Part shown: piece by piece, positions 1 to 64,000 of the stretch
Layout of the letters: every line of letters begins with the position of its first letter
Position numbering within the stretch: position 1 is the first letter of the stretch
Assembly (NCBI RefSeq): GCF_026571515.1
Contig: NW_026857783.1
Coordinates: 114,878-178,877, forward strand
DNA from: Ruditapes philippinarum
Taxonomy: Eukaryota
Reading direction: 5' to 3'
Length of the DNA stretch: 64,000 nucleotides
Made by a program: the position numbers and the translations under genes
The notes under the pieces: generated by a model
Database searches by the model: none
What the model saw: only the letters and a program-made list of their open reading frames with translations
Told to the model about the DNA's origin: nothing

Positions 1-295
1 TTTAGTTTTTGCCATAAATGTCTTAATGATGCGTATTTTCATCAAGATTCAGTACCTACATTCTCATTTTCTTTAATTTATACTTGATGATTTAAGAAGA
101 CGAGTTGGTTAAAAAGGATATCCGAAATACAATAATATATCCGACACTAATAACATATGCATATCATTTTAATTCTTTAAATTAAAATTTATCGATAGTA
201 ACAGTTCAATTATAAGAAGGCATTTTTAAGGTCAGTTTCAATTCTGATAAGCATGTTTTCTTTGTTGTTGATGTTCATATAAATCAAACATAAAT

Positions 296-700
296 TTCTA
301 AACGAACAATATTGTTATAAATCCGCCCCTGATATGTAATGATCTTTATTCATAAATGGCAATAGACTCTATTCTAAACGCACAATATTGTTATGAATCC
401 GCCCCTGATATGTAATAATCTATTTTCAAAACTGACAATAGACTCTATTCTAAACGAACAATATTGTTATAAATCCGCCCCTGATATGTAATGATCTTTA
501 TTCATAAATGGCAATAGACTCTATTCTAAACGAACAATATTGTTATGAATCCGCCCCTGATATGTAATAATCTATTTTCAAAACTGACACTTGACTCTAT
601 TCTAAACGAACAATATTGTTATAAATCCGCCCCTGATGTGTAATGATCTATATTCATAAATTGCACTAGACTCTATTCTAAATGAACAATATTGTGAAGA
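296..700. repeat. Tandem repeat with a 76-bp unit, about 5.3 copies; A and B variants alternate, giving a 152-bp higher-order repeat
   Basis: The motif ctaaacgaacaat recurs at 298, 374, 450, 526, 602 and 678, an exact 76-bp spacing. The two variants differ in the segment atgatctttattcataaatggca versus ataatctattttcaaaactgaca. Confidence 0.9.
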
Positions 701-1170
701 ATATTTATATTGACCGCAATTTTTTTTCAGATTAATGCACAGTCGCTAGTCATTAACGCTAGTCGGTCAAGTTTGTTTGATATTTTGTCCTTAACTTTTC
801 GCACCATATGGGTTACCTTATCTTTATTATATTTTCAAGGGAAAATTCAGCCGAAGTTAAGGAACTTTTACACTTAGGAATTTTATGAATAGAAACTAAT
901 GAAATGCTTAAAAACTTATGGAAATCTAAAAAATAAGAGAATGTTTTCCCAAAAGAGCTGATATACTGATTTCTTGCATCAAGCGTGGTGTTGTTTACAA
1001 GCTTATTTCCTATCAGATTTAAAGTACGTTATGATATAACTCATGCATTCAGATTATGGTGTATTATTCCGTCTATAAATATACCTTAAATATATAGTTT
1101 ACATGTTTTCGTAGAAACACTTGGTTCAACTGCTTGCTTTTTCCTTCTTCTTTTTTTTCCTTTTCCAGTA

Positions 1171-1178
1171 TATATAAA
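1171..1178 (+). promoter_or_regulatory. Candidate TATA box (tatataaa) about 255 bp upstream of the predicted ATG of ninjurin-like A
   Basis: tatataaatgcaagg lies in the 5' flank of the first coding exon. This is sequence motif only. Confidence 0.25.
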
Positions 1179-1432
1179 TGCAAGGTCATAATCACTGATA
1201 TATAATCGAACATTTGTAATATTTGTAAAGTGTATTGCATTAGAAAAAGAATAGGAAAGGTAAGCATTATTGAAAATGAATATGCATTTTAAAAGAATTT
1301 ACACTGTTCTTTAAATGCCAAGTATGACAAATATTAAAAAGAGAAGTATCGTATTTCGACGCTTGTTCATTTAATTATTTTTCTTTTGCTAACTTGAACG
1401 TGTAATATCATTTATTAATATTTTAAAATTAG

Positions 1433-1483
1433 ATGCCTATAGAAGCAGGAACAACAAGTAATCAGGAAAAAGAACTACGACAG
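1433..1483 (+). CDS. Ninjurin-like paralogue A, coding exon 1 (MPIEAGTTSNQEKELRQ); donor caggtaatg
   Basis: ATG at 1433. The exon ends in phase 0 immediately before gtaatg at 1484. It is in frame with downstream exons 2 and 3. Confidence 0.45.
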
Positions 1484-2373
1484 GTAATGTGCAATTCTTC
1501 TCAATTTTCTCGTAAATTTCAGAATGATTTTTTTTTCGGATTTCTAGAAATAAGTTAAAAAAATGATTAAAGTTTAAATATAAAAAGAGACAAGAATCAC
1601 AAAAAGAATCATAACTCTTTTAGCATTGCCTGTTGAACTATAGACACTATGATCATATGATCAAAAGTTAAAAATTAGTCTTCAGTTTTAACTTGAGAGC
1701 AATGTTTGACGTACAGTACTAGTTTGTTTGTTTCATTTTACACCTTTTCCCAACAGTATTTCAGTCATATAGGCGGGTAGTTTCCTAACCATCGTTCCCC
1801 GAGAGTTACACCAGTTATACTAGACTACCTTCCTCCGCAAATACAACAATACAAATTAAATTTCATCTTATTATAAGAAGTTAAAATGACGTTGGACAAA
1901 ACAATATGAAAGGGTTACAAATTATTATACTATCATATGAATATAAGGCACATACAATTATATCCATGTAATGTTGATAACATTCTGACCGTTGCCTTAT
2001 TTCATTACGTGCCAACATTCGTTGTCTAAATATATCCATTCTGCTGAGTAAGCTGCAATAAAAACACTTCAAACACAACACAAAAGTCTTGACAAACGCC
2101 AATGTTATGTCATCATTTCCATTTCATAACATTTACTTGTTTGTTCTTTTGTTCATTTCAAGTTTCGTTTCGTTCAAAGCCTTGATAATGGCCGTGTTGT
2201 CATAACGGTATTTCAGGTAAAATATCTGGAAAATTGTTATTCCGACCTATGCTTGAATATATTCTTAAAGTCGTTTCTTATAAAAAAAAATGTTGCTTGG
2301 AAAATAAATGAAAACCTACTGAATTAAATATCGTCAATCATGTGCTGATTGTTAATTTCAATTACTATTGCAG

Positions 2374-2445
2374 AAAGAAGTTATGGAATCACAGCACATT
2401 ATGACTGAAGCCAGTATTCCCAAATCAGAACACGATCAATTGAAG
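2374..2445 (+). CDS. Ninjurin-like paralogue A, exon 2 (KEVMESQHIMTEASIPKSEHDQLK)
   Basis: Acceptor ttactattgcag at 2362-2373. Donor aag|gtaagt at 2446. Phase 0 at both ends. Confidence 0.55.
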
Positions 2446-2696
2446 GTAAGTTTTCATCTGGCTAGATAGACAATGTAAGGCATTAAACATATTTGTAAAA
2501 GACAGAAGGAAAGTACGAATTATACCATAAATAATTCATTGTACAACTTTATTTGCATCTCTTTTGAATTTTGAAGGTTTTTTCTGGACATCCATAGTGT
2601 GCTTGTATATATTTTGTATCGTAATTGTTTCATTCGCGTTTGTTTTGCAACATCTATTGACGTAACGCAGATTAAAATGTGCACTCTTATTTTCAG

Positions 2697-3095
2697 AATG
2701 AAAGGATAGAGAAAGGACAGAACAGGTTCTTGCGTCACAGAAACTTCATTTTTCAACGGATTGACATCGCTTTAGTTCTTGCCAATTGCTATCAGATAAG
2801 AACCATTATCTCAGAACCAAACAAACATGAATATTACAAGATACCATTGGGGTTTGCGATAGCTTCAATATGTTTACAGATTTTGTTTACGATACTGATG
2901 GTCATATCTTGGCAAGCAGATAAAAAGTCAATAGACTCTCAAGGCAATATAAAAAAGGCTGAAAGTTTGATAGGCAAGGTCTCGCAATTCATTGCCATGC
3001 TTTTAGTTCTATTTATTGTCATTTCAAACATTGTTGTTGTAGAATTTGGGGCTATGACCAGCAATAGTAAAGGAAATGGAACTGACTTAAGTTGA
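2697..3095 (+). CDS. Ninjurin-like paralogue A, last exon (NERIEKGQNRFLRHRNFIFQRIDIALVLANCYQ...two TM helices...), TGA at 3093-3095
   Basis: Acceptor ttattttcag at 2687-2696. The translation carries the ninjurin signature: an amphipathic helix DIALVLAN, as in human NINJ1 ...MLDIALLMANASQLKAV..., then two hydrophobic helices with ...IVISNIVVVEFG, as in NINJ1 IIVVVNIFITAFGV. The intron position and phase match paralogue C. Confidence 0.8.
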   Translation, partial: NERIEKGQNRFLRHRNFIFQRIDIALVLANCYQIRTIISEPNKHEYYKIPLGFAIASICLQILFTILMVISWQADKKSIDSQGNIKKAESLIGKVSQFIAMLLVLFIVISNIVVVEFGAMTSNSKGNGTDLS

Positions 3096-3156
3096 GATCT
3101 TACTTTTTGCATAAAAGATTATCGTTAATATTGTGGAGTTGTTTTTAATCAGAATG

Positions 3157-3162
3157 TAATAA
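3157..3162 (+). promoter_or_regulatory. AATAAA polyadenylation signal for ninjurin-like A
   Basis: aataaa lies 62 nt after the TGA stop. Confidence 0.4.
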
Positions 3163-4744
3163 AAATGTACTGAAAAAAGGAAAAAAAGGAAAAATAAATC
3201 ATGAACTTGACCAAATAATTTTTTTTAAGATTTTTATTATAATTTTCTGAGAAATAGTGGTTGAAATAGTGTTAAAGATGTTTCTACGGACGGAGTACAA
3301 ACTATGTTGGGTTATTTTTACATTTAAAAATCGTGTTAATGTATAAATACACAGAATATATTGTGTAATGGTCACCATATTATATTTCATGTAGCGCACA
3401 AGAGGCATAATATGAAAGTATGGTCATTTCATATTTTAGACAGAAACTCGGCAAAAATGTTGTCATATAATGTTTTTGTAATAACATTATGTATTTTTAG
3501 ATGTGTAAGTGTGGACATGCGATGAATTTTATGTGACTCTTTGCCTATTTAGTATACCCTAAATCATTGTTCATATATTGTATACTTGTATATGATAGCA
3601 TTTTTGCTCTGCTTTGTATTATGAAATAATACTGCAAATTTTATTATGAATATTCAAATGCTTATTACTTGCAACACTCAGCAGGCTCATTACGTTGAAT
3701 CATCAGTTCTCGACCTTTACAATATTTGTCCCCTTTGCCAAAAGTGGCAGCCAATTTGGGGGTCAATATTTGATAAAATATAATTGAAAAAAAATAATGA
3801 AGAAAAAAAGAGAAACAGGTGAACTGTGAAATTCTTTTAAACGCATGAAGGCAAATATTAATATTATTATAGTACCAGTATGTAAAAGATTTTTATCAGT
3901 TTACATTGTCCGTAACATTTTAGCTTAGGCATATAACATATGAGGAATGTCCCTCAAAATGGCGACCAGAGGAGATAATGATTGCTATGTGGAAAGCATC
4001 TATAATAATGATTGATGGTAAATTTATAAATTAACTCAAAGCAGTTTGTTCCATACCAATTTATATTATTTTAAAGATCATATATCCTGGTTGCATATTG
4101 CACATAATTATATAAACTGTATTCATACAAACGAATATAATTCAAATGTCACATAACTGTTTTTCTAAAATAAAAGATAAAATTATTTTTGTTTTTGGTT
4201 CTTTTTATTTGACCGTTTGGATTTGTTCGCAATTCATTAAAACAATTTTAAAAATAAAATAAAAAACATTTTTTTTTAATTTGTAAGCACAGGTATACCA
4301 TTTTGTTAAAATTGTAATCTATAATCTAAATGCATATGTATTAAGCAGTACTGTCAAACGAACCTTCGAATTAATTCGGAAACTATGGAATCAATATACC
4401 GGTAAATGCCTGTCTAGGCTGAAAATATAGAAAAACTTCATCTTATGCCTATATTGTTCCAGCTTCAAAATCTGGAGAAAATATGTATTTCATCAAGAAT
4501 AATCTGAAACTTTTGTAAACGATATCGTTTCCTCGTGTTCAACTATATTTACGCCGCCCTATCCAACCTTCCTGTGCGGTGTCCCACTGGGTAAGGCCAA
4601 TAAACGCTAACAGGCGGTTGCGCTCCATGAACAGTACGTGCTGTTCCCTTTGTTGACCTCTGCTCTTATGTTTAAATAATATTTTTTTCCATATACATGT
4701 AGACAGTTTACCTCACCATGAAAATTGTGTTTCACACGAAAGTC

Positions 4745-5160
4745 CATTCTATGGTGGCTGATTTGGTACACTTTGCGCGTTGCGTTGTCAATAGCAACAA
4801 CGCAACCTATATCGTTATCGCCTTTTTTTGTCTTGTCGCTAGCGAAACGCGCATTACGGCGCGTTGTCGCACTGTCGTCCTGTCTCCTGTCGTAAGCGAA
4901 GCACGCAAACGGCACGTTGTCGTGCGGTGCGTTGTCGCAATGTCGCCCTGTTGCTTGGCTTATATATACACAAATAGCCAAGCCTAGCGCCACTTTGAAA
5001 TCGCGACAACACGCCGCACGACAAAGCGCCGTTTTGCGTGCTTCGTTACCAACAGGGCTACAAGACGACAGTGCAACAACGTGCCGTTTGGTGCTTTGTT
5101 GTGCTGTCGCTAGCGACAACATAAGGCACAAAAGTGTTCCAAATCAGCCACCATACCTTT
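4745..5160. repeat. Foldback or long inverted-repeat element, GC-rich, with arms of about 200 bp around a centre near 4960-4985
   Basis: The reverse complement of 4990-5160 aligns to 4745-4950. Examples: ccattctatggtggctgatttgg versus ccaaatcagccaccatacc; gtcgctagcgaaacgcgc...ggcacgttgtcgtgcggtgcgttgtcgc versus gcgacaacacgccgcacgacaaagcgcc...gtcgctagcgacaac. The overlapping ORFs in three frames (174, 89 and 85 aa) are artefacts of the palindrome. Confidence 0.8.
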
Positions 5161-7828
5161 CACTTCTGAGATGACCTTAGTTACCACAGATAAATTTATT
5201 TCAATGCAAAGATCCATGCATGACCTTAATATTTTCAATTTGAATTATCAAATTAGTGAATTATATTTAGAATTTCACTACAAAATATTTCTTAAATGTT
5301 TGTGGTCAAACCTATTGTTTTTCAAATAAAAAGGTCAATTTTATTTTGTTTTCCTTTATTAACAGATAATTAAACTGACGGTCATCAAAGTATATATCTA
5401 AAGTTTATAGTCAAGATCTAAACCCCGTGTTTACCAAGAAAAAAATCTTGATCCAATGATTATAATTTTATTGCATTATTGAGATAAACTTGACCGTATT
5501 AGACTAAAAAAAGGAAACAAAAAAAAAGCCGACTTGCAAAGAAACGACCGTTTTTGTGGGATAAAATTAAGGAAAAACAATACAAATACAGCATTAGATA
5601 GATCAAAATAAGGAAAAACGTCAGGATCAAGTTCTATATTAGTATCAACTGTTAATGTGACATTAAGCCAATCTAAGTGTAAATGGTGGGTGTACAGATC
5701 AGTCAAAATAACTTATAATTTTGCCATGCCTTAAATTCTATTCCATAAACCACGTGATTTACAGATATTTCTATAAATATCATGTGCAATGTATCGTTAA
5801 CGTTCACTTGATCAAAAGAGTAGGACAGTTTTTTATATTTTTAACAATTGTTATAATTTATCCTAAACAATTCTATATATTGGTCAATGACCTTTATAAT
5901 AGTCAATATTTTTTAAATATATGTGTTGCCCATTCAGTTCAACTCGACAAAGAAAAATGAACATACTGTCACTTGAAATGTACATATTTTGTAAGGTAAT
6001 AATTCAAATTTTATTCTAAAATTTCAAAAACATATCATTTTAAGTCCACTTTTGTATCTAGCTTATAATTACTGATAAATATAATAATGCGGAAAAATAA
6101 TGGAGAACATTTGAGTTTTTCATTCGATAAAAAAGTTGTAGTCCTAAAACATTTCATAATTAACTAAACATTACAAGAAATAAAAAAAATACCTGGCGAC
6201 GGTGAAAAGGTTTTATAACTGTTTTTTTCTGTGGATTTTGCAAAACTGAAAAGATTTTTAACGTCAGGTATATTCTGCTCAACAACTTTATTTCAAACCG
6301 CAACAAAATTGTTTCTTTGAAAAAAAAAGAGTAAAAAATTTAGTTCGAAGAAATAAATCATTCTAAATATACCGAATCACCAGAATAACGCCATTTGCTA
6401 TTTCAACGAAAATAACATTTATTAATGGATTGTATGCAATGTAAAACTGATTAATTATCAGATAGTAAATTGTTGCTTTGCTGCACATTAGACCTTGAAC
6501 ATGTTCAAATGAAGTATTTTCAAGCAGACGATTTAATCATGATTAAGAACAAATTTGCATTTTCTAGTGCAATTTTTCTATTTTAAGGAAAGTGATTAAG
6601 TATCGAATTAATATCCTGTTTCACAGTCCGTATATGGTCATAAAACAAAAATAAATGATTTACCGTATTAGATGAAATTTCCTTGAAAGGTTTATCAATC
6701 AATCAATCAATCAATATTTTTATTTCTCTTAAGACATGCAATAGACATACATGACAACATGAGGTAACTATAAAAATAGGAATAAATCGAGGCACTTATC
6801 AAATCATATATCCACATGAAAGCAAATTCGGAACAATAATTAATAATGTCTGGTAAATTTTAATAATGTCATTATCAAGAACAATAAAAATTAATCTTGC
6901 ATAAGAAGGAGGAAAAAGAAAATGAAAAATAATATATATATATAGGGGCCAATGATAAATTACCTTTAAGTTAAATGTAGGCCATGGTTAACTGAGCGAC
7001 AAATATCAAATCACACATCGATTGAACTCCATATGCACGATATGAGTACATTTCATACCGAACAGAACAGAACTTTTATTTCTTTGATTTGCAAATAGTA
7101 CATCATCATATCGACATATATAATTTCAGAGTAACAAATACATTTCAGTGCGAGCAATCAATGCAATAATATTAAAGAATATTACACAGGAGGATGTTTG
7201 TCATATTTGTTTCGTAGCTTAATGTTTTACCACTGATTACAGTTTTGCTAACATCTTTAAACACACATAAAACAATTTCAGTGTTGTGAAAACAACTTCT
7301 AATTTACCAATGACTCGTGTAAAGTATTGAAGTGTTTAATTTAATTTTATATACAGCACTAAGTGTCTCTCTTAAACTTTACTATATTATATATTTTTAA
7401 TCTAGGCAAAACCATTCATCATTTTTGGGGAAATTTCTAAAAATTTAATAACTAAATAGCAAACAGTGCAGACCATGATAAGACGATTCGTATGTGTTGG
7501 GTGGTCTTGGTCTATATGGGTTGCATGGGTAAAATCCGTCACGATATCAACAAAGTAAGAGTTAAGAACAAAATACGCTGTGGGTAATCAAAATTCATTT
7601 ATACAAACTAACATTTAGAAACTCGTGTTCAATGCACACATAAGATAAAACATCCGGATGTACGTGTCACGTATGAATAAACAATATGTTCATTATATTT
7701 GCCTACATTAAATTCATTTGTTTCTCAATATGGTTAATAACAATAGTACAGTCTCATTACGACATGAATTAATGTAAATGATCGACAATGAGAACGTTTT
7801 CAATAAGTATTTCAAATTTTGACAATAT

Positions 7829-8063
7829 GAGCCGCGTCATGACAAAACCAACATAATGGGTTTTCGACCAGCATGGATCCAGACCAGCCTGCGCATCCGC
7901 GCAGTCTGATCAGGATCCATGCTGTTCGCTATCAGTTTCTCTACTTGTTATAGGGTTTGTAAGCGAACAGCATGGATCCTGATCAGACTGCGCGTATGCG
8001 CAGGCTGGTCTGGATACATGCTGGTCGCAAACGCATTATGTTGGTTTTGTCATGACGCGGCTC
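7829..8063. mobile_element. Palindromic MITE of about 230 bp, copy 1 of a 4-copy family
   Basis: Terminal inverted repeats gagccgcgtcatgacaaaaccaacataatgggtt...gaccagcatggatccagaccagcctgcgcatccgcgcagtctgatcaggatccatgctgttcgc. The reverse complement of this repeat occupies the other half of the element. Confidence 0.85.
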
Positions 8064-8361
8064 AAATGTATTTCAAAGATTGATAAAATCAACAGAATTG
8101 TATCATTTAAATATTCCAAAAAAACATTTCTTGAGATTAAATTAAATGTTCTTAAAACTTCAAAGCGATTTGATACGAGTTATCATATGATGAATAATAA
8201 TATTTTCTTATAAAATAATTTAATACATGTTATATAAAGGTATGTCATACCTGATCTTGTACCTCACTTAACAAAAACATGTATTATATATAATTATTTC
8301 ATGGTATATTGATACGTATGATACAAAATACTATCAACGTCCTTATTTATGACATAATATG

Positions 8362-8585
8362 GGCCGTGTCATGACAAAACCAACATAATGGGTTTGCGAC
8401 CAACATGGATCAAGACCAGCCTGCGCATCCGTGCAGTCTGATCAGGATTTTTTCAAACCCTATAACAAGTAGAGAAAGTGATAGCGAACAGCATGGATCC
8501 TGATCAGACTGCGCGTAAGCGCTGGCTGGTCTGGATCCATGCTGGTCACAAACCCAATTATGTTGGTTTTGTCGTGACGCGGCTC
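8362..8585. mobile_element. Palindromic MITE, copy 2
   Basis: Same family as 7829-8063, about 90% identical. It lies 300 bp from copy 1. Confidence 0.85.
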
Positions 8586-8647
8586 AATTATATTCTATTA
8601 TAGACACATTCAAAAATTTGACATAGACTTTATACAAAATAAATTTT

Positions 8648-8800
8648 TTATTACCTCCCTGTATCTACATGAAATTTTAAATTCGGTAATACCTTTATAA
8701 ATAATGCTTTTTGGAACTTACAAAATTGATAAATCTTAATTTGAGCATCATATTTATGAAATAAAACCATAAAAAATTTGGGTTACAGGATCTTCAAAAT
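8648..8800. repeat. Dispersed repeat of about 155 bp; second copy at 36446-36605
   Basis: ttacctccct..catttacatgaaat(g)tt(g/a)aattcggtaata(c/t)ctttataaataatgct...cttaatttgagcatcatatttatgaaataaaaccat(a/g)aaaaaa is shared by both loci. Confidence 0.7.
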
Positions 8801-9328
8801 TGTTTAAAAAAATGTTTTTGCTATAAGTACAATTGATTACGTATTTTGAATGATGCAAAAATACTACTCTGTTTATATTTTTTTACTTTTGTGACAAATA
8901 ATGTCATATTCAGCGATATTTTTTTTACGTGATAAGCATCGTGAATATGCTCTAAAAATCATAATTTCAAACATGTTATAAATCTCATATATACCTTTTC
9001 TGAAGAAGGAAATATTTCCTTGTTAGGCATAATGTGCCTTTAATCCAACTTGAAAAATTTGAAAGAAAATAAAAGTAGGATTAACAAAGAGATTTTGTTT
9101 GACTGCTTTGAAAACATTATACATACTAATACACATGTACAACAACAACAACAACAAGATTTGTATTTAATGGGTTTTGAGAAATTACTTAACAATAAAA
9201 TGTTGCGCTTACGATCCATTGTTATAATATGAAACACAACATTTCAACCATACGGATTTATGATATTCCACCAGCCTTGTTCCATGAAGCGCTGAGAAAC
9301 CTTAGAGTTCAGAAGCCTACAAAAAAAA

Positions 9329-9757
9329 CTATTCTGGTGAGCTTATTTCATTGTGATAATGACTTTCTATACCGAATCCTGCTATGAAAACATTTGAAAC
9401 AATAACAAACAAAACAAGAACGCTTCCAGTCCTATCCAGCCATGTTGCAATTCTTTCCTTTCGTTTCATTTGTGGATCGTCTTCACTGGGTTTCGTCTCT
9501 ATTTGTTTCGTCTCTATTTGTTTCTCTAATGTTTTTTCAACTGACCATATGATGAGCATACAGATTGTGAAGATTACTTGCAGAGTAATGGACATACAAA
9601 TGAATGTTAATATCAGGTAATAGTGCGGATTGTTGTCAGAGGCAATGAGGGCTTTTAGTTGAGACACGTTCGCCATCATCAGAGCCACGTCCATCAGTTG
9701 ATGTATGAAGTTGCGTTTACCGATATATGCATTAGGTGTTGTCACAGGTTCAATGCT
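9329..9757 (-). CDS. Ninjurin-like paralogue B, last exon (SIEPVTTPNAYIGKRNFIHQLMDVALMMANVSQLKALI...two TM helices...)
   Basis: Acceptor cttcag on the minus strand (plus 9758-9763). The core NFIHQLMDVALMMANVSQLK and the second TM helix VLVLFVIVSNVFIAGFG are shared with paralogue C and resemble NINJ1. Stop codon at 9329-9331. Confidence 0.8.
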   Translation of the reverse strand, partial: SIEPVTTPNAYIGKRNFIHQLMDVALMMANVSQLKALIASDNNPHYYLILTFICMSITLQVIFTICMLIIWSVEKTLEKQIETKQIETKPSEDDPQMKRKERIATWLDRTGSVLVLFVIVSNVFIAGFGIESHYHNEISSPE

Positions 9758-9790
9758 CTGAAGAGTAATTTAAAAGTTGATTTATTTAAG

Positions 9791-10000
9791 CAATCAAAAC
9801 TAAGTGTTTTAAGTGTATCTGTTAGAGCAATTAAAACTAAGCGTTATAAGTGTATCTGTTAGGCCAATCAAAACTAAGCGTTATAAGTGTAACTGTTAAC
9901 CAATCAAAACTAAGTGTTACAAGTACTGTAAGAGCAATCAAAACTATGTGTTATAGGTAACTGTTAGAGCAATAAAAAGTAAACGTTATAAGTAACTTTT
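9791..10000. repeat. Tandem repeat with a unit of about 37 bp and about 6 copies, in the intron of ninjurin-like B
   Basis: Units caatcaaaactaagtgtt(a/t)taagtgtatctgttagagc follow one another. Confidence 0.8.
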
Positions 10001-10447
10001 AAGTAAAAAGATAATAATATGTCTTTAATAAGATTTACTTTCCTCTGCTTAGATTCATTGTACCCAGGAGGTGTTATATTTTCACGAAACATTTTGAATA
10101 AATGAATGTGTAAGACGTTAAACAAATCGATTCAATTCTTTATTGTAACATTTGTAAGTATAGTATTCATGTAAAATTTAAATATTGAGAACAATATTGA
10201 TTATATTGGATTCGTACGCACCTACAATACCTTTATCAGACTCGGCTAGCTCCCCGTCCAATATAGTATTGACAGCTGTATACCTGTCCAATAGAATTCA
10301 GTATTGTACTCTTATATTTTCACATGACATGGAAATACAATTTGTATAATTTCTCTAACTGTACGATGGTGTTCGGCCTTTAAATAAGGATATGCCAGTA
10401 AAACATTTTCACTAAACCTGTATGATAAACAAATAATTGTATAATAC

Positions 10448-10636
10448 CTGCCCTATATCAACCTCTTCTGTCCCTTTATGAATCCCTTCAATATGAGTGT
10501 CAGCTATTTCTTTGTCCAAGTCTGACTCTTCAGAATCAGAATCAGGCAAAGTATTTGTATCATCCATGTTGCTATGTCCTTTACTCATGCCCGTCATTTC
10601 TATTTCAATAGCTTTAAAATCATCACTCGATGCCAT
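10448..10636 (-). CDS. Ninjurin-like paralogue B, first coding exon (MASSDDFKAIEIEMTGMSKGHSNMDDTNTLPDSDSEESDLDKEIADTHIEGIHKGTEEVDIGQ), acidic N-terminus
   Basis: ATG at minus-strand position 10636. Donor CAG|gtatta. Phase 0, joining the acceptor at 9757. This parallels the acidic exon 1 of paralogue C, which ends ..DEADIGFK. Confidence 0.6.
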
Positions 10637-11729
10637 TTCTTAAATTATACAGAAGTGGTCATAAACAAACATGCTTTATATAACTGTAATAAAGAACAAT
10701 AGGTGGGAATTTTACTATGAATAAAAATTAATAAATTGTCGAATCATGGGATATGAGTCTTTGTTTTAGTGCACCGGATTTCCCGACAATAACTTACAAT
10801 GGCAATTCATAAAAATGCTGTATTCACGTGTCGCAAAACACTAAATTTGTCATTTTAAAACTTAATGTCACTTAATCACTGGATAATTGGATAGTTTTTA
10901 TAATTATTTCGTGCACTTTTATAAACTTTTCTCGAAAATTGAATGACTTCATCTTTGCAGTACATCATACAGAATAACAAATAACATTTATTAGAGGCAT
11001 ATTATACCTCAGAAATCCATATTCTTTTCTTTAGAAATGTTACCTATGTGTTTAAAAATGTTTTATTAATATATTTAGAGCTAGTTTGATATTTAACAAC
11101 CGAAGAAAGTAGCGCAAAATGTGCAGTAATGTGTCATAAAGGTAGCAAAATGAAAACAAAGTAGTATTTTGACTTCAGTACAAAACACTAATTCACTATA
11201 CTTTTACCAATTGCCACAGAGCAAACGAAGAAAAGGGTAGTTCACTTTTATGACAAATGTGTATTTTTTAGAAACTGTAACAAGATATCGAAAATTAAAA
11301 GTTTAAAAAAAAATGATAGCATTTCTGAGGCATAATAGGCATTTAAATGGTATATAAGGTGTGTATACGTATGGTATATTTAATAAAACAGTCTGCGGAT
11401 TTTCAACTAATTGTTTTTTATTCACGGCATATTCAATTTTTTATACATTTATACTCATAAGAACAGATTTTAAGTTAAGGTGCAAGTTAAAGTTTCATCA
11501 TAAGAATCACTCATGGTATCATTTACATTATTAGATAGTGGATCCAGACCATTTTTAAGCGGCAGCTGATAAAAAATGCACTACACTTTATCTCTGTGTT
11601 GTTATAATTTTGAGAGACCTTCCGAATCAGTGATTGCAATACTTTTAGTAAGAGGATTACAACATAATACGTCGGTGCTAGGGGGGGGGGGAGCGAGGGC
11701 AGTAGCATTTTCCCTTATTTTACACTGAA

Positions 11730-11880
11730 TCAAATTTCTAACTGGTCACCTACGACTTTTTTCTCAGAAATAGGTCGCACAAATAAAATAAGGTAATTGA
11801 TTAACTAAGTCAATTCATTTAACAGATTGTTTTAAAAGATTTATAATTTTATTACAGGAACGTATTATTTGAAAGACACA
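11730..11880. repeat. Segmental duplicate of about 150 bp; second copy at 12895-13050
   Basis: tcaaatttctaa(c/t)tg...actttttt..aataa...tgat(t/c)aactaagtcaattcattt..cag...ttaaaagatttataa(t/c)tt(t/g)attacaggaacgt(a/g)t.atttga occurs at both sites. The two copies bracket the 40-bp tandem array. Confidence 0.7.
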
Positions 11881-12317
11881 TTAAAACTGAGTCTGTGATT
11901 TACAACATTTGTCATTGCTTACAACTCTCGAAGGATCTCCCCCTTTGCCATTATTTTAGTATACCACGAACATATGTCATTCTGCATACATGTACAGATT
12001 TTGTAATTGATATTTCTATAATTCACTTACGGTGACAACTTATATCTCTTTACATGATTATCTTTACCCCCTATATGTCGTTGTTTTTCTGAATCATTAT
12101 AAAGAAATAAGAATATATAAATCATTAGTCTTCTTACAAAATTAAAACGTAAACAAATGGTTGACAAAGAGTTAATAATGGTAATACCAAGTTAAAACAG
12201 TATTGTTCACATACGCCCCATCCGCTGGATCATGTGACAATAAATGCACTCTTAATTGTAAATCATACAAATGCAGCGTAAAGTAGCTGTGAGTGAGTGG
12301 TAAAAAGATATGAAGTA

Positions 12318-12640
12318 TGAATTTGATAGTTCATTGAAAGTTAACGCCCACGTAATATAATTTACATAGTCATTGAAAGTTACCGCCCACGTAATATAAT
12401 TTACATTGTCATTGAAAGTTACCGTCACGTAATACTATTTACATATTCATTGAAAGTTACCGCCCACGTAATACTATTTACATATTCATTGAGAGTTAAC
12501 GCCCACGTACAATACTATTTACATACTTATTGAAAGTCAACGCCCACATTATATAATTTACATATTCATTGAAGGTTTACGCCTGCGTAATGCTGCTGTT
12601 CGTTTACATATTCATTGAAAGTTTAGGCCCGCGTAATGTC
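12318..12640. repeat. Tandem repeat with a 40-bp unit and about 8 copies
   Basis: The unit tcattgaaagttaacgcccacgtaatataatttacatagt recurs. Confidence 0.9.
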
Positions 12641-15397
12641 TGCATATGCTTATTTAAAATCATATTTTCTATTTGAAAGGTCAAACAGATATATTTTAGT
12701 AAACGGTAAACATAAACTGTTTATCTAATTTATGTTGCATTTACATCGCATTTATATCATGATGTGTTTGAATTATGGTTGTATGGGTATTTTCAGTGCT
12801 ATTTTCGGCTACTTATCAAAACTTCAAGTCGGCTTGTATAGCCATTGACGAATACTTAGCTGCTAATTATTTAAGCAGTGATTAAAAGTATACAAGGCAT
12901 CAAATTTCTAATTGTCGTCTACAACTTTTTTATTTTTTTCTAATAAAGAAAAGATAGTTGATCAACTAAGTCAATTCATTTTGCAGAAAGTATATATTAA
13001 AAGATTTATAACTTGATTACAGGAACGTGTAATTTGATAATGTTCCAAGGACAGTCTTCAAGCTGCCCGAAAAGGTAACTAATTGTTATACTTCTTTCAT
13101 GCGGTGCGGTGACGGCACCTTGACACCGACTTCAACATTAAAACTTCAGACGAATGATATCTTCGAGTGTTTTTGTTTTCATTTTTTTTGTAATGGTGTA
13201 AGCATTGCCATTCATCGAATGCCAAAAAGTTACCAACATACATGGAAATGTCTGCACGTATAGATGTAAAGTGCAAACGTTTCATACATGTCTAAATAAC
13301 ATGCTTCGGTAACAACATAATTTAAAATGTTGTCGTAGAATATATAAGAAGATAGACAGTTCAAAACTAAACTGGTACTAGTCAAATTAAGTAAAGTTAA
13401 CGAATATTCTGACGGCAAACATTCCGCTGGCTCGACAACATTTATCTATTGATATTCTCAGTATATTTTATGCTCTTCTTATCAAATATTATGAACCAAT
13501 TGCATTTTTCCCTCGCAAGTGATATAAGTACTTGTATCAGATCTGTAACTTTGTCATGTTCCTTAAAAAAAACTAAAGTTATATCTAAAAGGTCCGTCTT
13601 GATTGTTAAAATAGTGAATATCTTTATGGAATATTTCCATTTACTGACTTATTTGTAATAAATGTTTAGCAATTCAATTAAATTTAAATCTAATGTCTTT
13701 TTTTTCAGTTTTACAATATCTAACCTTTTCACACTCTCGAAAATTGATTGATAATATTGATAATTTTTACCTGATTATCTTTTCTTCAAGATTTTTTTTT
13801 TCTCAAAATATTACATTTATTTAATCTCCGCACAATAAATATATCATATTGCAGAATGTATCTCTAATTCTCTATATATGTTTTTACTTCGTATAAATAG
13901 ACCAAAGCAGATTGGTTTGATGACATACGATTCTAAAAATAGAAAAATCTTTAATGACAGTATATCATGATAAGGACAAGAAGTTCGAATCAAATAAATC
14001 AAAGTTTCAGAGCGTTTAATATTTGAAATAAGCCCACATTGAGATAACACATGTTTTTTTTTGGCAATCTTTGTATATATGAAATCAAATCTCTCCGTGA
14101 TGCTTAACCTATTTCATTACTAAAAAAACATGCACATGATTTTTAAAACTATTTATAAAAGTATACAAATGATATCCACATGGAATTAGGAATTGGACTG
14201 CAACTTATGCCTACAACAGATGAAAATGAAACCCCTAATGTTCGTTTAACAAGGCAATATTGAAAGTGCGGCAGCCTGTAAACATGGTAAATAAGCGAAA
14301 AGTTTTTAATACAAGCTACCATTCATACTCCTGTCTTAACAGCTGGTCCTTGATAATCAATACAAAAAACAATGATATACATGTACTTACATATAAAAAT
14401 CACATATCATACCATAAAGTTAAAACATTTTATACTTATTATCAGTTTATCTTTTTTGTTATACAATACATGTACTATGAACTGAGATTTGTTACGTTAG
14501 CCAATACAAATATTTTATTACTTTCACACACTGTACATGTAGTTGACGATTTTAGTTACATGTACCAAAGGCAAATAGATACATGTAGGATGGTCCCCTA
14601 TATATGGTACCACTGTTGTTATTATTTCCAGCAAATTGTACAAATAAAAAGAACTTGTATTTACTATTTTATTGAATTGTGTTTTGTTGTCACATCTTGA
14701 CATTAAAATACACATGTCATTGATAAAATAACTTCATGATTTAAACTAGAAACATCTATGGTCAGTCAGCCATGTTTTGAATGGGAGCTTAAACAGAGAG
14801 CACTATGGTACCGTTGTATGTTAATTGATGGCCCTTTTTGGATTCAGTATAATTTTTGTAACAGAATATGATGTCACTACAGTTTCAGCAGACGACCTTC
14901 ACTTGTCGGAACATGAAATTTTAAGTTCAACCGTTAAATATGGGGCAGCTTCGGATTTTCCTATCAATGACAGAATTTATTTAAAATGAAAAAAATTCTA
15001 TCCAAATTCACAAAAAGCAACACTTCCACTTTCACTTTAATGGTGGAAACAGTATTTGGTGGCATTCAATGTGTAAAGAAACAAATTTTCTGATTACATC
15101 GGAATGGGCAAGGACGCGGTACCCGCGGGGAGTACTATACTTCACGTGTTCGTCCGTCAATTTTGTATAAAACTATACATCTGCTTAAAAAACTGTTTGA
15201 ATTTTAAAAAACGAATTCTTCCAAAATTCTTGTATGAAATAAATATGGTAGAAAATTGCCTTAAAAAGTGAACGGCACTGTTAAACTTAAATTAGTAAGT
15301 AGAATAATATTTTGTTCCAGAACGTTTTATTCTGTTAACGTAAAATAGTCATGTGTGATAAATAACAGAGATGAGTTATATTACAACTGACAAATTT

Positions 15398-15630
15398 GAG
15401 CCGCGTCACGACAAAACCAACATAATGGGTTTGCGACCAGCATGGATCTAGACCAGCCTGCGCATGCGCGCAGTCTGATCAGGATCCATGATGTTCGCTA
15501 TCACTTTCTCAACTTGTTATAGGGTTTGTAAGCGAACAGCATGGATCCTGATCAGACTGCGCGGGCGCAGGCTGGTCTGGATCCATGCTTGTCGCAAACA
15601 CACTATGTTGGTTTTGTCATGGCGCGGCCC
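15398..15630. mobile_element. Palindromic MITE, copy 3
   Basis: Same family as 7829-8063. Confidence 0.85.
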
Positions 15631-16149
15631 ATATAATTTTACTTGATACAATATTTTAAAAGATATAGCTTTAGAGAAAGCAGAAATATATCGTGGTCAC
15701 TTATTATTGAACTGAATAGATATAACATTTGATAATCTAAGTGAATAAAACTGTTAATCAAAGTTATTTCATAATAACGTTTTTTACTATGAAGTACGCA
15801 TTACGATATTTATTTGTTTATACTAAAATTATTTCAAAAAAGGATATAAAATGAAGTACGTATTACGGTATTCATTCGGTTTCGTTTTGAATAAAATGCA
15901 TGCAATCATGCAGTCAAGTACGTTTACAGCCAGATCTCAAAGCAATATTGTATAATAAGAATATCACATTAATATAAATATTCATAAGTTTTCTTGTATA
16001 TATCAAAATATACATAAAATGTTATGAGGAAAATTAAGGAATACAAGAAATAGTGTGGCAATTATTTCAAATTGTTTGAGAAGAACATATTTAGATGTCT
16101 AACGCTCATATATCACTTCGTATTCAACACTTCATGTACACATATACAT

Positions 16150-16340
16150 TAATTAGAAACCAACCATCCTGAGCTGTTAATTCAAAGTTTGAAAGTTTAT
16201 TCGTAAATCAGTACAAAAACCTTGGCCACACATTTATACACACTCTTATAATTAGAAACCAAACATCATCGTGAGCTGTTAATTCAAAGTTTATTCGTAA
16301 ATCAGTACAAAAACCTTTGGCCACATATATATACACACAC
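16150..16340. repeat. Two tandem copies of a unit of about 100 bp
   Basis: attagaaaccaa(c/a)cat..tgagctgttaattcaaagttt...attcgtaaatcagtacaaaaacctt.ggccaca appears twice in succession. Confidence 0.8.
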
Positions 16341-16765
16341 ATACACATAAAAGTCAAGACAATATCATTACATTTTAACATATGTTCAATACATTTCAAA
16401 TCAAAATACAAGATCACAAAAAATGAAAGACGTGAACAGAAGTTAATAAGCGGGTAAAAGAACCCGAAAGTTTTTTAAATGATATTTTTAACAGTTGTGC
16501 AGTTGTAGTTTTTTTCTATGAAATATGTTCAATATTAAACCAGATTTGATTCTTTTGAAGAGGATTTTAATCAATTCAATAATTCTCTTTGGTAAAAACT
16601 GAAATAGTTTATCTTTTATTTAAACTATGATAAGATATGCAATATAAAGTAAGAAACGAAGGCCCAAGCCTTGATGCATTAGGCTTCGTGAATTTATATA
16701 TAAATGACACTTGAAGTGTGCCATATTATTTACAATATATCAGGTAATATAGTTAAAAGTTATTT

Positions 16766-17233
16766 TCAGAGTTGAATTTTCGTTCCATTCATCAAAAGCA
16801 AGAATCGTTCGACAACCTTCGATTCTTTCGGAGATTCTGGATCTCCGTGTTCTTCTACCCCAAATCCAGTAATGAAAACATTAGAAACAATTATCAGAAG
16901 CACTAAAATATTTCCAAATTTGTCTAGTCTTTCGGAAAGAATTCGTCGGCTTTCATCCACTGGGTGATTCTCCTTTGGGGACTCCGCTAGGTGCTCTTGC
17001 AGCTTCTTTTCTATGGACCAAATAATCAACATGCATACTGTGAATACCACTTGCAGCACTATAGAACAACAAATGAACGCCAGGAGAATGAAGTAATATT
17101 TGTCCCCCTTGTCCATAGAGAGAAGAGATTTTAATTGAGACACATTGGCCATCAGGAGAGCCACGTCCATCAGTTGATGAATAAAGTTTCGTTTACCAAC
17201 ATAAATGTTGGGGGCACCGGTACTTTCCAAGTC
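16766..17233 (-). CDS. Ninjurin-like paralogue C, last exon (DLESTGAPNIYVGKRNFIHQLMDVALLMANVSQLKSLL...ILVLLIIVSNVFITGFGVEE...)
   Basis: Acceptor caatttcag on the minus strand (plus 17234-17242). This paralogue gives the best NINJ1 match: KRNFIHQLMDVALLMANVSQLKSL versus human KKSAAESMLDIALLMANASQLKAV, and LIIVSNVFITGFGV versus IIVVVNIFITAFGV. Stop codon at 16766-16768. Confidence 0.85.
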   Translation of the reverse strand, partial: DLESTGAPNIYVGKRNFIHQLMDVALLMANVSQLKSLLSMDKGDKYYFILLAFICCSIVLQVVFTVCMLIIWSIEKKLQEHLAESPKENHPVDESRRILSERLDKFGNILVLLIIVSNVFITGFGVEEHGDPESPKESKVVERFLLLMNGTKIQL

Positions 17234-17399
17234 CTGAAATTGAAAACATTGTTTTAAAATCGGAGTAAAGTATATAGAAAGAGAGAGTGTGCTCACAAAT
17301 TAATTACATCAAACGTAGAAAATCACTTTTCTGGTAAAAAAAAGAAAGATATTATTTCAAACCAATAAAAATCATCCAGTAAAACACTTTAACACCGTT

Positions 17400-17625
17400 T
17401 CAGACTTTATTTCCAGCATATTACTGTACTTGTTCCTCTCTAAAGTATCGCTTTACAACACATTTTCTTAAACTTTTTTTTCTGGCTTAAGTCTCTTCTT
17501 AAACTATATTCTATGAATTTCAACATAATTTTTGCCCTTTTTCTAAAGCTCGCTTTACAACACATTTTCTTAAACCTTTTTTCTGGCTAAAGTCTCTCCT
17601 ATATTCTATGAATCCCTTACATATA
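17400..17625. repeat. Two tandem copies of a unit of about 110 bp, in the intron of ninjurin-like C
   Basis: cgctttacaacacattttcttaaac(t)ttttttctggct(t)aagtctc(t)tc...tattctatgaat is duplicated. Confidence 0.75.
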
Positions 17626-17684
17626 CCTTTTATAAAGTTAGCGATAATGCACTATTTACATTTTTGGTTCCTAGTGATACTTAC

Positions 17685-17876
17685 TTTGAATCCTATATCG
17701 GCCTCGTCTTGAGCAACATCAGCGCTGTCTTTATCGTCTGCTTCTACCTTTGGTATTATATCATGTTTATCCTCTAAGATACCCATCCTTATTCCTTCAA
17801 CGCCGCTTTTATCGTCTGCTCCATAAAACGCGTCATTGTTATGTTCCCTTTTCGGCTTCTTACTTTTTAACGCCAT
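17685..17876 (-). CDS. Ninjurin-like paralogue C, first coding exon (MALKSKKPKREHNNDAFYGADDKSGVEGIRMGILEDKHDIIPKVEADDKDSADVAQDEADIGFK)
   Basis: ATG at minus-strand position 17876. Donor AAA|gtaagt. Phase 0, joining DLESTG... at 17233. The joined protein is about 219 aa. Confidence 0.65.
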
Positions 17877-20800
17877 ATTTTGGAGTAATGAAACCGGATA
17901 AACTGGGACGTAATTTATCCCTGTAGTGAAATGCTGGTGACGCTAGAAAAATATAATATAAGTTTATAATAGTTCAGTTATACAGTCAAACTGGATTTAG
18001 GGACCATCATTGAACAAAAACTACATGTTTATAATCTTTTAAAATAGTCTAAAATTTCAGTTTCTCATTGTAATGACCAGAGTAAAAGAACTTTAATCAT
18101 ACCACGTTGTATATCACTTCATATTTAAGGGACAAAGACATTATTTTTACATCAATTGCTAGAAATAATTCTCTTTTTTCCATAAATTTTAATGGAATAA
18201 AGCGCATCCTCCGAATCGAGGTCAAATGCGATACGCAATCCTTAAATACATACTTGTCATGGCCACACTTTAGAAACTTCAACTCTTCCCCATAGCTCAA
18301 AATTAAAGATTGGAAATAGAAAAATCCATTTAAAATCATAAGTTATTTTGAAGTTGAAACAAATCCTGTAAAAAATATTAATCAAGCCACCATTAAAAAC
18401 GAATCATGTGGAATGGTAGTATTTTTCTTACACGAAATGCAATTTGATTTAATGCAGGGCTCAAATCAAGAGTATATAATAAATATTCATTTATTTATAA
18501 TAAAAAGACGCCTCCTTTGCACCACGCCAGAACTAATTACATGTTAAGTATAAGCATAAAGAGGCCATATTTTAATACAATTTACAGCGTTTAGGTATGT
18601 TGATGTCATGCATGCTTATTTTAAGCATACGTTTTCAAAACGCAACATGGTTTCGTATCAGTGTACAACTAAAACGATAAAGTTAAATAAACTAGATTTA
18701 GATAGGACCTTAAAGATAAAAATAGGACAGTGTTCTTTAACAAAATGTATATAAAACATAATATTTAATTAGTTTAAATAAGACGAAATAATTCACGAAA
18801 TCTTCAATAAAGCAAAATTATTATTTATGACTATCAGCAGTAAGTACTTACCGGTATATTAATGAATAACTTAACTAAATTAATAAAATGTACAATTTGA
18901 AAAACAAATCGGTGATGTTTAAATATTATATCCCAATTTTAAGATATACTGAGAATATGCCTGCAAAAAAATAATCAAATGACTTACCGTTATTTGATTT
19001 CAATTATAGAATTTCACGCTACAGATTTTCTAGTCTGGCATCAAGGAGGTTTGCCGTTTTTCGGTTTTCTTCATTTGTCTTAATATAGTGTAGTAGTAAT
19101 AATAATAATGATATCCCAATATAAAGAGTGATAATTTTATTTTAAAATCCAAATTTATTTTTAGTACTTATTTGCTGACATAAATTGACCTCATTTTTTA
19201 TCATAATGATTAGGTCAAAATAACAAATCATTGTATTATCAATAAATTGTTTACATTTCTTCACTGCACTTTCCTGTTGTTAGGTACAACGTTGTGGCGC
19301 ACACATACTGGGTCAGATAAAAACTGCTATATTACGGCCAAAAGATAAAATTAACTGCGTCGCACACAAAGTTTCAACACTTTAATCCCTTTGAACTAAC
19401 ATAAGCAGACAATAATAAAAAATACTACTCAAGGAGGGATAAAGAACACTGTCTTACATTCGTCCCTAACAGTAGTAGTTTAGATACCGAACCCCTCTCC
19501 CCTTCTCACACACACAAAACGGGTCTTACAAGAAAAGCAGCCCTTCCCGCTCCTTTGCTGAAAACGATGTGTTTTGGTTTGGGATGCTTAAAAGAGATCC
19601 ACTAAAAACCGTAGATCGGAGTGATATCAAAAATATTAAGCCGTAATTATAATGATGTCTACATGAAGACAAGATAATGACTTTATAAATGATATAACAA
19701 CCATTTTACAAGGTGAACTGATAAAAAGTTGCTGCTATGATACAGTTGTATCGGTGCAAATAATGACACGTTTTTGTTATTATCATTAAAACGGGTTCAA
19801 TGGTGTCACATTTTTTGTCCTGTACTAAGATTTGACGGTATAACGATTATTTCAGTGCCGAGTGACAACAATCTGGTAATACTGTTAAATCATTTCAAGC
19901 CCACCACGATCATTATAGTCCCGGAAGGAAATTTTTGGGAATAGTTCAGTACAATAATAAAACAAAAGCGTCGTTCTGGTCCTGTTATAGCTCACCTGGA
20001 TAAAATCGGATACTTCTATAAAGGCCCATTAAGCCCATGAAATGCTATCATTTCTGATTTTTTAAACCTTTTTTTATATTTTAATCTTATTATAGTTTCC
20101 AAAACAATACGCATTGGCTATATACATGATATAGATTAACTATCTTCCGCTACTTTTGGTCTTTGGCAAATGACATAAGTCTAGAGAGTTAGCATTTAGT
20201 ATGGAACTCAAAATACTACTTTGTTTATATTTTCCTACATTTACAACACATGACTGAACTTTCAACACTTCTTTCTGCCATTGTTTAACATCTAAAACGC
20301 TCTAAAATCATTATTTAAATATTATAGAACACATATTTTACCTTTCTAGAGAATTAAAAAAAATACTGATTTCAGAGGCGTAATGTGCCATTAAAAAGAT
20401 AATAATGATTTTACAAAATAAGTGGCCCCATGGACTAGAGAGCAGCCATTATTTAAATTAAAGCTTTGTCACAAGGAAGTGACGAATAACCCCACCAGTT
20501 GACAGTAGATTTATTTAAATGTATACATTTTTTAGAAAAATAATTAAGCAATTAGATCTCATAGTTGCATACAGCAAATTATCCCACATTCGAGCCAAGT
20601 TTAAAGATAAAAACTCACAGTGGTATAGGATTTATAAAGTGGATACAGAGTGGATACAAAATTGTCCAATATTTGACTTTCTGCTATCTAACTTTAAGCT
20701 ATGACAGTGACTTTTAGCTGGCGCAATATGCACATTGCCATGTTGATTGGAACAAAAGGAACATTATCCTTCAGAAAAGAATAAATCCTTACTTCTCTTG

Positions 20801-21409
20801 AAAGGGCAAGCATGCATGAGTTTTAAAAGTTTAGATAATGGTTTTCGAGCAGTTAAATTCTTTATCACATGAAGAAAGTAAAAAGACTGTGAAATTGTAT
20901 GTTTATGTCATATACATGTATATAGCAAAATGTAATCAAAGTAGTACTTTGGCTTCCGTACCAAAGACTAAATCACTGTAACTGTATTTCTTGTCAAAAT
21001 GCCATAGAAGCAAATGATGTTTCAGGAAACTGGCCATTATTATTTTTAACTATAAAAGGACATAAAAAAATTTGAGAAATAAAAAATAAAAAAATTTTGT
21101 TACATATTGGACAGTTAGGGAATGTCCTTGATTTGTTGTAGGATTTTTTAGAGTGGGCATATTTGACATTTAACCTTTAACTGTGACCTAACCATGACCC
21201 GGAACAAGGGTGGCATTGGTTTTGCACATCGCCTTTTTCAGATGTACATTATAAACAAGGTAAAGAAAATCCTTGAAAGATAATAGGATCTGTAAAATGG
21301 ACATGACTTTGTCTGAAAATTGGCTGCCTGATATTTAACCTTCAAGTGTGACATTGACCTTCAGTCTACACAAGGATGACACGTGTTCTGCACATTGCCT
21401 TCGTATTAA

Positions 21410-22035
21410 CCTTTTACCCCACGAGCATATTGCGAAAAATGGCCGTTTTCATTGAAAAGCCTCCTGTAACAAGTTCAAACTGCTATGAAACTATGAAAAA
21501 TGCTTCAATACTGATGAAACTTGGCACAAATGTTGACTACACCATAGCCTCTGTAACAGCATGCTCAATCGTAAATTTCCTGTTACCATGGCAACGGGGG
21601 GACGTCTCAAAATTGCCAAAAATCACTATAATTTTGCATTGTTTTTTTCCATCAAAACTGATTTCAAAGTGCTGCAACTTCTCAATGAATTGAGATAGAG
21701 TAAAAGACTTTTCAGCGTCGGTTACTAGTTACCCTAAGATCGACCTGAGGCCATTTTTAGCCTGTCACATGTCCAAAATTTTCTTGGTGATGAGGGGGAC
21801 TCCGCCCCCTTCAAACCCCCCAAACAGAAGGAGGCATATCCCCCTTCTGGCAACCCCCTGATGTAACATTTGGATGGGGGACCGCGCCGAAAAAGTGGTC
21901 ATTTTTTTAACAACATTTTTCAAACGAAAAACAGTATTTGGGGCCTAAATAGGACATTTTTTCACTGTTTGAGGCCTCAAAAAGGTGGGGGGGGGGCAAA
22001 AAGCCGTCGAAACACGCTTATATGAGGGAAAAGGA
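21410..22035. mobile_element. piggyBac-like non-autonomous element (MITE) of about 625 bp, copy 1; the 3' end is degraded
   Basis: It begins TTAA|ccttttaccccacgagcatattg directly after a TTAA. It is about 85% identical over its whole length to 33316-33941. The interior carries ..ttcaaaccccccaaacagaag..ccccttctgg.. and a (G)10 tract. The 105-aa ORF at 21376-21693 lies inside the repeat. Confidence 0.7.
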
Positions 22036-23069
22036 TAACAAAATATGATGAAAAACCGTGGAATTACCCAAAAACTTGATTTTCCATGTTAACACATGCC
22101 CTAACACTGAATTTCTGTGAAAACTTGTTGTTTTTTTCACATTTTTTTAATTAACATTTGAGCTCAGTTTGAAAAGAATCCTTATTGGGGTATATGACTT
22201 ATAGAGTCGGCTTCCTGACATTCAATTTTGAAGAAAATCATTCGAATGGTATAGGAAATTGACTTGAAATCATTTATTCTTAAACTGTGAGTTTGAGCCA
22301 GCATAGGGATTGGTTTCCATCAGTGTACAATCGGTCAACTAAAATTATTGTATCACACAAGGGCTACATAGTACTATCTATTAGTGACTATTAATACTTA
22401 TTGTATGATGACAACGCACAAATATAAACACAAAGGAAGGCAAGATACTTCAAAATGCAAATATTTATGAGTGATTATAAATAATCTTTAATTGAGGGAA
22501 CAGATCATTAACATTCTTAATGATACAAAGTGTCCCACATATGGGGGCATGCTATTATATATTTAAGTCAATGCTACATGCCATATATCTAAGCTCTAGG
22601 CAATAATATTTATGAGTTTACTAAAACAGTTTATATAAACTTATTGTCCATCCTTGAGGAGGTAATTTTGACCCCCTTGGGAAAAAGAATTATTTAACTT
22701 TTGCAGAGAATTAAAAGATGGTGGTGCTACAAGCCAAATATCTATGCTATGACACTGATGTTTATGAGAATATTTTTTCAAGATATTTTTCAAGATATGT
22801 CACTTCATAAGTTAACTAGCCTATGAAGTCTTAGTGAAAATTCTGCTAGTTGCATATACTTCTATATGTAATTAAATATGGAAAAGAAATTATTTAACTT
22901 ATCTATAATAAATTAAAAGGTTATTGGGGTGGGGGACAACACCAGGAAAACACCAGGTCAGTAATTACTACTGATCTATTAATCAGAGCACCTAAGAATT
23001 TTATCAATTATCTTTCATTCAAACACATTTACTCTTAAGATTAACAAATCAAAAAATTTTTTTTTCTTA

Positions 23070-23623
23070 TCAAGAACAGCTCTTGTCTAATTGCCTTAAA
23101 TCAATAGGTGCCAGATTTTGTTTGTGTATATTACAAGAATGCTTTTTTATATTTCCTGCAACTGACGACGTGTACTCGCACATCGGACATTTAAAAGGCT
23201 TCTCTTTGGTATGCACACGTTCATGCTGTTTTAAAATCGTAACATTGAAGAAACCTTTGCCACATTCTTTGCAAACAAACTTTCTATTCTTATCGAAATG
23301 CCTGCGTTTGTGTGACCGTAATGCAAACTTAGTCTTCAAAACTTTTCCGCAGATGTCACAAACAGACTCCTCTTGTTCATGAACCTTAATTTTATGCTGG
23401 TGTGCTGCTTTTGTAGTCTTAAATAGTTTTCCACAAATTTCACACGGGTGTATATGAAGAGCTTTCAACTCCTCTTCATTTTTACCACATGACAATTCTT
23501 TATGACTTTTGAAGTTTTCGTATTTGGTCATATGTTTGCCACAGGTTTCGCACTGGTAACTGTTCAGACGCCAAATACTATCCATGTGCTGTTTCTCACG
23601 TTTGTGCTTATAAAGGTCTCGAT
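23070..23623 (-). CDS. C2H2 zinc-finger protein, last exon (about 5 complete fingers plus the C-terminal half of a split finger); stop at 23070
   Basis: Repeated C-x2-C-x12-H-x3-5-H units (CEICGKLFKTTKAAHQHKIKVH, CDICGKVLKTKFALRSHKRRH, CKECGKGFFNVTILKQHERVH ...). Acceptor ctacatgcag in phase 1. The leading YRDLYKHKREKQH completes the finger begun by CPICGEEFEG in the upstream exon. Confidence 0.8.
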
Positions 23624-23689
23624 CTGCATGTAGAAAACATAGAAAAGTTATTAAACAATAGAATAAGTACAATCTGTGATCACTTTCTT

Positions 23690-24364
23690 TAGAAATAACA
23701 ATGTATGTTCTTAATTCTACAAATGTTCTTTGCAGTCATTCACTACTCAACATAATGTAATAACCATTTATGTTCTTAATTCTAGAGATGTTCTTTGAAG
23801 TCATTCACTACTCAACATAATGTAATAACCATGAATGTTCTTAATTCTAGAGATGTTCTTAACAAACATTCTCTACTCAACATAATATAATAACCATTTA
23901 TGTTCTTAATTCTACAAATGTTCTTTGAAGTCATTCACTACTCAACATAATGTAATAACCATGAATGTTCTTAATTCTAGAGATGTTCTTTACAAACATT
24001 CTTTACTCAACATAATGTAATAACCATGAATGTTCTTAATTCTAGAGATGTTCTTAACAAACATTCTCTACTCAACATAATATAATAACCATTTATGTTC
24101 TTAATTCTACAAATGTTCTTTGAAGTCATTCACTACTCAACATAATGTAATAACCATGAATGTTCTTAATTCTAGAGATGTTCTTTACAAACATTCTTTA
24201 CTCAACATAATGTAATAACCATGAATGTTCTTAATTCTAGAGATGTTCTTAACAAACATTCTCTACTCAACATAATGTAATAACCATTTATGTTCTTAAT
24301 TCTAGAGATGTTCTTTACAGACATTCACTACTCAACATAATGTAATAACCATTTATGTTCTTAA
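23690..24364. repeat. Satellite with a 65-bp unit (about 10 copies); proximal block of an array split by an insertion
   Basis: The unit ttctacaaatgttctttgaagtcattcactactcaacataatgtaataaccatgaatgttcttaa is repeated head to tail. The block starts 70 bp upstream of the ZNF exon acceptor and lies in the ZNF intron. Confidence 0.9.
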
Positions 24365-26357
24365 GGTGACAACGGAGTCAATTATCACTGAAAATACCTA
24401 AAATGAGATTTTTTGCTTAGTATATTTATCAACCTTTTCTGAACACATTCGTGATTTAATTTTGGAAGCAGTTAGTCCAAAAAATGTGTTTTTAAACGTT
24501 TTAAAACGGTACCTGTACTATTTTTATCTGCTATCGCGTAACCTGTCAATTATCGATAACGCTCCGCCCCCTGTTGAGGCATCAATGAGGGAAATCGGTA
24601 GTTCCATATATGCGTGAATTACCGGTCCATACTGGTCCATACTACTCGTAATTCATGTATCGTACAAATACCGTACATCTTTTATGAATATCGTCTACCT
24701 TTTATTTAGCCTTTTTTATAAAATAAGAAATTGTCGGCCAATGTACGTAACATAATGTATGAAACATAAAATTAAATAATTAAGCATAGCGACAAATCGC
24801 ACGACCACGGGGTTGATTAAAAATATAGTTGCTAAAATATCCATAATGTGTGAAAATAATTTGTCTGTCCCGTTAATCTGATAGATATTACATTGAGTTT
24901 ATGGACTTTTGTACGGATTCAAGGGCTTGCTTTACATTCAACCTCGTTTTCTAACAATGTCAAGTAAAACAACAACAAAAGCAGACAACATTTTTTATGT
25001 GAACGCCTATATGACTTGTGGTAAGGTCTCCCTGACAAATTTCTAAACCATTTTAGGTTGTCTAAGGATGATTATTTCTCTATGAATCAATAAAAAAAGA
25101 TAATAAAATAAATTATCAGTGAATGCTTTGAATAAATTGTTCGCTAGTAAATCGAACACAGTACTAATAAACCTGGGAGAAAGTTTGGAATTTATTGTAT
25201 ATCCCAGTAGAAACTGGATCTCTATGCCGTGCATAGATGATTTCCATGATAATAGAAGTCAAGAAGGTCAGATCATAATGATCGAGTGATACCTTTTATT
25301 TCTATTAAAATATGTGAAGCATTTATATCAATTTGGAGGAAAAAATATATAAAATCCCGTTCTTATTTGTACATCTACCATGGACTTTAAAATACTGTCA
25401 GAAGCTCAGTTTTTTTGTTATTTTAATTTATATTTTAACGGAATTTCATACACGAGTACACAGATAGAGTGACACTGGTATAATATAATAATAATGCTGA
25501 TGATAATAATAATAAACTTTAAATGTGAAACAATTAAATACCCCGCTAGCGGTGCACAAATACGTCCCATTTCCCCCCACCGAGTGCCTCAAATTTTACC
25601 GAAAGTCACGTGACATGTGCAACCGATACCAGACTAACGGTAAATCACGTTAAGATGTGAAGAAATTTCTGTTATAAACTGATATTAATCAGCAACTTTT
25701 TAATTGGTCAGATGTCACTGGGTCATAAAATGTTGTTAGTGTATGTTACCGCAACTTGTGACCCTCTCTGGTGCGATATTTGTGTATTATGTAATTATTT
25801 AGCGTGAAACGTAGGGGTCCGAGAGAGAACAGCCAATTTATGACACTTCGTTTGATGCGGATCGGACTAACTTTGAATCGGCATAACTTTTTTAATAATC
25901 AAGCAATTAACATGCGGTTTAAAGCACATGAAGGGGAATTCATTTACGGAGGGAACCGTATCAGGGATTTTTGTTTGCTCAATCAGCGACTTAATTATCT
26001 TTAATTACGTAATATGTATGGTGAAAAAAGTCGCATAAAATGTTTGACGTTACGTAATATTTTTTTGAGAAAAGATAGACAAAATTTGAGACACGGTTCC
26101 CCAGATATTATAAGTATGTTTATTTTCCAAAAGTTTGATGACACAAAAATAAAAAATGACTTTGATATGACGATTTAAAATTTTAGGATTTTTATTAAAA
26201 ATCAATCATTTACAAAGACATTTTTTTCAAATATGTTATTTTTTATGATGATCAACGACATTTAATGCACAAAGATTAAATAAATAACAATTATTACTAG
26301 AATAAGTTGGTTTAAATGACATTTATGTGATTACCACGGAAAGTGTCTGTTGTCACC
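24365..26357. mobile_element. A 1993-bp TIR element inserted into the satellite; it is flanked by a TTAA target-site duplication and has the 9-bp TIR GGTGACAAC...GTTGTCACC
   Basis: Left junction ...atgttc TTAA|ggtgacaacggag. Right junction ctgttgtcacc|TTAA ttctacaaatg. The satellite unit continues in register across the insertion, with the TTAA of the unit gttcTTAAttcta duplicated. No intact transposase ORF is present, so the element is non-autonomous. Confidence 0.75.
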
Positions 26358-27325
26358 TTAATTCTACAAATGTTCTTTGAAGTCATTCAATACTCAACAT
26401 AATGTAATAACCATTTATGTTCTTAATTCTACAAATGTTCTTTGAAGTCATTCACTACTCAACATAATGTAATAACCATGAATGTTCTTAATTCTAGAGA
26501 TGTTCTTAACAAACATTCTCTACTCAACATAATATAATAACCATTTATGTTCTTAATTCTACAAATGTTCTTTGAAGTCATTCACTACTCAACATAATGT
26601 AATAACCATGAATGTTCTTAATTCTAGAGATGTTCTTTACAAACATTCTTTACTCAACATAATGTAATAACCATGAATGTTCTTAATTCTAGAGATGTTC
26701 TTAACAAACATTCTCTACTCAACATAATATAATAACCATTTATGTTCTTAATTCTACAAATGTTCTTTGAAGTCATTCACTACTCAACATAATGTAATAA
26801 CCATGAATGTTCTTAATTCTAGAGATGTTCTTTACAAACATTCTTTACTCAACATAATGTAATAACCATGAATGTTCTTAATTCTAGAGATGTTCTTAAC
26901 AAACATTCTCTACTCAACATAATGTAATAACCATTTATGTTCTTAATTCTAGAGATGTTCTTTACAGACATTCACTACTCAACATAATGTAATAACCATT
27001 TATGTTCTTAATTCTACAAATGTTCTTTGAAGTCATTCACTACTCAACATAATGTAATAACCATGAATGTTCTTAATTCTAGAGATGTTCTTTACAAACA
27101 TTCTTTACTCAACATAATGTAATAACCATGAATGTTCTTAATTCTAGAGATGTTCTTAACAAACATTCTCTACTCAACATAATATAATAACCATTTATGT
27201 TCTTAATTCTACAAATGTTCTTTGCAGTCATTCACTACTCAACATAATGTAATAACCATGAATGTTCTTTATTCTACAGATGTTCTTTACAGATATTCAC
27301 TACTCAACATATTGTATAACAATGT
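26358..27325. repeat. Satellite with a 65-bp unit (about 15 copies); distal block
   Basis: Same unit as 23690-24364. Confidence 0.9.
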
Positions 27326-27927
27326 TATAATATGTGATCTTTACTTTACACATGTTTGCTAATATACAGACTTTCTCTAGTCATTTATGGATGAAGGTCA
27401 AAGTTAGTCTGGTCTACTGAAAGGTTTTGTCCCAAGGGTTGTTGTGGCCAAGTATGAAGACAATTCAACAAGAGCATAAAAAGTTATAATCAAGGTACAA
27501 GTTTGCGGATGTCAACGCTGACATAACAATACCAGTTAATTGAGTTAATAATGAACAACATAATGATCTTATACAAATACAAATAATGATAGTAAAATAG
27601 CTAGATATTTGCTTCTGTGAGAACAGCCAGTGTTTTAATTGGTCTTTTTCTTGCATATTACATCTAAATCATATACGAGAACTAATATTTTCACACACCA
27701 TTTTTCTTCTAGTACAGGAGTTTATATATTCATTTATAACAGTGTAATAGCGTCCTCCTAGGTATGCAATTCATTCATAATGAACAACTTGCCTTGCACA
27801 GGGGACTGAAAATTGGGATTTTCTGTAACCATAGAACAATTCTGATTAATATGCAAGGAAAGTTATACTAGACATGGGGTGTCAGGCTACCACTTAATTT
27901 ACAGACTATTACAATACCAGTACTTAC

Positions 27928-28167
27928 ATCCTTCAAACTCTTCTCCACATATAGGGCACACAGGGTTCGGCATAATTTCTCTATGATTTGCAAACATATG
28001 CTGCCTTAATTTTCTTCTGTCTTGAAACAGGTAATCACATTCAGAACACTTCAGAAATCCCATTTTTAGAAGTTCTTCTGGACTATAATGGCGTTTAGCA
28101 AATCCCCGAGGTTTTGTTTTTGGAAGGGTATGTTTGACCTCATTCCTATGCACCCACAGGTTCTCCA
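27928..28167 (-). CDS. C2H2 zinc-finger protein, internal exon (..LENLWVHRNEVKHTLPKTKPRGFAKRHYSPEELLKMGFLKCSECDYLFQDRRKLRQHMFANHREIMPNPVCPICGEEFEG)
   Basis: Acceptor ttttgtcag in phase 1. Donor GGAT|gtaagtac in phase 1. It contains one complete finger (CSECDYLFQDRRKLRQHMFANH) and two half-fingers completed by the flanking exons. Confidence 0.7.
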
Positions 28168-29036
28168 CTGACAAAATAATATAGACATTCATTATACAAC
28201 ATACATTTTGATATAAAGTTTTTAAATTGAAACACATTAATTCTTAACCAAGAATCAATTTAGTTGTTTAAAAATACTAATTTCAGATTAATTGTAATTG
28301 TGTTTAGCAACTTATATTAATCATTTTTTGAGTCCCCTCCCTATTACTAATAATCATGATTATATAAGGAACAAAGATGTGACCGGAAAGGGCTCTAACC
28401 CTCGATCACGAGAAAGAGTGGTAAGACACTTATACCAATGTGCCTCTGCCTCTTGTAAGTCATTTAATTATTAGAACAGTATCATTGAATAAGTACAAAA
28501 CTTATCACAATGAATTTAAAAGAGCTTAATTGTAGTCTAAAAGTCTCAAAGCATAGTTTGTAAATCTTACTGTGATGACGACGAACTGGGTCACTTTAAA
28601 CAGAAAAATTTGAAAAAAATTAATGAAGAAATATTCTCTAAATTAAAAAGAAAATCAATATTTGGTGCTAACACAAGTTTAATTAAATACTGTTTACTTT
28701 ATATACATTGTAGTTTAAAGTCATTTTGCACAATAAAAATTATTATTCTGAAAAAATGGAAAAACGAAGCATGAGAATGATCTGTAACTTTGCACGTAAG
28801 TTATTGGTATGGATCTCCATCAAACGATATAAAACCTTGTAAAAAATATCCAGTCGTATCATATCAAAAAACCTTAGTGGTGTTCCTTTAAAAATAAAAT
28901 TTTGGTTAATAGAATCTTTTATACTTCTATTTCTGAAATAGGCAATGTCAAAGTAAAGTGCCACAACACTAATAAAATAAATTACAATAAAATAAATTAT
29001 AAGTTAACTACAAATAATAATAAAAACAATATTTAC

Positions 29037-29840
29037 GTGATGAAAATTTTTCCTGGCAATCTGGGCAAAAAGAACAGCTTAGCTGATTAGCATACATTTT
29101 ATTCTTTGTTTTTTCATTTTCTTCTTTGTCAGTTATTAGACTTTCATCCTCATTTTCATTTGTCAATTTATCCTCGCCTTCGGATATTTTACCTTTATTT
29201 TTTATTTTTGTCACCAAATCTGCTAAGTAAGCACTTTTTCGAATTCCTTTAATTGCAGAACTATATTTAGCATAACTTTGATTTGTCTTTCTGATTTTCA
29301 CAGGTTTAAGCATGTTATGCTCTACAAAGTCAGAGATATATCCACTAGCAGGTACCCCTTTTGTTGGGAGAGAGCTTACAGCAGTCATTGGTTGGTTAAG
29401 CCCCAGATTAATACCAGATGACAATGGAGTTAGTAAAGGTCTAACAGAAGTTCCTAAAGCATTTGATGTCAAATCACTGATACCAGGTGTGACAGATATA
29501 ATGGGTAACACAGTATTTGGAGTAGAAACTTTAAGTCCTCCAGCTTGCTCATTATTAGACTTCAAAATTTTTGTCTTTTTAAATATGTCTTCATCTATTG
29601 CAGAAATTTCATGTTTTGTTTCTTCATTATCATTAGCAGGAAGTATGGGTGTTTCTACGTCATACAGGGAAGGTTCATCAGCAGAATCTGTGTCTGTTCC
29701 ATAGTCTTCATAAACGACTTCTGACTTAATTTCCACAAAGTCTGGCATGTCTGTGTCGTTATCATTGGTTTCATGAATGTTTGTAAAAATGTTATCAAAA
29801 CCATTCTGCCTGACATCTACCACTGTCTGATCTGATACGA
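29037..29840 (-). CDS. C2H2 zinc-finger protein, large 5' exon: an acidic Ser/Thr/Asp-rich low-complexity region of about 268 aa ending in the N-terminal half of a C2H2 finger (CSFCPDCQEKFSS|)
   Basis: Candidate acceptor tatatgtttcag (plus 29841-29852) in phase 1. Donor TCAC|gtaaat in phase 1. Joined to the next exon it gives C-P-D-C-QEKFSSLENLWV-H-RNEVK-H, a perfect C-x2-C-x12-H-x5-H. The exon has no in-frame ATG, since the supplied ORF starts at a GTG, so further 5' exons are not identified. Confidence 0.6.
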
Positions 29841-31326
29841 CTGAAACATATAAAAAATTATAATTAACAAGATGTGACAGTATGTTTAAAGCAGCACGCC
29901 TCCAGATTTATGGCTAATTTTCATGAAAATTTTGAAAATGTATTTGAATGTGAAATATTGTGAAATAACCAAAGAGAAGCAATTTACACATTATCAATGA
30001 CACTTACAATCCACGTAAAATATAAAGCGGTCAAAATATGCATAAATAGCATTTACTGTGTTAGTAATGCAGTAGAAATATAGTTGTAAATACTGAAAAA
30101 GTCAATCATTAATCGCACATAATATGTAAAATATTACTTGAATCTGGAAACTTTTTACTTTTCCTTACATCTTAGTACATTTTTCTCAAGTTTGATTTCA
30201 TTGAAATATATTGACTCATATTAAAGAATAAGGTCTAATGGTTGAGGAAAACTTCACTTTACTTTCTATGGAGTATTTCATGCACAAGCAGGCACCTGAG
30301 AAGAACCACCAACCTCTCATAAGCTAGCTGGATAGCTTCCTTACAATGACTGATCCAAGTAACTAGGAATATCAAACCCCTACATGAATGAATAAAAACT
30401 TCTATGTGGAAAGCCATGTGAATCATCACATGCAGGTTCTTCGGTGACTTCAGTATGAATGTACACATGAAAGAAAAATCTCACAGTTTGGGAAAAGGTT
30501 AATGTCCTTAACACTTACATTACTATTTTATTCCAACATGCTGTTTGGTAACCAACCCATACAATCAGTTTTGCTTATGTGTATAACTACTTGTATAACA
30601 ATTCTATTTTGTATACATGTAACAGTTGACAGTTACATAAATTAGTCACTCTTGATTTATGAAGGACAAATAGGCAATAAAATGCTCAAACAGACTGAAG
30701 GACAGACAAGCTAGCAACAATATGCTCCACAAGTCTTAAGCCCCAGATAAATTAACATAAATATTTTCAATAAGAGTTGAGGAAAAACGGGCTCCTCTAG
30801 ACTGAAGGAAAGACAAACTGGCAACAATATGTTCAACCAGACTGAAGGACCTGTGGACAATCTGGAAATAATATACCTGTACTTTGGTGCAGTGTCAAAG
30901 AATACTTTCATCAACTGTGACTGATAAGCAGTTTAAGAGACACTTTCTTTCAACTTTAAGCTGCAGAGAACATAAACTAACTATTTAAACTAACCAAGAG
31001 CTAAAAGTCTAACTGCTGCCTTTATTTGATGAGCTTACAACAAAGAATTTTTAAGATGACTGATTCTTGCATAGCAGATTGGCGTTTTCGTGTGTTTTAC
31101 ACATGCCGGAAATTTCATCTGGCATGGGGGGTGCCAGATGAGTCGCGTGCTGTACAATGGCACGCTTAGGATGACGTCATTTTACCGGTAGTTATAATTT
31201 CATACGCTGTTGTAAGAAAATAGTTACGGCTGTAATATATAATGATATAAATTTCCGTTGAAAATAAAGATAAAGAATTTAAAATATAATGGAATATTGT
31301 AGAATACGCAAGAAAAAATATCTGAC

Positions 31327-31460
31327 ATATGTTTGCGGTTTGGATCAGAATATCCGTCCCTCGGTAACCCGCCCATGGGGGGTAACTCGGCAAGCCTGGT
31401 TACCGCCTAATGGGCGGGTTACCTCGGGACGGATATTCCGGTCTGAACCGCAACATATGA
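31327..31460. repeat. Near-perfect palindrome or hairpin of about 135 bp, probably a MITE
   Basis: catatgtttgcggtttggatcagaatatccgtccctcggtaacccgcccatgggg pairs with cc.aatgggcgggttacctcgggacggatattccggtctgaaccgcaacatatg. Confidence 0.8.
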
Positions 31461-33315
31461 CAGATATTATTATTCTTATTTGTAGACAAACACTGAAGTT
31501 TGTTTAATCAATAATAAACCGTATAATAATACTGTTATAACAAGTATACCATTTAGCCAACATGTCCAGTTCTTGTCAGTAAACAGTTTTCTAATAGAAT
31601 CTTCCTGTTCACTGTTAACTAACATTGTAATATGGTATTGGCCGACTTCACCCATTGCTGTTATCAAAACTACTTTCTCCTGAAATCAGTGAAATGAAAT
31701 ACATAATCATTCAATAAAAGATTAACAGACATTTCTTTATAATTATGCTCTATATCTCACAGGAACTCGGCACAGTGTTTGGAAAGTGTAAAAAGTATTT
31801 CTAGAAAAAAAAAAATATACTACATAATTATATAATATATAGACAGCATATATTTTACACTATCCCAACACTGTCCCGAGTCCCTGTGCTATATTATATA
31901 TAGTCTAGTAAAAGAGACAAAAATTTGAAATGTGAAATCAATCCCTTCAGTAACAAGTATGATAAGAGCAAAAAGTATATATTATAATATTTTTAAAGAA
32001 CATGTAAAATAGTTAGCTTATGTAAAATTGTAAAATAGTTAGCTCAAAGGGGAAATAACTCTTGAAATAAAGATGCTAGAGTTATGAACCATGTCATGCA
32101 TGTTGTGAGTATTGACAGAAAGAACAATTATCTTAGTCTAAAGACAAAAGGATATCATTTACATATTAATAACAAAGAACAGGGGGGGGGGGGGGGGCGG
32201 CTATAATTCTAGAAATATTGACACTAGAGTTATAAACCATGTCACAGAGTTGCATCTAGGCCGGGCGATTTGCACATTTTCAGTGTCTAATCTAGAAGGG
32301 GGGATGGGGGGATTCCCCCATATTTTTGAGAATTCCCCGCTATTTTTTCAGAGGCAGGGGGAAAATTTTACATAAAAAATCAACAAATTCTCATATTTGG
32401 ATAAAAATCCCCCCTGTTTTTCAAATCCTAGAATAGACACTGCATTTTATGATATTTTTTGCAGATTGCGCATTTTAATTAAGTCAATATGCACCAAGTC
32501 ATGCATCTGACGATCTTTTCAACTTGATTCAATTAATCTTCATTGTATCTTGAAAGCTTCTGCCATGTTTGTTTTCATTTGTTTTAATGACTAAAATACG
32601 TACTCAATCACGTGTAGCAGACAACCGGGTCATCCCGCATGTGTAATGATGGTTTGATCGCACACTTTACAACTTAAAGGGACTCCACTGAGGTGTGAAG
32701 GCCTAAAAACATAACATTTGAATTTCTTACATAAATGAGCTATCATGGCACTTAAACAGAAATATATGCAAATATAGTTAAGAAATATACTTTGAAATAA
32801 ATTGAAAATTACATTTTTATACTTTTCTTAGTCCGATTTGAGTGAAAAGCGTTTAAACACTTTTCACTTTGGGTCATTTTTTACAATTTGAATAATTATT
32901 CTGGAAAAACAAAGTGTGCGAATAATCTGAAATTTTACACAAAGATTAGTGGTCTTAACCTACACCAAATGGTACATTTATCTGGAAAAAATATTTTCAT
33001 TCTAGTCATGTCAAAAAACCTCAGTGTAGTCCCTTTAATACAAGTATTCATCAATATATTTTATTTTTCTATTTCCGTTGTTGAGCGGACGCTAGCTGTC
33101 AGAAATGCCTAAACGTAAAATAAATTAATTCTTTTGAATGAATGGGGGACAATACCCCATAATTTTGAAATTCTAGTAGATGCAACACTGATGTCACATT
33201 AGATCTAACCGAAATTATGATATGGGACATGATGAGTTAGCAATTCTTTTGGAGAGACTGAGATTGGGCTGGTGATGTATGTCTTATGGAGAGATTTTGA
33301 CTCTATATGCTTTAA

Positions 33316-33941
33316 CCCTTTCCCTCATGAGCATATTGTGAAAAATGGCCGTTATCATTGAAAAGCCTCCTGTTACAAGTTCAAACTGCTATGAAACTAT
33401 AAAAAATGCTTCAATACTAATCAAACTTGGCACAAATGTTGACTGGACCATTGCCTTTGTAACAACATGCTCAGTCTTAAATTTGCTGTTACCATGGCAA
33501 TGAGGGGACATCTCAAAATTGCCAAAAATCATTATTTTGCCTTGATTTTTTCCATCAAAATTTATTTCAAAGTGCTGCAACTTCTCAAGTGATTGAGATA
33601 GAGTCAAAGGCTTTTCAGTGTTAGTTACACGTTATCTTATGATCAACCGGGGGTCATTTTTAGCCTCTCACAAGTCCAAAATTTTCTTGGCGATGAGGGG
33701 GACTACTGGCCCCCTTCAAACCCCCCAAACAGAAGGGGGCACATCCCCCTTCTGGCCTGCCCCCTGGTGTATCTTTTGGATGGGGGGCGGCGCCGAAAAA
33801 AGGCTCACTTTTTTTAGCAACATTTCTCAAACGAAAACGTGTTTGGGGCCCAAATAGGACATTTTTTCAGTATTTGAGGCCTAAAAGAGGGGGGGGGGGG
33901 GGTCAAATGTGCGTTGTTTTGCGTATATATGAGGTAAAGGG
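33316..33941. mobile_element. piggyBac-like non-autonomous element (MITE), copy 2, with intact termini
   Basis: TTAA|ccctttccctcatgagcatattg ... atatatgaggtaaaggg|TTAA. The TIR is about 19 bp and begins CCC, as in piggyBac, with TTAA on both sides. The interior is about 85% identical to 21410-22035 and includes a (G)n tract. Confidence 0.8.
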
Positions 33942-34067
33942 TTAATAAATGCAAACTATTTTCCATAAGCATAAAGAAATTAAGAACCTGAAAGTTTCCA
34001 AATATGAAACATTATCATTTAGTCTGGTTCCCGGTCGTACGTTGCTTCGATTACGATAGTGGTAAGG

Positions 34068-34765
34068 GGCAGGTAATCCAGACTCCATATCAGGTGGGGG
34101 GAAAATCCCGGGATCGCCTATAGAAAAGCCGGGACCCGGGATCGTATTAAACTGTAAAACATATAGTAAACCCGGGAATTGACCACCTACTCTTGGTGTA
34201 TTATTATTATCATCATCATTTGAATGTTTTTGTAGAGATTTCTGAATAAGTCTGATTTGTATTAATTATAAAAAATCTTTAAAAATAATGTATTTTTTTC
34301 ACAGACAAAAGCATTAATTAATTAAAAAGCCGTGATTGTATTAAAACATATAGGGATCCCGGTTCAGAAAAGCCAGGATCGTATTAAAATATATAGAGAT
34401 CCCAGGAATTGGCCAGTTCAAGAAGATACTTTTCAGAAAAGCTGGGATCGTATTAAAACGTATAGGCATCCCGGGATTTGACCAATTCAAGAATATAGTC
34501 TTTAATTTTTCCAATTAATTAGGCATAAAATTATAAGTATTGTGATTTCCGCATTTTAAGTTAATAAATAGCTCTTAATATATTTATATCCTAAGTTAAA
34601 TTAATTTAACGTTCATTAGTCATTACATAAAATAGAAAATAAAAACTTAACGTTTTATCGCCTTTCATTACGACAATAATCAACACAAATATAGTTTATT
34701 AGTTTTCCCTCTATATCTAATACGATCCCGGGCGTCCCGGATCCCAGGATTTTCCCTCCACCTAC
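34068..34765. mobile_element. TIR-bounded element of about 700 bp with internal tandem subrepeats of about 60 bp
   Basis: Left end ..catatcaggtgggggaaaatcccgggatcgcc. Right end gggcgtcccggatcccaggattttccctccacctacatatc, the reverse complement. Internal units gatcgtattaaaa(c/t)(g/a)tatag.gatcccgggaattg(a/g)cca are repeated. Confidence 0.65.
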
Positions 34766-36445
34766 ATATCAAAATTACTTTTTTTAAAGATATTGAAAAA
34801 GGTGATTAACTGACTTTTGTATTCAATAAAATCATATGTAAGTACTAAAAAATTAATGAAAATAAATAAAAACATTATCTTGAATAAAAATATCGAAATC
34901 ATGTCAACAAAGATGTTCTAAATATAGTACACGACTCTATTCTAATCAGTTCCCGCGAATGACGTCATACAAGGTCTCCATGACACCTAAATGTCATGGC
35001 AGACTGTACTCAGCGTAATTGATGTTTTACAGTAAATTGGCAATTTTAAAGATGGTATTAATATTTTGATACTTTAATTGGTATAGAACACGATATTAAA
35101 ATAGATCTATGTTTTATCCTAAACAGCTAAAATGCACAAGAATTGATTGGGTCAAGTGTATTTGCAAGTGAAAAATAAGGTTAAATCAACTTAAGTTATT
35201 CCGGTTAGGTTTCGTAACGGGTCTAATCCAAAACTTTAATGCCGCATCAGATGAAAAACAAAAATGTTTATTAGCGGCTTATAAAGTTTTGGAAGCCAGA
35301 AGTTTTGGAAGTCTAACATTATCATTATGATTATGAACACAAATGAACATGTTCAATAACACAGGAACTATACTGTAGCGATTCATTTACCTATTGTGTT
35401 TGTATTATACATAGGAAAAGGGGTATTGTGATGGATAGTATTTTCTTAAAACTGCAGGTGGAAACTGGCAAACAGTAACAATTCTGAATATCACAGTTTC
35501 GGGTCGCTGTTGTTCAACTTGTTGTTATTGTCGTTGACGTTGACATATATATTCCGTATCGTACACATAACCGTACCATACCGTACAGACCAGATGGCGG
35601 TTAATATTCGCGCCACTCATAATTCGCTACATAACAACTCGCCCTACATTGGTGACGATTGAAAAAATATATATTCCACCAAAATCTATATATATATCAT
35701 ATTTTTATTTAATTGGTTTCGAAAAAAATAATATGGTTTGGTTATATTTTGCAAATTTTTCATTATATAATTTATTGTTATATGATAATATTACAGTAAA
35801 TGCGGATCTTATTGGAAATACGCTGGCAATGCTAGGGTAACATAAAACATATTACTTAATTTTATAATTATTTTTGTTGCATTTTTGTGTGTTTAATATG
35901 CATTTTGACAATGCGACAATATAATTGTATACACGTGTTTATGTATATTTCCCAGAATAAATCGATACGATATCTTCGGCATAATTTCATGAAAACATTT
36001 CATTTTGATTTGAAAATTAAATAAGAAAAATATCGGTAACTAACCATTACAAGTGAAATATAATAAAAAAAAAATATGTATTACTCAGAACTTCTTGAAA
36101 GTAAACGATTTAGAACATGTAGCGATGATGGTTATTGGAACTGGATGAATCTCTCTGGAGCGAATCACTATATTATTCTTGCTGTGATTACCTAAATATA
36201 AAACATACATTTTATTAAATCACTTAATAGATCCTGTATGTTTTGCGATTGATCTTGTTAATTGTGTATATATACCACACTTGCAAAAAATTATATATGA
36301 ATATAATTATGCAAATAAAACAATTTTTCAAACATCGAATAATATGTAAAATGTGTACTGCAAATATTTGTGCACATTATATTTAATCAATAATAATTAT
36401 ATGCATTCATTTCTTATTGGAAAATTTGACTTAGAATTTACAGAA

Positions 36446-36605
36446 AATAAATTTCTAATTACCTCCCTTCATTTACATGAAATGTTGAATTCGGTAATAT
36501 CTTTATAAATAATGCTTATTGGAACTTACAATACTGAAAAATCTTAATTTGAGCATCATATTTATGAAATAAAACCATGAAAAAAATGTGTTACAGGATC
36601 TAAAA
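36446..36605. repeat. Dispersed repeat of about 155 bp, copy 2 (see 8648-8800)
   Basis: See the entry for 8648-8800. Confidence 0.7.
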
Positions 36606-37017
36606 CTTTTTTTTTTATGACAAATTTATCCCGAAGTATTATCCTAACATTTTAAATGAAGTAGATCTAATATACAGTGTAGACTATGATAATTTAGTTT
36701 TGAAATATGTAATATTGTTTATTTTAAAATTATTTCATTTATCATCTCATGACTTTATATTTCGTTAATTCAACTCTAATAAGATCTTATTCACCGACTC
36801 GAGTATTATAGTTGAAGATACGATTGCTATGCCTACATCCAGTTAAGTGCCTGCATAGTTTATATGGTACGAACATCTGTGTGCACGATTTTTCCTAATA
36901 CAGTTCAGTTGTTACAATATAGGGGAACAAAAAAATTGGATTGTGAATTGCAAATTATTGTACAACTGTTGCTCACTACGAATTCATGGTTCCTCACATA
37001 AAAGAATCCAAAGTCTA

Positions 37018-37095
37018 TGTCGAGATTCGAACCCACAGTGGGGAGGGGCAAGCGGTTTGAAGTCAACGACCTTAACAACTCGGCCACGGACGCCT
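37018..37095 (-). pseudogene. tRNA-like segment (degenerate tRNA or SINE head) on the minus strand
   Basis: The minus strand reads GGCGTCCGTGGCCGAGTTGTTAAGGTCGTTGACTTCAAACCGC...CCCCACTGTGGGTTCGAATCTCGAC. It has a D-loop-like GCCGAGTTGTTAAGG and T-loop TTCGAAT, but I could not form a proper acceptor or T stem (CCCAC precedes GTGGG rather than following it). It is therefore not a functional tRNA. Confidence 0.3.
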
Positions 37096-37544
37096 CTTTT
37101 CGAAAATAGTAGACTGCTATATGTGTATTTACCTGATACAAAATTGATTAACGGACAGTTTCTTGCGGAAAGCAGGGGGAGCACCGGAGCAACGTACGTA
37201 TACCTGGCTCATAGTATGGTATTTCTTACATGATTAACGGAGCAGACATTAACATGAGAAACGGCATAACAAATGTCATTGTTATTAGACATCAAAACAA
37301 AAAATGGGTTTCAATTAACAGTTTTATTAAAAAATATTCAATACCTTTAGTCAACAAGAAATGCTTAAGAACATTTATCACAATGAACAAAATTAATTAG
37401 AAATACAATGTATGTTAAGAATTTTTATGACGCAAGCATTAACAACTCCCTAACATACAAAGTTAACATTATTTTCAAGATAAATGCAAACTATACACTT
37501 TATAGATAATGATATACAAACACAGCACATGTTACCGCCGCAAG

Positions 37545-37915
37545 AAAGTTCCTTATAAATGCATATACCTCTATAGGTGACGTATTCCATTATCCCTGGA
37601 ATAATTTTAAAATAGTAAATGCACACTCTCTTTGCGACGTTATTCATACACTCAAACTCGTGAACATTTCAAAATAGGTAATGCACACTCTCTCGGTGAC
37701 GTCATCTATGCACTCTAGACTCATTGACATTATCAAAATAGTTAATGCAAACTCTCGAGCTCTCGGTGACGTCATCTATGCACTCTAGACTCATGGAAAA
37801 TATCAAAATAGTTCATGTATTCTCCAGATGACGTTATTCATACAGTCATGAATAATTTTAAATACTAAATGCACACTCTTTAGGTTACGTAATTCATACA
37901 CTGATAATAATTTCA
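37545..37915. repeat. Tandem repeat with a unit of about 61 bp and about 6 copies; two units carry the palindrome TGACGTCA
   Basis: Units aaatagtaaatgcacactctct..g.gacgt.at.catacactc...tcaaaat follow one another. TGACGTCA occurs at 37697-37704 and 37767-37774. The array lies immediately 3' of the ASB-like gene. Confidence 0.85.
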
Positions 37916-37996
37916 AAATGGCATAATCTTCTTACTGCTTTGCAGTGAATTGAAACAATCACTTATTTTGTTTATAAACTCGCACCTGATTTAGAG

Positions 37997-39649
37997 TCAT
38001 TCCACATTGTTGATGTACTTTTTCAAAGCTATCGGTATTGACAATTCAACCACAGCCGTGGATTTCCATTCACATGCTTGCAAAATACTTAAGCGACAAA
38101 GAACTTTTAAGTTCCAAACACTAGAAGATCGTTTTTGCATCTCGTCTTTGCATATTTTAAAAAGCTTCCTTTGTATATCATTGGTCGGTTTCCCGCCAAA
38201 TTCGATCTTACACGCGCTACTGACAGACGTCAATGTCATATTACCAAGGAGTGTATTCACTATTTCATTAACATACTCCAGTTGTGCAGCTTCGTCTGAT
38301 TTTGTTATCTTTTCAAACTTTTCAGAGTGCATTAAAATTTCGTCACAAAATGTGTTTAACGGAAACTTTCCGGACAAATTTTCATTGGGATCAGAACCGT
38401 TCTGGATCAACAGTCTAAAAGTAGTGATACTGCGTTCATCCAATCCAAGTACTATAGAAACTTTCAGAAATGCATGTAAAGCGTTCCCTATGAAACCATT
38501 TGGTCCGTCACCAACGCTGCCCTTCACTGAAAGATCGGAACCGTGGCGTAGTAACGTCTCCGTGCATTTGGTGATAAAACGTCTAATATTTGTGACGTCA
38601 TCTTCAAAATGTCTTACTAATGTTAAAACATTGTCATACAAGCAGTGGAGCGCGGACGAGTACGCTAATCGTCCAAATGCTGTTTGGATGTGCAATGCTT
38701 CGTGTTCCTTCTCAAATTTGACCTCATCAAAGTTCGGATCCACTCCTGCGTTCAAGAGAACAACCATGCACGCTGCTATATATGGATACGACTTTCCGAA
38801 ATCCGACGCGGGTGTATGGCTTAGTAAGCTATACAATGGATAAGTACGAAATGGAATATCAGACACTGGATTTTGTTTATACTTCAACAAGACGGAGGTA
38901 ACTGTCAAAAGAGATTCGTACCATTCCTTTTTAAATGATAGACTGTACGAGTATAGTACATGGTAAAGGTTCATACCACTGAAAAGTGAAGTAAGTGAAG
39001 GATTGCATCTTAAAAGAACATCTAGGCACTCTGCATTTGCTAATTTCAAGGCAGCGCCTACTGCAGACTTAAGGTCGTCCGACGTTGTCCTTTCTTTAAG
39101 CAATAAGCGTAGAGCAGACGGCGAGTTACTGGCACATGCTGCGGATAAGTGATTTTCTGAACCAAACTCCAGTTTGGTTTTAACTGACGACACATCCAAA
39201 ATAGATCTTACACACGAAGTGTGCCCACTTAGAGCGGCTACATCTAGCGGTGTCACCATACTTGTCCCGCCAGGGGAATGTAGTGGCGTCTCCGTCGGGG
39301 GATTCACCCACTTGAATTTACTTTTCTTTGTAGAATAATCACGTGGTCTCTCTTGTAAAATCATACTTACAATTGTTCTACTTCCAAAGTTTGCTGCCAG
39401 ATGTATATAAGAATGAAATTTTGGTTCGTGTGGCGGTTTAAAATGACCGAGGGCAAATATGATTCCGACGGCCTCAATGTTTTCTGACATAATGGCATGA
39501 TGTAAAATATCGTAGCCATCTTTATCTGTCCAGGAAAGCAACTGATCTCTGTCGCACTTTTCGAAACATCCTCTTAGTCTAGAGACATCTTCTGTAGTAT
39601 TTATTTTCAAATAAAGCGTAGATTTCAAGTCGTTTATTTTCGTCGACAT
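37997..39649 (-). CDS. Ankyrin-repeat and SOCS-box (ASB-like) protein in a single uninterrupted ORF of about 550 aa; an alternative upstream ATG lies at 39679
   Basis: The uninterrupted ORF is 560 codons. It has several ANK-like repeats (DGYDILHHAIMSENIEAVGIIFALG; TPLDVAALSGHTSCVRSIL; LKSAVGAALKLANAECLDVLLRCNP; YPYIAACMVVLLNAGVDPN; GNALHAFLKVSIVLG..LLIQNGSDPN). The C-terminus matches the SOCS-box BC and Cul boxes (SVWNLKVLCRLSI...LSIPIALKKYI). No introns are needed. Confidence 0.8.
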   Translation of the reverse strand: MSTKINDLKSTLYLKINTTEDVSRLRGCFEKCDRDQLLSWTDKDGYDILHHAIMSENIEAVGIIFALGHFKPPHEPKFHSYIHLAANFGSRTIVSMILQERPRDYSTKKSKFKWVNPPTETPLHSPGGTSMVTPLDVAALSGHTSCVRSILDVSSVKTKLEFGSENHLSAACASNSPSALRLLLKERTTSDDLKSAVGAALKLANAECLDVLLRCNPSLTSLFSGMNLYHVLYSYSLSFKKEWYESLLTVTSVLLKYKQNPVSDIPFRTYPLYSLLSHTPASDFGKSYPYIAACMVVLLNAGVDPNFDEVKFEKEHEALHIQTAFGRLAYSSALHCLYDNVLTLVRHFEDDVTNIRRFITKCTETLLRHGSDLSVKGSVGDGPNGFIGNALHAFLKVSIVLGLDERSITTFRLLIQNGSDPNENLSGKFPLNTFCDEILMHSEKFEKITKSDEAAQLEYVNEIVNTLLGNMTLTSVSSACKIEFGGKPTNDIQRKLFKICKDEMQKRSSSVWNLKVLCRLSILQACEWKSTAVVELSIPIALKKYINNVE

Positions 39650-40877
39650 GATTGTGCGCACTACAATTATTTGAAGCACATTGAACAGTAAAGAACTATC
39701 CCTCGATATCTTTCAAGCGTCATTGACTACGCAATAAAACGATATATTCCAGATGTATGCAATTGCCTTTTAGCCTTAGCCAATCTCTTTAAAGTTTGCT
39801 TCAACAGTTCTGTTGATTTTTTCATTCATTGCTTGATGTGAATGATCAACACGAGTAATTCCAACTCTATTTAGAACGAAAACTATGAAAATTCCATAAT
39901 CTACACTAGATCGATAAGCGTTTATTAAACATACAACTAATCAAGCGTCTACGAATCTAAACAAGTTGACCAGAAGGATAGTTCTTTACATGTATTATTA
40001 CGCAAGATAGAAATAAAATAACATAAATATTTAAGCCTTACCATGCACAGTATGTACCGTAATTCATGAATATGTAGGGGGAGATGGATTCTGTATTATT
40101 ATCATATTAAAAACATCTGCAGTGATGCTTTAAATCGACTTGACCTACATTTGCTTTTAGTTATACACAGATTTTAACTGCTTTTATGTTTATTTTATGA
40201 TTTTATATTTTCATTATAAATGGGTGTAACTGTCAGCCTACATGTATATATCCCGAGGCACCGTCACAACCGTGTAGTATTATATCCTTATTTTAAATTA
40301 TTAATTTTGAATAAGTGTATAGATCTATATATATCTGATGCAAAAAAAAATATGTGAATTTTAAAAAAAAGTTTGCTTCCAAAATGCTTGTATGATATAA
40401 ATATGGTAATTTATTGCCTTAAAGCGAATGGCGCATGCACAAAATTGCTAAACGGATAAAACTCTACTTAAAATAGCAAAATAATATTTTATTTATATAA
40501 ATACATTATTCATGTGTATTAAATAACAGAGACATTCTATGTTACAACTTTTTCGGGAATCAACCATATAATAATGGAACCAATATAATTTTACCGTTGA
40601 TTAATTTTTTAAAAATATTTCATAACTTTAACGCCCTTATAATATATTATATATACTAAGGGAATTGATCTTTCAGGTGAACGCCCTAGCTTACACTAAA
40701 TATTTTACGTAAATACTTGAATAGTGATCAATAAAACATTCTCACTAAAAATGAATATGTTTATACTTAATTAGTAACCGTTATTTGGAACACACTTGTG
40801 ATAAGTATATACATTGTACATTAATACTTGAACAGTGATCATTCAAGATCTTTAGAGAATAATTTAATTTGACTGTT

Positions 40878-40905
40878 ATTATTGTTTTTGTTGTTGTTGT
40901 TGTTG
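40878..40905. repeat. (TTG)n microsatellite
   Basis: The tract reads tttgttgttgttgttgttgttg. Confidence 0.9.
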
Positions 40906-41905
40906 TTGAAGGTATTGAAGATTGGCAACTTCTCGAACATTTCCCTTAACCTTCGGTTTAACATTATCGGTAAATAAAAAGTTGTTCCGAATGGAAGTTT
41001 TGGCATTATGATGAAAGACCAATATACAAGTACAAGAACACAACAAATATATAATTTATAATACTTTTATTCACCACATATATTACACGTAAGCAATACA
41101 TGAGAGTTTTTATCAACAATATCACAGACAAAATTCATAATACTTTAATTGAAAAAAAGAAGAAAATAAATGATTACAGGTAATAAAATGTTAATGATCC
41201 GAGAAGAATCTGGCATATTGTAAAACTTGCAAAATAGTTTACACTAGCACGTGTACTCACATACAACACGTGCAAATGAATTAAAATGCTTTTTTTTTGC
41301 TAAGAAATCATGTTTGAATTTTAATAAAATATACAGTAAAAGAGAGAAGATACACTTATGTTATATAAAATGATTTTCAATCATAAGCCTCTATAATTAC
41401 AGATTTTAAAAGAGAAAAACAAGAAATCTAACATGGGTCCTGCTCAATATACGAAGTTTGAATTGAAGTGAGTTCATGCCCATCCAAGTGTAAATATTTT
41501 GTCAAGTTTTTTATAGCAATTATTGTAAAACCATCAAGGTTTACACAAATAACGATTTGTAACGATATGAAGATCTATTAAATAACTTGTGTGCAAATTT
41601 CAGATCATTCGCTCAAAATTTCCTTAAATTGAAAAGGGTATATACGCTTTTAAGTTAAGTTTAAGTTTTGATTTTTAAATTAATTCTGAATATATTTCTT
41701 TGTTTCCGTTTTAAATGTATCTGGTTTATGTGTCACAGTTGGTCTATGTAAGATTTTTGACCTTAGTGGAAAACCTTTAATTCATATACTTGTGTTGCGT
41801 TTTTCGAGCTTTAAGCATTTTTCAAAAGCTTGTTTTCTGAACAACGTTGACAAATAAAGGTACCCAATTCATTTTGAACAACTTCCTTAGATAAGAATGA
41901 TACAT

Positions 41906-42376
41906 TCAGATTGACAAAGCGAAATCAGGAACAACATCGCAAGACGGTCGTTTCTTTTCCAAGTCAGTTTCTTTCTTTCCAAATATAGAAACGAGTTTTT
42001 TCGAGACAGTCATCAGAGAGCTCCTCCGCCGTCGTAGTATCGTTGATCTTTGTTGTTGAGTTATTTTTGCATCTCTTAATAATGCCTGATAAGCAATGCT
42101 GATTGGCATAAACACATCAGCTGCCGAAACCTCGTAAAACTGGCAGCCATATTCTAGCGCGAGCTCGTGACCTACATCTACACCAACTTCTCGTCTGTGT
42201 TCGAGATCTCGTTTGTTAGCAAGAAGCAGCATTGGAACGATGAATGGGGATTTCATCTTGTGAAGAGAGTGAATAATGTGTCGAGCTACTTCAAATGTCT
42301 CTTTTACACAAATATCATAAATCACTATAAATCCATCTGCCCATTGTACATGAGACTCGGACGGATTATTTTTTCC
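41906..42376 (-). CDS. RERG: RERG-like Ras-family small GTPase, last exon (GKNNPSESHVQWADGFIVIYDI...LLLANKRDL...YEVSA...), with no CAAX box
   Basis: Acceptor cactgtttcag in phase 0. It carries the G4 motif NKRD and the G5 motif EVSA. ESHVQWADGFIVIYDICVKETFEVA resembles vertebrate RERG ..[22 protein letters not shown]. Stop codon at 41906. The first 37 residues of the supplied 191-aa ORF are intronic (TCAA)n translation. Confidence 0.8.
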   Translation of the reverse strand, partial: GKNNPSESHVQWADGFIVIYDICVKETFEVARHIIHSLHKMKSPFIVPMLLLANKRDLEHRREVGVDVGHELALEYGCQFYEVSAADVFMPISIAYQALLRDAKITQQQRSTILRRRRSSLMTVSKKLVSIFGKKETDLEKKRPSCDVVPDFALSI

Positions 42377-42394
42377 CTGAAACAGTGAATAAGC

Positions 42395-42600
42395 ATGATT
42401 GATTGATTGATTGATTGATTGGTTGGTTGGTTGATTGCTTGCTTGCTTGATTGATTGATTGATTGATTGACTGACTGACACACTGACACACTGATTGGTT
42501 TACTGATTGGTTGATTGATTGATTGAGTGAGTGAGTGAGTGGTTGACTTATTGATTAATTGATTGATTGATTGATTAAGTGAGTGGGTGAGTGAGTGAGT
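42395..42600. repeat. (CAATCAAT)n/(CACT)n compound microsatellite in RERG-like intron 3
   Basis: The region reads gattgattgattggttggttgattgcttgcttg...gagtgagtgagtg. Confidence 0.9.
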
Positions 42601-42973
42601 GATAATATAATTATGATGTTGGTTGTCAGAAAAGAGGCATTGTGCTCACCGTCAAATACATTGCCATTTGAGCAAAATATGAACATGCATTGCCATTTGA
42701 ATAGTAAAAGGACAGTTCATTTACGTTTGTGTAAACCAAAAATGTATTTCCATTTGAGTAAAAAAGAAAAAATATATTGCCGTTGAACGAAACAAAGGGA
42801 TGTAAATACTGACATTTTAGTAAAAATGTAATGCATTACAAAACGGACATATTTTGCTATTTGAATAAAAACGGGAAATATATTGCCCGTTTAAGTAAAT
42901 AAGGAATAAAATGTATTGCAATAGCTTTTTTTACAATTTGAGTAAAACAAGATTAATCAAAAATAAGTCATAC

Positions 42974-43050
42974 ACTTCGACTACATGTATCCAATATTTC
43001 GATATCTGTAAGATAATCTTCTTGTTTGATGCTGGATCTGTACAACAAAT
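42974..43050 (-). CDS. RERG: RERG-like GTPase, exon 3 (D)LLYRSSIKQEDYLTDIEILDTCSRS
   Basis: Acceptor ttttttcag with 2 nt completing the codon from exon 2. Candidate donor AGT|gtatga in phase 0. It matches RERG ..[23 protein letters not shown]. The G3 motif reads DTCSRS instead of DTAGQE. Confidence 0.55.
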
Positions 43051-43881
43051 CTGAAAAAACAACAAGATAAAAAATAAATACAGTCTTGAGTCTTGACTCA
43101 GTATACAAAATAAGTCACCTTTGTGACACACTTTCCATATCCTATTTTATTTGATCAATTGCATGCTTGGTGGTTATATTAACAAATTTTATAATGCAAA
43201 TAAATTTCTCGAATTTTGATTGACTTACAAGCTGTGTCGTATCTGACATATGCACATGCATACAACTAGATTGTTTAAGCCAATATCTCCATTCAAATAT
43301 CATAGTTTCACTTATATGGTTGAAAGTTACACCGCAATGACGACAATATGCTTTATTAAATTACTTTTTTATTTCCAGGGCTGACTTAGTTTAGATTAAA
43401 CTTTTTTTTTAGCTAGATTGCGACACAAGTTATTGCACTTTCTTGTCCGCTTCCTGGAACTAACCAGTACTGGTGTCATCTGAGGAATCATGATCGTTAC
43501 CCGAGTAGGGCTCGAACCCATGTTACCTTCCTTGAGAGACACTGGCGCACTCCGCCGGTTTGATATCCCCAAATTCATAATGGACCGTTAAAAAATGGAC
43601 GCTGGGAAAGTCCATTTAAGAAATTGTGCAGGTTAAGAGTACACAGTACAGGATGGATAGTTCAGATATTCTTGTACAGAATATACATGTACAGAGTTCA
43701 TAGAACATGCTTACGATTGTACCGTAAAAGCGTGATGTACAACCAATACGTAAATTTGTAACCAGGGGTTGAAAAGAAAAATATTTATTTATTAAAGTCT
43801 CTTTCTGACTTTGAATAATAACATGTTGTTAAGTATAAACATAACTATGTAATGAAGTTTTAATATTTAATTTTATATTAC

Positions 43882-43938
43882 CTATATCCGAATTATATTC
43901 ACCAATGAAACGTTTTGTCAAGAATCTCACTGTGACCG
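43882..43938 (-). CDS. RERG: RERG-like GTPase, exon 2 (A)[18 protein letters not shown]
   Basis: Acceptor ttttttttcag (plus 43939-43949). Donor ATAG|gtaata. It matches RERG [21 protein letters not shown]. Confidence 0.7.
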
Positions 43939-44433
43939 CTGAAAAAAATAAAAAGAGACAGCATTGTAAAGAGGATATTCATTTTTCTCTCTAAATACAG
44001 AATTAATTTCCATCTAGTGGTATGAAAATAAATTTCATAAGTGGCGGTAAAATATGATACTTTTCATACCACAAGATGAAAATATATCTTGTATTTATAG
44101 AAAAACTTGAATTTTCTGTTTAGTATACATGTATACATTTTCTTATTTTGAAATTACAATTTGGGGGAAAAAAATCCGTTAAATTTTGTGTACTGGCAGA
44201 GTTTAGGAGAAAGTAATCCAGCAAGACACCAGTGAAAACATGGAAAATATGTTTTACTGCAGTGAAAAATAATTTTCTACAACAATATTTTTCAATATTT
44301 CATTTATTAGAATATAATGAAGAATGATTCTGACGTTTTTTATCTTTAATTATTGAGTCTGAATTATTCAGAATGCATCGGGTAATGATCTACTTCTGAT
44401 ATCACGGTATATAAGTCAAACTATAAAATATAT

Positions 44434-44664
44434 GAGCCGCGTCATGACAAACCCAACATAATGGGTTTGCGACCAGCATGGATCCAGACCAGCCTGCGCA
44501 TCCGCGCAGTCTGATCAGGATCCATGCTGTTCGCTGTCAGTTTCTCTACTTGTAATAGGATTTGTAAACGATCAGCATGGATCCTGACTGCGCGGATGCG
44601 CAGACTGGTCTGAATCCATACTGGGCGCAAACCCATTATGTTGGTTTTGTCGTGACGCGGCTCA
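44434..44664. mobile_element. Palindromic MITE, copy 4 (in RERG-like intron 1)
   Basis: Same family as 7829-8063. The flanks read tatga|gccgcg...cgcggc|tcata. Confidence 0.85.
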
Positions 44665-45654
44665 TATGTATTTGAAATGAAACTACAACAGATCTATTGT
44701 AAAACATCAATGGTTTTCGTATATCAACATTCTATCAAGTTTACCATCATCTATTGAAAAAATCTCTACAAAAAAAATCTACAAAACATACAAACAAGAA
44801 TTATGTAAACACTTTGTCAACTATTTATATATACTTACAGAATGTTTGCTAATACATATTTTTCTATTTATGAACATAAGCATTTAAGAAAAGAAATAAG
44901 AAAATACAATTAAGTCAAACGGTAAACATTAACTCAATTTTGGTCGACTTATTTAAAAGTCCATAGATCAATATTTGTACAAATCAATTAATCAAGTCAA
45001 TAATAATATTGTGTCCCATGGGGGATACGCAGTTTTGATATGTTGGATTAAAGTTTTAGACAGTCTTAGCTATCACGATAACATTATATAATTACGGAAG
45101 TTAATGAGGTTATAATACTTTATAACAGCTGTCCTATCTCCAACTATCAACGTTCAAGTAGACGCAGAATATCTGAAATGCCGCAGAATATACAAACTTA
45201 TCACTTTTCAAATATGAAATTTTAATTAACGAGCCGGTGTGAAGATATGTTGATGTTTTATGCATGTATATTTTTTTCAACAACTTGAGATAAAGTTTAA
45301 GTTTCGGGCTCTAGATATGTTAGAATACACATGAATTTCTTTTTACAGTTAACTGAGGAAAACAGCACACCAAAAACAACATTTTTTTTTATTTGGGGAT
45401 CGAACTTGCTCATGATAAATTTAGAGAATTTCTAAGCACCAACTGAATAAATAAGTGCCTTTTGATAATTCAAAACATGAATTGATTGCAATCACATTAA
45501 TCACAAAGTTATGTATAGACCTACAATTTATACCCATTACATAGTCATACCACCGTGTTATAAATATATACACAAGTAACACCCGACCCCAAGGAGAACG
45601 GGAAATAAGTGTTTAGCATATTCCGGTTGTCCTCGTATTAGTTACTCAGTTAAT

Positions 45655-45770
45655 ACGTTTTGGTTAGGTTTTATGTTGTTGTTGTTTGTTGTTGTGTGTT
45701 TTTGTTGTTGTTTGTTTGTTTTTTTGTTGTTGTTGTTTTTTTTTTTTTTTTGGGGGGGGGGGGGGGCGTA
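45655..45770. repeat. Low-complexity (TTG/TTTG)n, then T16, then G15 tract
   Basis: gttgttgtttgttgttgtg...tttttttttttttttggggggggggggggg. The supplied ORFs that overlap it are artefacts. Confidence 0.9.
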
Positions 45771-47611
45771 TGTGTGGCTCGGGTGCACAAAAAGAAGCCG
45801 GTGGAGTCCGAAGGGGTTTAACCGTCTAATTGTTAGTAGCAGGCACACGCTGAACGTTTGTCCAAAATCAAAGACTACAATATTCGCACTGCTATTTTAA
45901 AGTCAGCAGGTATGAAAAATTTCGATGTTAGAATTGTTTGATTGTTTATTTTCCTTCTTTACCTTTATTGTGAAAATATACTCCGTTCACCTATTGTTAA
46001 AAAAACATTAAGTTTGTGTGGAATTTTGCAAATATTGCACATTTTTTCTTGAGATTTGTTTTCTTTGGCGCCTTCATATGTGATGTAATTTACTTTTTCC
46101 GGAAACGCAAATCTTTCACCGACTCAATATAACTGAACACGATTCGCAGGTTCCGCCCTGCTATAATCAACGTTACTCATACTCTATCTTATTTTAGCGT
46201 CAATAAAATTACATGTATATAACTGATCAATAAACGACGATTACTTAAGTATCTGATGAAGTGTCTATTTGACAAAAATGGCGACATTATTCTGATAATC
46301 ATTATACTTACAAACACACACATGACCTTACAGCCATTCATAATTGTATTCAGAATAAAAAAAATAATTAATGTACAAAAGACATTTAACATTGGAAGTT
46401 ACAGACAAGGAGATAAATCATTCTTTTACTTTGTAACATACTAAAATATTACCCTTTATCCACAAAATGTGCACTTTTACTATAGTTAAGAAACTTTGTT
46501 ATGATAATTATACAAAGGTTAATACTTTTATTTCCTCCATTTTTTTTTAAAGCAAAACACATTATTTAACAAGTATACAGAGGTACGGTTTGAAATAAGA
46601 CTTAATTGTTCGCCGCAGAACGTTGTAAAAAGTTGGATGTTAGAATGAACCAATGCATTCTATATGCAAATATTGCAGTCTTACTATAAAATATTGAATA
46701 ACTTGTCTATAAACAAAATTTATATCAAACAAAATACAATGTTAATGCCAAATTTGAAGACTGGGTGATTTCGACTCAAAGAAACATAAAATACTTTGAA
46801 TCGTAATGGAATCAAAGATAAAAAACACCCTTCTATATTGTATTGAATACACAAGTTACTATTGCTTCTTAATTGTAAAATGATTTATATCTAACACACA
46901 CAATCAAATTCTTCGGTTTTTATGGGATTATTATCACTTATAAATGAGCACATTTAAGTGTATTTAAATTGATTTTCATTTTGAAAAAGAAAAATTGCCA
47001 AATTCTTTTAAAATGAAAGGCATATGTTTACACTTTTATAATTATGATGTTTCATTGACTGTACATGTTTCTCTTAACAAATTCATTCTTTAATATATAC
47101 TCTTATAATGTATAGCTAATTTACTTTTAGTTTAAATATATAATTTTAAGCTAATTAAAATCACTTAAATTAAGTTCGCCCCTTAGAGATAACAATTCCT
47201 GATGTCCTAAATAAGCAGGTTCGTGACCCGAGCAGGGCTCCAACTCACTAAACCACGATCCTCGGGTTGAGCAGCAGACACCTTAACCACAAAGCACCAG
47301 CTTCTTCATAAAAGCATAGTTTCATAAGCACATTTAATTTAATTAATTAGACTTACATCGAGAAGATCTTTGATAAGCAATGTCAACAATATGAAATCAG
47401 ACTGTAATTTACATTTCTCAAATCATAAAGACAAAGATAATTTCTTATTCTCGTGAACAGACCATACTTGAGAGAAATCAAATCAGATCTTTGAATTTAT
47501 CAATTCCTTTTCCAGGGAACGATTTTATTTCAATTATAATGTTACACGTGCAACAAAATATAAAACACATAATGCAGAAATACTAAAAGGGAAAGTAACC
47601 ACACATCTTAC

Positions 47612-47663
47612 CTGATTTCCCAACATTTTTGTCCCCGAAAACCGCAATACGCAAGGATGTCAT
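47612..47663 (-). CDS. RERG: RERG-like GTPase, first coding exon (MTSLRIAVFGDKNVGKS) with the P-loop (G1) motif
   Basis: On the minus strand: atgacatccttgcgtattgcggttttcggggacaaaaatgttgggaaatcag|gtaagatg. The GxxxxGKS Walker A motif is followed by a consensus donor. The phase-1 junction with exon 2 yields [14 protein letters not shown]. Confidence 0.7.
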
Positions 47664-48660
47664 ACTTCCATATTTTCGACAGAATCATCACATTACGGAA
47701 GATATTTCATACGGACAGATACGCTGTAACATTTAACAACAGCTAAAGCCGGGATCAAATTTTATCCAGATAGGAAATACACTCCGCGACGGTATTAAAT
47801 TTTCAAACCTTATGAATTTGACTATATTTGCTAAATTTCCATATTCTCCAATATCACATGTCGAGTATTACAGCGTCTATATTAGCTTTTAAGCAAACAG
47901 AGGTATGTTTACTATCTCTTATTAATCTGTGGACGTAGCTAGCGAATGCATTACAAAGATTTATTGTGTTATCTGGGGGCCAGGTTAAATAAGTATTTCA
48001 TTTAATAGAAGAAATCTATTAAAAGGGTCATGATTTAACTCAGTGGGGTTTTATTGTTTTATATAGAGACGCTTCATTTGATCTGTTATGTTACCTACAT
48101 GTACGTTGCAGAAGTCAATCAAGTGCTTATGATCAGCATCAGCGCACAACCTGCAATAAACATATTCATGAAATAAAATTTTAAAGTTTTAAAGGTCTTT
48201 CGGTAGACCTACAATTCCTTACAGAAATGCGAAATGCAGTTACCTAAAAAGATTTGTAGGACATTGCTAACACGGTGATTGTTGTAAAAGGGTGAAAATG
48301 ACTGCGATGACATAATTAAAGTTCTGCAAAATGGTGCCCCACTAAAATAGTTCACAAAATTGTCATAAAATAAATTAAATGTATAACAAACGGGTACTTG
48401 ATACTAATTTGGTTCTTGAAGGTCAACGGGAAATTATTTCATGATATTTTACTATTATTGGCAAGATAAATCAGCCAAATGCCTGTATGCTTTTGAACAA
48501 AGGCGTTTGGCACATTTGTCTTGCCAATAATAGTCAATTAAATTATCATAAATTATCTCCCCTTGATCATCATGAAGAAATGAACATTTTTATTTTTTGA
48601 TCCGCGTTTAAGGCCCGTTTATTTCAAGAAAACAATACAAACATGATAACTATAGCATTT

Positions 48661-51660
48661 TTCTTCTTCTTCTTCCAGTATAAGAGCCGGGATCCAAAAG
48701 GAACGTAATGAGGCTCTGCGAAACTATGTACATGGTGAGATGGAACACTCTTCCTCTCAGCGATAAAAGTTGTAAAAACTGATAAAAATTTATTTACAGA
48801 GACGTTGTGAAGTGAATTTAGATGGAGGCCGGCAGGCGCGCGCGGAAAGCATCCAACGTTTCCGCGGCGGTGACTGTTGATGCCAGGCCATTCCAGTCAA
48901 CAATTGTCCTGGGGAAGAAGGTATTTGTATACATCCTGCCAGTGGTGCGTTCTTGGTAGAAACGTATACGTGTTCTACTGTCACTGGTGTTCTTCTTGGA
49001 TTGGTTACTCAGTGGTAGGTACTTGTCCTTGGGGATGTCTACTAGGTCATGTTGAATGCGATAGAGCATGCCTAACCTTGCTTCCTTCCTTCTCTGTTGG
49101 AGGGTGTTCCAATCCAGGCTCCTCAGCATTCCTGTCATACATCCGGGTGTTCTGGATTTATAGTCATTTTTGACAAAACTGGCTGCACTTTTCTGGATCT
49201 GCTCAAGTGAATCTATGTGTGTCTGAAGATGAGGATCCCAAACCGTTGCTGCATATTCAAGACCTGGGCGTACAAAAGTTGCTGCTTTCAGTTGTGGTGT
49301 ACAATCCTTCATGTTTCTCCTCACAAATCCCAGTGTTCTGTTTCCTTTGGCAGCTACATTCTGTATGTGCTTGTCCCATGAGAGGTTGTTGGAGACACTT
49401 ACACCAAGGTATTTGCTGTGGTCCACTGATTGCAGGACTTGGCCATGAAGTATATATTGTTCCAGTGCTTCAAGATCCTGCTGCAGCCTTGCCTTGCCTT
49501 GTCATTTGTACTCTTGATGACCCTGTACATGAGGCTGTCGTCCGCAAAGAGTCGGATGTCAGATGATGTGCAGTCAGGCATGTTATTTATGAAGGCCAGG
49601 AATAAAAGTGGACCTAGTACGGTTCCCTGGGGAACGCCAGATATAACATCATCTTGGTCAGACTTGGTGCCTTCAAGGACTACCTGTTGCTTGCGGTTAC
49701 TCAGGAAGGTTTTGATCCACTGGCTTAAGGGACCTCTCACGCCATAGAAATCTAGCTTGTAGAGGAACTTTGTCGAACGCCTTCTCGAAGTCGAGTAGAA
49801 TGGCGTCTACTTTGTTACCCGCTGAGAGATACTTCGCGATGGTGTCAACTGTTGTTAAAATTTGAGTTTCGCATGAGCGACGTTTCCTGAAACCATGCTG
49901 GTTGTCTCTCAGTATATGGTTGGTGTCAAAGTGTGACATTATATTACTGTGGACAATGTGTTCCAGGATCTTGCAGGTGATCGATGTAAGTGAGACGGGC
50001 CTATAGTTGGCCGGGATGTGTGTATCTCCCTTTTTGTAGATGGGTACTACATTTGCATCTCTCCAGTCCTGAGGTACTTCAGAAGAGTCTAGGGAAAACT
50101 GGAAAAGGCGGGTAAGTATTGGTGCCAGTTCAGCAGCAGCTAAATGGAGGAACCGGGTCGGAATCTCATCAGGGCCTGCAGCTTTAAATTTATGGCAGTT
50201 AAGATTTTGGAGTAATTTCCGTACTCCTGGTTCCCTAACTGTAATAGATGGCATGCTGGGATGGCTACTTGGTCCCTTGTCAGGTAAGTTCTCTGTGGGT
50301 TCTCGGGTGAAGACAGAGCTGAACTGCTGGTTCAGTATACTGGCCTTGCTCTTGCTGTCACTCCGAATGAAACCAGCAATATTCTTCAGGGGCGCTACAC
50401 CAACTATTTCCTGACCCTTGCTCTTGATGTAGGAATAGAACTTCTTTTTGTTGGCTGGACTACTGTCACTGATGATGTCTTGCATATACTGCCGGCTTGC
50501 TCGTCTTGTGTGCCACTGGACTTCTTTTTGCAGTCGCTTGTAACGATCTCTGTCTCGTTTGGAGTTTGATTTCCTAGCTTTCTTAAAGGCTTTTTGTTTC
50601 CGTCGAATGCTTCTTTTGATGGTGGAATTCATCCATGGATTTGTATATTTAGAACAAGTGAGTTTAGATGGTACTCTCTTGGTTATAATTTCTGTGATGT
50701 TTGTTTTAAAATCATGCCACATCGATTCAATGTCTGTGTATGGGGTGTTCTGGAATTCGGTTGCTAGAGTACGGGTGTCTTCTTTGATGGCATTAAGGTC
50801 CGCCTTCTTCCATAGTAGTATTTTCCGTCTTGCTGGGCGTGGATGGTATGTTTGGATCGAAGTGTCGAGGAGCACAATGTCATGATCGCTGTTCCCTATC
50901 GAGGGCATAGGTTTACATCTCATCTTGAAGCTGGAGTGGGTGGTCAGGATCAGATCTAGTATCTTGTCTTTCCTGGTTGGAAAATCCACTTATTGTTCTA
51001 GGTTGGAGTCAGCTATCATATCTAGGAAGTGTTTGCTGGTGCTCTGTGGGTACTGGGATCCAGATATATCAAGAGTTTTCCAGTCTATGTCTGGTAAATT
51101 GAAGTCGCCCCCAATAATAAATATGCTGTTCTTCGATTTGGACTTCAAACTGCTAATCTCTTCTGTTGATTTTGAGAGGTATTCAGAATCAGTCCTGTTT
51201 GGTGGTCTGTAGTAGGTTGCTTTTGTGATGTTTTTGGATCCTGACTTGATGGTGCCACTAACCAGTTCTGTGTTACTGCTCTTGTAGATGTCGTGTAGCA
51301 GGAGATGTTGTTTTGCCGCTATAAGGACTCCACCATGGGGGTTTTCAGGTCTGTCTCTCCGCTGTATGTCATAGCCAAGGTCACTTGGCAGTATTTCGCT
51401 AGAGGCAACTTGACTGTCCAGCCAGGTTTCTGTGCCTAAAATAACATCTGGGTCGCAGTCTAGTATGATTGACTCAAGGAGTTTCCCTTTCTTACGTAGG
51501 CTCTGGAAGTTTATATTAAGAAGGCGTAGCATGTTTTTCTTCGCGGTGGATTTGGCTGAGGTTTGCTGAGGCTTAGGTGAGGAGGTAATTATGTTTGCAC
51601 CAGAGAGGTTGAAGGTAGAGTTGCTGTGTTCAGTACTCACGCTAGATCTGGACTGCATTG
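48661..51660 (-). mobile_element. Non-LTR retrotransposon (APE endonuclease plus reverse transcriptase; CR1/L2/RTE-like), decayed, about 3 kb
   Basis: Collinear minus-strand ORFs. The 222-aa ORF at 50990-51658 has APE-type endonuclease motifs (ILGTETWLD, GGDFN). The 430-aa ORF at 49697-50989 and the 113-aa ORF at 49399-49740 hold the RT, with FRKRRSCETQI...LDFEKAFDKV and VPQGTVLGPLLF...FADDSLMY. The 202-aa ORF at 48818-49426 is the C-terminal domain. Adjacent ORFs are separated by one stop and two frameshifts. A (GAA)5 microsatellite tail lies at the element's 3' end (plus 48661-48675). Confidence 0.85.
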
Positions 51661-53730
51661 ATATGTCTGAAACACTGTATGAAAAAGAGGGGTTGGGTTG
51701 ATCATTTACATGAACAAAATTACTATTACCAGTTTAATATATATAATATTCATCAATTTTGTTTTTGAAAAAGCTGTTTAAGGGGAGATTATTTCATGGT
51801 AATTTGGCCATTGTTTTAGTGGCAAGACAAATTTGCCGTCTGTGCTTTGGGGGTAATTTTGAATAATCAGTAGTTTTATTACGTACAGTAGTTCTTTTTT
51901 GCATTTTTTTGCCTTGAAACACATTTATATAATATTGTAATATAAATTTTAAATCATCTTGCTTAAACAAAATACATGTTTATGAAACGCTGCTTTAATT
52001 ACCACTAAACAGTACAGTACCCATTCATTTGATCACAATGAACTTTTTAGATAGTGCATGTGTTAAACTTTTAATGTGGGTATATATATGTCAGATGACG
52101 TTACTTTTATTTTAAGCGATGACATTTTGGCGGGTGATTCCTGATCAAGTAAACGATTTTTAACTTATGTATAAAGAAAACCAAGCGTCCAATAACCAAG
52201 ATTTCGAGAAAACTAAAAAAAAAACGAGGAAGTGTACATCATTTTTATTTTATACAGCGTGTAGATTTTGACAACACAGGTAAACATTTTCATAAAGCAG
52301 TTTAGTTAATTTCCGGTTAATTACTACAAGATTTTCTCTGATACTTTTCCTTTTAAATTCTAAAAAGATGAGAAATATGTGGTACATTGTTCGGATAAAA
52401 TAATTTCGCCGGCGCGGTGACAGTGTGACTGTGTGAAGGTAAATAAAACAGTTAACACAGTTCTGCCTTATGTTTTGTATGTACATTCTTTTTATAACAA
52501 GTTATATCAAATCAATAATAATATAACTCATTTCATTTGACTAAGTTTAACTTTATAACAAATACGGTAGCTTTCTACCTAATCAAGTGTGAACGGTTTG
52601 ACCCATTTTACAGACTTGTTTTTGTTTTTCTGTCAAACTTGGAAAAAACAGAATTTTTCATCACAAAATTAACCCAATGCTTTTTATTTTTACAAGTCTG
52701 ACTAGTAACTTAACATGCTGAATGAGTGTGATGGATTTGCCAAAGTTTAAATTTGGAGCAGTTGATACAAATTTAAATTACATGAAATAAAACATATACA
52801 TGTATACATGTTTATCACATACCCGTGCTGATTTTGGAACTCTGTAAACTGGTATTGCACGACTGTGCATAAATTTTGATGTGATGTCATTTGCCTTATA
52901 GAAACAATAGGGTAAAGACACACTAAATGTTAGCATTACACTATAGGACAATAGGTGTGTCAATGAAAAATGATTCTTTGCACTTTAAACAGTCTTTGTA
53001 TCATAGTTTGGGGACCTTTCTGTAGAAAATTTGTCAGAGTTAAATCGTATACAAATACATGCACATTGCGTTAACTATAGTGCAGGTATATGTTACCCCC
53101 ACTCCAGAGCATGCCCATTGATTGGTTCATTTTTGCTGGGGTTATTTATTGTGAAGACAGAGAAAGGGAAAGCAATAGAAATGTCATATTCAGATGCTTG
53201 TTCATTGGTTACTTTTTTCTGGGGTTTCATATTGTGACTTAAGGGATTGTGTTTTTATGTTTGACTATGATACCAAAGAGAAGTATGCCCTCTCTTACTA
53301 ATCAGATAGCCTCGTGTTTTGATGCTTTTTCTATTACTTATTTCGGGTATGTGATAAATAGAAACATTATATTCATGTAGGTTCATTACTGGATTTATTG
53401 AAATTGTTTAATAAAATAATGTTTTGCTTGCCCGAGGCTTTTTTTTAACTTGTTCATGAATGCCTGCTAGTTATAATTAGAATTGATTGCTAAGCAGTTT
53501 CAAGTACATGTAGACTGATGTAGATGTTCAATAAATTCAGTATTGAGCCTACAGTCATCCAATATCCTTACATACACAATATAATTACAATCAAGTACAA
53601 AAAAGGACTTAGTAGAAAACTATGAGCTTTTTTAAAATAACTTTTTTACTTGAGGATAATAAATCTATATTATAGATGTTTGTACTGTATTTAATGATAG
53701 AAAAACTTATTGCCTCGCAACTAAAACCCC

Positions 53731-54312
53731 TGTCACACTAGGTCAGCGTTCTCACAGCGTCCAAAGAAAATTCAGAATGCCGAGATGAGTGCAGTAACAT
53801 CGCCACAGCATCACTATGGCATCATAGTGGCATCACATAGAACACCAACCAATGGCGAGCATTTTAAGCATGCTCAAAACAAAAGCCTACCCTCAACGTT
53901 TTGATAGGAGTGCAGTAAGTTTGTCGTAGCAACTCAGTAGCATCTCCTACAACACAACAGGAGCGTCTTGAAAGCATAAAAGGAAGGCCGAATGAACTCG
54001 GCAGTTATCCACAACGCTTGTATGGAGATTGTGCGGCGTCTCTTCCATGCTTATACTGTGTGTGCACAGCGCTATTACGGAGCTTTACAATTTCACTGCA
54101 GTGTTAGCTCCGTAAAAGTGCAGTGGAAGCTCAAGGAATGCAGTAGAAGCGCATTTCGAATGCAGACAATCGCTAATTAAAACGTTTTGAAGCTCCTAAT
54201 CATCGCTGTGATTGCAATGAGGATACCGTGAAGTCTCCATGTTATCAAAAATATCTCATTTTTTTATTGCTATCCCATGGTGCTTTGTTAGTTAAAGCAC
54301 AGTCTAGTGTGA
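53731..54312. mobile_element. Possible non-autonomous element of about 580 bp, GC-richer than its flanks, with short terminal inverted repeats
   Basis: cctgtcacactaggtcagcg at the left end and cacagtctagtgtgaggctgagg at the right share the inverted core tcacactag. Internal imperfect subrepeats such as gcagtaacatcgccacagcatcac and gcagtaagtttgtcgtagcaactcag are present. Confidence 0.35.
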
Positions 54313-55526
54313 GGCTGAGGGCCTCAAGTTAACAGTCACTACATGTAGTTATAAGTACAAAGAATTTTACTTGTAAATATTTTTTGTTGATTTGTTATTC
54401 TTAATAGAAGTTGGAACACGACACTCATTGTGGCAAAATCTGTTATATTGTGTTTTATACAAGGAAAATATGTGTGAAATAGTATATTTAAATGAGATGA
54501 TTTATTTCCCTCATGGAAAAAATTACCATCCTTGATTTTATGTCTTTTGGTGAAATTGTACCTTCTGATTAATTTCATTTTGATCTCTGTTTAGTTTTCT
54601 GTTAAAGCTGCATGCATCCAGATAAGTCAAAATATTTCATGAAAATCAAACTTCAGAAAAAAAAAAGTACTAAGGATTTAAGAAAAGTACTCAAGAATAA
54701 TTAACATGCTATTTATTGTGTGATTAATGACTGACTTTGCAGTATTTATCACCATATTTTTACTGTTTGGCTAATGCAGTTAGGGATATTTTTGCATATT
54801 TTGACTGCTTTTTGGTATTTAGTGACAGAGATTAAAAGTGCTGTTTGTTATGTATAAATGACTTTCTTTGTTCCCTTCACAATATTTTACTTTTAAACAC
54901 ATTTTCAAAATATCCATGAAAATTAGCATGAATTTGGATGCATTATTCTTGAAATGATTTACAGTTTCTTTGAAGAAAAATAATTAATTCTTACCCAGGA
55001 GGAACAATTTAATGTGTTAAGTATTTGCCACCAGTAAAGAGCTAGGGCAGCGTACTTATTGGTCAGTTATTCTCAAGGCCATTATGTCCTAATCCCCCCA
55101 CCTCCAATGGTATACCAGGACCAGGGGAGATAAGTGAAATTGTTACATTTAGTCTGTACCAGCATTGACAGATCTATGTGGTGGTTTCGATTTGGTGCCA
55201 AAATAGATGGGGATGGGGGGAGCTATGTCCAACTCTTGAGTGTGGGTGCAATTATTGACAATTAAGGGGTATATTACCTGACTATCCCTGAAGGCAGGGC
55301 CTTTACCAGGGGTTTGATATTACAAAAGTGCCACTGTTCCCCAGTGATGGAACCTTTAATGTTATACAAATATATTGACTTGTGCATGTATTACAATAAT
55401 TACGGAGGAGGAAAGATATTGACACATCTTTTTCATAAAATCTTGTAAGCATTTTGCAGTCTTATAATACATACATGTATGTATATAATACAGGTATTTC
55501 AGGTGTTCAGCCATTAGATACTGATC

Positions 55527-55655
55527 ATGGCTCTGTTTGAAGGATGCCAGATTGTTTTAGATCTGACCACAGCAGTCAGGTTTAAGGAGAAGACTCAGAT
55601 GAGGAAAGACATTACATCCAATGGAGGAATTGTGTCTTTCATTGTCACTAAGAAG
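55527..55655 (+). CDS. PARP4: PARP4 (vault PARP)-like protein, exon 1: the N-terminal half of the BRCT domain (MALFEGCQIVLDLTTAVRFKEKTQMRKDITSNGGIVSFIVTKK)
   Basis: ATG at 55527. Donor AAG|gtaaaa in phase 0. It resembles the human PARP4 N-terminus MVMGIFANCIFCLKVKYLPQQQKKKLQTDIKENGGKFSFSLNPQ. Confidence 0.65.
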
Positions 55656-55949
55656 GTAAAAAATTACATCTATATACTAGGTAAACCATATTATATTCTG
55701 GTACAAAACCAAGTGTCTGACTAAATGACATAAGTAGTTACATGTACCTTTGTGATACATTTTAGCAGGAAAGGCTATACTACATGTACCATAATTATAC
55801 CCCAAATGAAAATGGGTCATTTTCATAAACAAATTGAAAAAAAAATAATAAGGTAACATAGAATGTTTTGTTTAACTGAAAAGAAAAAAAAAATGTTTTA
55901 TTTTGTGTGATTTTGTAAGAAATATTACAATTTACTATTTTCAGGGGCA

Positions 55950-58235
55950 CTAAATAGTAAATACCCAAATATACCCAATTACACCCAAATATACCCAAAT
56001 ATAGCAATATTCATTTTTGTTTGTATAAAATACAGATTATAATTTGAAAATGAATCAATATTAATAAAAATAATATTACTTAGTCAGCTATAACTTTCAT
56101 TCATTCCGTTAAAATGGGCAGTTTAAATGTTGTAAGAAAATAAACTTGTGACATTTGCTTATCTAGGTTCATTACTGAATATACTTGCAAATTAAAATAA
56201 AGATATGATAATATTTGTTGTCTACATTTAATTTTTAGCTCACCTGAGCATGCTCAGGGTGAGCTTTTAGGATCGATGATTGTCCGTCGTCCGTCCGTCC
56301 GTCGTCCGTTCACATTTTGTTGTTAACACTCTAGCTGTCGCATTTTTGCCTCAATCATCATCAAACTTGGTCAGGATGCTTATCTAGTTGATAGCTCAGA
56401 TGAGTTCGAACATGGGTCATCTCGGATGAAAAACTAGGTCACAAGAGCTAAAAATAGAAAAACCTTGTTAACACTCTAGAGGTCTGGTCACATTTTTGCC
56501 TCAATCATCATCAAACTTGGTCAGGATGTTTGTCTAGGTGATAGCTCGGATGAGTTCGAACATGGGTCATCTCGGATGAAAAAGTAGGTCACCGGAACTA
56601 CAAATAGAAAAACCTTGTTAACACTCTAGCGGTCACATTTTTGTCTCAATCATCATCAAACTTGGTCAGGATGCTTGTCTAGGTTACAGATAGCTCGGAT
56701 GAGTTCGAACATGGGTCATCTCAGATGAAAAACTAGGTCACCGGAGCTAAAAATAGAAAAACCTTGTTAACACTCCAGCGGTCACATTTTTGCCTCAATC
56801 ATCATCAAACTTGGTCAGGATGCTTGTCTAGGTTACAGATAGCTCGGATGAGTTCGAACATGGGTCATCTCGGATGAAAAAGTAGGTCACTGGAGCTAAA
56901 AATAGAAAAACCTTGTTAACACTCTAGCAGTCACATTTTTGCATCAATCATCATCAAACTTGGTCAAGATGCTTGTCTAGGTGATAGCTTGGATGAAGTT
57001 GAACATGAGTAATCCTGGATGAAAACCTAGGTCACCGGAGCTAAAAATATAAAAACCTTGTTAACACTCCAGCAGTCACATTTTTGCCTCAATCATCATC
57101 AAACTTGGTCAGGATGCTTATCTAGTTGATAGCTCGGATGAGTTCGAACATGGGTCATCTCGGATGAAAAACTAGGTCACAAGAGCTAAAAATAGAAAAA
57201 CCTTGTTAACACTCTAGAGTAGGTCACAATTTTGCCTCAATCATCATCAAACTTGGTAAGGATGTTTGTCTAGGTGATAGCTTGGATGAGTTGGAACATG
57301 GGTCATCTCGGATGAAAAACTAGGTCACAGGAGCTAAAAATAGAAAACTCTTGTTAACACTCTAGTGGCTCTTGTTTTGATCCAAATATCCTGTAAATTG
57401 GTCTGAAAGTTTGTTTTGATGATTTCTAAGTCAAGTTCGAACATGGGTCATCTTGGATGAAAAACTAGGTCACACCGCCCAAATATGGAAAAACCTTGTT
57501 AACATTCTAGTGGTCACATTTTCGACTCAATTATCATCAAACTTGGTCAGGATGCTTGTCTAGGTAATTGCTCGGATGAGTTCGAAATCGCATGTGAAAC
57601 TAGGTCACTGGAGCTAAAAATAGAAAAATCTTGTTAACACTCTAGTTGCTACTGTTTTGATCCAAATATCCTGGAAATTGGTCTGAAAGTTTGTTTTGAT
57701 GATTTCTAGGTCAAGTTTGAATATGGGTCACCTGGGTAAAAAACTAGGTCACACTGCTCAAATATGGTTAATCCTTGTTAACACTGTAGTGGTCACATTT
57801 TTCACTCATCTGTCATGAGACTTGGTCAGAATGCTTGTCTAGGTAATTGTTTGGATGAGTTTGATGGGTCAGGTGAGCGATCTAGGGCCATCATGGCCCT
57901 CTTGTTTAGAGTATTATTAAAATTTTGTTGAAATTTCATACAAGTGTCCATCACATTATTTTTTTTTTGAAAATTTAATATAGCTTTAATGAAGTGTACT
58001 GTACTGTATTTGGGTATATTTTGGTTCAAAACACAATGATAGGAAAATGTATATTTGGGTATGTTTGTCTTTGTTTGATCAATCTCAGTGAAAGTGTATA
58101 TTGTAATTCATAATTAAAACAGCACTTTTTTTTGTATAAAACATTCATTTTTGGTATATTTGAGCAATATTTGGGTATATTTGGGCAATATTGGCAATAT
58201 TTAGGTGTATTTGGGTATATTTGGGTATTTCATGC
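55950..58235. mobile_element. Foldback-type element of about 2.3 kb: TIRs of about 80 bp flank a 150-bp tandem array of about 11 copies; it lies in PARP4-like intron 1
   Basis: Left TIR aaatacccaaatatacccaattacacccaaatatacccaaatatagcaatattcatttttg. Right TIR caaaaatgaatgtt..gagcaatatttgggtatatttgggcaatatt..ggtgtatttgggtatatttgggtatttc. The internal array at 56300-57890 repeats the unit ttgttaacactctagcggtcacatttttgcctcaatcatcatcaaacttggtcaggatgcttgtctagg..gatagctcggatgagttcgaacatgggtcatctcggatgaaaaactaggtcaccggagctaaaaatagaaaaacc. A perfect 12-bp-stem hairpin gctcacctgagcatgctcagggtgagc at 56238-56265 precedes the array. Confidence 0.8.
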
Positions 58236-59151
58236 TGCCAACTATTTCTATGTGTCAAAAATTATTACAGCCACTACTCTATATATAGAGGATATTTGTT
58301 TGTTTCAGTGTAAGATCGAAAAATATTTCACCGAGTGAACACCAGATGCAATATTTTCCACGAGTGGCGTAGCCACGAGTGAAAATATAATAGCTGGGGT
58401 TCACTAGTGAAATATTATTTGATCTTACATGTAAAACAAACAAATTTTCTGTTTATTTCATGATTTTTTAACGATTTTTACACCATTTTACTGATTTTTG
58501 CCGCGTAACGTCATGCTCTTATCTTCATGACGTCATGAAATAATGACGTCACAATGTTGAAGCAAAATATAATTCCATGATTATTTTTAGATTTTAGATG
58601 TTTTTCAGCACAACGTTCGTAAATATTTACAAACTACAGTTATCACGTACATTTTTTATTATGATTGACTACAATTCCGCTGAAAAAAACATTCATTAAT
58701 GATAAATATTTTATTTTTACGCCAAATATAGTTCGGCTACTGTGAAATTATATTTGGTAATCATTACTGTGAAATTATCAGAATATAATTAACCGTTATA
58801 ATTCAGTAATCTACTGCAAAACATGTAATAAAATGTCATAACTCAGAAGTTTTAGGCATTGTAAAACAGTATGACTGTCACATACAAGATACAGATCCAT
58901 AGCTCCATACTAAGTTTAAGGTCACATTTAGAGGTCAAAAGTATCTAGTAAATGGTATCTATAACTTGTGTCAACTCATTATTTTTGTTATTTCTTTATA
59001 TATTGTGAGATTCTGTAGGAAAAAAAGACAGCATGTAAATTGTTTTATCAAAACCTGTTTAAGCTTGACATCATTAAATTTTAGAGCCTGTAAATTTACT
59101 TAATAGTTAATGCCTTGACAAATTGCTCTTTTTTTTATTTATTTTATGTAG

Positions 59152-59350
59152 AGTACACATGTTGTATGCAATGATGCAGAAAAAGCAGAGTTCTCATATA
59201 AATGCAAAACGGCTGCCAAGTATGGTATTCCGGTTGTTTCGGTTCCCTGGATAAATAAGAGCATTGAAGCCGGTCACCTGCTGAACACAGATGACTTCCT
59301 GGTCATGGGAATATCAAAATCTGAGGCTCTTAAGGAAGGAAAAATATCAG
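59152..59350 (+). CDS. PARP4: PARP4-like protein, exon 2: C-terminal half of the BRCT domain (STHVVCNDAEKAEFSYKCKTAAKYGIPVVSVPWINKSIEAGHLLNTDDFLVMGISKSEALKEGKIS)
   Basis: Acceptor ttttatgtag. Donor TCAG|gtaact in phase 1. It carries the BRCT hallmarks THVV...W(I/L)..(S/C)I..G.LL and resembles PARP4 CTHIILDNADV...IANPDFIWKSIREKRLL. Confidence 0.75.
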
Positions 59351-59524
59351 GTAACTTTTATCTTAAGCAAGTTATACTATTAAACTTTTGACAGAATAAA
59401 AATTTTGTGCATCAGTTGTTTTTTTTTGACATGCTATCATGCTATTATATTCTTGATTGTTGAGAATTTTCTTCCTACTGAAAAAATGTCATACTTTAAA
59501 ACTTTGGAGTTTATGCTTGAGCTC

Positions 59525-61586
59525 AGACATGATGTTGTACTGGAGAACTGACATGATGTTGTACTGGAGAACTGACATGATGTTGTACTGGAGAACTGAC
59601 ATGATGTTATACTGGAGATCTGACATGATATTATACTGGAGGTAAGACATGATGTTATACTGGAGGTCTGACATGATGTTATACTGGAGGTCTGACATGA
59701 TGTTATACTGGAGGTCTGACATGATGTTATACTGGAGGTCTGATATGATGTTATACTGGAGATCTGAGATGATGTTATACTGGAGTTCTGACATGATGTT
59801 ATACTGGAGGTCTGACGTGACATTATACTGGAGTTCTGACATGATGTTAGACTGGAGGTAAGACATGATGTTATACTGGAGGTCTGAGATGATGTTATAC
59901 TGGAGATCTGACATCTTTTATACTGGAGTTCTGACATGATGTTATACTGGAGGTCTGACATGATATTATATTGGGATTCTGATATGATGTTATACTGGAG
60001 TTCTGATATGATGTTATACTGGAAGTCTGACATGATGTTATACTGGAGGTCTGACATGATGTTATACTGGAGGTCTGACATGATGTTATACTGGAGTTCT
60101 GACATGATGTTATACTGAAGGTCTGACATGATGTTATACGGAGATCTGACATGATGTTATACGGGAGATCTGACATGATGTTATACGGGAGGTCTGACAT
60201 GATGTTATACGAGAGGTCTGACATGATGTTACATTAGAGGTCTGACATGATGTTATACTGGAGGTCTGACATGATGTTATACTGGAGGTCTGACATGATG
60301 TTATACTGGAGGTCTGACATGATGTTATACTGGAGTTCTGACATGATGTTATACGGGAGGTCTGACATGATGTTATACGGGAGGTCTGACATGATGTTAT
60401 ACTGGAGGTCTGACATGATGTTATACGAGAGGTCTGACATGATGTTACATTAGAGGTCTGACATGATGTTACATTAGAGGTCTGACATGATGTTATACTG
60501 GAGATCTGACATGATGTTATACTGGAAGTCTGACATGATGTTATACTGGAGGTCTGACATGATGTTATACTGGAGGTCTGACATGATGTTATACTGGAGT
60601 TCTGACATGATGTTATACTGAAGGTCTGACATGATGTTATACGGGAGATCTGACATGATGTTATACGGGAGATCTGACATGATGTTATACGGGAGGTCTG
60701 ACATGATGTTATACGAGAGGTCTGACATGATGTTACATTAGAGGTCTGACAATGATGTTATACGGGAGGTCTGACATGATGTTATACGGAGGTCTGACAT
60801 GATGTTATACGAGAGGTCTGACATGATGTTACATTAGAGGTCTGACATGATGTTACATTAGAGGTCTGACATGATGTTATACTGGAGGTCTGACATGATG
60901 TTATACTGAAGGTCTGACATGATGTTACACTGGAGTTCTGACATGATGTGATACTGGAGGTCTGACATGATGTTATACGAGAGGTCTGACATGATGTTTA
61001 TACGGGAGGTCTGACATGATGTTACATTAGAGGTCTGACATGATGTTATACTGGAGAACTGACATGATGTTAGATAGGAGATCTAACATAATGTCATACT
61101 GGAGAACTGACATGATGTTAGACAGGAGATCTGACATGATGTTATACTGAAGGTCAGATATGATGTTAGACAGGAGATCTGACATAATGTTTTACTGGAG
61201 GTCTGACATAATGTTATACTGGAGGTCTGACATAATGTTGTTCTGGAGGTCAGACATGATGTTGTTCTGGAGATCTGACATGATGTTGTACTGGAGAACT
61301 GACATGATGTTGTACTGGAGAACTGACATGATGTTGTACTGGAGAACTGACATGATGTTATACTGGAGGTCTGACATAATTAGACATAATGTTGTTCTGG
61401 AGATCTGACATGATGTTGTACTAGAGAACTGACATGATGTTGCACTGGAGAACTGACATGATGTTATACTTGAGGTCTGACATAATGTTATACTGGAGGT
61501 CTGACATAATTAGACATAATGTTGTTCTGGAGATCTGACATGATGTTGTACTGGAGAACTGACATGATGTTGTACTGGAGATCTGA
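59525..61586. repeat. 24-bp minisatellite of about 86 copies spanning about 2.06 kb, in PARP4-like intron 2
   Basis: The unit gacatgatgtt(a/g)tactggag(g/a/t)(t/a)ct recurs with subfamilies TATACTGGAGGTCT, TGTACTGGAGAACT and TATACGGGAGATCT. All supplied ORFs within it (MMLYWRSD.. and MSDLQYNI..) are repeat translations. Confidence 0.95.
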
Positions 61587-61888
61587 CAAGAGAAAACTGA
61601 CACAAATAAGTACAATGGGCTTGTAGCGACAAGTTATTGGCAACAAGTTATTTAAAAAAAAATGCTATTTGTAGCTCAGTTTTAACATCTTGATATTGAA
61701 AAGCTGTAAACTTTAAATTGACGGTTTCAGTTTCAAAGTAGGACAAAACCATTTAGTAAGTTAAGGGCCTAGAGATAAATGTCTTTTGGAATCACAGTAA
61801 TCTGTTTATATAATCAGTAGCTCTGGTTTCATTAAAAAAATGAATATTTATCTTATTATAACAACCATTGTTTAAAACTTTCTTTCAG

Positions 61889-62037
61889 CCTCAAAATTTC
61901 AAAAGAAGGACAAAAAGAAAACAGTCAAACCATTTATTAATGTTGGCAGCATTAAAGTGTGGAAACCAGATGACAAAAATTGCCCATCTTTCACAAGGGA
62001 ATTCCAAATTGCCAAGTTTGCACTCTTCAAAGGAGAG
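61889..62037 (+). CDS. PARP4: PARP4-like protein, exon 3 ((A)SKFQKKDKKKTVKPFINVGSIKVWKPDDKNCPSFTREFQIAKFALFKGE)
   Basis: Acceptor tttctttcag in phase 1. Donor GAG|gtaaaa in phase 0. It resembles PARP4 ...PHLPQDFEVAKYNTLEKVG. The supplied 82-aa ORF at 61980-62228 is in a different frame and is spurious. Confidence 0.65.
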
Positions 62038-62909
62038 GTAAAAAGATATTACTTTTTCTTATTTTCAATAAAAAGAGCTTTTTTGAAACCTCTACCTGCT
62101 GGAACCTAAACAGACTACCCTTTGCCACTATCAGTGTAGAGCCAGGTCAGCCTGCACATTTGTACACTCTGATCAGGCTCTATACTGTTGGTAGCTCATG
62201 CTTGTGTTTTTATATTGAAATCCCTTAAATTATAAATGGACTGTTCCATTTTCAAAGCTGGCCTAATCCATTATGTATATACAGCAGGTGCAGGGTTAAT
62301 TAGTGTCATGTTTAAATTAAAGTGTTGAATGAATAGTTTTCCTGAAAAATTGGAACTTTTTTGTCTTTTCTGTGTCATGTACATCTATAATATGATAATT
62401 AAGTCTGAATAGTAAAGGATACGGTCACTGTATTAAATATACATGTACAGTGTACTTGCTGTTCACCGTTGTGGGCTAGAATAGTTCGTCATAGAGGGCA
62501 AGACTGGTTTTAGGTCAAATGCTGTCTAATGTGTCTGAAATAATGTACTATAGACGGAAATCAACATTAATTTCCTTCACCAAAAGTGGAAAATCATTAC
62601 AATATTAGCCTTACAGAGCTGTTATGACTGAAACTTACAAAAAAATTGAATATTGTTGTTCCCAAGAAAGAGAATAGATTTTAAGAAACTTATTTATTCA
62701 TAGCCATATTGTGTATGAATATACTGTTTAAAAGCAGAACAACTTAAGATTTAAGTTAAATCTATATTGTGAACATATAGTTGTATATCTACAAATATCT
62801 TCAAATATAATTATATTGTGTAAGAATGTTATTTTATGCTTGATGATTTGAAGATTTATTCCCTTCTCTAGAAGTGTTCTGGTATATGATTATTTTTTGT
62901 TTCCCTCAG

Positions 62910-63044
62910 AAAAAAGAAAAGAAGGTACAGAAGACATTTACTGTACTGGAAGTGCATGTTGATGAACATTTCAGGACAGGTAACTCTGATACAAACCATA
63001 AATACAGAGTTGCCTCCCATACAGGAATGTTGAAGACTGTGGAA
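62910..63044 (+). CDS. PARP4: PARP4-like protein, exon 4 (KKEKKVQKTFTVLEVHVDEHFRTGNSDTNHKYRVASHTGMLKTVE)
   Basis: Acceptor ttccctcag. Donor GAA|gtaagt, a consensus site. Phase 0 at both ends. It resembles PARP4 ..EAVVVELQCSRDSRDCPFLISSHFLL. Confidence 0.7.
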
Positions 63045-63648
63045 GTAAGTGCTGGTTTGCCAAATTATTATGATATGTCATAATCAATTATCTTTTCTAG
63101 TACGAATGAAATAACTTTATGCATGTATGAAAGAATTAACTTATATGTAAAAGTAAACAGTTTTATACCCAATTTTTTTTCAAAATCATTGTCACAGATT
63201 TCTAATAACTTAAGATGTCACAGTGTTTCACCGATAACTTTTGTCCTGATTATGTAAGTGAGACTTAAGCTACATTTAATTTTATTAATAAGAAAGTGTG
63301 TGGTTTACTACACCTTTTGAAGTATGGCTTTGAAAGTCAATATACTAATAAATGCCATCTTCATCTCAACTTCCACTGCCCAACTAGCTCAATATATAGA
63401 GCATTTTACTGCAAATCAGACGACCCTGTTTGATTTGGGGACAGAAATGGTCACTTCAGTTGTGGTTTATCATGAAATCCTTTCTACTGTCATTTGCTCT
63501 GTACCTCTGCTCTGACATCTTTCAAAATAATAAGTAGTTTCTTGTGAAAGTGGAGTGCACCATCCTATAAACTTCCATACTAAAGGATATTGCCCTGTTA
63601 TTGCAGCATGCTGTATGATGTAACAGTTGTTCTATTTTTTATCTACAG

Positions 63649-63807
63649 AAAGGTGGACCAGGTACTACAGAATATAGATACTGTAATACAGTTGATGAGA
63701 CACTGGCTGTATATAGCAATCTATACAGACAACAACAACAACAACTGGGTATGACCTTGACCCATGACCTTTTCTCGAGACATATTGGATCCGAAAAATT
63801 TAAACAG
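63649..63807 (+). CDS. PARP4: PARP4-like protein, exon 5 (KGGPGTTEYRYCNTVDETLAVYSNLYRQQQQQLGMTLTHDLFSRHIGSEKFKQ); the gene continues beyond the window
   Basis: Acceptor ttttttatctacag. Donor CAG|gtatgt. Phase 0. The frame stays open across all five exons. Confidence 0.55.
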
Positions 63808-64000
63808 GTATGTCTGGTAACAGTATATGACTATATATTATTTCCTGATAATATCATTGGGAAAATTGTAAGATAACTTAATATCAAAGTAAAAAATTAC
63901 AACAAACTCTTGCACAAATAAAAAAACATTTGTTATTTAATTTTCAATGATATATAATTATGTTTTCTAACAATATATATCAAATTAAGTAGTAATTTAT

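Follow-up and report, generated by a model that had tools for sequence, protein, structure and literature searches.

The window, that is, the whole stretch of 64,000 nucleotides of Ruditapes philippinarum DNA analysed here, contains exactly three ninjurin genes, referred to as A, B, and C. Their core open reading frames lie at 2679-3095 on the forward strand (A) and at 9329-9745 (B) and 16766-17296 (C) on the reverse strand. All three genes are real, as an earlier note on this DNA had proposed from their ninjurin signature. They are already held in RefSeq by automated annotation, in which B is called "ninjurin-2-like" and A and C are "uncharacterized" despite their recorded Pfam domain. The features of the three genes are the following.

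1433..1483, forward strand: putative exon, a look-alike of the first exon of A, encoding MPIEAGTTSNQEKELRQ from an ATG to a GT donor, phase 0
2374..2445, forward strand: middle coding exon of A (72 nt, 24 codons), encoding KEVMESQHIMTEASIPKSEHDQLK, an exact match to RefSeq XP_060597089.1
2697..3095, forward strand: core exon of A (LOC132751011), with the alpha1/alpha2 helix, TM1, loop, TM2, and stop codon; Pfam Ninjurin 52.8 bits
10448..10636, reverse strand: first coding exon of B (63 codons), encoding an acidic N-terminus of net charge -14
9329..9757, reverse strand: core exon of B ("ninjurin-2-like"), including the stop codon; Pfam 65.6 bits
18988..19085, reverse strand: non-coding 5' exon of C; the RNA-derived contig L008 aligns at 19085-18988, and a gtaagt donor follows
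17685..17942, reverse strand: exon 2 of C, with the CDS start at 17876 and an acidic N-terminus of 64 codons; L008 aligns across the exon
16314..17233, reverse strand: core exon and 3'UTR of C (LOC132751013), the stop codon ending at 16766; Pfam 74.1 bits

Gene Structures

Gene A is an intact, spliceable gene with a ninjurin fold. Its open reading frame of 173 codons runs unbroken over three exons with canonical splice sites, and the middle exon at 2374-2445 is bounded by cag/AAA...AAG/gtaagt. The model in the earlier note lacked this 72-nt exon and began with the stretch at 1433-1483. In RefSeq, exon 1 of A encodes MATEAGTPSYQDKELRQ and lies outside the window; the stretch at 1433-1483 matches it at 12 of 17 residues, is used by no annotated isoform, and yields models of A with no exact look-up match.

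The direct splicing of the first coding exon to the core, also modelled in that note, is supported for B and C, whose spliced models are identical to RefSeq XP_060597090.1 and XP_060597092.1, respectively. For C, exon 2 is flanked by an AG acceptor (17944-17943) and a GT donor after 17685, and the splice junction 17685/17233 is confirmed by L008, which is contiguous over it. Contigs of another venerid likewise carry an uninterrupted CDS over the same junction. Gene C reaches past the coordinates given in the note, as far as the 5'UTR exon at 18988-19085. A phase-0 intron is located exactly 22 codons before the D[IV]AL motif in A, B, and C; the conserved intron reported for A and C is therefore present in B as well, at the same position and phase. 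The N-terminal parts are acidic, as had been described, the net charge being -3 in A, -14 in B, and -5 in C.

Family Membership and Fold

A, B, and C are ordinary members of the ninjurin family. Each protein covers positions 2-102 of the 102 positions of Pfam PF04923 and scores above the family cutoff of 26 bits, each contains two hydrophobic transmembrane segments in Kyte-Doolittle profiles, and each matches the solved NINJ1 and NINJ2 chains by sequence. NINJ2 (PDB 8SZB), which has the same helix and transmembrane architecture, is the best-scoring solved relative of all three, with E-values of 2e-5 (A), 2e-10 (B), and 2e-13 (C). The name "ninjurin-2-like" that RefSeq gives to B is nominal and does not assert orthology. 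A and C can now be given ninjurin names, and gene A has a clearer exon structure. Beyond annotation the significance is small; invertebrates are known to have several ninjurin copies, and bivalves repeatedly show tandem arrays.

The fold comparison was carried out for A, whereas B and C were compared with NINJ chains by sequence. The AlphaFold model of A comprises helices at 51-80, 89-121, and 130-163. In a Foldseek search of the PDB, its best five matches were all NINJ1 or NINJ2, with target-normalised TM-scores of 0.73-0.78 and a probability of 1.00, although the E-values were weak (~1e-2). A is thus predicted with confidence to keep the NINJ fold. A hydrophobic-moment test of the amphipathic helix with fixed windows was not significant even for human NINJ1 and is therefore non-discriminating.

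A lies on the strand opposite to B and C and is more divergent, in agreement with the earlier description: its identity to them is 31-33%, whereas that between B and C is 56%. The ending VSN[VI]F[IV].GFG, which had been attributed to all three proteins, does not occur in A, which reads ISNIVVVEFG instead. B and C share an 80-nt stretch of 85% identity; gene conversion was considered and not adopted, since the stretch coincides with a near-identical helix peptide. A tblastn search of the 64 kb revealed no fourth ninjurin, and a weak match at 38.3-38.5 kb was rejected because it falls inside an unrelated ankyrin-repeat ORF, in another frame.

Age and Orthology of the Cluster

A comparable cluster is present in Mercenaria (CM038762.1), where an orthologue of C (83.624 Mb, forward), a divergent ninjurin X (83.634 Mb, reverse), and an orthologue of B (83.671 Mb, forward) occur within about 50 kb. 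In both clams, the B and C genes are accompanied by a divergent member on the opposite strand, but the gene order is C-X-B in Mercenaria and C-B-A in Ruditapes. In a neighbour-joining tree built with a Biopython script, C groups with Mercenaria C and Mactra, B groups with Mercenaria P0020, and A stands alone; bootstrap values are low at deep nodes, and conclusions are drawn only from shallow pairs of orthologues. The B/C duplication took place before Ruditapes and Mercenaria diverged, and the cluster did not expand recently. The wording "local three-gene expansion" in the earlier note is consequently misleading.

The unionid mussel Potamilus offers a different case: four ninjurins occur as consecutive genes over about 127 kb of contig JAEAOA010001095.1, and in the tree these copies are recent duplicates of one type, unlike the old B and C of the clams. 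Drosophila also has three paralogues, NijA, NijB, and NijC, with distinct expression patterns; the genes probably duplicated independently in flies and clams. With human NINJ2 as the root, human NINJ1 and NINJ2 fall next to each other in the tree, and all bivalve sequences are placed beyond both. Given this rooting and the weak deep support, the tree only suggests that none of the clam genes is a one-to-one orthologue of NINJ1.

The branch leading to A measures 1.20, as compared to 0.05-0.33 for the other named bivalve ninjurins. No orthologue of A was found in the syntenic Mercenaria cluster, among 1.84 billion representative proteins, or anywhere beyond Ruditapes-like fragments. Orthology of A with Mercenaria X was rejected on sequence, the two being the weakest pair (40 bits), while positional orthology is not strictly excluded, since both evolve fast. 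The evidence favours A as a copy restricted to Ruditapes-like sequences and evolving several-fold faster, whose position in the tree may be a long-branch artefact. The earlier note had offered an older duplication or relaxed constraint for A; the branch length, the missing orthologues, and an omega of ~0.6 as against ~0.08 or lower for B and C (see below) favour a lineage-restricted copy whose evolution is accelerated or relaxed.

Conserved Residues and the Question of Lysis

Taken as a whole, the locus probably consists of three genes of the ninjurin family that form an ancestral cluster of venerid clams. Each encodes a small membrane protein in which an acidic, disordered N-terminus is followed by a conserved helix corresponding to NINJ1 alpha1/alpha2 and a two-helix transmembrane hairpin, the cytoplasmic loop being longer by 8-20 residues than in vertebrates. 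Most likely, B and C self-assemble in the membrane like NINJ1 and NINJ2; in assemblies of this type, the basic residue 45 of helix alpha1 pairs with D53 of the next protomer.

Vertebrate NINJ1, the executor of plasma-membrane rupture (PDB 8CQR, 8SZA, 8UIP, and 9BIA), belongs to the same Pfam family and has the same fold as the clam proteins. The shared elements include the alpha1/alpha2 helix, the transmembrane hairpin, and, in NINJ1 numbering, a basic residue 45 (R in the clam proteins), D53, A59, N60, Q63, Q91, N133, and G140, which A, B, and C all keep. In an alignment of 44 sequences including the three clam proteins, D53, L56, N60, Q63, S87, and Q91 are invariant, and every invariant column is retained in A. 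The N-x-S glycosylation sequon at N60 of NINJ1 is lost in A, which also carries S62Y, but it is kept by all 29 bivalve ninjurins other than A that were checked for this region; B and C keep it.

Filament formation and lysis by NINJ1 need K45/D53, Q91, and I84, and lysis is abolished by mutations at I84, Q91, G95, T123, I134, and A138, including G95L and A138L (PMC10307626). K45 (as R), D53, and Q91 are retained in all three clam proteins, and I84 in B and C but not in A, where it is replaced by A. By contrast, G95 is T in all three, and A138 is E in A and G in B and C. Other oligomerisation positions vary, namely T123 (M in A, S in B, and N in C) and I134 (I in A, V in B and C). Since G95L and A138L abolish lysis in NINJ1, packing of the clam proteins into filaments may differ.

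It has been proposed that the locus serves in innate immunity or lytic cell death and that its products rupture the plasma membrane through the conserved helix, as NINJ1 does. The conservation of the K45(R)/D53 pair, of Q91, and, in B and C, of I84 is consistent with this, as is the behaviour of Drosophila NijA, which is induced by Toll signalling, forms pores, and kills cells non-apoptotically in a manner requiring the conserved aspartate D140. Moreover, ninjurin transcripts are among the differentially expressed genes of infected oysters and infested scallops. Nevertheless, NINJ2 forms filaments and is non-lytic despite having the same helix and the K45/D53 salt-bridge residues, so that a lytic function is not inferable from these two residues. 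NINJ2 also outscores NINJ1 as a match for all three proteins, and the substitutions at G95 and A138 further weaken the proposal. The cluster itself is ancient and conserved rather than a recent adaptive expansion, no immune gene is among its neighbours in the window (a LINE element and genes of the zinc-finger, ankyrin-repeat, and Ras-like types), and a literature search found no paper on the function of molluscan ninjurins. An immune or lytic role is thus unsupported by the window and must be considered doubtful, although it is the most tenable of the alternatives.

For the preferred reading of an ancestral ninjurin cluster, the assemblies may be either lytic (as with NINJ1 and fly NijA) or non-lytic (as with NINJ2), between which the sequence does not discriminate. 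One further position distinguishes NINJ1 from NINJ2: NINJ2 Q103 binds cholesterol, and the NINJ1 equivalent is the bulky hydrophobic F117. The corresponding residues of A, B, and C would be V, W, and R, respectively; this assignment, made by ungapped alignment from N133, is uncertain because loop lengths differ.

Selective Constraint and the Status of Gene A

Constraint was measured on orthologue comparisons because synonymous sites are saturated among the paralogues (pS 0.71-0.81), which makes the dN/dS among paralogues suggested in the earlier note uninformative. C shows a pN of 0.061 and a pS of 0.79 against Mercenaria C, and B has an omega of about 0.08 against its Mercenaria orthologue P0020. 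B and C are under strong purifying selection, with omega about 0.08 or lower.

A was compared with its closest relative, the A-like copy L001. Based on only 22 substitutions, omega is 0.62 overall, falling to 0.20 over the helix and TM1 and rising to about 1.2 in the loop. A 2-bp frameshift and D53N are present in L001 itself, a hint that decay is possible in the A lineage; L001 contains neither version of A exon 1.

These values raise the question of whether A lacks a function of its own and is degenerating into a pseudogene. The overall omega, the loop value, and the damaged L001 copy would fit such a course, as would the missing sequon, the substitutions A138E, I84A, and S62Y, and the lack of an orthologue outside Ruditapes-like fragments. 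However, the low omega over the helix and TM1, the unbroken and spliceable reading frame, the presence of all family-invariant residues, and the confidently predicted NINJ fold argue against it. The coding sequence is also far better conserved than its surroundings, being 94% identical to L001 as compared to 72-88% for the flanking non-coding DNA, and a third A-like fragment (P0047, 77% identical) has an intact TM2 and C-terminus. Decay of A is therefore unlikely, somewhat more so than a lytic role of the cluster.

On the sequence evidence, A has most likely been sub- or neo-functionalised within the cluster, with changes in its oligomer contacts and glycosylation. A more specific version of this proposal is that A is a Ruditapes-specific neofunctionalised modulator that caps or inhibits B and C oligomers, by analogy with dominant-negative NINJ1 interface mutants. 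The idea arises because A has lost the helix sequon and acquired a charge at the filament interface through A138E, but it is improbable. If true, clams would possess a built-in regulator of ninjurin assembly. In the broader reading of an ancestral cluster, two deeply conserved paralogues stand beside a fast-evolving copy altered at NINJ1-critical positions, and the locus provides a natural contrast for residues that separate lytic from non-lytic proteins.

Finally, it is very improbable that the clam ninjurins are mainly homophilic adhesion molecules acting through an N-terminal motif: this is the role in which the family was first described, and the N-termini would be extracellular under the NINJ1 topology, but unlike NINJ1, whose adhesion motif spans residues 26-37 and contains RWG, the acidic and poorly conserved N-terminal exons of A, B, and C have no tryptophan and no basic RWG-like motif, and conservation between orthologues is lowest in the N-terminal exon.

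Family membership and gene structure

The window is AT-rich animal DNA (GC about 31%), in which an ORF scan delimits three ninjurin cores:

2679-3095, plus strand: ninjurin core ORF of A
9329-9745, minus strand: ninjurin core ORF of B
16766-17296, minus strand: ninjurin core ORF of C

The Pfam Ninjurin profile (PF04923; curated cutoff 26 bits) is exceeded by all three, at 52.8 (A), 65.6 (B) and 74.1 bits (C), and each match spans profile positions 2-102 of 102. Solved NINJ1 and NINJ2 chains are also matched by sequence in each protein, the best being NINJ2 in every case (E = 2e-5 for A, 2e-10 for B and 2e-13 for C). When the three proteins were searched by tblastn against the whole window, no fourth ninjurin copy was found; a weak match at 38.3-38.5 kb was rejected, as it sits within an unrelated 560-aa ankyrin-repeat ORF. 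The earlier note's reading of three ninjurin paralogues within 18 kb is correct, far beyond chance, on the ORFs, Pfam, the PDB-chain matches and tblastn. All three are unexceptional representatives of an established family, with entries in RefSeq, and a modest lead is offered by the divergent A alone.

A polypyrimidine tract and a CAG acceptor precede the core exon in all three genes. The intron before the core, described as sharing its position and phase in A and C, does so in B too, being in phase 0 and exactly 22 codons upstream of D[IV]AL. The N-terminal parts are acidic, as proposed, with net charges of -3 (A), -14 (B) and -5 (C). For B, 10448-10636 joined to 9329-9757 gives 205 aa identical to XP_060597090.1 (“ninjurin-2-like”); for C, 17685-17876 joined to 16766-17233 gives 219 aa with 100% full-length identity to the Ruditapes philippinarum (Manila clam) protein XP_060597092.1 (“uncharacterized protein LOC132751013”). 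Transcript support for C comes from L008, a 1277-nt contig built from run SRR12737823, in which the CDS of a near-identical C variant is uninterrupted. Its three blocks of alignment to the window (19085-18988, 17943-17684 and 17233-16314) confirm the C intron at 17234-17684 and add a noncoding 5′ exon with canonical splice sites, beyond the coordinates of the earlier note. The same junction is also read through by contigs from three runs of another venerid. Two repeats were observed in B: a direct five-residue duplication in the cytoplasmic loop (KQIET-KQIET, 9494-9523, minus strand) and a 37-bp tandem repeat of 5.7 copies within the intron (9789-9993).

The model of A had to be revised. The proposed joining of 1433-1483 to 2697-3095 is matched by no database protein, and the RefSeq protein XP_060597089.1 (173 aa) has an additional 72-nt exon at 2374-2445, bounded by cag and gtaagt, which had been missed. 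The window lacks the RefSeq first exon (MATEAGTPSYQDKELRQ); 1433-1483 (MPIEAGTTSNQEKELRQ) is a look-alike of it, identical at 12/17 residues and equipped with an ATG and a GT donor in phase 0. The start of gene A thus probably lies upstream of position 1. By exact database look-up, no annotated isoform uses 1433-1483, even joined to exon 2 of A. The 5′ end of A appears to be duplicated, and the look-alike suggests either such a duplicated end or a second A-like gene upstream of the window. A 76-bp tandem repeat (about 5 copies, 152-bp higher-order unit) occupies 296-702, just upstream of the in-window exons of A.

Age of the cluster and origin of A

Identity is 56% between B and C and 31-33% between A and either of them. 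On Mercenaria mercenaria CM038762.1, orthologues of C and B lie at 83.624 Mb (+) and 83.671 Mb (+), with a divergent ninjurin, X, at 83.634 Mb (-) and an additional paralogue 8 Mb from the cluster. In a neighbour-joining tree of the trimmed ninjurin core, the partners of C are Mercenaria C and a Mactra protein, and that of B is its Mercenaria orthologue (P0020); A has no partner, and its branch measures 1.20 substitutions/site, against 0.05-0.33 for the other named bivalve ninjurins. When 1.84 billion representative proteins were searched with A by HMMER, close relatives numbered just three, each a Ruditapes-like fragment (77-89% identical), and no other relative exceeded 36% identity. Ruditapes has at least one further ninjurin, on another scaffold (P0030), and the unionid Potamilus has a run of four consecutive ninjurin genes over about 127 kb. 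From the Mercenaria cluster, the tree, the search with A and the Potamilus array, it follows that the B/C duplication is old, that the cluster is inherited and that A is a fast-evolving member confined to one lineage. Tandem arrays of ninjurins are a recurrent feature of bivalves. The supposed local three-gene expansion is instead an inherited cluster, since B and C have clustered orthologues in Mercenaria.

X (L002 19405-20688, minus strand) is a highly divergent protein of 203 aa with a long charged loop, on the opposite strand and unrelated in sequence to Ruditapes A; the two show no specific similarity and form the lowest-scoring pair of all (40 bits). Since Mercenaria has its own divergent member unrelated to A, this cluster seems to gain fast-evolving extra members repeatedly. 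Several copies of a MITE-like foldback element lie between the ninjurin genes; the element is about 240 bp long, its inverted arms of 106 nt are 90-95% complementary, and it is 81-87% identical to sequence in the Mercenaria cluster (L002 17893-18129):

7825-8067, 8357-8556, 15394-15631 and 44433-44664: MITE-like foldback copies

Selective constraint was gauged on orthologues, because synonymous sites are saturated among A, B and C (pS 0.71-0.81) and dN/dS among the paralogues is thereby uninformative. C against Mercenaria C gives pN 0.061 and pS 0.79, and B against Mercenaria B an omega of about 0.08. The sole comparator for A is a copy at 4526-4931 of a 5.7-kb contig of JGI metagenome 3300049158 (L001), clam-like DNA within a metagenome assembly. 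The core CDS is 94% identical between the two and the introns and 3′ flank 72-88%, so the coding part of A has been constrained. Overall omega is 0.62 (6.5 synonymous and 15.5 nonsynonymous changes), falling to 0.20 across the helix-TM1 region and rising to about 1.2 in the loop. The L001 copy looks decayed, with 2 bp deleted immediately ahead of TM2 and the key aspartate changed (D53N); it also stops two codons early, and probably represents an allele, paralogue or sister-species copy that has decayed. In a further A-like fragment (P0047), TM2 and the C-terminus are intact. Of the two origins offered for the divergence of A, relaxed or accelerated evolution is favoured by the omega of 0.62, the long branch and the lineage restriction, and an older duplication less so.

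Conserved residues and fold

NINJ1 filaments depend on an interprotomer K45-D53 salt bridge (Degen et al. 2023, PMC10307626), and K45Q, D53A, I84F, Q91A, G95L, T123L, I134F and A138L reduce or abolish NINJ1 lysis (PMC10307626). Residues were compared in ungapped blocks anchored on D53, Q91 and N133, with numbering consistent with the HMMER alignments. R45, D53, A59, N60, Q63, Q91, N133 and G140 are present in A, B and C. G95 is replaced by T throughout and A138 by G (B, C) or E (A), T123 varies, and I84 is A in paralogue A only. The motif VSN[VI]F[IV].GFG, ascribed to all three, fails in A, which reads ISNIVVVEFG.

In an alignment of 44 sequences, none of the invariant columns is altered in A. 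AlphaFold models A (mean pLDDT 68.6, core about 80-87) with a long helix and a hairpin, as expected, and each of the top five PDB matches to this model is a NINJ1 or NINJ2 structure (TM-scores 0.73-0.78, normalized to target). The N-x-S sequon at N60, a site which we take to be glycosylated in NINJ1, is lost in A alone (NCY) and kept in 29/29 other bivalve ninjurins in which the region was checked. A and C, though not B, resemble many bivalve ninjurins in ending with a C-terminal N-G-T sequon (e.g., LLMNGTKIQL), a tail that vertebrate NINJ1 and NINJ2 lack. Compared with human NINJ1 and NINJ2, the clam proteins have 8-20 more residues in the loop between TM1 and TM2.

Lytic or immune role

B and C would most likely assemble into NINJ-type oligomers. 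Lytic behaviour of such oligomers is not readable from sequence, because NINJ2 shares the helix and salt-bridge residues yet is nonlytic, cholesterol binding at Q103 (F117 in NINJ1) and the disordered N-terminus being involved (PMC12547243). The equivalent position, where the alignment is uncertain, is V in A, W in B and R in C.

The locus was also proposed as a candidate for innate immunity or cell death. Some outside evidence points in this direction: Drosophila NijA is Toll-induced, kills cells nonapoptotically and forms pores (PMC3460944 and a 2026 preprint), and ninjurin transcripts are listed in oyster and scallop differential-expression tables. A literature search found no paper on molluscan ninjurin function. 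Against an immune or cell-death locus, the cluster is old and conserved, not recently expanded, and nothing in the window, its neighbouring genes included, supports a candidate immune or lytic role.

Neighbouring genes and repeats

The neighbours are C2H2 zinc-finger, ankyrin-repeat and Ras-family genes and a LINE element:

23070-23672, minus strand: C2H2 zinc-finger exon
27899-28237 and 29008-29823: further zinc-finger-like ORFs
37997-39679, minus strand: single-exon 560-aa ankyrin-repeat ORF (Pfam Ank_2, E = 1.7e-11)
41906-42481, minus strand: Ras-family GTPase exon (Pfam Ras, E = 3.7e-14)
48818-51658, minus strand: non-LTR (LINE) retrotransposon with endonuclease and reverse-transcriptase domains
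56320-57861: satellite array, 145-bp unit, 10.6 copies
59511-61588: satellite array, 24-bp unit, about 86 copies

Two arrays of a 65-bp satellite (23694-24364 and 26357-27324), organized in a higher-order unit of 195 bp, flank the C2H2 exon. The C-terminus of the ankyrin ORF resembles a SOCS box by eye, and none was detected by Pfam. A (TGAT)n microsatellite (42396-42576) overlaps the start of the Ras ORF and translates as NQSI repeats. The LINE explains the GC-rich block at 48-52 kb; its coding sequence is spread across several ORFs, so that the frame is broken. The 24-bp satellite array yields long spurious ORFs and a strong GC skew.

Follow-up and report, generated by a model that had tools for sequence, protein, structure and literature searches.

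The stretch of DNA that we have analysed (the window, 64,000 nucleotides from the Manila clam, Ruditapes philippinarum) carries on its minus strand a four-exon zinc-finger gene that is intact and already annotated. The coding part of exon 1 (31655-31550; 106 coding nt) ends in the phase-1 donor G/gtatac, the slash marking the splice site, and intron 1 (31549-29841; 1,709 nt, GT-AG) is consequently in phase 1. Exon 2 (29840-29037; 804 nt; acceptor ...tatgtttcag/, donor /gtaaat) and exon 3 (28167-27928; 240 nt; acceptor ...ttttgtcag/, donor /gtaagt) are both symmetric (1-1) and are separated by intron 2 (29036-28168; 869 nt, GT-AG, phase 1), which has a G+C content of 26%. Intron 3 (27927-23624; 4,304 nt, GT-AG, phase 1) houses a satellite and a transposon, and is followed by the coding part of exon 4 (23623-23070; acceptor ...catgcag/), whose 554 nt include the TGA stop at 23072-23070. 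The poly(A)-signal-like hexamers nearest to this stop lie 577-918 nt downstream, at 22492, 22278 and 22151. The coding sequence specifies 567 amino acids that are identical over their entire length (100% identity, 567/567 residues) to RefSeq protein XP_060597093.1 ("zinc finger protein 184-like", Ruditapes philippinarum), and the gene model is thus already public.

An earlier, sequence-only reading of this region had recognized exons 2 to 4, and its exon coordinates, with their GT-AG borders, prove to be exact. Its claim that the three exons can be joined in only one open way is borne out by the single frame of the join, in which the terminal TGA is the only stop, as compared to 29 and 69 stops in the other two frames; the product corresponds residue for residue, with no mismatch, to positions 37-567 of XP_060597093.1. 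At the G+C content of the window (33%) the probability that a random codon is a stop is 0.074, and a 268-codon open stretch would be expected by chance at about 1e-9 and the entire 567-codon coding sequence at about 1e-19. Each of the two junctions, with the split codons C/TG (Leu) and T/AT (Tyr), rebuilds a C2H2 finger of the pattern C-x2-C-x12-H-x5-H, as had been proposed: CPDCQEKFSS-L-ENLWVHRNEVKH for finger 1 and CPICGEEFEG-Y-RDLYKHKREKQH for finger 3. The start exon, which the earlier reading had expected further 5', can now be supplied, and the assertion that all introns are in phase 1 extends to intron 1, which that reading had not seen; its splice reasoning from sequence alone was, in short, accurate. 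The ATG of exon 1 (31655-31653) has A at -3 and G at +4, is preceded 33 nt upstream by an in-frame TGA, and opens a segment that encodes MGEVGQYHITMLVNSEQEDSIRKLFTDKNWTCWLN and supplies the first base of Val36. Upstream of the ATG there is a good acceptor, atttcatttcactgatttcag, with its end at 31680, so that this exon probably starts at 31679 and a further non-coding 5' exon is predicted upstream of it.

The protein consists of three parts: an N-terminal module of about 55 aa, a linker and eight zinc fingers. The consensus of the module is MGEVxQYHITMLVxxEQEDAIRxLFKDKNWPCWLKV...GFTDIF, and the residues that are invariant in 10 family members (M1, G2, T10, M11, L12, Q17, I21, R22, F25, W30, C32, V42 and F54) are all present in the window protein. 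The linker is acidic at residues 56-130 (net charge -16), where it contains a conserved psi-K-x-E motif, IKSE; it is rich in S, T, P and G at residues 131-215, and lysine-rich at residues 216-292 (net charge +4). Acidic and S/T-rich segments are therefore present in the stretch of about 270 aa that had been described as acidic, S/T-rich and of low complexity, but the stretch is not uniform, since its first 20 or so residues belong to the conserved module and its end is lysine-rich. Exon 2 contributes the end of the module, the whole linker with IKSE (K74) and half of finger 1, as far as CPDCQEKFSS; exon 3 completes this finger and adds a 27-aa linker, the entire finger 2 and half of finger 3, as far as CPICGEEFEG; and exon 4 completes finger 3 and goes on to fingers 4-8.

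On the joined protein the Pfam model PF00096 (zf-C2H2), the check that had been recommended for it, gives 72.1 bits (cut-off 25.2; E = 2.5e-20) over five stretches, with zf-C2H2_4 at 70.2 bits (cut-off 27) and zf-H2C2_2 at 52.4 (cut-off 40). The regular expression C-x2-4-C-x12-H-x3-5-H identifies exactly eight fingers, where at least eight had been claimed, starting at residues 294, 344, 374, 408, 444, 472, 501 and 529; seven are C2H2 and the fourth is C2HC. All 32 zinc ligands are intact in the window protein, and the finger ligands are invariant across 10 aligned family members. Of the seven linkers, the one that joins fingers 7 and 8 (TKEKPFK) is alone in fitting the 7-residue TGEKP-like linker of Krueppel-type proteins; the remaining six have lengths of 6, 8, 8, 11, 14 and 27 residues and unrelated sequences, and several fingers have H-x4-H or H-x5-H spacing. 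The finger region as a whole is strongly basic (net charge +20).

The gene belongs to a family found in Venerida, with members in Mercenaria mercenaria (XP_053397814.1 / XP_053397813.1) and Mactra antiquata (ACF0H5_020765 / ACF0H5_020766) and further paralogues in R. philippinarum and Mercenaria, all of which have in common with it the N-terminal module, the (E)IKSE motif, and finger types that follow each other in the same order and at the same spacing. The subfamily of the window gene (P0001-P0004) is distinguished from the other members (P0005-P0012) by the lack of a finger that the latter carry before the first split finger (finger 0), and the window protein ends directly after finger 8, whereas all other family members but P0002 and P0003 extend into long C-terminal tails. 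XP_060564974.1, a second copy or allele from R. philippinarum, lies on another contig and is 97% identical; it differs at 15 of 567 residues, 10 of them in the linker and none a zinc ligand. Conservation of the introns was compared in one homologue, that of Mactra antiquata (P0006), which maps to its genome as coding exons of 106, 576, 240 and 890 nt with three introns, all in phase 1 and splitting the same residues as in the window gene. The introns within H-x5-H fingers fall after the sixth residue past the second Cys in both species (FSS/L and FEG/Y in the window gene, FKT/Q and FET/R in Mactra). Fragments from other clam assemblies agree with this structure: both ends of the ORF fragment P0123 coincide with the splice sites of exon 3, and P0125-P0127 and P0129 run through the exon 1 donor site. 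Two independent Logan contigs (1.8-1.9 kb) carry the coding sequence of the homologue P0003 uninterrupted, and P0004, P0007 and P0012 are on contigs that barely exceed their coding sequences, which indicates that these are spliced mRNAs in which both split fingers are continuous. Exact look-ups of genomic context for P0001, the Mercenaria orthologue P0002 and the R. philippinarum paralogue P0010 returned none on record.

Intron 3 is rich in repeats, as the earlier reading had noticed in describing a 4.3-kb intron with a 1.6-kb satellite hit by a transposon. The satellite, 1,639 bp in total, is built of a 65-bp unit within a 195-bp higher-order repeat and is arranged in two blocks, of which the one that is 3' along the gene (23694-24364) has 10.3 copies at 96% match and the 5' one (26357-27324) has 14.9 copies at 94% match; all 24 copies detected in the window are within this intron. 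Between the blocks is an insertion of 1,993 bp (24365-26357), with a TTAA target-site duplication on either side (24361-24364 and 26358-26361), and position 26357 is both its last base and the first base of the 5' block. Read from outside to inside, its ends are TTAA+GGTGACAAC(G/A)GA, with GGTGACAAC(G/A)GA as terminal inverted repeats; the left end is TTAAGGTGACAACGGA at 24361-24376 (plus strand) and the right end TTAAGGTGACAACAGA at 26361-26346 (minus strand). The 195-bp register is regained upon removal of 1,997 bp, i.e., the element and one TTAA. The longest ORF of the element is 66 aa, and none of its seven longest ORFs has a Pfam match, which marks this copy as non-autonomous. The insertion is thus a non-autonomous cut-and-paste DNA transposon that targets TTAA. 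The piggyBac elements have the same target, but their ends begin CCC/CCYT, as compared to GGTGACAAC here. Intron 3 thus first gained the 65/195-bp satellite, within which the transposon then inserted; the coding sequence is untouched by either. The literature on R. philippinarum satellites and on bivalve C2H2 expansions yielded nothing specific to this satellite or to this family.

Taken jointly, an intact gene, a regulatory function, an origin of part of the gene by duplication and an intron 3 that acquired a satellite and then a transposon form a reading that we consider very probable. With respect to function, the finger content and the basic finger region suggest that the protein most likely acts in the nucleus, as a regulator that binds nucleic acid in a sequence-specific manner. 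Target binding would fall to the fingers and the recruitment of partners to the N-terminal module, by analogy with KRAB, ZAD and BTB domains elsewhere. The non-canonical linkers and the H-x4-H and H-x5-H spacings imply that some fingers may bind protein or RNA rather than DNA, and it could be argued that the gene model is right and that the protein is no DNA-binding transcription factor at all, but resembles some multi-finger adaptors in using non-canonical fingers to bind protein or RNA. Six of the seven linkers are non-canonical (6-27 aa), finger 4 is C2HC, fingers 1 and 3 are H-x5-H, and there is a weak Pfam match to zf-C2H2_jaz, a dsRNA-binding finger, at 21.4 bits (below the 22.6 cut-off). 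Fingers 6-8, however, are near the classical pattern, with short linkers, and show the strongest conservation within the family (KEKPFKCP); with the net charge of +20, this leads us to regard the adaptor-like alternative as unlikely.

The two split fingers appear to have a common history. In all 12 family members the H-x5-H spacing is confined to fingers 1 and 3, which are reciprocal best matches, with a score of 27.2 that is the highest of 36 between-class pairs (next-best 11.1 and 16.1). In nearly all members each of the two is preceded by an H-x4-H finger whose start lies exactly 30 residues before its own, and in Mactra tblastn matches the tail of exon 2 to that of exon 3. Because the split residue and the phase are the same in both, an intragenic duplication that carried the intron with it best explains the pair: an old tandem duplication of a finger-containing segment with a phase-1 intron would have given rise to the symmetric 240-nt exon 3. 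Two observations go against such a duplication. The likeness between fingers 0 and 2 that a two-finger duplication predicts is weak (a score of 14.4, barely over 13.8, with finger 8 as the best match of finger 0), and finger 0 is entirely absent from the subfamily of the window gene. If fingers 1 and 3 had instead acquired their introns independently, e.g., at similar proto-splice sites, the weak similarity of fingers 0 and 2 would be accommodated, as would the fact that no family member displays the pre-duplication state, but both introns would have had to arrive at exactly the same residue (number seven past the second Cys) and in exactly the same phase, within fingers that are each other's closest relatives, the sole H-x5-H fingers, and in the same 30-residue register to the preceding finger. 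Independent gain therefore strikes us as improbable. The gene, as explained by duplication, illustrates how an intragenic event that spans an intron can yield a symmetric phase 1-1 exon and two identically split fingers.

That the window copy is a paralogue of recent duplication that is unexpressed or decaying, with a RefSeq model from homology only, is very improbable: a second, 97% identical copy lies on another contig, no exact transcript contig for the window protein is on record and intron 3 is loaded with repeats, but the 567-codon frame is fully open (chance about 1e-19), every splice site and all 32 zinc ligands are intact, the differences from the second copy cluster in the linker and spare the ligands, and the two copies may be haplotigs of a highly heterozygous genome.

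The N-terminal module is the part of the protein that sets this family apart. A profile of 81 N-terminal positions matched 19 proteins among 1.84 billion representative proteins, of which 17 are members of the clam family or their exon fragments; the other two, both rejected as spurious, are bacterial repeat proteins, namely a Cna_B/VWA repeat protein (P0132) and one with a peptidoglycan-binding domain (P0138). Also set aside was P0128, in which exon-1-like sequence shares an ORF with the remnant of a DDE_1 transposase and which looks like gene-caller read-through on genomic DNA rather than a genuine fusion. When four N-terminal sequences were compared with Pfam at E values of up to 10, only noise far below the cut-offs was returned (LacY_symp, ATHILA, VtrC). 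The AlphaFold model of the module is of moderate confidence (mean pLDDT 62; 70-87 across residues 11-50), and a Foldseek comparison of this model with the PDB gave nothing better than E = 6. The KRAB model (PF01352) found no match on residues 37-567 to E = 1, nor on the N-terminal 96 residues to E = 10. The orphan module could be a clam-specific effector domain. Joining exon 2 directly to exon 4, with exon 3 skipped, produces an in-frame and intact hybrid finger, CPDCQEKFSS-H-RDLYKHKREKQH, and such skipping, if it occurs, would alter binding specificity. We put forward as a tentative suggestion, on the doubtful side, that the module may be an undescribed effector domain confined to venerid and mactrid clams and that the skipping of exon 3 may be regulated. 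If this were true, the module would define a lineage-specific zinc-finger family in the manner of KRAB in tetrapods and ZAD in insects.

Apart from this small N-terminal domain, so far known only in clams, the gene is an ordinary one, and outside annotation its significance is slight. Its exon/intron structure is not unusual among conserved multi-exon zinc-finger genes. In TFIIIA, WT1 and CTCF, too, the fingers are distributed over several exons at intron positions that are conserved between species; the three belong to other families without detectable orthology to the clam gene, which differs from them in that its two intra-finger introns look like copies of each other. The RefSeq name is misleading, as it reflects finger similarity and not orthology: human ZNF184 belongs to the KRAB zinc-finger proteins and has a long array of fingers joined by TGEKP linkers, whereas the window protein has no KRAB domain, and its best non-bivalve matches reach only about 30% identity over the fingers. 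In broad outline the clam family is built like the KRAB-ZNF, ZAD-ZNF, BTB-ZNF and SCAN-ZNF families, each with a small N-terminal module, a variable linker and a C-terminal array of fingers, and each with a restricted taxonomic range and several paralogues per genome. The clam module matches neither KRAB, ZAD, BTB, SCAN nor any other Pfam family and is without the four cysteines of ZAD, and the finger array of the clam family is fixed in number and order, whereas the arrays of KRAB-ZNF proteins vary rapidly.

Joining the three exons proposed by the sequence-only reading, on the minus strand read between 22500 and 31000, gives 1,598 nt in which one frame is open up to its sole stop, the terminal one, and the other two frames contain 29 and 69 stops. 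The proposed coordinates proved exact: exon 2 (29840-29037, 804 nt) has the acceptor ...tatgtttcag and the donor gtaaat, exon 3 (28167-27928, 240 nt) has ...ttttgtcag and gtaagt, and the coding part of exon 4 (23623-23070, 554 nt, with TGA at its end) follows ...catgcag. The G+C content of the window is 33% and a random codon is therefore a stop with probability 0.074; at this composition an exon of 268 codons would stay open by chance with a probability of ~1e-9. Both junctions rebuild zinc fingers, as had been claimed, through the split codons C/TG (Leu), which restores CPDCQEKFSSLENLWVHRNEVKH, and T/AT (Tyr), which restores CPICGEEFEGYRDLYKHKREKQH. The ATG exon that remained to be sought further 5' was located at 31655-31550, on the same strand, where the ATG at 31655 has A at -3 and G at +4 and is preceded, 33 nt upstream, by a TGA in the same frame, and where the exon ends in ...TGGCTAAATG before the donor gtatac. 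Since this exon contributes 106 coding nt, intron 1 is also in phase 1, which extends to this intron the claim that all introns share this phase. A good splice acceptor ending at 31680, upstream of the ATG exon, suggests a putative additional non-coding 5' exon further upstream.

The conceptual translation of the four-exon CDS (1,704 nt) is identical to XP_060597093.1, so that the gene model was in the public domain already. A search of 5.8 billion proteins with the three-exon product had returned this 567-aa entry, "zinc finger protein 184-like [Ruditapes philippinarum]", at 100% identity and 100% query coverage; it is annotated on a 243-kb contig, and its 36 additional N-terminal residues match an ORF at 31476-31667. 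The RefSeq name mirrors finger similarity only, and the protein is neither a KRAB-ZNF nor an orthologue of ZNF184. A second 567-aa copy (XP_060564974.1, on a 69-kb contig) is present in the R. philippinarum RefSeq set and differs at 15 residues, most of them in the linker; the two copies may be haplotigs or the products of a very recent duplication. The true orthologue in Mercenaria is XP_053397814.1.

Every sequence test places the protein in the C2H2 family. The joined protein matches zf-C2H2 in a Pfam scan (E = 2.5e-20; 72 bits, cut-off 25), and a regular expression counts eight fingers, where at least eight had been predicted. Only fingers 6 and 7 have the classical H-x3-H spacing; fingers 1 and 3, the split pair, are H-x5-H, fingers 2, 5 and 8 are H-x4-H, and finger 4 is C2HC. 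Among the linkers only the last, TKEKPFK, is TGEKP-like, and the net charge of the finger region is +20. When ten family members (from Ruditapes, Mercenaria, Mactra and transcriptomes) are aligned, the finger ligands are all invariant. An (E)IKSE motif at K74, followed by acidic residues, is conserved; it fits the psi-K-x-E consensus and is a putative SUMOylation site. The ~270 residues before the fingers had been described as acidic, S/T-rich and of low complexity; it is instead made up of four parts, namely the end of an N-terminal module, an acidic stretch (net -16), an S/T/P/G-rich stretch and a K-rich stretch. With such small corrections, the earlier interpretation is supported.

Homologues provide support for the same exon structure. 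The Mactra antiquata homologue P0006, retrieved with its genomic locus and mapped exactly, has coding exons of 106, 576, 240 and 890 nt with GT-AG borders throughout and every intron in phase 1, split at CWMK/A, CPCGFKT/Q and STEFET/R, residues that correspond to those split in the window gene. In other clam assemblies, ORFs called in prokaryote style lose their similarity precisely where these donors lie: ...CW(L/M)(N/K)G... is the reading of P0125-P0127 and P0129, P0130, P0131 and P0135 read ...FKT-SK..., and P0123 covers exon 3 alone. P0003, a 43% identical homologue, has an uninterrupted reading frame, with short UTRs, on each of two independent Logan contigs (1,881 nt from SRR18242221 and 1,820 nt from SRR18242213), and the contigs of the homologues P0004, P0007 and P0012 barely exceed the CDS in length; these contigs are spliced transcripts of homologues in which both fingers are continuous.

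H-x5-H spacing is confined to the two split fingers in all 12 family members. Where another finger precedes a split one, it has, in nearly all members, H-x4-H spacing and a start exactly 30 residues before that of the split finger. When fingers were scored between classes across the family at 15 variable core positions, fingers 1 and 3 were reciprocal best matches with a score of 27.2, the highest of 36 between-class pairs (next best, 11.1 and 16.1). In Mactra, the tails of exons 2 and 3 also match each other by tblastn. The simplest account of the split pair is a tandem duplication that included an intron. The duplicated segment would have started inside one exon, crossed a phase-1 intron and run into the next exon, and the outcome would have been an additional, symmetric 1-1 exon made up of half-finger, linker, finger and half-finger, together with two introns in identical positions. 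Exon 3 is flanked by two phase-1 introns at equivalent positions in related fingers. The similarity between finger 2 and finger 0, an extra finger preceding finger 1 in some homologues, is weak (14.4), and the subfamily of the studied gene has lost finger 0, so it is uncertain how far the duplicated unit reached. As a corollary of the duplication, skipping of exon 3 would be in frame, with a predicted intact hybrid finger CPDCQEKFSSHRDLYKHKREKQH.

The N-terminal module is strongly conserved, with M1, G2, T10, M11, L12, Q17, I21, R22, F25, W30, C32, V42 and F54 invariant in the ten-member alignment. It has no Pfam match, and an 81-position profile scored against 1.84 billion representative proteins gave 19 matches, 17 of which are members of this gene's family or exon fragments of them; the other two, bacterial repeat proteins, were judged spurious. 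An AlphaFold model from the ten-sequence alignment is a small strand-helix-helix unit (pLDDT block means of 70-87 over residues 11-50, 62 overall), and comparison of this model with the PDB gave nothing below E = 6. Because the module lacks Pfam and PDB counterparts and its profile matches, apart from the two spurious ones, are confined to the family, we regard it as an orphan of a single lineage. It may recruit partners, as KRAB, ZAD and BTB do in their own families. In another clam assembly, the ORF P0128 combines what is left of a DDE_1 (pogo/Tigger-type) transposase with a sequence resembling exon 1, HHITMLVSSEQEDSIRLLFRDKKWPCILK, probably a transposon that inserted directly upstream of a paralogue's first coding exon and was read through by a prokaryote-style gene caller.

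The ~1.6-kb satellite reported in intron 3 measures 1,639 bp by Tandem Repeats Finder, in two blocks (23694-24364, 96% match; 26357-27324, 94% match) with a 65-bp unit and a 195-bp higher-order period, and all 24 of its copies in the window lie inside this intron. The transposon said to have entered it is the 1,993-bp insert at 24365-26357, both ends of which read, from outside to inside, TTAA-GGTGACAAC(G/A)GA; deletion of 1,997 bp restores the 195-bp register. The insert holds no ORF longer than 66 aa and no Pfam match; it is a cut-and-paste element that targets TTAA and is non-autonomous.

Elsewhere in the window, three paralogous ninjurin-like ORFs or exons (Ninjurin domain PF04923; 2679-3095 on the plus strand, 9329-9745 and 16766-17296 on the minus strand; E 4e-14 to 1e-20) form a local cluster on both strands. 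The next three features are on the minus strand. A single uninterrupted 560-aa ORF with ankyrin repeats at 37997-39679 (Ank_2, E = 1.7e-11) also matches the SOCS box weakly at its C-terminus (17.9 bits, below the cut-off of 23.5), and resembles an ASB-like gene or retrogene. The Ras-family ORF at 41906-42481 (PF00071, E = 3.7e-14, C-terminal two-thirds of the domain) probably represents a single exon of a gene for a small GTPase; its called 5' end extends into a (TGAT)n microsatellite at 42396-42576. A non-LTR retrotransposon at 48818-51658, with endonuclease (Exo_endo_phos, 50990-51658), reverse-transcriptase (RVT_1, 49697-50989) and additional ORFs (49399-49740, 48818-49426), is spread over several frames and therefore probably decayed. 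A 24-bp minisatellite of ~86 copies (59511-61588) is a source of long spurious ORFs, and a separate tandem array with periods of 145 and 438 bp occupies 56320-57861.

The studied gene is already annotated, and what is mildly new, with nothing beyond it, is the orphan N-terminal module and the proposed intron-carrying duplication. Introns inside fingers are well known elsewhere, and the structure of the gene is therefore unsurprising: TFIIIA, WT1 and CTCF are likewise conserved multi-exon finger genes.

Follow-up and report, generated by a model that had tools for sequence, protein, structure and literature searches.

The window, a 64,000-nucleotide stretch of a Ruditapes philippinarum contig, contains a C2H2 zinc-finger gene on the minus strand with an intron (23624..27927, 4304 bp, phase 1) that is largely filled by a short satellite array and a 1993-bp insert. 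The intron was delimited by its splice sites, by Pfam matches in the flanking exons and by two homologues (P0001 and P0002). On the minus strand, the upstream exon ends in AAGGAT and the intron begins GTAAGT at the donor (27928/27927), while the intron ends in ctacatgcag and the next exon begins AT at the acceptor (23624/23623). Joining the exons restores a zinc finger (CPICGEEFEGYRDLYKHKREKQH), and zinc-finger Pfam families match both sides of the junction. The terminal zinc-finger exon (23070..23623, minus strand), identified by Pfam, begins 70 bp from the satellite edge; the acceptor lies at that same distance, and the splice signals are undisturbed. Array and insert together measure 3632 bp, or 84% of the 4304-bp intron. 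With the insertion the intron grew from about 2.3 kb to 4.3 kb, its splice sites untouched, a change that does not imply a function.

An ankyrin-repeat ORF in the window (37997-39679, 560 aa) shares 96% identity with a Ruditapes philippinarum protein and 84% with one from Mercenaria mercenaria, which marks the host as a venerid clam. In Mercenaria (locus L002) the order Ras-ankyrin is preserved, and the zinc-finger exons, the satellite and the insert are absent within 10 kb. The contig that gives the best match to the adjacent zinc-finger exon (L001, 74% identical) includes 550 bp of intron upstream of that exon, and this stretch lacks the satellite, which argues that the array is lineage-specific. 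L001 is too distant for use as an empty site.

Tandem Repeats Finder (TRF) and a unit-by-unit layout resolved the satellite into 25 units with a period of 65 bp and a higher-order period of 195 bp. The left block (23694..24364) accounts for 10.3 units of 65 bp and follows the 195-bp higher-order period, and the right block (26358..27325) consists of 14.9 units of the same satellite; these blocks, like the insert, its flanking TTAA copies and the paralogue described below, are given without strand. At the 195-bp period the copies match at 94-96%, versus 88-89% for adjacent 65-bp units (TRF). The array thus has the properties of satellite DNA, with head-to-tail units of constant length and a higher-order period whose copies are more alike than neighbouring units. 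Removing the insert and one TTAA yields 25 units in exact 65-bp register, and the unit that spans the junction does not differ from a normal one. A 650-bp (10-unit) duplication lies within the array and leaves an exact 605-bp run at a 650-bp lag. The flanks of the array are unrelated unique sequence that does not resemble the satellite, and neither Helitron-type boxes nor a microsatellite was found adjoining it. The possibility that the array edges hold degenerate units, or that a direct repeat flanks them, was rejected, as the flank scores fall within those of shuffled controls.

The insert (24365..26357, 1993 bp) is a non-coding, TIR-bearing element with a GC content of 32%, equal to that of the window. 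Its 5' terminal inverted repeat is GGTGACAAC (24365..24373, plus strand), which begins with GG (RR), and its 3' terminal inverted repeat is GTTGTCACC (26349..26357, minus strand), which finishes with CC (YY). Over 9 bp these two sequences are a perfect inverted repeat, and when the comparison is extended to 13 positions, 12 of them match. Further inside than the terminal 9-13 bp, the insert ends show marginal likeness in inverted orientation (z 1.7-2.6), and long degenerate terminal repeats were rejected on these values. A copy of TTAA adjoins each end: the left copy (24361..24364) comprises the last four bases of the left satellite block and the right copy (26358..26361) the first four bases of the right block. 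An earlier note on this DNA had described a single array split by a precise 1993-bp insertion, with perfect inverted termini and TTAA on both sides, and each of these elements is borne out by our analysis.

We estimate the chance of a perfect 9-bp inverted repeat at two breakpoints fixed independently by the satellite phase at ~1e-5, given the local base composition. When the whole window was scanned blind for TTAA-flanked perfect inverted repeats of at least 9 bp, the insert pair alone was recovered, where 0.38 pairs were expected by chance. Because of these 0.38 chance pairs per window, the inverted repeat would be unconvincing alone, and its weight comes from its coincidence with the break in the satellite. 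Further occurrences of GGTGACAAC at 12031 and of TTGTCACC at 29208 in the window are without an adjacent TTAA.

The longest ORF in the insert spans 71 aa from stop to stop, or 66 aa if a start codon is required. A six-frame search of Pfam (E up to 1) found no match, including no decayed transposase; comparison with Rfam at E up to 1 likewise gave no match, a tRNA search returned none, and neither direct nor tandem repeats were found inside the insert. Without coding capacity the insert is therefore non-autonomous, in keeping with what had been concluded previously from the lack of a transposase ORF.

Searches for relatives were negative throughout. Within the window, blastn with the insert gave short AT-rich chance matches only and no second copy. 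Exact-pattern scans with both termini and the satellite found zero matches in viral, metagenome and prokaryote genome contigs, and a search with 16 concatenated insert reading frames, aimed at spurious ORFs on Logan contigs, found zero matches among 5.8 billion proteins. A verbatim search of paper texts for the sequence also yielded zero matches.

The array provides its own empty site. Over 605 bp, the restored insertion site (23788-24364 plus 26362-26389) shows 100% identity to an uninterrupted paralogue at 26435..27039, 650 bp farther along the array, and the identical run extends 28 bp past the insertion point. At the paralogous position (27008-27011) there is a single TTAA and no insert. 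Comparison of the empty site, with one TTAA, and the filled site, with two, shows a gain of 1997 bp at the locus, composed of the 1993-bp insert and the second TTAA. With this paralogue in the array, 24365-26357 cannot be original unique sequence that satellite happens to flank on either side, an outcome that the earlier note had named as fatal to its reading, and the case for a precise insertion is strengthened. We consider it nearly certain that the event was a transposon insertion.

The simplest order of events places the array duplication first and the insertion later. Both were probably recent on an evolutionary scale, because the duplicated copies are undiverged over 605 bp. A repetitive target that carries its own empty site thus allows insertion, duplication and their relative timing to be read from one haplotype. 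The event itself is an ordinary one, and the value of the insert lies chiefly in the clean worked example that it offers.

The length of the target-site duplication bears directly on classification. Since TTAA reads the same on both strands, the junction fits three symmetric arrangements: a 4-bp TTAA duplication around GG...CC termini, a 2-bp TA duplication around AGG...CCT termini, and a 0-bp duplication around AAGG...CCTT termini. The earlier note leaves this ambiguity out of account. We rejected the last of these, which is without a known mechanism. The junction of a single copy accommodates a 4-bp TTAA and a 2-bp TA duplication alike. The previous description of a "textbook" TTAA duplication is accurate in that TTAA flanks both ends and overstated in that, given the palindrome, a duplicated TA of 2 bp between termini AGGTGACAAC...GTTGTCACCT would explain the junction as well. 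The composition of the satellite is informative here, since each 65-bp unit contains TTAA once and TA seven times. For an element that targets TA, landing within T-TA-A would be a 1-in-7 coincidence, and for one that targets TTAA it is expected, which suggests that 4 bp rather than 2 bp were duplicated.

Two further classes were rejected on the structure of the junction. A PIF/Harbinger element would leave a 3-bp TWA duplication, and the triplets next to symmetric GG...CC termini, TAA and TTA, are not the same; a Harbinger-type 3-bp duplication would need termini offset by one base, hence asymmetric. Helitrons have 5'-TC...CTRR-3' ends, insert between A and T and show neither duplication nor TIR, whereas the insert has GGTG...CACC ends, inverted repeats and a duplication.

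The pairing of TTAA with GG...CC termini points to the Kolobok superfamily. Kolobok elements make TTAA-specific 4-bp duplications and have 5'-RR...YY-3' termini, unlike piggyBac, and their hosts include molluscs, Mercenaria among them (PMC9587614). Both features are present at the locus: TTAA at 24361-24364 and 26358-26361 corresponds to the single TTAA at 27008-27011, in a palindrome that also permits the TA reading, and the GG...CC termini conform to RR...YY, which as a 2-base signature is weak. There is precedent for an assignment of this kind, as the Xenopus T2-MITEs were placed in Kolobok by TTAA and RR termini (PMC6004289). Among full-length XKol elements, purine-purine termini (e.g. AGGACATGTCAACCCC) occur in 10 out of 10, and nine of the ten keep an intact TTAA at either end, the exception having ATAA as its right-hand copy (PMC6004289).

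The distribution of Kolobok within molluscs is also relevant. The superfamily is nearly confined to bivalves in this phylum (PMC10294476), and a vesicomyid (venerid-order) clam Kolobok consensus in the accessible part of the same source begins GGGG (PMC10294476). Curated autonomous families number 332 for Tc1/mariner, 43 for Kolobok, 27 for piggyBac, 14 for Sola2 and 8 for Sola1 (PMC10294476), and the resulting ratio of about 8:1 between curated bivalve Tc1/mariner and Kolobok families counts against Kolobok (PMC10294476). For non-autonomous elements, the Repbase rule asks for the same duplication length and for agreement at terminal positions 1-11 with no more than one mismatch (PMC4455052). 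Neither the terminal 9-11 bases nor the GGTGAC start had a curated counterpart among the KolobokP consensus sequences or within the available portion of the bivalve library. With no curated consensus of like terminal bases in these collections, the insert is not placed by the Repbase rule (PMC4455052).

Comparison of the candidate superfamilies nonetheless favours Kolobok, since the insert lacks a defining feature of piggyBac, the ends are atypical of Tc1/mariner, and both testable features of Kolobok are present. On the basis of its termini and flanks, we therefore lean towards interpreting the insert as a non-autonomous cut-and-paste DNA transposon of the Kolobok superfamily, of the canonical type that targets and duplicates TTAA. 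An autonomous relative at another genomic locus would presumably supply the transposase in trans. The transposase would bind the short inverted termini and excise the element, which would then integrate at the sole TTAA of one 65-bp satellite unit, and staggered cleavage followed by gap repair would leave the TTAA duplicated.

The TA reading of the junction corresponds to a Tc1/mariner-type non-autonomous element that would run from 24364 to 26358 (1995 bp), have AGGTGACAAC...GTTGTCACCT as its termini and have duplicated the 2-bp TA at the centre of TTAA. The junction arithmetic works equally well in this case, as gttcT, TA, the element, TA and Attcta in succession restore gttcTTAAttcta, and taking AGG...CCT as the termini is compatible with the TA duplication of Tc1/mariner MITE-like elements. 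With its 332 curated families, Tc1/mariner is by far the richest bivalve superfamily (PMC10294476). An element of this type would begin AGGTG, however, and in the accessible set of about 20 curated bivalve consensus sequences none starts with AGGT, whereas 7 start with CAGT (PMC10294476). The terminal bases are thus atypical of the superfamily, and the T-TA-A context would be the 1-in-7 coincidence noted above. Tc1-like elements favour A-TA-T over T-TA-A contexts. Overall, a Tc1/mariner origin strikes us as unlikely.

We regard as unlikely the proposal that the insert represents an undescribed TTAA-targeting family of venerid clams that is still or was very recently active, whether a new lineage within Kolobok or a new superfamily with GGTGACAAC termini. 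Recent activity is argued from entry after an array duplication whose copies are still undiverged over 605 bp, and from the intact termini and duplication. Such a family, if active, might be of interest for molluscan transposon tools; the insert data do not show activity. The alternative that a TTAA-targeting element came from a different or undescribed superfamily, for example Sola with its 4-bp duplications or a new lineage, appears distinctly unlikely. Termini without a counterpart in the KolobokP set and the available portion of the curated bivalve library would fit this alternative, as would the absence of relatives among the 5.8 billion proteins and the viral, metagenome and prokaryote contigs, and Sola1 and Sola2 both occur in bivalves (PMC10294476). 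Against it, the two observed features are already covered by Kolobok.

The earlier note had assigned the insert to the piggyBac superfamily while recognizing that its termini do not begin with CCC as in canonical piggyBac. The latter observation is correct, and the assignment finds no support in our analysis: the termini are GG...CC rather than CCC...GGG, and TTAA combined with RR...YY is the Kolobok signature. A non-autonomous piggyBac-superfamily element with non-canonical termini would account for the TTAA at both ends and the one TTAA of the empty paralogue, given that piggyBac transposase duplicates TTAA on integration, and non-autonomous piggyBac elements likewise have short TIRs. Every mollusc surveyed has piggyBac, and 27 bivalve families of it have been curated (PMC10294476). 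Yet it is exactly this difference in termini that separates piggyBac from Kolobok (PMC9587614), both of the curated bivalve piggyBac consensus sequences visible in the accessible part of the source begin CCC(T) (PMC10294476), and the six-frame Pfam comparison found no DDE_Tnp_1_7 remnant in the insert. We therefore judge a piggyBac origin improbable. TTAA does not imply piggyBac, and for bivalve elements with purine-purine termini Kolobok is the better default, and a likely misclassification is thereby corrected.

An origin other than transposition, whether as unique intronic sequence lying between satellites by chance, an assembly chimera or a microhomology-repaired insertion, would suit the single known copy and the lack of anything similar in the window, in viral, metagenome and prokaryote contigs or among proteins, but is hardly credible in view of the 65-bp and 195-bp phases, which hold exactly from one side of the gap to the other, the perfect 605-bp identity of the restored site to its uninterrupted paralogue, the perfect 9-bp inverted repeat precisely at both breakpoints (p ~1e-5), and the exact 4-bp duplication.

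The setting of the putative Kolobok insertion resembles that described in oysters. In the Crassostrea satellitome, short arrays are scattered through gene-rich DNA (PMC8268682), and the clam array is similarly short (1.6 kb), although it differs from those of the oysters in having no adjoining Helitron/Helentron boxes or microsatellite (PMC8268682). Short intronic satellite arrays of this kind offer one TTAA target per 65-bp unit.

A comparison with described Kolobok groups reveals both likenesses and differences. KolobokP elements of Mercenaria and other molluscs share the GG start, and some of their terminal repeats begin ggtgtgacacc, which is a loose resemblance only. They differ in possessing long terminal direct repeats, each with inverted repeats, in duplications of 3-5 bp that are not TTAA-specific, and in solo terminal repeats of ~450 bp. 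As the insert contains no direct repeat families, we rejected its membership in KolobokP. The T2-MITEs differ from the insert in their AGGRR motif, where the insert has GGTGACAAC, and in length, with 1993 bp being far longer than is typical of MITEs. The insert nevertheless shares with canonical Kolobok elements and T2-MITEs a TTAA on both sides, GG...CC (RR...YY) ends, short TIRs and non-coding content, and its host belongs to the bivalves, among which Kolobok is common.

Three exons or paralogues of the Ninjurin family (Pfam accession PF04923) are clustered within less than 15 kb in mixed orientations, at 2679-3095 (+), 9329-9745 (-) and 16766-17296 (-). A Ras-family exon ORF lies at 41906-42481 (-), and the Ras-to-ankyrin gene order is common to the window and Mercenaria. 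The 5' end of this ORF stays open across microsatellite sequence, (TGAT)n/(TGAG)n at 42396-42602, and consequently encodes a spurious N-terminal 'QSINQSIN' tract.

Mobile elements are also represented. A LINE with endonuclease (Exo_endo_phos) and reverse transcriptase domains occupies 48818-51658 (-), where GC content is 42%, versus 33% window-wide, and is split by frameshifts or stops into several ORFs. We further found TA-flanked inverted-repeat pairs with repeats of at least 10 bp to be over-represented, with 21 observed against 6.5 expected. Candidate MITEs with TA on both flanks and perfect inverted termini of 12-18 bp were identified at 4750-5154, 7942-8470, 8037-8386 and 44431-44665; the third, a 347-bp candidate (TGTTGGTTTTGTCATGAC), sits within the second, which spans 526 bp.

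Short euchromatic tandem arrays are unusually abundant in the window. Approximately 86 copies of a 24-bp minisatellite (TTATACTGGAGGTCTGACATGATG) extend over 59511-61588, giving way to longer sub-periods of 82-130 bp at the 3' end and giving rise to spurious long minus-strand ORFs. Further short arrays are found at 296-702 (periods of 76/152 bp), 9789-9993 (37 bp), 12326-12591 (39/77 bp) and 37609-37817 (70 bp). At 56320-57861, 10.6 copies of a 145-bp satellite form an array that has a 438-bp higher-order period and lies between a (ATACCCAAAT)n microsatellite (55961-56003) and a (TTTGGGTATA)n microsatellite (58149-58228) that are inverted relative to each other. The whole structure, 55961-58228, looks like a candidate foldback or MITE-like carrier with tandem repeats at its centre.

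In its layout, an array inside inverted microsatellites, this structure resembles carriers with central tandem repeats known from bivalves. Oyster satellites are reported to follow a scattered pattern (PMC8268682), and the many short euchromatic arrays of the window are consistent with it.

Follow-up and report, generated by a model that had tools for sequence, protein, structure and literature searches.

A single-exon ankyrin-repeat and SOCS-box gene in the clam Ruditapes philippinarum, a presumed cullin-5 adaptor of a mollusc and annelid family

The stretch of Ruditapes philippinarum DNA analysed here (64 kb, hereafter the window) carries on its minus strand a single-exon protein-coding gene, preceded by a conserved non-coding motif and a Ras-family neighbour and followed by a tandem array. 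The features referred to below are these:

37997..39649, minus strand: single-exon coding sequence of 550 codons plus stop for an ankyrin-repeat/SOCS-box protein, delimited by the open frame, its ATG, an upstream stop and orthologues
38120..39520, minus strand: ankyrin-repeat solenoid (residues ~44-510) made up of about ten helix-hairpin repeats (Pfam, AlphaFold2, Foldseek)
38012..38119, minus strand: C-terminal SOCS box, residues 511-546 (PF07525 sub-threshold, family profile, predicted fold)
39690..39732, minus strand: conserved bipartite motif GTAGTCAATGACGCTT ... GGATAGTTCTTT, 42-84 nt 5' of the ATG
43944-43878, 43059-42984 and 42382-41903, minus strand: three exons of a Ras-family GTPase gene, the upstream neighbour (Pfam Ras, 3.7e-14)
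37597..37917, no strand assigned: degenerate tandem array of about five copies of 56-70 bp (TRF, self-BLAST and ACGT anchors)

The original prediction was of an uninterrupted open reading frame of 560 codons, and such a frame does run without interruption through 37997..39679 on the minus strand when counted from a GTG; its first ATG, at 39649 (MSTKIN...), gives a product of 550 aa. This ATG has an A at -3, as in the Kozak context, there is an in-frame TGA 5' of it at 39715-39713, and both the length and the start of the 550-aa product match R. philippinarum and Mercenaria proteins. No longer open frame exists in the window, the runner-up (430 aa) lying within a LINE, and at a stop-codon frequency of 0.075 a frame this long would arise somewhere in the window with a probability of ~1e-14. 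GC content is 0.40 inside the frame versus 0.28-0.30 in its flanks. Scans of the whole window for tRNA and Rfam families returned no matches. The possibility that the frame belongs to the upstream Ras-family gene as one of its exons was rejected because Mercenaria annotates two separate genes and because of the in-frame stop before the ATG.

The exons of this Ras-family gene are 82-90% identical at the nucleotide level to the Ras/Roc gene that lies upstream of the orthologue in Mercenaria, with identical order and strand; the neighbour is a synteny anchor common to Mercenaria. An apparent tandem paralogue in Mercenaria was discarded, as the match belonged to Mya (locus L002). The sole non-coding block that can be aligned with Mercenaria, Mya and two clam contigs (L006 and L010) is the bipartite motif upstream of the ATG, which is probably a core-promoter or 5'-UTR element; a 13-mer within it is unique in the window, where 0.03 matches would be expected.

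The multiple ankyrin repeats of the original prediction are borne out by Pfam on the sequence alone, with Ank_2 (1.7e-11), Ank_3 (1.8e-10), Ank (5.4e-7) and Ank_4 (2e-5) all above their cut-offs. The AlphaFold2 model of the full-length protein (pLDDT 89.4, pTM 0.83) is an ankyrin solenoid, and its top Foldseek matches are AnkB and ankyrin-1 (E ~5e-8). Family signature motifs lie within the solenoid (GMNLYHVLYSYS, FRTYPLYSLLSH, DPNFDE and AFGR..YSSALHCL); YPLYSLL, DPNFDE and GR..SAL are invariant in the family, and a β-hairpin is inserted at residues 110-132.

A C-terminal SOCS box had also been proposed, and here the evidence is of a different kind. The motif is present at residues 511-546, but the sequence of this copy alone is sub-threshold for the Pfam model, since PF07525 scores 17.9 bits (E 0.0038) against a gathering score of 23.5; it is the family, profile and fold comparisons that uphold the assignment. 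SOCS_box is matched in 19 of 44 relatives (best E 8.6e-7), and when a C-terminal profile was compared with the PDB, the top nine matches (among them SOCS2, at E 0.0017, ASB7, ASB9 and SOCS4) were all SOCS boxes, each aligned to the profile at its SOCS box. The C-terminal model consists of three helices (pLDDT 93) and superposes on SOCS2, SOCS1, ASB8, ASB9 and SOCS4 with an rmsd of 0.9-2.1 Å, and on ASB7 with 3.9 Å. Its nearest PDB folds are SOCS/VHL-box proteins in 49 of 50 cases, mostly at 0.9-2 Å and most of them solved together with Elongin B/C, with Foldseek E-values (0.5-7) that for a 50-residue model are non-significant taken alone. The boxes of SOCS2 and SOCS4 are the top sequence and structure matches for the final ~40 residues, as can be seen by comparing SOCS2 (SLQHLCRLTI...LPLPTRLKDYL) with the family consensus (WSLKRLCRLEI...LPLPMALKTEI); SOCS proteins, however, bind substrate through an SH2 domain, in place of which the clam protein has ankyrin repeats.

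Within the box, the BC box is NLKVLCRLSI (residues 512-521), whose L, C and final I fit (A/P/S/T)LxxxCxxx(A/I/L/V); at position 1, for which the consensus gives A/P/S/T, this copy has N512, and relatives show S, T, N or P. The Cul5 box, VVELSIPIALKKYI, fits φxxLPφPxxφxx(Y/F)(L/I) everywhere but at the first proline of its LPxP core, in place of which stands S537. At this place the R. philippinarum orthologue reads VVELPIPIALKKYI, LPLP is the consensus of the family, and position 537 is P in P0001 and in most of the 44 relatives that were aligned. Either N512 or S537 could weaken binding. Together with the sub-threshold Pfam score, these substitutions are what would speak for an ankyrin protein whose SOCS-like helices have, in this copy, lost the recruitment of Elongin B/C and Cul5, leaving a protein that serves as scaffold or inhibitor instead of as an E3 adaptor. 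We regard such a loss as very unlikely: L514, C518, L536 and P539 are each at least 90% conserved across the 44 sequences, the C-terminal model is both confident and SOCS-like, and the first proline is replaced in other members (by A, H, D, N or S) that keep the rest of the box intact, which suggests that the position is tolerant. The reading as an ASB-type protein, presumably a Cul5 substrate adaptor, holds, with the ankyrin repeats significant by themselves and the SOCS box supported by the family, the PDB profile and the fold.

Two database proteins can be regarded as direct orthologues or as the same gene in a close relative, corresponding in length and start codon, and neither entry has a functional name. 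The R. philippinarum uncharacterized protein LOC132724177 is 96% identical without indels, its 20 amino-acid substitutions including P537S, and Mercenaria mercenaria LOC123552323 is 84% identical. Against Mercenaria dN/dS is 0.056; the gene is under purifying selection, and a ratio of ~0.06 would be typical for an old, constrained gene. About 60 full-length molluscan relatives of 545-620 aa were found, with further members in chiton and annelids, so that the uncharacterized orthologue family ranges through named bivalves, gastropods, a chiton and annelids. An exhaustive HMM search covered 1.84 billion representatives; among the best 150 matches listed, many of them without a name, the named full-length ones were all from molluscs or annelids and there was no vertebrate ASB orthologue. 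In a word-indexed profile search (A4) family members scored at least 272 bits and were followed by generic ankyrin proteins at no more than 152 bits, with no ASB among the latter and no annelid members among the matches. A further search, made with the central signature region, yielded eight nameless fragments and nothing else, and did not refine the phyletic range. A second molluscan subfamily is represented by P0043, P0045 and P0062. A literature search found no paper on this orthologue family or on molluscan ASB genes.

The lack of introns had been taken to suggest a retrogene or membership in a lineage-specific expansion, and as a recent event neither is sustained. In each of the eight relatives whose loci were compared, one exon contains the whole coding sequence; the eight comprise five bivalves (Mercenaria, Mya, the related clam L006, Sinanodonta and Mytilus), the abalone Haliotis, a chiton (Liolophura) and an annelid (Capitella). 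As this structure is common to molluscs and an annelid, the gene is no recent retrocopy, and the intronless state predates the mollusc-annelid split. A recent processed copy of an intron-containing ASB parent, or a recent expansion member, would account for the intronless coding sequence, and retroposition machinery is present in the genome, since a LINE that has endonuclease and reverse-transcriptase domains lies at a distance of 9 kb and a SINE-like sequence of tRNA origin is found 0.9 kb downstream. Yet besides the shared exon structure, the Ras-family neighbour is kept in Mercenaria, no second copy of the gene was found within the 64-kb window, the homologue search gave a single R. philippinarum match, and the low dN/dS likewise speaks against recent origin. 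The poly(A) remnant and target-site duplication expected of retroposition were also sought and neither was found: the first A-run of at least 7 comes 1.38 kb 3' of the stop codon, and the direct repeats that flank the gene are unconvincing, being AT-rich matches with 76-84% identity. A recent origin by retroposition or expansion is therefore scarcely credible.

An older event is harder to judge. Vertebrate ASB genes are multi-exonic, and the single-exon state is uniform through the family, as it would be if a multi-exon ASB gene had been retroposed before the mollusc-annelid split and the copy maintained since as a functional gene. Against this, no intron-containing parent was identified, the nearest matches outside the family being the generic ankyrin proteins mentioned above, and ancestral absence of introns or their stepwise loss fits the data equally well. 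The idea is also hard to test because any poly(A) or target-site traces would be long decayed. We consider ancient retroposition unlikely, though less firmly so than the recent kind; the single-exon structure itself is ancient.

It is probable, then, that the locus is a functional, single-exon gene of a venerid clam whose product combines about ten ankyrin repeats with a C-terminal SOCS box and is presumed to act as a Cul5 adaptor. The closest known systems are the vertebrate ASB proteins, of which ASB9, ASB7, ASB8 and ASB11 have been solved with Elongin B/C. As in the clam protein, ankyrin repeats at the N-terminus precede a SOCS box of three helices that contains BC-box and Cul5-box motifs; the clam C-terminal profile and model match the boxes of ASB7, ASB8 and ASB9, and its ankyrin region can be aligned to those of ASB9 and ASB11. 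Compared with the solved ASBs, however, the clam solenoid is longer (about ten repeats in a protein of 550 aa), and in contrast to vertebrate ASBs the clam protein's family has its own invariant motifs, the β-hairpin insertion and a single-exon coding sequence, with no one-to-one orthology detected.

By this analogy the product most likely serves a cullin-5 ubiquitin ligase as a subunit that recognizes the substrate. We infer from vertebrate ASB and SOCS proteins that Elongin C/B would be the docking site of the BC-box helix, NLKVLCRLSI, that the Cul5 box VVEL[S/P]IPIALKKYI would recruit Cullin-5 with Rbx2, and that the ankyrin solenoid would hold a putative substrate for ubiquitination, the strongly conserved non-canonical motifs YPLYSLL, DPNFDE and GR..SAL being a likely contact or scaffold surface. 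It is tempting to go further and to define a spiralian-specific (mollusc and annelid), ancestrally intronless family of CRL5 receptors that would be marked by the signature GMNxYHV, YPLYSLL, DPNFDE and GR..SAL, would carry in heterodont bivalves a promoter-proximal element (GTCAATGACGCTT...GGATAGTT), would act on a lineage-specific substrate and would have no vertebrate ASB orthologue. We offer this wider proposal tentatively, as a possibility somewhat short of even.

This is an ordinary gene of an already known protein type, and the results leave the current understanding of cullin-RING ligases unchallenged. Their use lies in annotation: a set of entries that mollusc and annelid genomes list as 'uncharacterized protein' can be given the label of ASB-type SOCS-box proteins and presumed receptors for CRL5 substrates, which form a distinct and strongly constrained family with a single-exon coding sequence. 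It is also worth noting that an intronless gene in an intron-rich genome is not by itself a sign of a recent retrogene; here it was the comparison of orthologues that decided the question.

Immediately 3' of the gene the original prediction had placed a 61-bp tandem array with CRE-like palindromes. The array is real, and 61 bp is indeed its mean spacing, but it is degenerate, begins ~80 nt past the stop codon (spanning 80-400 nt downstream) and has the perfect TGACGTCA in two copies only, at 37697 and 37767, the others reading TAACGTCA, TTACGTAA, TAACGTCG and ATACGTCA. TRF delimits it at 37609-37817 (3.2 copies, 81% matches); self-BLAST and the ACGT anchors widen it to ~37597-37917, with spacings of 56, 62, 70, 62 and 57 bp. 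It lies before the first AATAAA 3' of the gene, at 37328, and is therefore probably within the 3' UTR. The 3' flanks of the genes in Mercenaria, Mya and L006 showed no such array, and nothing was found in support of a regulatory role for the CRE-bearing repeats. A derivation of the array from the coding sequence, by way of a common 12-mer (GTGACGTCATCT), was dropped because chance alone should produce about one exact repeat of that length in 4 kb of sequence. The window as a whole holds about a dozen tandem arrays, this one among them.

The uninterrupted 560-codon reading frame of the original prediction is borne out on the minus strand (39679 to 37997), counted from a GTG. The first ATG, at 39649 (MSTKINDLK...), has A at -3 and is preceded by an in-frame TGA at 39715-39713, so the biological product is 550 aa; the annotated Ruditapes philippinarum protein is identical to it in length and start, and the Mercenaria mercenaria protein corresponds. 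No longer open frame exists in the window (the runner-up, of 430 aa, is part of a LINE), the probability of such a frame anywhere in the window being ~1e-14 at a stop-codon frequency of 0.075 per codon, and its GC content is 0.40 versus 0.28-0.30 in the flanks.

The predicted combination of ankyrin repeats and a SOCS box proved right, by several routes. Pfam models Ank_2 (1.7e-11), Ank_3, Ank and Ank_4 pass their cut-offs, while the SOCS_box match at residues 521-556 of the 560-aa frame (17.9 bits, E 0.0038) falls below the gathering score of 23.5, so that on the window protein alone only the ankyrin half is recovered by Pfam and the SOCS box needs independent support. Among full-length relatives, 19/44 match PF07525 at E ≤ 0.01 (best 8.6e-7). 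When the C-terminal 50 residues of 38 relatives were made into a profile and run against all PDB sequences, the nine top matches were all SOCS-box proteins aligned exactly on their SOCS boxes (SOCS2, four sequences with E 0.0017-0.0019; ASB7; ASB9, three sequences; and SOCS4), with PCMTD1 and ASB8 ranked lower. AlphaFold2 models the C-terminal 50 residues as three helices (pLDDT 93.3), and 49 of the 50 closest PDB folds belong to proteins with a SOCS or VHL box, the majority solved together with Elongin B/C, including SOCS2, SOCS1, ASB8, ASB7, ASB9, SOCS4, VHL and PCMTD1; rmsd is mostly 0.9-2 Å across 36-40 residues; taken alone, the Foldseek E-values of such a short query do not reach significance. 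Modelled at full length (pLDDT 89.4, pTM 0.83), the protein forms a single long ankyrin-type solenoid of ~ten helix-hairpin repeats, into which a β-hairpin is inserted at residues 110-132, and the three SOCS-box helices come after the solenoid; the PDB structures nearest to this model are repeats of AnkB and ankyrin-1 (E ~5e-8).

The BC box (NLKVLCRLSI) and Cul5 box (VVELSIPIALKKYI) depart from their consensus motifs at two residues only: BC-box position 1 is Asn, and Ser537 (codon TCA, 38039-38041, minus strand) takes the place of the first proline in the LPxP core. The family consensus at this core is LPLP; position 537 is Pro in most of the 44 relatives aligned, with A, H, D, N or S in other members. 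Whereas the window copy has Ser, LOC132724177, an uncharacterized Ruditapes philippinarum protein and the closest relative, reads LPIP; Ser537 could distinguish alleles or species and could affect Cul5 recruitment.

Domains, fold and conservation are direct results of this analysis. By analogy, the window protein is best read as an ASB-type substrate receptor of a Cullin-5 RING ligase, whose SOCS box would engage Elongin B/C plus Cul5/Rbx2 while its ankyrin solenoid would present substrate for ubiquitination; we infer binding partners, activity and substrate from what is established for SOCS-box proteins.

The window protein is 96% identical to LOC132724177 (20 substitutions, zero indels); judged by dN, this 4% protein divergence may reflect a sister species rather than an allele. 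Identity declines across molluscs as follows.

Identity of relatives to the window protein
Mercenaria: 84%
Mya: 66%
Unionids: 45%
Mussels, oysters, scallops and abalone: about 40%
Other gastropods: 30-37%

Almost all relatives are 545-620 aa long. Searching 1.84 billion representatives exhaustively by HMM adds the chiton Liolophura and four annelids (Ridgeia, Paralvinella, Capitella and Helobdella); named full-length matches listed are molluscs or annelids only, many matches being nameless and the family range uncertain. In the profile search, family members score at least 272 bits and the next matches, generic ankyrin proteins with no ASB among them, at most 152; neither search yielded a one-to-one vertebrate ASB orthologue among the matches listed. 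An invariant signature lies mid-solenoid (GMNxYHV, (S/T)YPLYSLL, DPNFDE and GR..(Y/F).SAL), and the gene is under strong purifying selection (dN/dS = 0.056 versus Mercenaria, with dS close to saturation). Members are already in public annotations of related clams, labelled 'uncharacterized protein', and the window gene is an uncharacterized addition to a known protein type; the most interesting outcome, though modest, is that these ASB-like proteins form a conserved family, apparently spiralian and ancestrally without introns, that has signature motifs of its own.

The intronless structure had suggested a retrogene or a member of a lineage-specific expansion. For every orthologue with a genomic locus retrieved, gene range equals 3 × (residues + 1), so the coding sequence is a single exon in Mercenaria, Mya, Sinanodonta, Mytilus, a related clam (L006), Haliotis rubra, Capitella teleta and Liolophura; direct translation gives one unbroken frame each in the window, Mercenaria, Mya, Sinanodonta, Mytilus, L006 and Haliotis. 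The single-exon coding sequence is thus ancestral in the family and older than the mollusc-annelid split. The same-strand upstream neighbour is moreover a Ras-family gene in the window and Mercenaria alike.

43944-43878, 43059-42984 and 42382-41903, minus strand: Ras-family GTPase gene of at least three exons, gene order conserved with Mercenaria

A (TGAT)n microsatellite of ~45 copies (42396-42576) adjoins the 5' edge of its last exon. By tblastn the window holds no second copy of the ASB-like gene. Nor were the usual traces of retroposition found: the first AATAAA sits 668 nt past the stop codon, the 1.38 kb downstream of that codon contain no run of seven or more A, and direct repeats flanking the gene are only AT-rich ones, 76-84% identical. 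A recent retrogene or expansion is therefore not supported, and any retroposition may have predated the mollusc-annelid split.

A bipartite motif, GTAGTCAATGACGCTT - 12-18 nt - GGATAGTTCTTT, lies 10-85 nt 5' of the start codon in the window, Mercenaria, two other clam contigs and Mya (66% protein identity), with flanking DNA outside it unalignable among these clams.

39690-39732, minus strand: motif in the window
9950-9991 of L001: motif in Mercenaria
1521-1561 of L006 and ~487-528 of L010: motif in the two other clam contigs
From 5941 of L002: motif in Mya

Within it an upstream ATG (ATGACGCTT) starts short uORFs of variable length. Short, promoter-proximal and conserved in heterodont bivalves, the motif could be a control element of the core promoter, transcription start or 5' UTR.

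The predicted 61-bp array of CRE-like palindromes is real yet unremarkable. TRF reports it at 37609-37817 (3.2 copies, 81% matches), and self-BLAST with ACGT anchors extends it to about 37597-37917, as roughly five degenerate copies spaced 56-70 bp apart (mean 61), two with a perfect TGACGTCA. Rather than immediately 3', it starts ~80 nt past the stop codon and, as the first poly(A) signal comes after it, probably belongs to the 3' UTR. It does not recur elsewhere in the window, and neither a similar array nor a TGACGT or ACGTCA half-site occurs in the 1-kb 3' flanks of Mercenaria and Mya or the 0.8-kb 3' flank of L006; we find no sign of function. About a dozen other tandem arrays, mostly stronger, lie in the window, and TGACGTCA itself is enriched window-wide (7 perfect sites versus 0.54 expected from dinucleotide shuffles), two of the seven being the repeat copies and two lying in a separate cluster at 58.5 kb, where three CRE-like sites (TAACGTCA, TGACGTCA, TGACGTCA) fall within ~50 bp (58505-58551).

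A tRNA-like sequence at ~37013-37092 (minus strand), 0.9 kb downstream of the gene, has an A-box and B-box (TGGCCGAGTTGTTAAGG ... GGTTCGAATCTCG) and resembles the head of a tRNA-derived SINE; neither ARAGORN nor Rfam reports it, and the window has no second copy. Minisatellite arrays are abundant (296-702, 9789-9993, 12326-12591, 23694-24364, 26357-27324, 56320-57861 and 59511-61588), including a 65/195-bp family whose two sites are separated by 2 kb, a 145-bp array with 10.6 copies, and ~86 repeats of a 24-bp unit, within which the ORFs at 59437-60224 are probably repeat artefacts. The LINE, three adjoining ORFs of 222, 430 and 202 aa, overlaps a GC-rich, AT-skewed stretch at 48-52 kb. Other coding features are as follows.

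48818-51658, minus strand: fragmented non-LTR retrotransposon (LINE) with AP-endonuclease and reverse-transcriptase domains
16766-17296, minus strand: Ninjurin-family ORF (Pfam 9.6e-21)
23070-23672, minus strand: C2H2 zinc-finger ORF (zf-H2C2_2 9.5e-16)

What the first reader, a model, noticed from the sequence alone, without database searches (positions are those of the whole stretch)
55950..58235. Foldback element with a hairpin-led 150-bp satellite core
TIRs of about 80 bp are built from (TATACCCAAA)-like degenerate repeats. They enclose a perfect 12-bp-stem hairpin (gctcacctgagcatgctcagggtgagc) followed by about 11 head-to-tail 148-150-bp units. Elements that carry and disperse satellite arrays have been described in bivalves (Helitron/Helentron-associated and pearl-like MITEs). 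This structure would be a vehicle for satellite seeding.
Basis: partly seen in the sequence, partly recalled or inferred. Interest (0 to 1): 0.5.

Follow-up and report, generated by a model that had tools for sequence, protein, structure and literature searches.

The report
Satellite-carrying Helentron (HINE) in clam intron
The hairpin and the 150-bp tandem array are the two ends and cargo of an ordinary non-autonomous rolling-circle transposon (a HINE, the pearl/DTC84 type known from bivalves), and the "TIRs" of 10-bp repeats belong to the DNA it landed in.

Summary

**The mobile unit.** It is a 1.67-kb element at about 56232-57907 (+). Its parts, in order, are:
- a T-run plus A;
- the 5' subTIR GCTCACCTGAGC;
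- a complementary IR, which forms the "hairpin";
- a (GTCC/GTCG)n microsatellite;
- 10 full monomers and one truncated monomer of 135-150 bp;
- the 3' subTIR (11/12 inverted match);
- the palindrome AGGGCCATCATGGCCCT;
- the terminal CTTGTT(T).

This is the published architecture of HINEs (Cg_HINE, DINE-1, pearl/DTC84).

**Comparative evidence.**
- 86 external loci share the 3' end, and similarity stops sharply after CTTGTT(T).
- At least 10 of them share the 5' end.
- Several carry homologous ~145-bp arrays in the same orientation.
- None carries the 10-bp TATACCCAAA blocks (0 of 74 with enough flank).

**The outer blocks.** They form a real inverted pair (34 bp, 94%). They lie 226 and 241 bp outside the element, in 23%-GC DNA that has no arm complementarity and no abutting TSD. 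Their nature is unresolved: an old MITE or foldback remnant, or a local inverted duplication.

**Host and verdict.** The host is a venerid clam close to Ruditapes philippinarum. This is a new member of a known kind, of low interest.

The parts
56232..57907 (+). Complete non-autonomous Helentron (HINE), about 1.67 kb. The ends are uncertain by a few T's.
   Evidence: BLAST of 55000-59200 against 274 kb of related loci matches only ~56225-57915. The 3' boundary comes from 86 loci and the 5' boundary from 10 loci.
56232..56237 (+). 5' terminal T-run plus A (TTTTTA). It is conserved immediately upstream of the subTIR in relatives. The element/target boundary lies within the T-run.
   Evidence: T-runs at HINE termini are described in PMC4067079.
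56238..56249 (+). 5' subTIR GCTCACCTGAGC
   Evidence: Identical 12-mer in all related 5' ends. Its inverted partner is unique in the window.
56252..56264 (+). IR GCTCAGGGTGAGC, complementary to the 5' subTIR. Together they form the 'hairpin': a 12-bp stem with one bulged G.
   Evidence: dG -10.2, z -4.9. The bulge is conserved in L015, L018, L023, L068 and L072.
56282..56309 (+). (GTCC/GTCG)n tetranucleotide microsatellite; it reads (ACGG)n on the minus strand.
   Evidence: Sequence. The same module is present in related 5' ends. The GTCY/GTCC/GTCK microsatellite of Cg_HINE is described and the ACGG microsatellite of DTC84/pearl.
56319..57867 (+). Central tandem repeats: monomers m1-m10 (135-150 bp) plus a truncated m11 (94 bp). 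Variants are A (m1-m7), B (m8, m10) and A' (m9, m11).
   Evidence: Homologous monomers (68-83% identity) occur in arrays inside related elements.
57867..57878 (+). 3' subTIR GGTCAGGTGAGC, an 11/12 inverted match to the 5' subTIR.
57884..57900 (+). 3' palindrome AGGGCCATCATGGCCCT (7-bp stem, 3-nt loop).
57901..57907 (+). 3' terminal CTTGTT(T).
   Evidence: Base frequencies over 86 loci are C1.00, T.95, T.95, G.95, T.98, T.85, T.71, then background.
55959..56005 (.). Outer left block of 10-bp repeats (ATACCCAAAT x4.3). Not part of the HINE.
   Evidence: Absent from all related loci.
58149..58230 (.). Outer right block, inverted (TTTGGGTATA x7.9). The best inverted match to the left block is 58197-58230 (34 bp, 94%). 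Lone extra copies lie at 58004-58025 and 58049-58067.
56006..56231 (.). Left AT-rich spacer (GC ~0.23). It is host or older-element DNA, unrelated to the right spacer.
57908..58148 (.). Right AT-rich spacer (GC ~0.25).

Best explanation
**What it is.** Window ~56232-57907 (+) is one copy of a non-autonomous Helentron (HINE). This is the element type first described in bivalves as pearl/DTC84 'MITEs' and in Drosophila as DINE-1. It carries a satDNA-like array as its central module.

**How it moves (inferred from the family, not tested here).** A Rep/helicase(/endonuclease) protein from an autonomous Helentron elsewhere in the genome acts in trans. It recognises the subterminal inverted repeats and terminal hairpins, and mobilises the element by rolling-circle-type transposition into T-rich DNA without a target-site duplication. 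The 5' subTIR plus IR hairpin and the 3' subTIR plus palindrome are the cis signals. The array and the microsatellite are cargo.

**How the array changes (inferred).** Copy number changes by unequal exchange or slippage. Here m1 and m6 are 97% identical, m3 and m4 97%, and m2 and m7 91%, which points to recent internal duplications at the 5' side. The alternating B/A' variants at the 3' side look older.

**Where it landed.** This copy inserted near the middle of a ~600-bp AT-rich stretch, probably intronic, bounded by an inverted pair of 10-bp-repeat blocks. That stretch is a separate and older structure, either a decayed MITE/foldback-type element or a local inverted duplication. It is not the transposon's TIRs.
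For: **Architecture.** The element matches the published HINE layout module by module:
- a 12-nt subTIR pair (11/12);
- an IR 2 nt after the 5' subTIR;
- a GTCC-type microsatellite;
- a short spacer, then tandem repeats;
- a 3' subTIR followed by a palindrome 7 nt from the end;
- T-rich termini;
- no ORF longer than 67 aa.

The definitions are in PMC7492417, PMC4067079 and PMC3879986.

**Multi-copy family with sharp ends.**
- 82 metagenome contigs and 4 'genome' contigs share the 3' end, and similarity stops after CTTGTT(T).
- 10 distinct 5' ends share T-run+A, the subTIR, the IR and the microsatellite, with unrelated upstream flanks.
- Complete copies are 471-2125 bp long, with or without central repeats.

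**Same cargo family.** Homologous ~145-bp monomers occur in arrays in the same orientation behind the same 5' end (L018, L019, L023, L072) or before the same 3' end (L069, L084).

**Boundaries in the window.**
- Matches to relatives cover only ~56225-57915.
- GC steps from 0.23 to 0.40 and back to 0.25.

**Context.**
- The host is a bivalve: an ankyrin/SOCS ORF is 96% identical to a Ruditapes philippinarum protein.
- Insertion of Cg_HINEs into other repeats or TEs is documented.
Against: - No autonomous Helentron (Rep/helicase) with these termini was found in the window or in the fetched loci. The mobilising partner is therefore inferred.
- No empty site could be recovered. The only related exon-bearing contigs are from more distant species with unalignable introns, and the R. 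philippinarum locus could not be fetched.
- The search pattern itself required the 3' palindrome, so its conservation is partly by construction. The sharp boundary, the CTTGTT tail, the 5' ends and the monomers are not by construction.
- The origin of the metagenome loci (presumably mollusc DNA) was not verified.
- The host genome could not be searched, so a clam-specific composite that includes the 10-bp blocks is not strictly excluded.
Confidence: 0.88

Rival explanations
1. One reading: a single composite foldback element at 55959-58230. Its TIRs are the 10-bp-repeat blocks, and it carries the hairpin and the array as internal parts and moves as one unit.
For: - The inverted blocks are real and specific. 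The best pair is 34 bp at 94%, with a shared variant sub-repeat in register.
- They occur nowhere else in the window.
- The inner element sits close to the centre, 274 and 323 bp from the outer ends.
Against: - 0 of 74 relatives with enough flank, and none of the complete copies, have such blocks.
- Similarity to relatives ends exactly at the inner termini.
- The spacers are not complementary, so no foldback arms exist: score 19 against 24 +/- 4 in shuffles.
- The blocks do not self-fold.
- No TSD abuts the blocks.
- There is a compositional break at the inner boundaries.
Confidence: 0.04
2. Nested insertion into a genuine transposon. The outer ~600-bp unit (55959-56231 plus 57908-58230) would be a decayed MITE or foldback-type DNA transposon with sub-repeated TIRs, and the HINE later inserted into it. 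This is a refinement of the best explanation that concerns only the outer part.
For: - A 34-bp TIR at 94%.
- The size (~597 bp) and the AT-richness are typical of MITEs.
- Sub-repeated TIRs with extra internal copies (58004-25, 58049-67) recall Foldback-type ends.
- Cg_HINEs are often found inside other DNA transposons.
Against: - No abutting TSD.
- No second copy in the window or in 274 kb of related DNA.
- The block lengths are unequal (47 vs 82 bp).
Confidence: 0.4
3. The outer blocks are a non-mobile local feature: an inverted duplication of a 10-bp minisatellite in intronic AT-rich DNA. They happen to flank the HINE insertion.
For: - Single occurrence, no TSD, unequal blocks and unrelated spacers.
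- The window is rich in other mini- and microsatellites.
Against: The in-register 94% match, including a variant sub-repeat, argues for a single duplication event of a defined sequence. This is equally compatible with TIRs.
Confidence: 0.45
4. The array is a fragment of a classical satellite (for example BIV160/Cg170), and the flanking hairpins are fortuitous.
For: The monomer length (~145-150 bp) is in the range of bivalve satDNAs.
Against: - The termini recur with the same monomer family in independent loci.
- The BIV160 primers have no match with up to 5 mismatches.
- The array is short (1.5 kb) and lies in gene-rich DNA.
Confidence: 0.02

Closest known systems
Cg_HINE elements of Crassostrea gigas (Vojvoda Zeljko et al. 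2020, PMC7492417; listed in Repbase as Helitron-N*_CGi)
   Same: - The order of modules is identical: 5' subTIR (11-12 bp), a 1-12 bp gap, a complementary IR (7-12 bp), a GTCY/GTCC microsatellite, a variable spacer, a satDNA-like array, the 3' subTIR and a palindrome.
- The subTIR pair with one mismatch is the predominant state.
- Insertion is T-rich with no TSD.
- The elements are dispersed in gene-rich DNA and often sit inside other TEs.
   Different: - The host is a venerid clam, not an oyster.
- The monomer (~148 bp) and flank sequences were not found in the held Cg_HINE supplements. The table of Cg_HINE subTIR sequences was illegible, so sequence identity of the termini could not be compared.
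pearl (CvA/CvE/CvG, Crassostrea virginica) and DTC84 (Donax trunculus) 'tandem-repeat-containing MITEs' (PMC3879986)
   Same: Read on the minus strand, the window element is L flank, core repeats, (ACGG)n and R flank. An ~11-bp inverted motif is subterminal at one end and terminal at the other, and there is AA (= TT) at the termini. Ordered monomer variants occur within the array.
   Different: - The array here has 10.6 monomers, against up to 5 in DTC84.
- Those elements were first classed as MITEs with an AA TSD and later re-assigned to Helentrons.
DINE-1 / HINE of Drosophila, mite and mosquito (Thomas et al. 2014, PMC4067079)
   Same: - The defining layout is shared: subTIRs, an IR 3-22 bp from the 5' subTIR, a microsatellite, central repeats and a 3' stem-loop.
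- There is a TT target with T-runs at the termini.
- By their rule (at least 11 identical subTIR nucleotides), the window copy and the complete relatives fall in one family.
   Different: A different phylum and no sequence similarity expected. The autonomous partner was shown there and is not shown here.
Foldback-type elements carrying satellite repeats (e.g. Drosophila FB; Tetris, cited in PMC7492417)
   Same: The outer inverted blocks are built from short tandem sub-repeats, as in FB-type TIRs, and they enclose a tandem array.
   Different: There are no complementary arms, no TSD and no other copies. The array's own carrier has independent, conserved Helentron-type ends.

Membership tests
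HINE (non-autonomous Helentron; DINE-1-like) | A pair of 11-15 nt subterminal inverted repeats, a few nt from the 5' end and upstream of the 3' stem-loop. | tested here: met
   GCTCACCTGAGC at 56238-49 against GGTCAGGTGAGC at 57867-78, an 11/12 match. The partner is unique in the window.
HINE (non-autonomous Helentron; DINE-1-like) | A short IR complementary to the 5' subTIR within ~1-22 nt, forming a 5' hairpin. | tested here: met
   The IR lies at 56252-64, 2 nt after the subTIR. dG is -10.2 and z is -4.9. It is conserved in 10 relatives with variable loops.
HINE (non-autonomous Helentron; DINE-1-like) | A palindrome or stem-loop near the 3' terminus, after the 3' subTIR. | tested here: met
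   AGGGCCATCATGGCCCT at 57884-57900, 7 nt from the end.
HINE (non-autonomous Helentron; DINE-1-like) | A tetranucleotide (GTCY-type) microsatellite in the left module, with optional central tandem repeats. | tested here: met
   The microsatellite is at 56282-56309. The array is at 56319-57867.
HINE (non-autonomous Helentron; DINE-1-like) | A multi-copy family with sharply defined common ends and unrelated flanks. | tested here: met
   86 loci for the 3' end and 10 for the 5' end. The loci come from other samples or species, not from the host genome.
HINE (non-autonomous Helentron; DINE-1-like) | Insertion into TT or T-rich sites without a TSD, confirmed by empty sites. | tested here: inconclusive
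   The termini are T-runs in AT-rich DNA, and no direct repeat flanks the element. No empty site was obtainable.
HINE (non-autonomous Helentron; DINE-1-like) | No coding capacity. | tested here: met
   No ORF of 55 aa or more lies inside 56232-57825. Only a 67-aa ORF spans the 3' end.
HINE (non-autonomous Helentron; DINE-1-like) | An autonomous Helentron partner (Rep/helicase +/- APE endonuclease) sharing the termini. | not testable with these tools
   None was found in the window or upstream of the 3' end in the fetched loci. The host genome is not searchable here.
pearl / DTC84 tandem-repeat MITEs | L flank, core repeats, (ACGG)n microsatellite and R flank, with an inverted ~11-bp motif subterminal at one end and terminal at the other, and AA at the termini. 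| tested here: met
   The same layout is seen on the minus strand.
   Only a 34-50 bp terminal match exists. The 226- and 241-bp spacers are not complementary: score 19 against 24 +/- 4.
   The flanks are ...AAATAGT| and |CATGCTG.... Only non-abutting 7-mers are shared.
   0 of 74 related loci have the blocks, and there are none elsewhere in the window. The host genome itself was not testable.
BIV160/Cg170 satellite family | Monomer similarity to the BIV160 consensus or primers. | tested here: not met
   The published bivF and bivR primers have no match with up to 5 mismatches. No Cg170-like strings were found.

The most novel reading that the evidence does not exclude
The outer unit would be an undescribed foldback- or MITE-type DNA transposon of venerid clams, with 34-bp TIRs built of 10-bp sub-repeats. 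It would have acquired a HINE near its centre, so the satellite array could now be moved by two unrelated transposition systems (rolling-circle and cut-and-paste) as a composite.
Probability: 0.05. Interest if true: 0.45.

Novelty: new member of a known kind. Interest (0 to 1): 0.17.

Why it matters
- It adds a clean, fully delimited example of the established picture: in bivalves, short satDNA-like arrays in gene-rich DNA are cargo of non-autonomous Helentrons.
- It shows that one terminus family (subTIR GCTCACCTGAGC; 3' AGGGCCATCATGGCCCTCTTGTT) with a related ~145-bp monomer is widespread in marine samples.
- The practical value is for annotation. The true boundaries, the microsatellite and the 3' palindrome give a simple signature for finding such elements in clam genomes.
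- The same signature flags eukaryotic host contamination in 'bacterial' assemblies and metagenomes.
- It does not open a new question.

Tried and rejected
- **Other copies in the window:** a search for any part of the structure found none.
- **Literal motif and monomer strings in the literature:** only unrelated primer hits, or nothing.
- **Cg_HINE supplements:** the subTIR table was illegible, and no matching strings were found.
- **BMC Genomics 2016 supplements:** no sequences were held.
- **Viral contig scan:** 0 hits.
- **Exact look-up of the 550/560-aa ORF:** not in the collection.
- **Empty-site or orthologous-site test:**
  - The exon at 55514-55655 gave contigs from more distant species only (75% nt in the exon, introns unalignable).
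  - The R. philippinarum gene locus was not on record.
- **Autonomous Helentron ORFs in the fetched loci:** none.
- **Rfam and tRNA scans of the region:** nothing. This excludes a SINE or tRNA-derived element.
- **TSD search around the outer blocks:** only non-abutting 7-mers.
- **A first microsatellite regex:** too strict and uninformative. The microsatellites were read directly from the sequences instead.
Full report
**1. What is in the sequence**

- TRF finds a tandem array at 56320-57861 with period 145, 10.6 copies and 81% matches.
- Cutting at the CTTGTTAACA anchor gives ten full monomers of 135-150 bp and a truncated 94-bp eleventh.
- The monomers fall into three variants: A (m1-m7, 85-97% identical), B (m8 and m10, 89% to each other and 65-72% to A) and A' (m9, m11).
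- m1 and m6 (97%), m3 and m4 (97%) and m2 and m7 (91%) indicate recent internal duplications.
- The hairpin GCTCACCTGAGC-AT-GCTCAGGGTGAGC lies at 56238-56264. As DNA it folds at -10.2 kcal/mol against -3.1 +/- 1.5 for shuffles. It is a 12-bp stem with one bulged G, not a perfect stem.
- Ten-bp ATACCCAAAT-type repeats lie at 55959-56005, and inverted at 58149-58230.
- The inverted match is far above chance: score 63 against 25.8 +/- 3.6. The best pair is 34 bp at 94%, with a variant sub-repeat in register.

- A (GTCC/GTCG)n microsatellite at 56282-56309.
- An inverted copy of the hairpin's first arm at 57867-57878, matching 11 of 12 and unique in the window.
- Five nucleotides later, a perfect 17-nt palindrome AGGGCCATCATGGCCCT at 57884-57900.

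**2. The true element**

The order of modules is:
- 5' subTIR;
- short gap;
- complementary IR;
- GTCY-type microsatellite;
- short spacer;
- satDNA-like tandem repeats;
- 3' subTIR;
- palindrome.

This is exactly the published architecture of Helentron-associated interspersed elements. It is described for Cg_HINE in Crassostrea gigas (PMC7492417) and for DINE-1/HINE (PMC4067079). Read on the opposite strand, it is the 'L flank + core repeats + (ACGG)n + R flank' layout of pearl and DTC84 (PMC3879986), which were later re-assigned to Helentrons.

**3. Comparative test**

No part of the structure recurs in the window, so I scanned public collections with the 3' signature GGTGAGC-N5-AGGGCCATNATGGCCCT.
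- It hit 82 metagenome contigs, mostly marine.
- It hit 4 contigs filed under bacterial genomes: a 0.77x-coverage 'Paenibacillus' contig and three contigs of a Sedimenticola MAG, most likely host carry-over.
- It hit no viral contigs.

Aligned on the signature, all 86 loci continue with CTTGTT(T) and then diverge completely. Base frequencies after the palindrome are C 1.00, T .95, T .95, G .95, T .98, T .85 and T .71, then background. The 3' terminus in the window is therefore 57906 or 57907.

Ten distinct loci also carry the 5' end: a T-run plus A, the identical 12-nt subTIR, an IR with a variable loop (the bulged G is conserved), a conserved T(A/T)TT.. stretch and a GTCY microsatellite. Upstream sequence is unrelated in each. 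The 5' terminus therefore lies in the T-run at 56232-56236.

Complete relatives are 471-2125 bp long. Some have no central repeats. Others carry 138-, 145- or 444-bp arrays.

Monomers homologous to the window's (68-83% identity) occur in tandem in the same orientation. They sit behind the same 5' end in L018, L019, L023 and L072. They sit in front of the same 3' end in L069 and L084.

A BLAST of window 55000-59200 against all 274 kb of these loci matches only ~56225-57915. GC content steps from about 0.23 to about 0.40 and back at the same points.

**4. The 10-bp 'TIRs'**

- None of the 86 loci has a block of the 10-bp repeat. That includes 0 of 74 loci with at least 350 bp of downstream flank, and none of the complete copies.
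- In the window the blocks are separated from the element by 226 and 241 bp of AT-rich DNA. These spacers show neither inverted nor direct similarity: score 19 against 24 +/- 4 in shuffles.
- The blocks do not self-fold.
- No direct repeat abuts the blocks. The flanks share two different non-abutting 7-mers, which is what chance gives in AT-rich DNA.

The blocks are therefore not the ends of the array's carrier. With the HINE removed in silico, what remains is a ~597-bp, 75-78% AT unit with a 34-bp, 94% TIR and extra sub-repeat copies on one side. This could be a decayed MITE or foldback-type element that the HINE hit. Cg_HINEs are frequently found inside other DNA transposons. It could equally be a local inverted duplication. 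The host genome is not searchable with the tools available, so I leave this open at roughly 40:45.

**5. Host and context**

- A 550-aa intronless ankyrin/SOCS ORF (37997-39649, minus strand) is 96% identical to a Ruditapes philippinarum protein and 84% to Mercenaria. The window is from a venerid clam close to R. philippinarum.
- The neighbourhood is gene-rich. It holds Ninjurin-like ORFs, a C2H2 zinc-finger gene, a Ras-family exon and a non-LTR retrotransposon.
- The element lies about 580 bp downstream of a putative exon (about 55514-55655, GT donor). That exon is conserved at protein level in other clam-like contigs (91% aa, 75% nt). The element is therefore probably intronic.
- No Helitron/Helentron Rep or helicase is encoded in the window or in the fetched loci.
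- Rfam and tRNA scans are negative.

**6. Mechanism**

Shown here:
- the cis architecture;
- multi-copy status with sharp ends;
- association of the same termini with the same monomer family;
- T-rich termini.

Inferred from the family (Thomas et al. 2014; Vojvoda Zeljko et al. 2020):
- mobilisation in trans by a Helentron Rep/helicase;
- rolling-circle-type transposition into TT without a TSD;
- the 3' stem-loop and the subTIRs acting as recognition or termination signals;
- changes in array copy number by unequal exchange or slippage.

It is, however, the known HINE mechanism and not a foldback one.

**7. Comparison and novelty**

By Thomas et al.'s rule (at least 11 identical subTIR nucleotides), the window copy and the complete relatives form one family. 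[quoted passage not shown]

I found no paper in the held library that describes these elements in Ruditapes. The monomer does not match the BIV160 primers or Cg170-like strings. This is therefore best filed as a new member of a well-known kind. A specialist would not be surprised, and interest is low.

**8. Limits**

- The conservation of the palindrome itself is partly imposed by the search pattern.
- The taxonomic origin of the metagenome loci was not verified.
- No empty site was obtained.
- No autonomous partner was identified.
- The Cg_HINE subTIR table was illegible, so a sequence-level comparison with named Repbase families was not possible.

Noticed in passing
window 58283-58456 (stem 58294-58447): A near-perfect 154-nt hairpin or palindrome lies 64 bp to the right of the outer right block. 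DNA dG is -48.7 kcal/mol against -14.1 +/- 3.1 for shuffles, z = -11.3. It is a genuine foldback/MITE-like structure. No other copy was found in the window or in the fetched loci.
   Followed up: partly
window 58500-58560: A cluster of TGACGTCA (CRE-like) palindromes, including a perfect 16-nt palindrome TTCATGACGTCATGAA at 58524-58539. A 70-bp repeat at 37609-37817 also contains GGTGACGTCATC.
   Followed up: no
window 59511-61588: A large 24-bp minisatellite (TTATACTGGAGGTCTGACATGATG, ~86 copies, 87% matches) with higher-order periods of 82, 106 and 130 bp at its 3' part. It produces spurious long repetitive ORFs on both strands.
   Followed up: no
window 23694-24364 and 26357-27324: Two arrays of the same 65-bp unit (195-bp higher-order period, 94-96% matches) lie in the same orientation, separated by ~2 kb of unique sequence. 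This looks like one array split by an insertion, or the two repeat-bearing ends of another element. The intervening 24365-26356 has no other copy in the window.
   Followed up: partly
window 48818-51658 (minus strand): A non-LTR retrotransposon. The ORFs hit Exo_endo_phos (50990-51658) and RVT_1 (49697-50989), and the frame is broken between pieces.
   Followed up: partly
window ~55514-55655 (+): A putative exon ending at an AAG|GTAAAA splice donor. It is 91% identical at protein level but only 75% at DNA level to short ORFs on Logan contigs (L087-L089), and 67% to one on a 370-kb ENA contig (L090). It was not found in annotated R. philippinarum proteins, so it may be an unannotated conserved exon. 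The HINE would lie in the following intron.
   Followed up: partly
window 2679-3095 (+), 9329-9745 (-), 16766-17296 (-): Three similar ORFs, and the third has a Pfam Ninjurin hit (E = 1e-20). This is an apparent tandem cluster of Ninjurin-like genes.
   Followed up: partly
L083 (NZ_WACP01000036.1, 'Paenibacillus tengchongensis', 1525 bp, cov 0.77); L084-L086 (JBEVXV01, MAG 'Sedimenticola sp. isolate 2 TCF1'): Contigs filed under bacterial genomes carry the bivalve-type HINE 3' end. L084 also carries ~145-bp monomer arrays, and L085 a complete 471-bp element. This is most likely eukaryotic host DNA contaminating these assemblies.
   Followed up: partly
window 56319-57867: The array has an ordered variant structure. 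There are seven A-type monomers with internal duplications at the 5' side, then alternating B-A'-B-A' at the 3' side, ending in a monomer truncated at the 3' subTIR. This resembles the fixed positional order of core-repeat variants reported for DTC84.
   Followed up: partly
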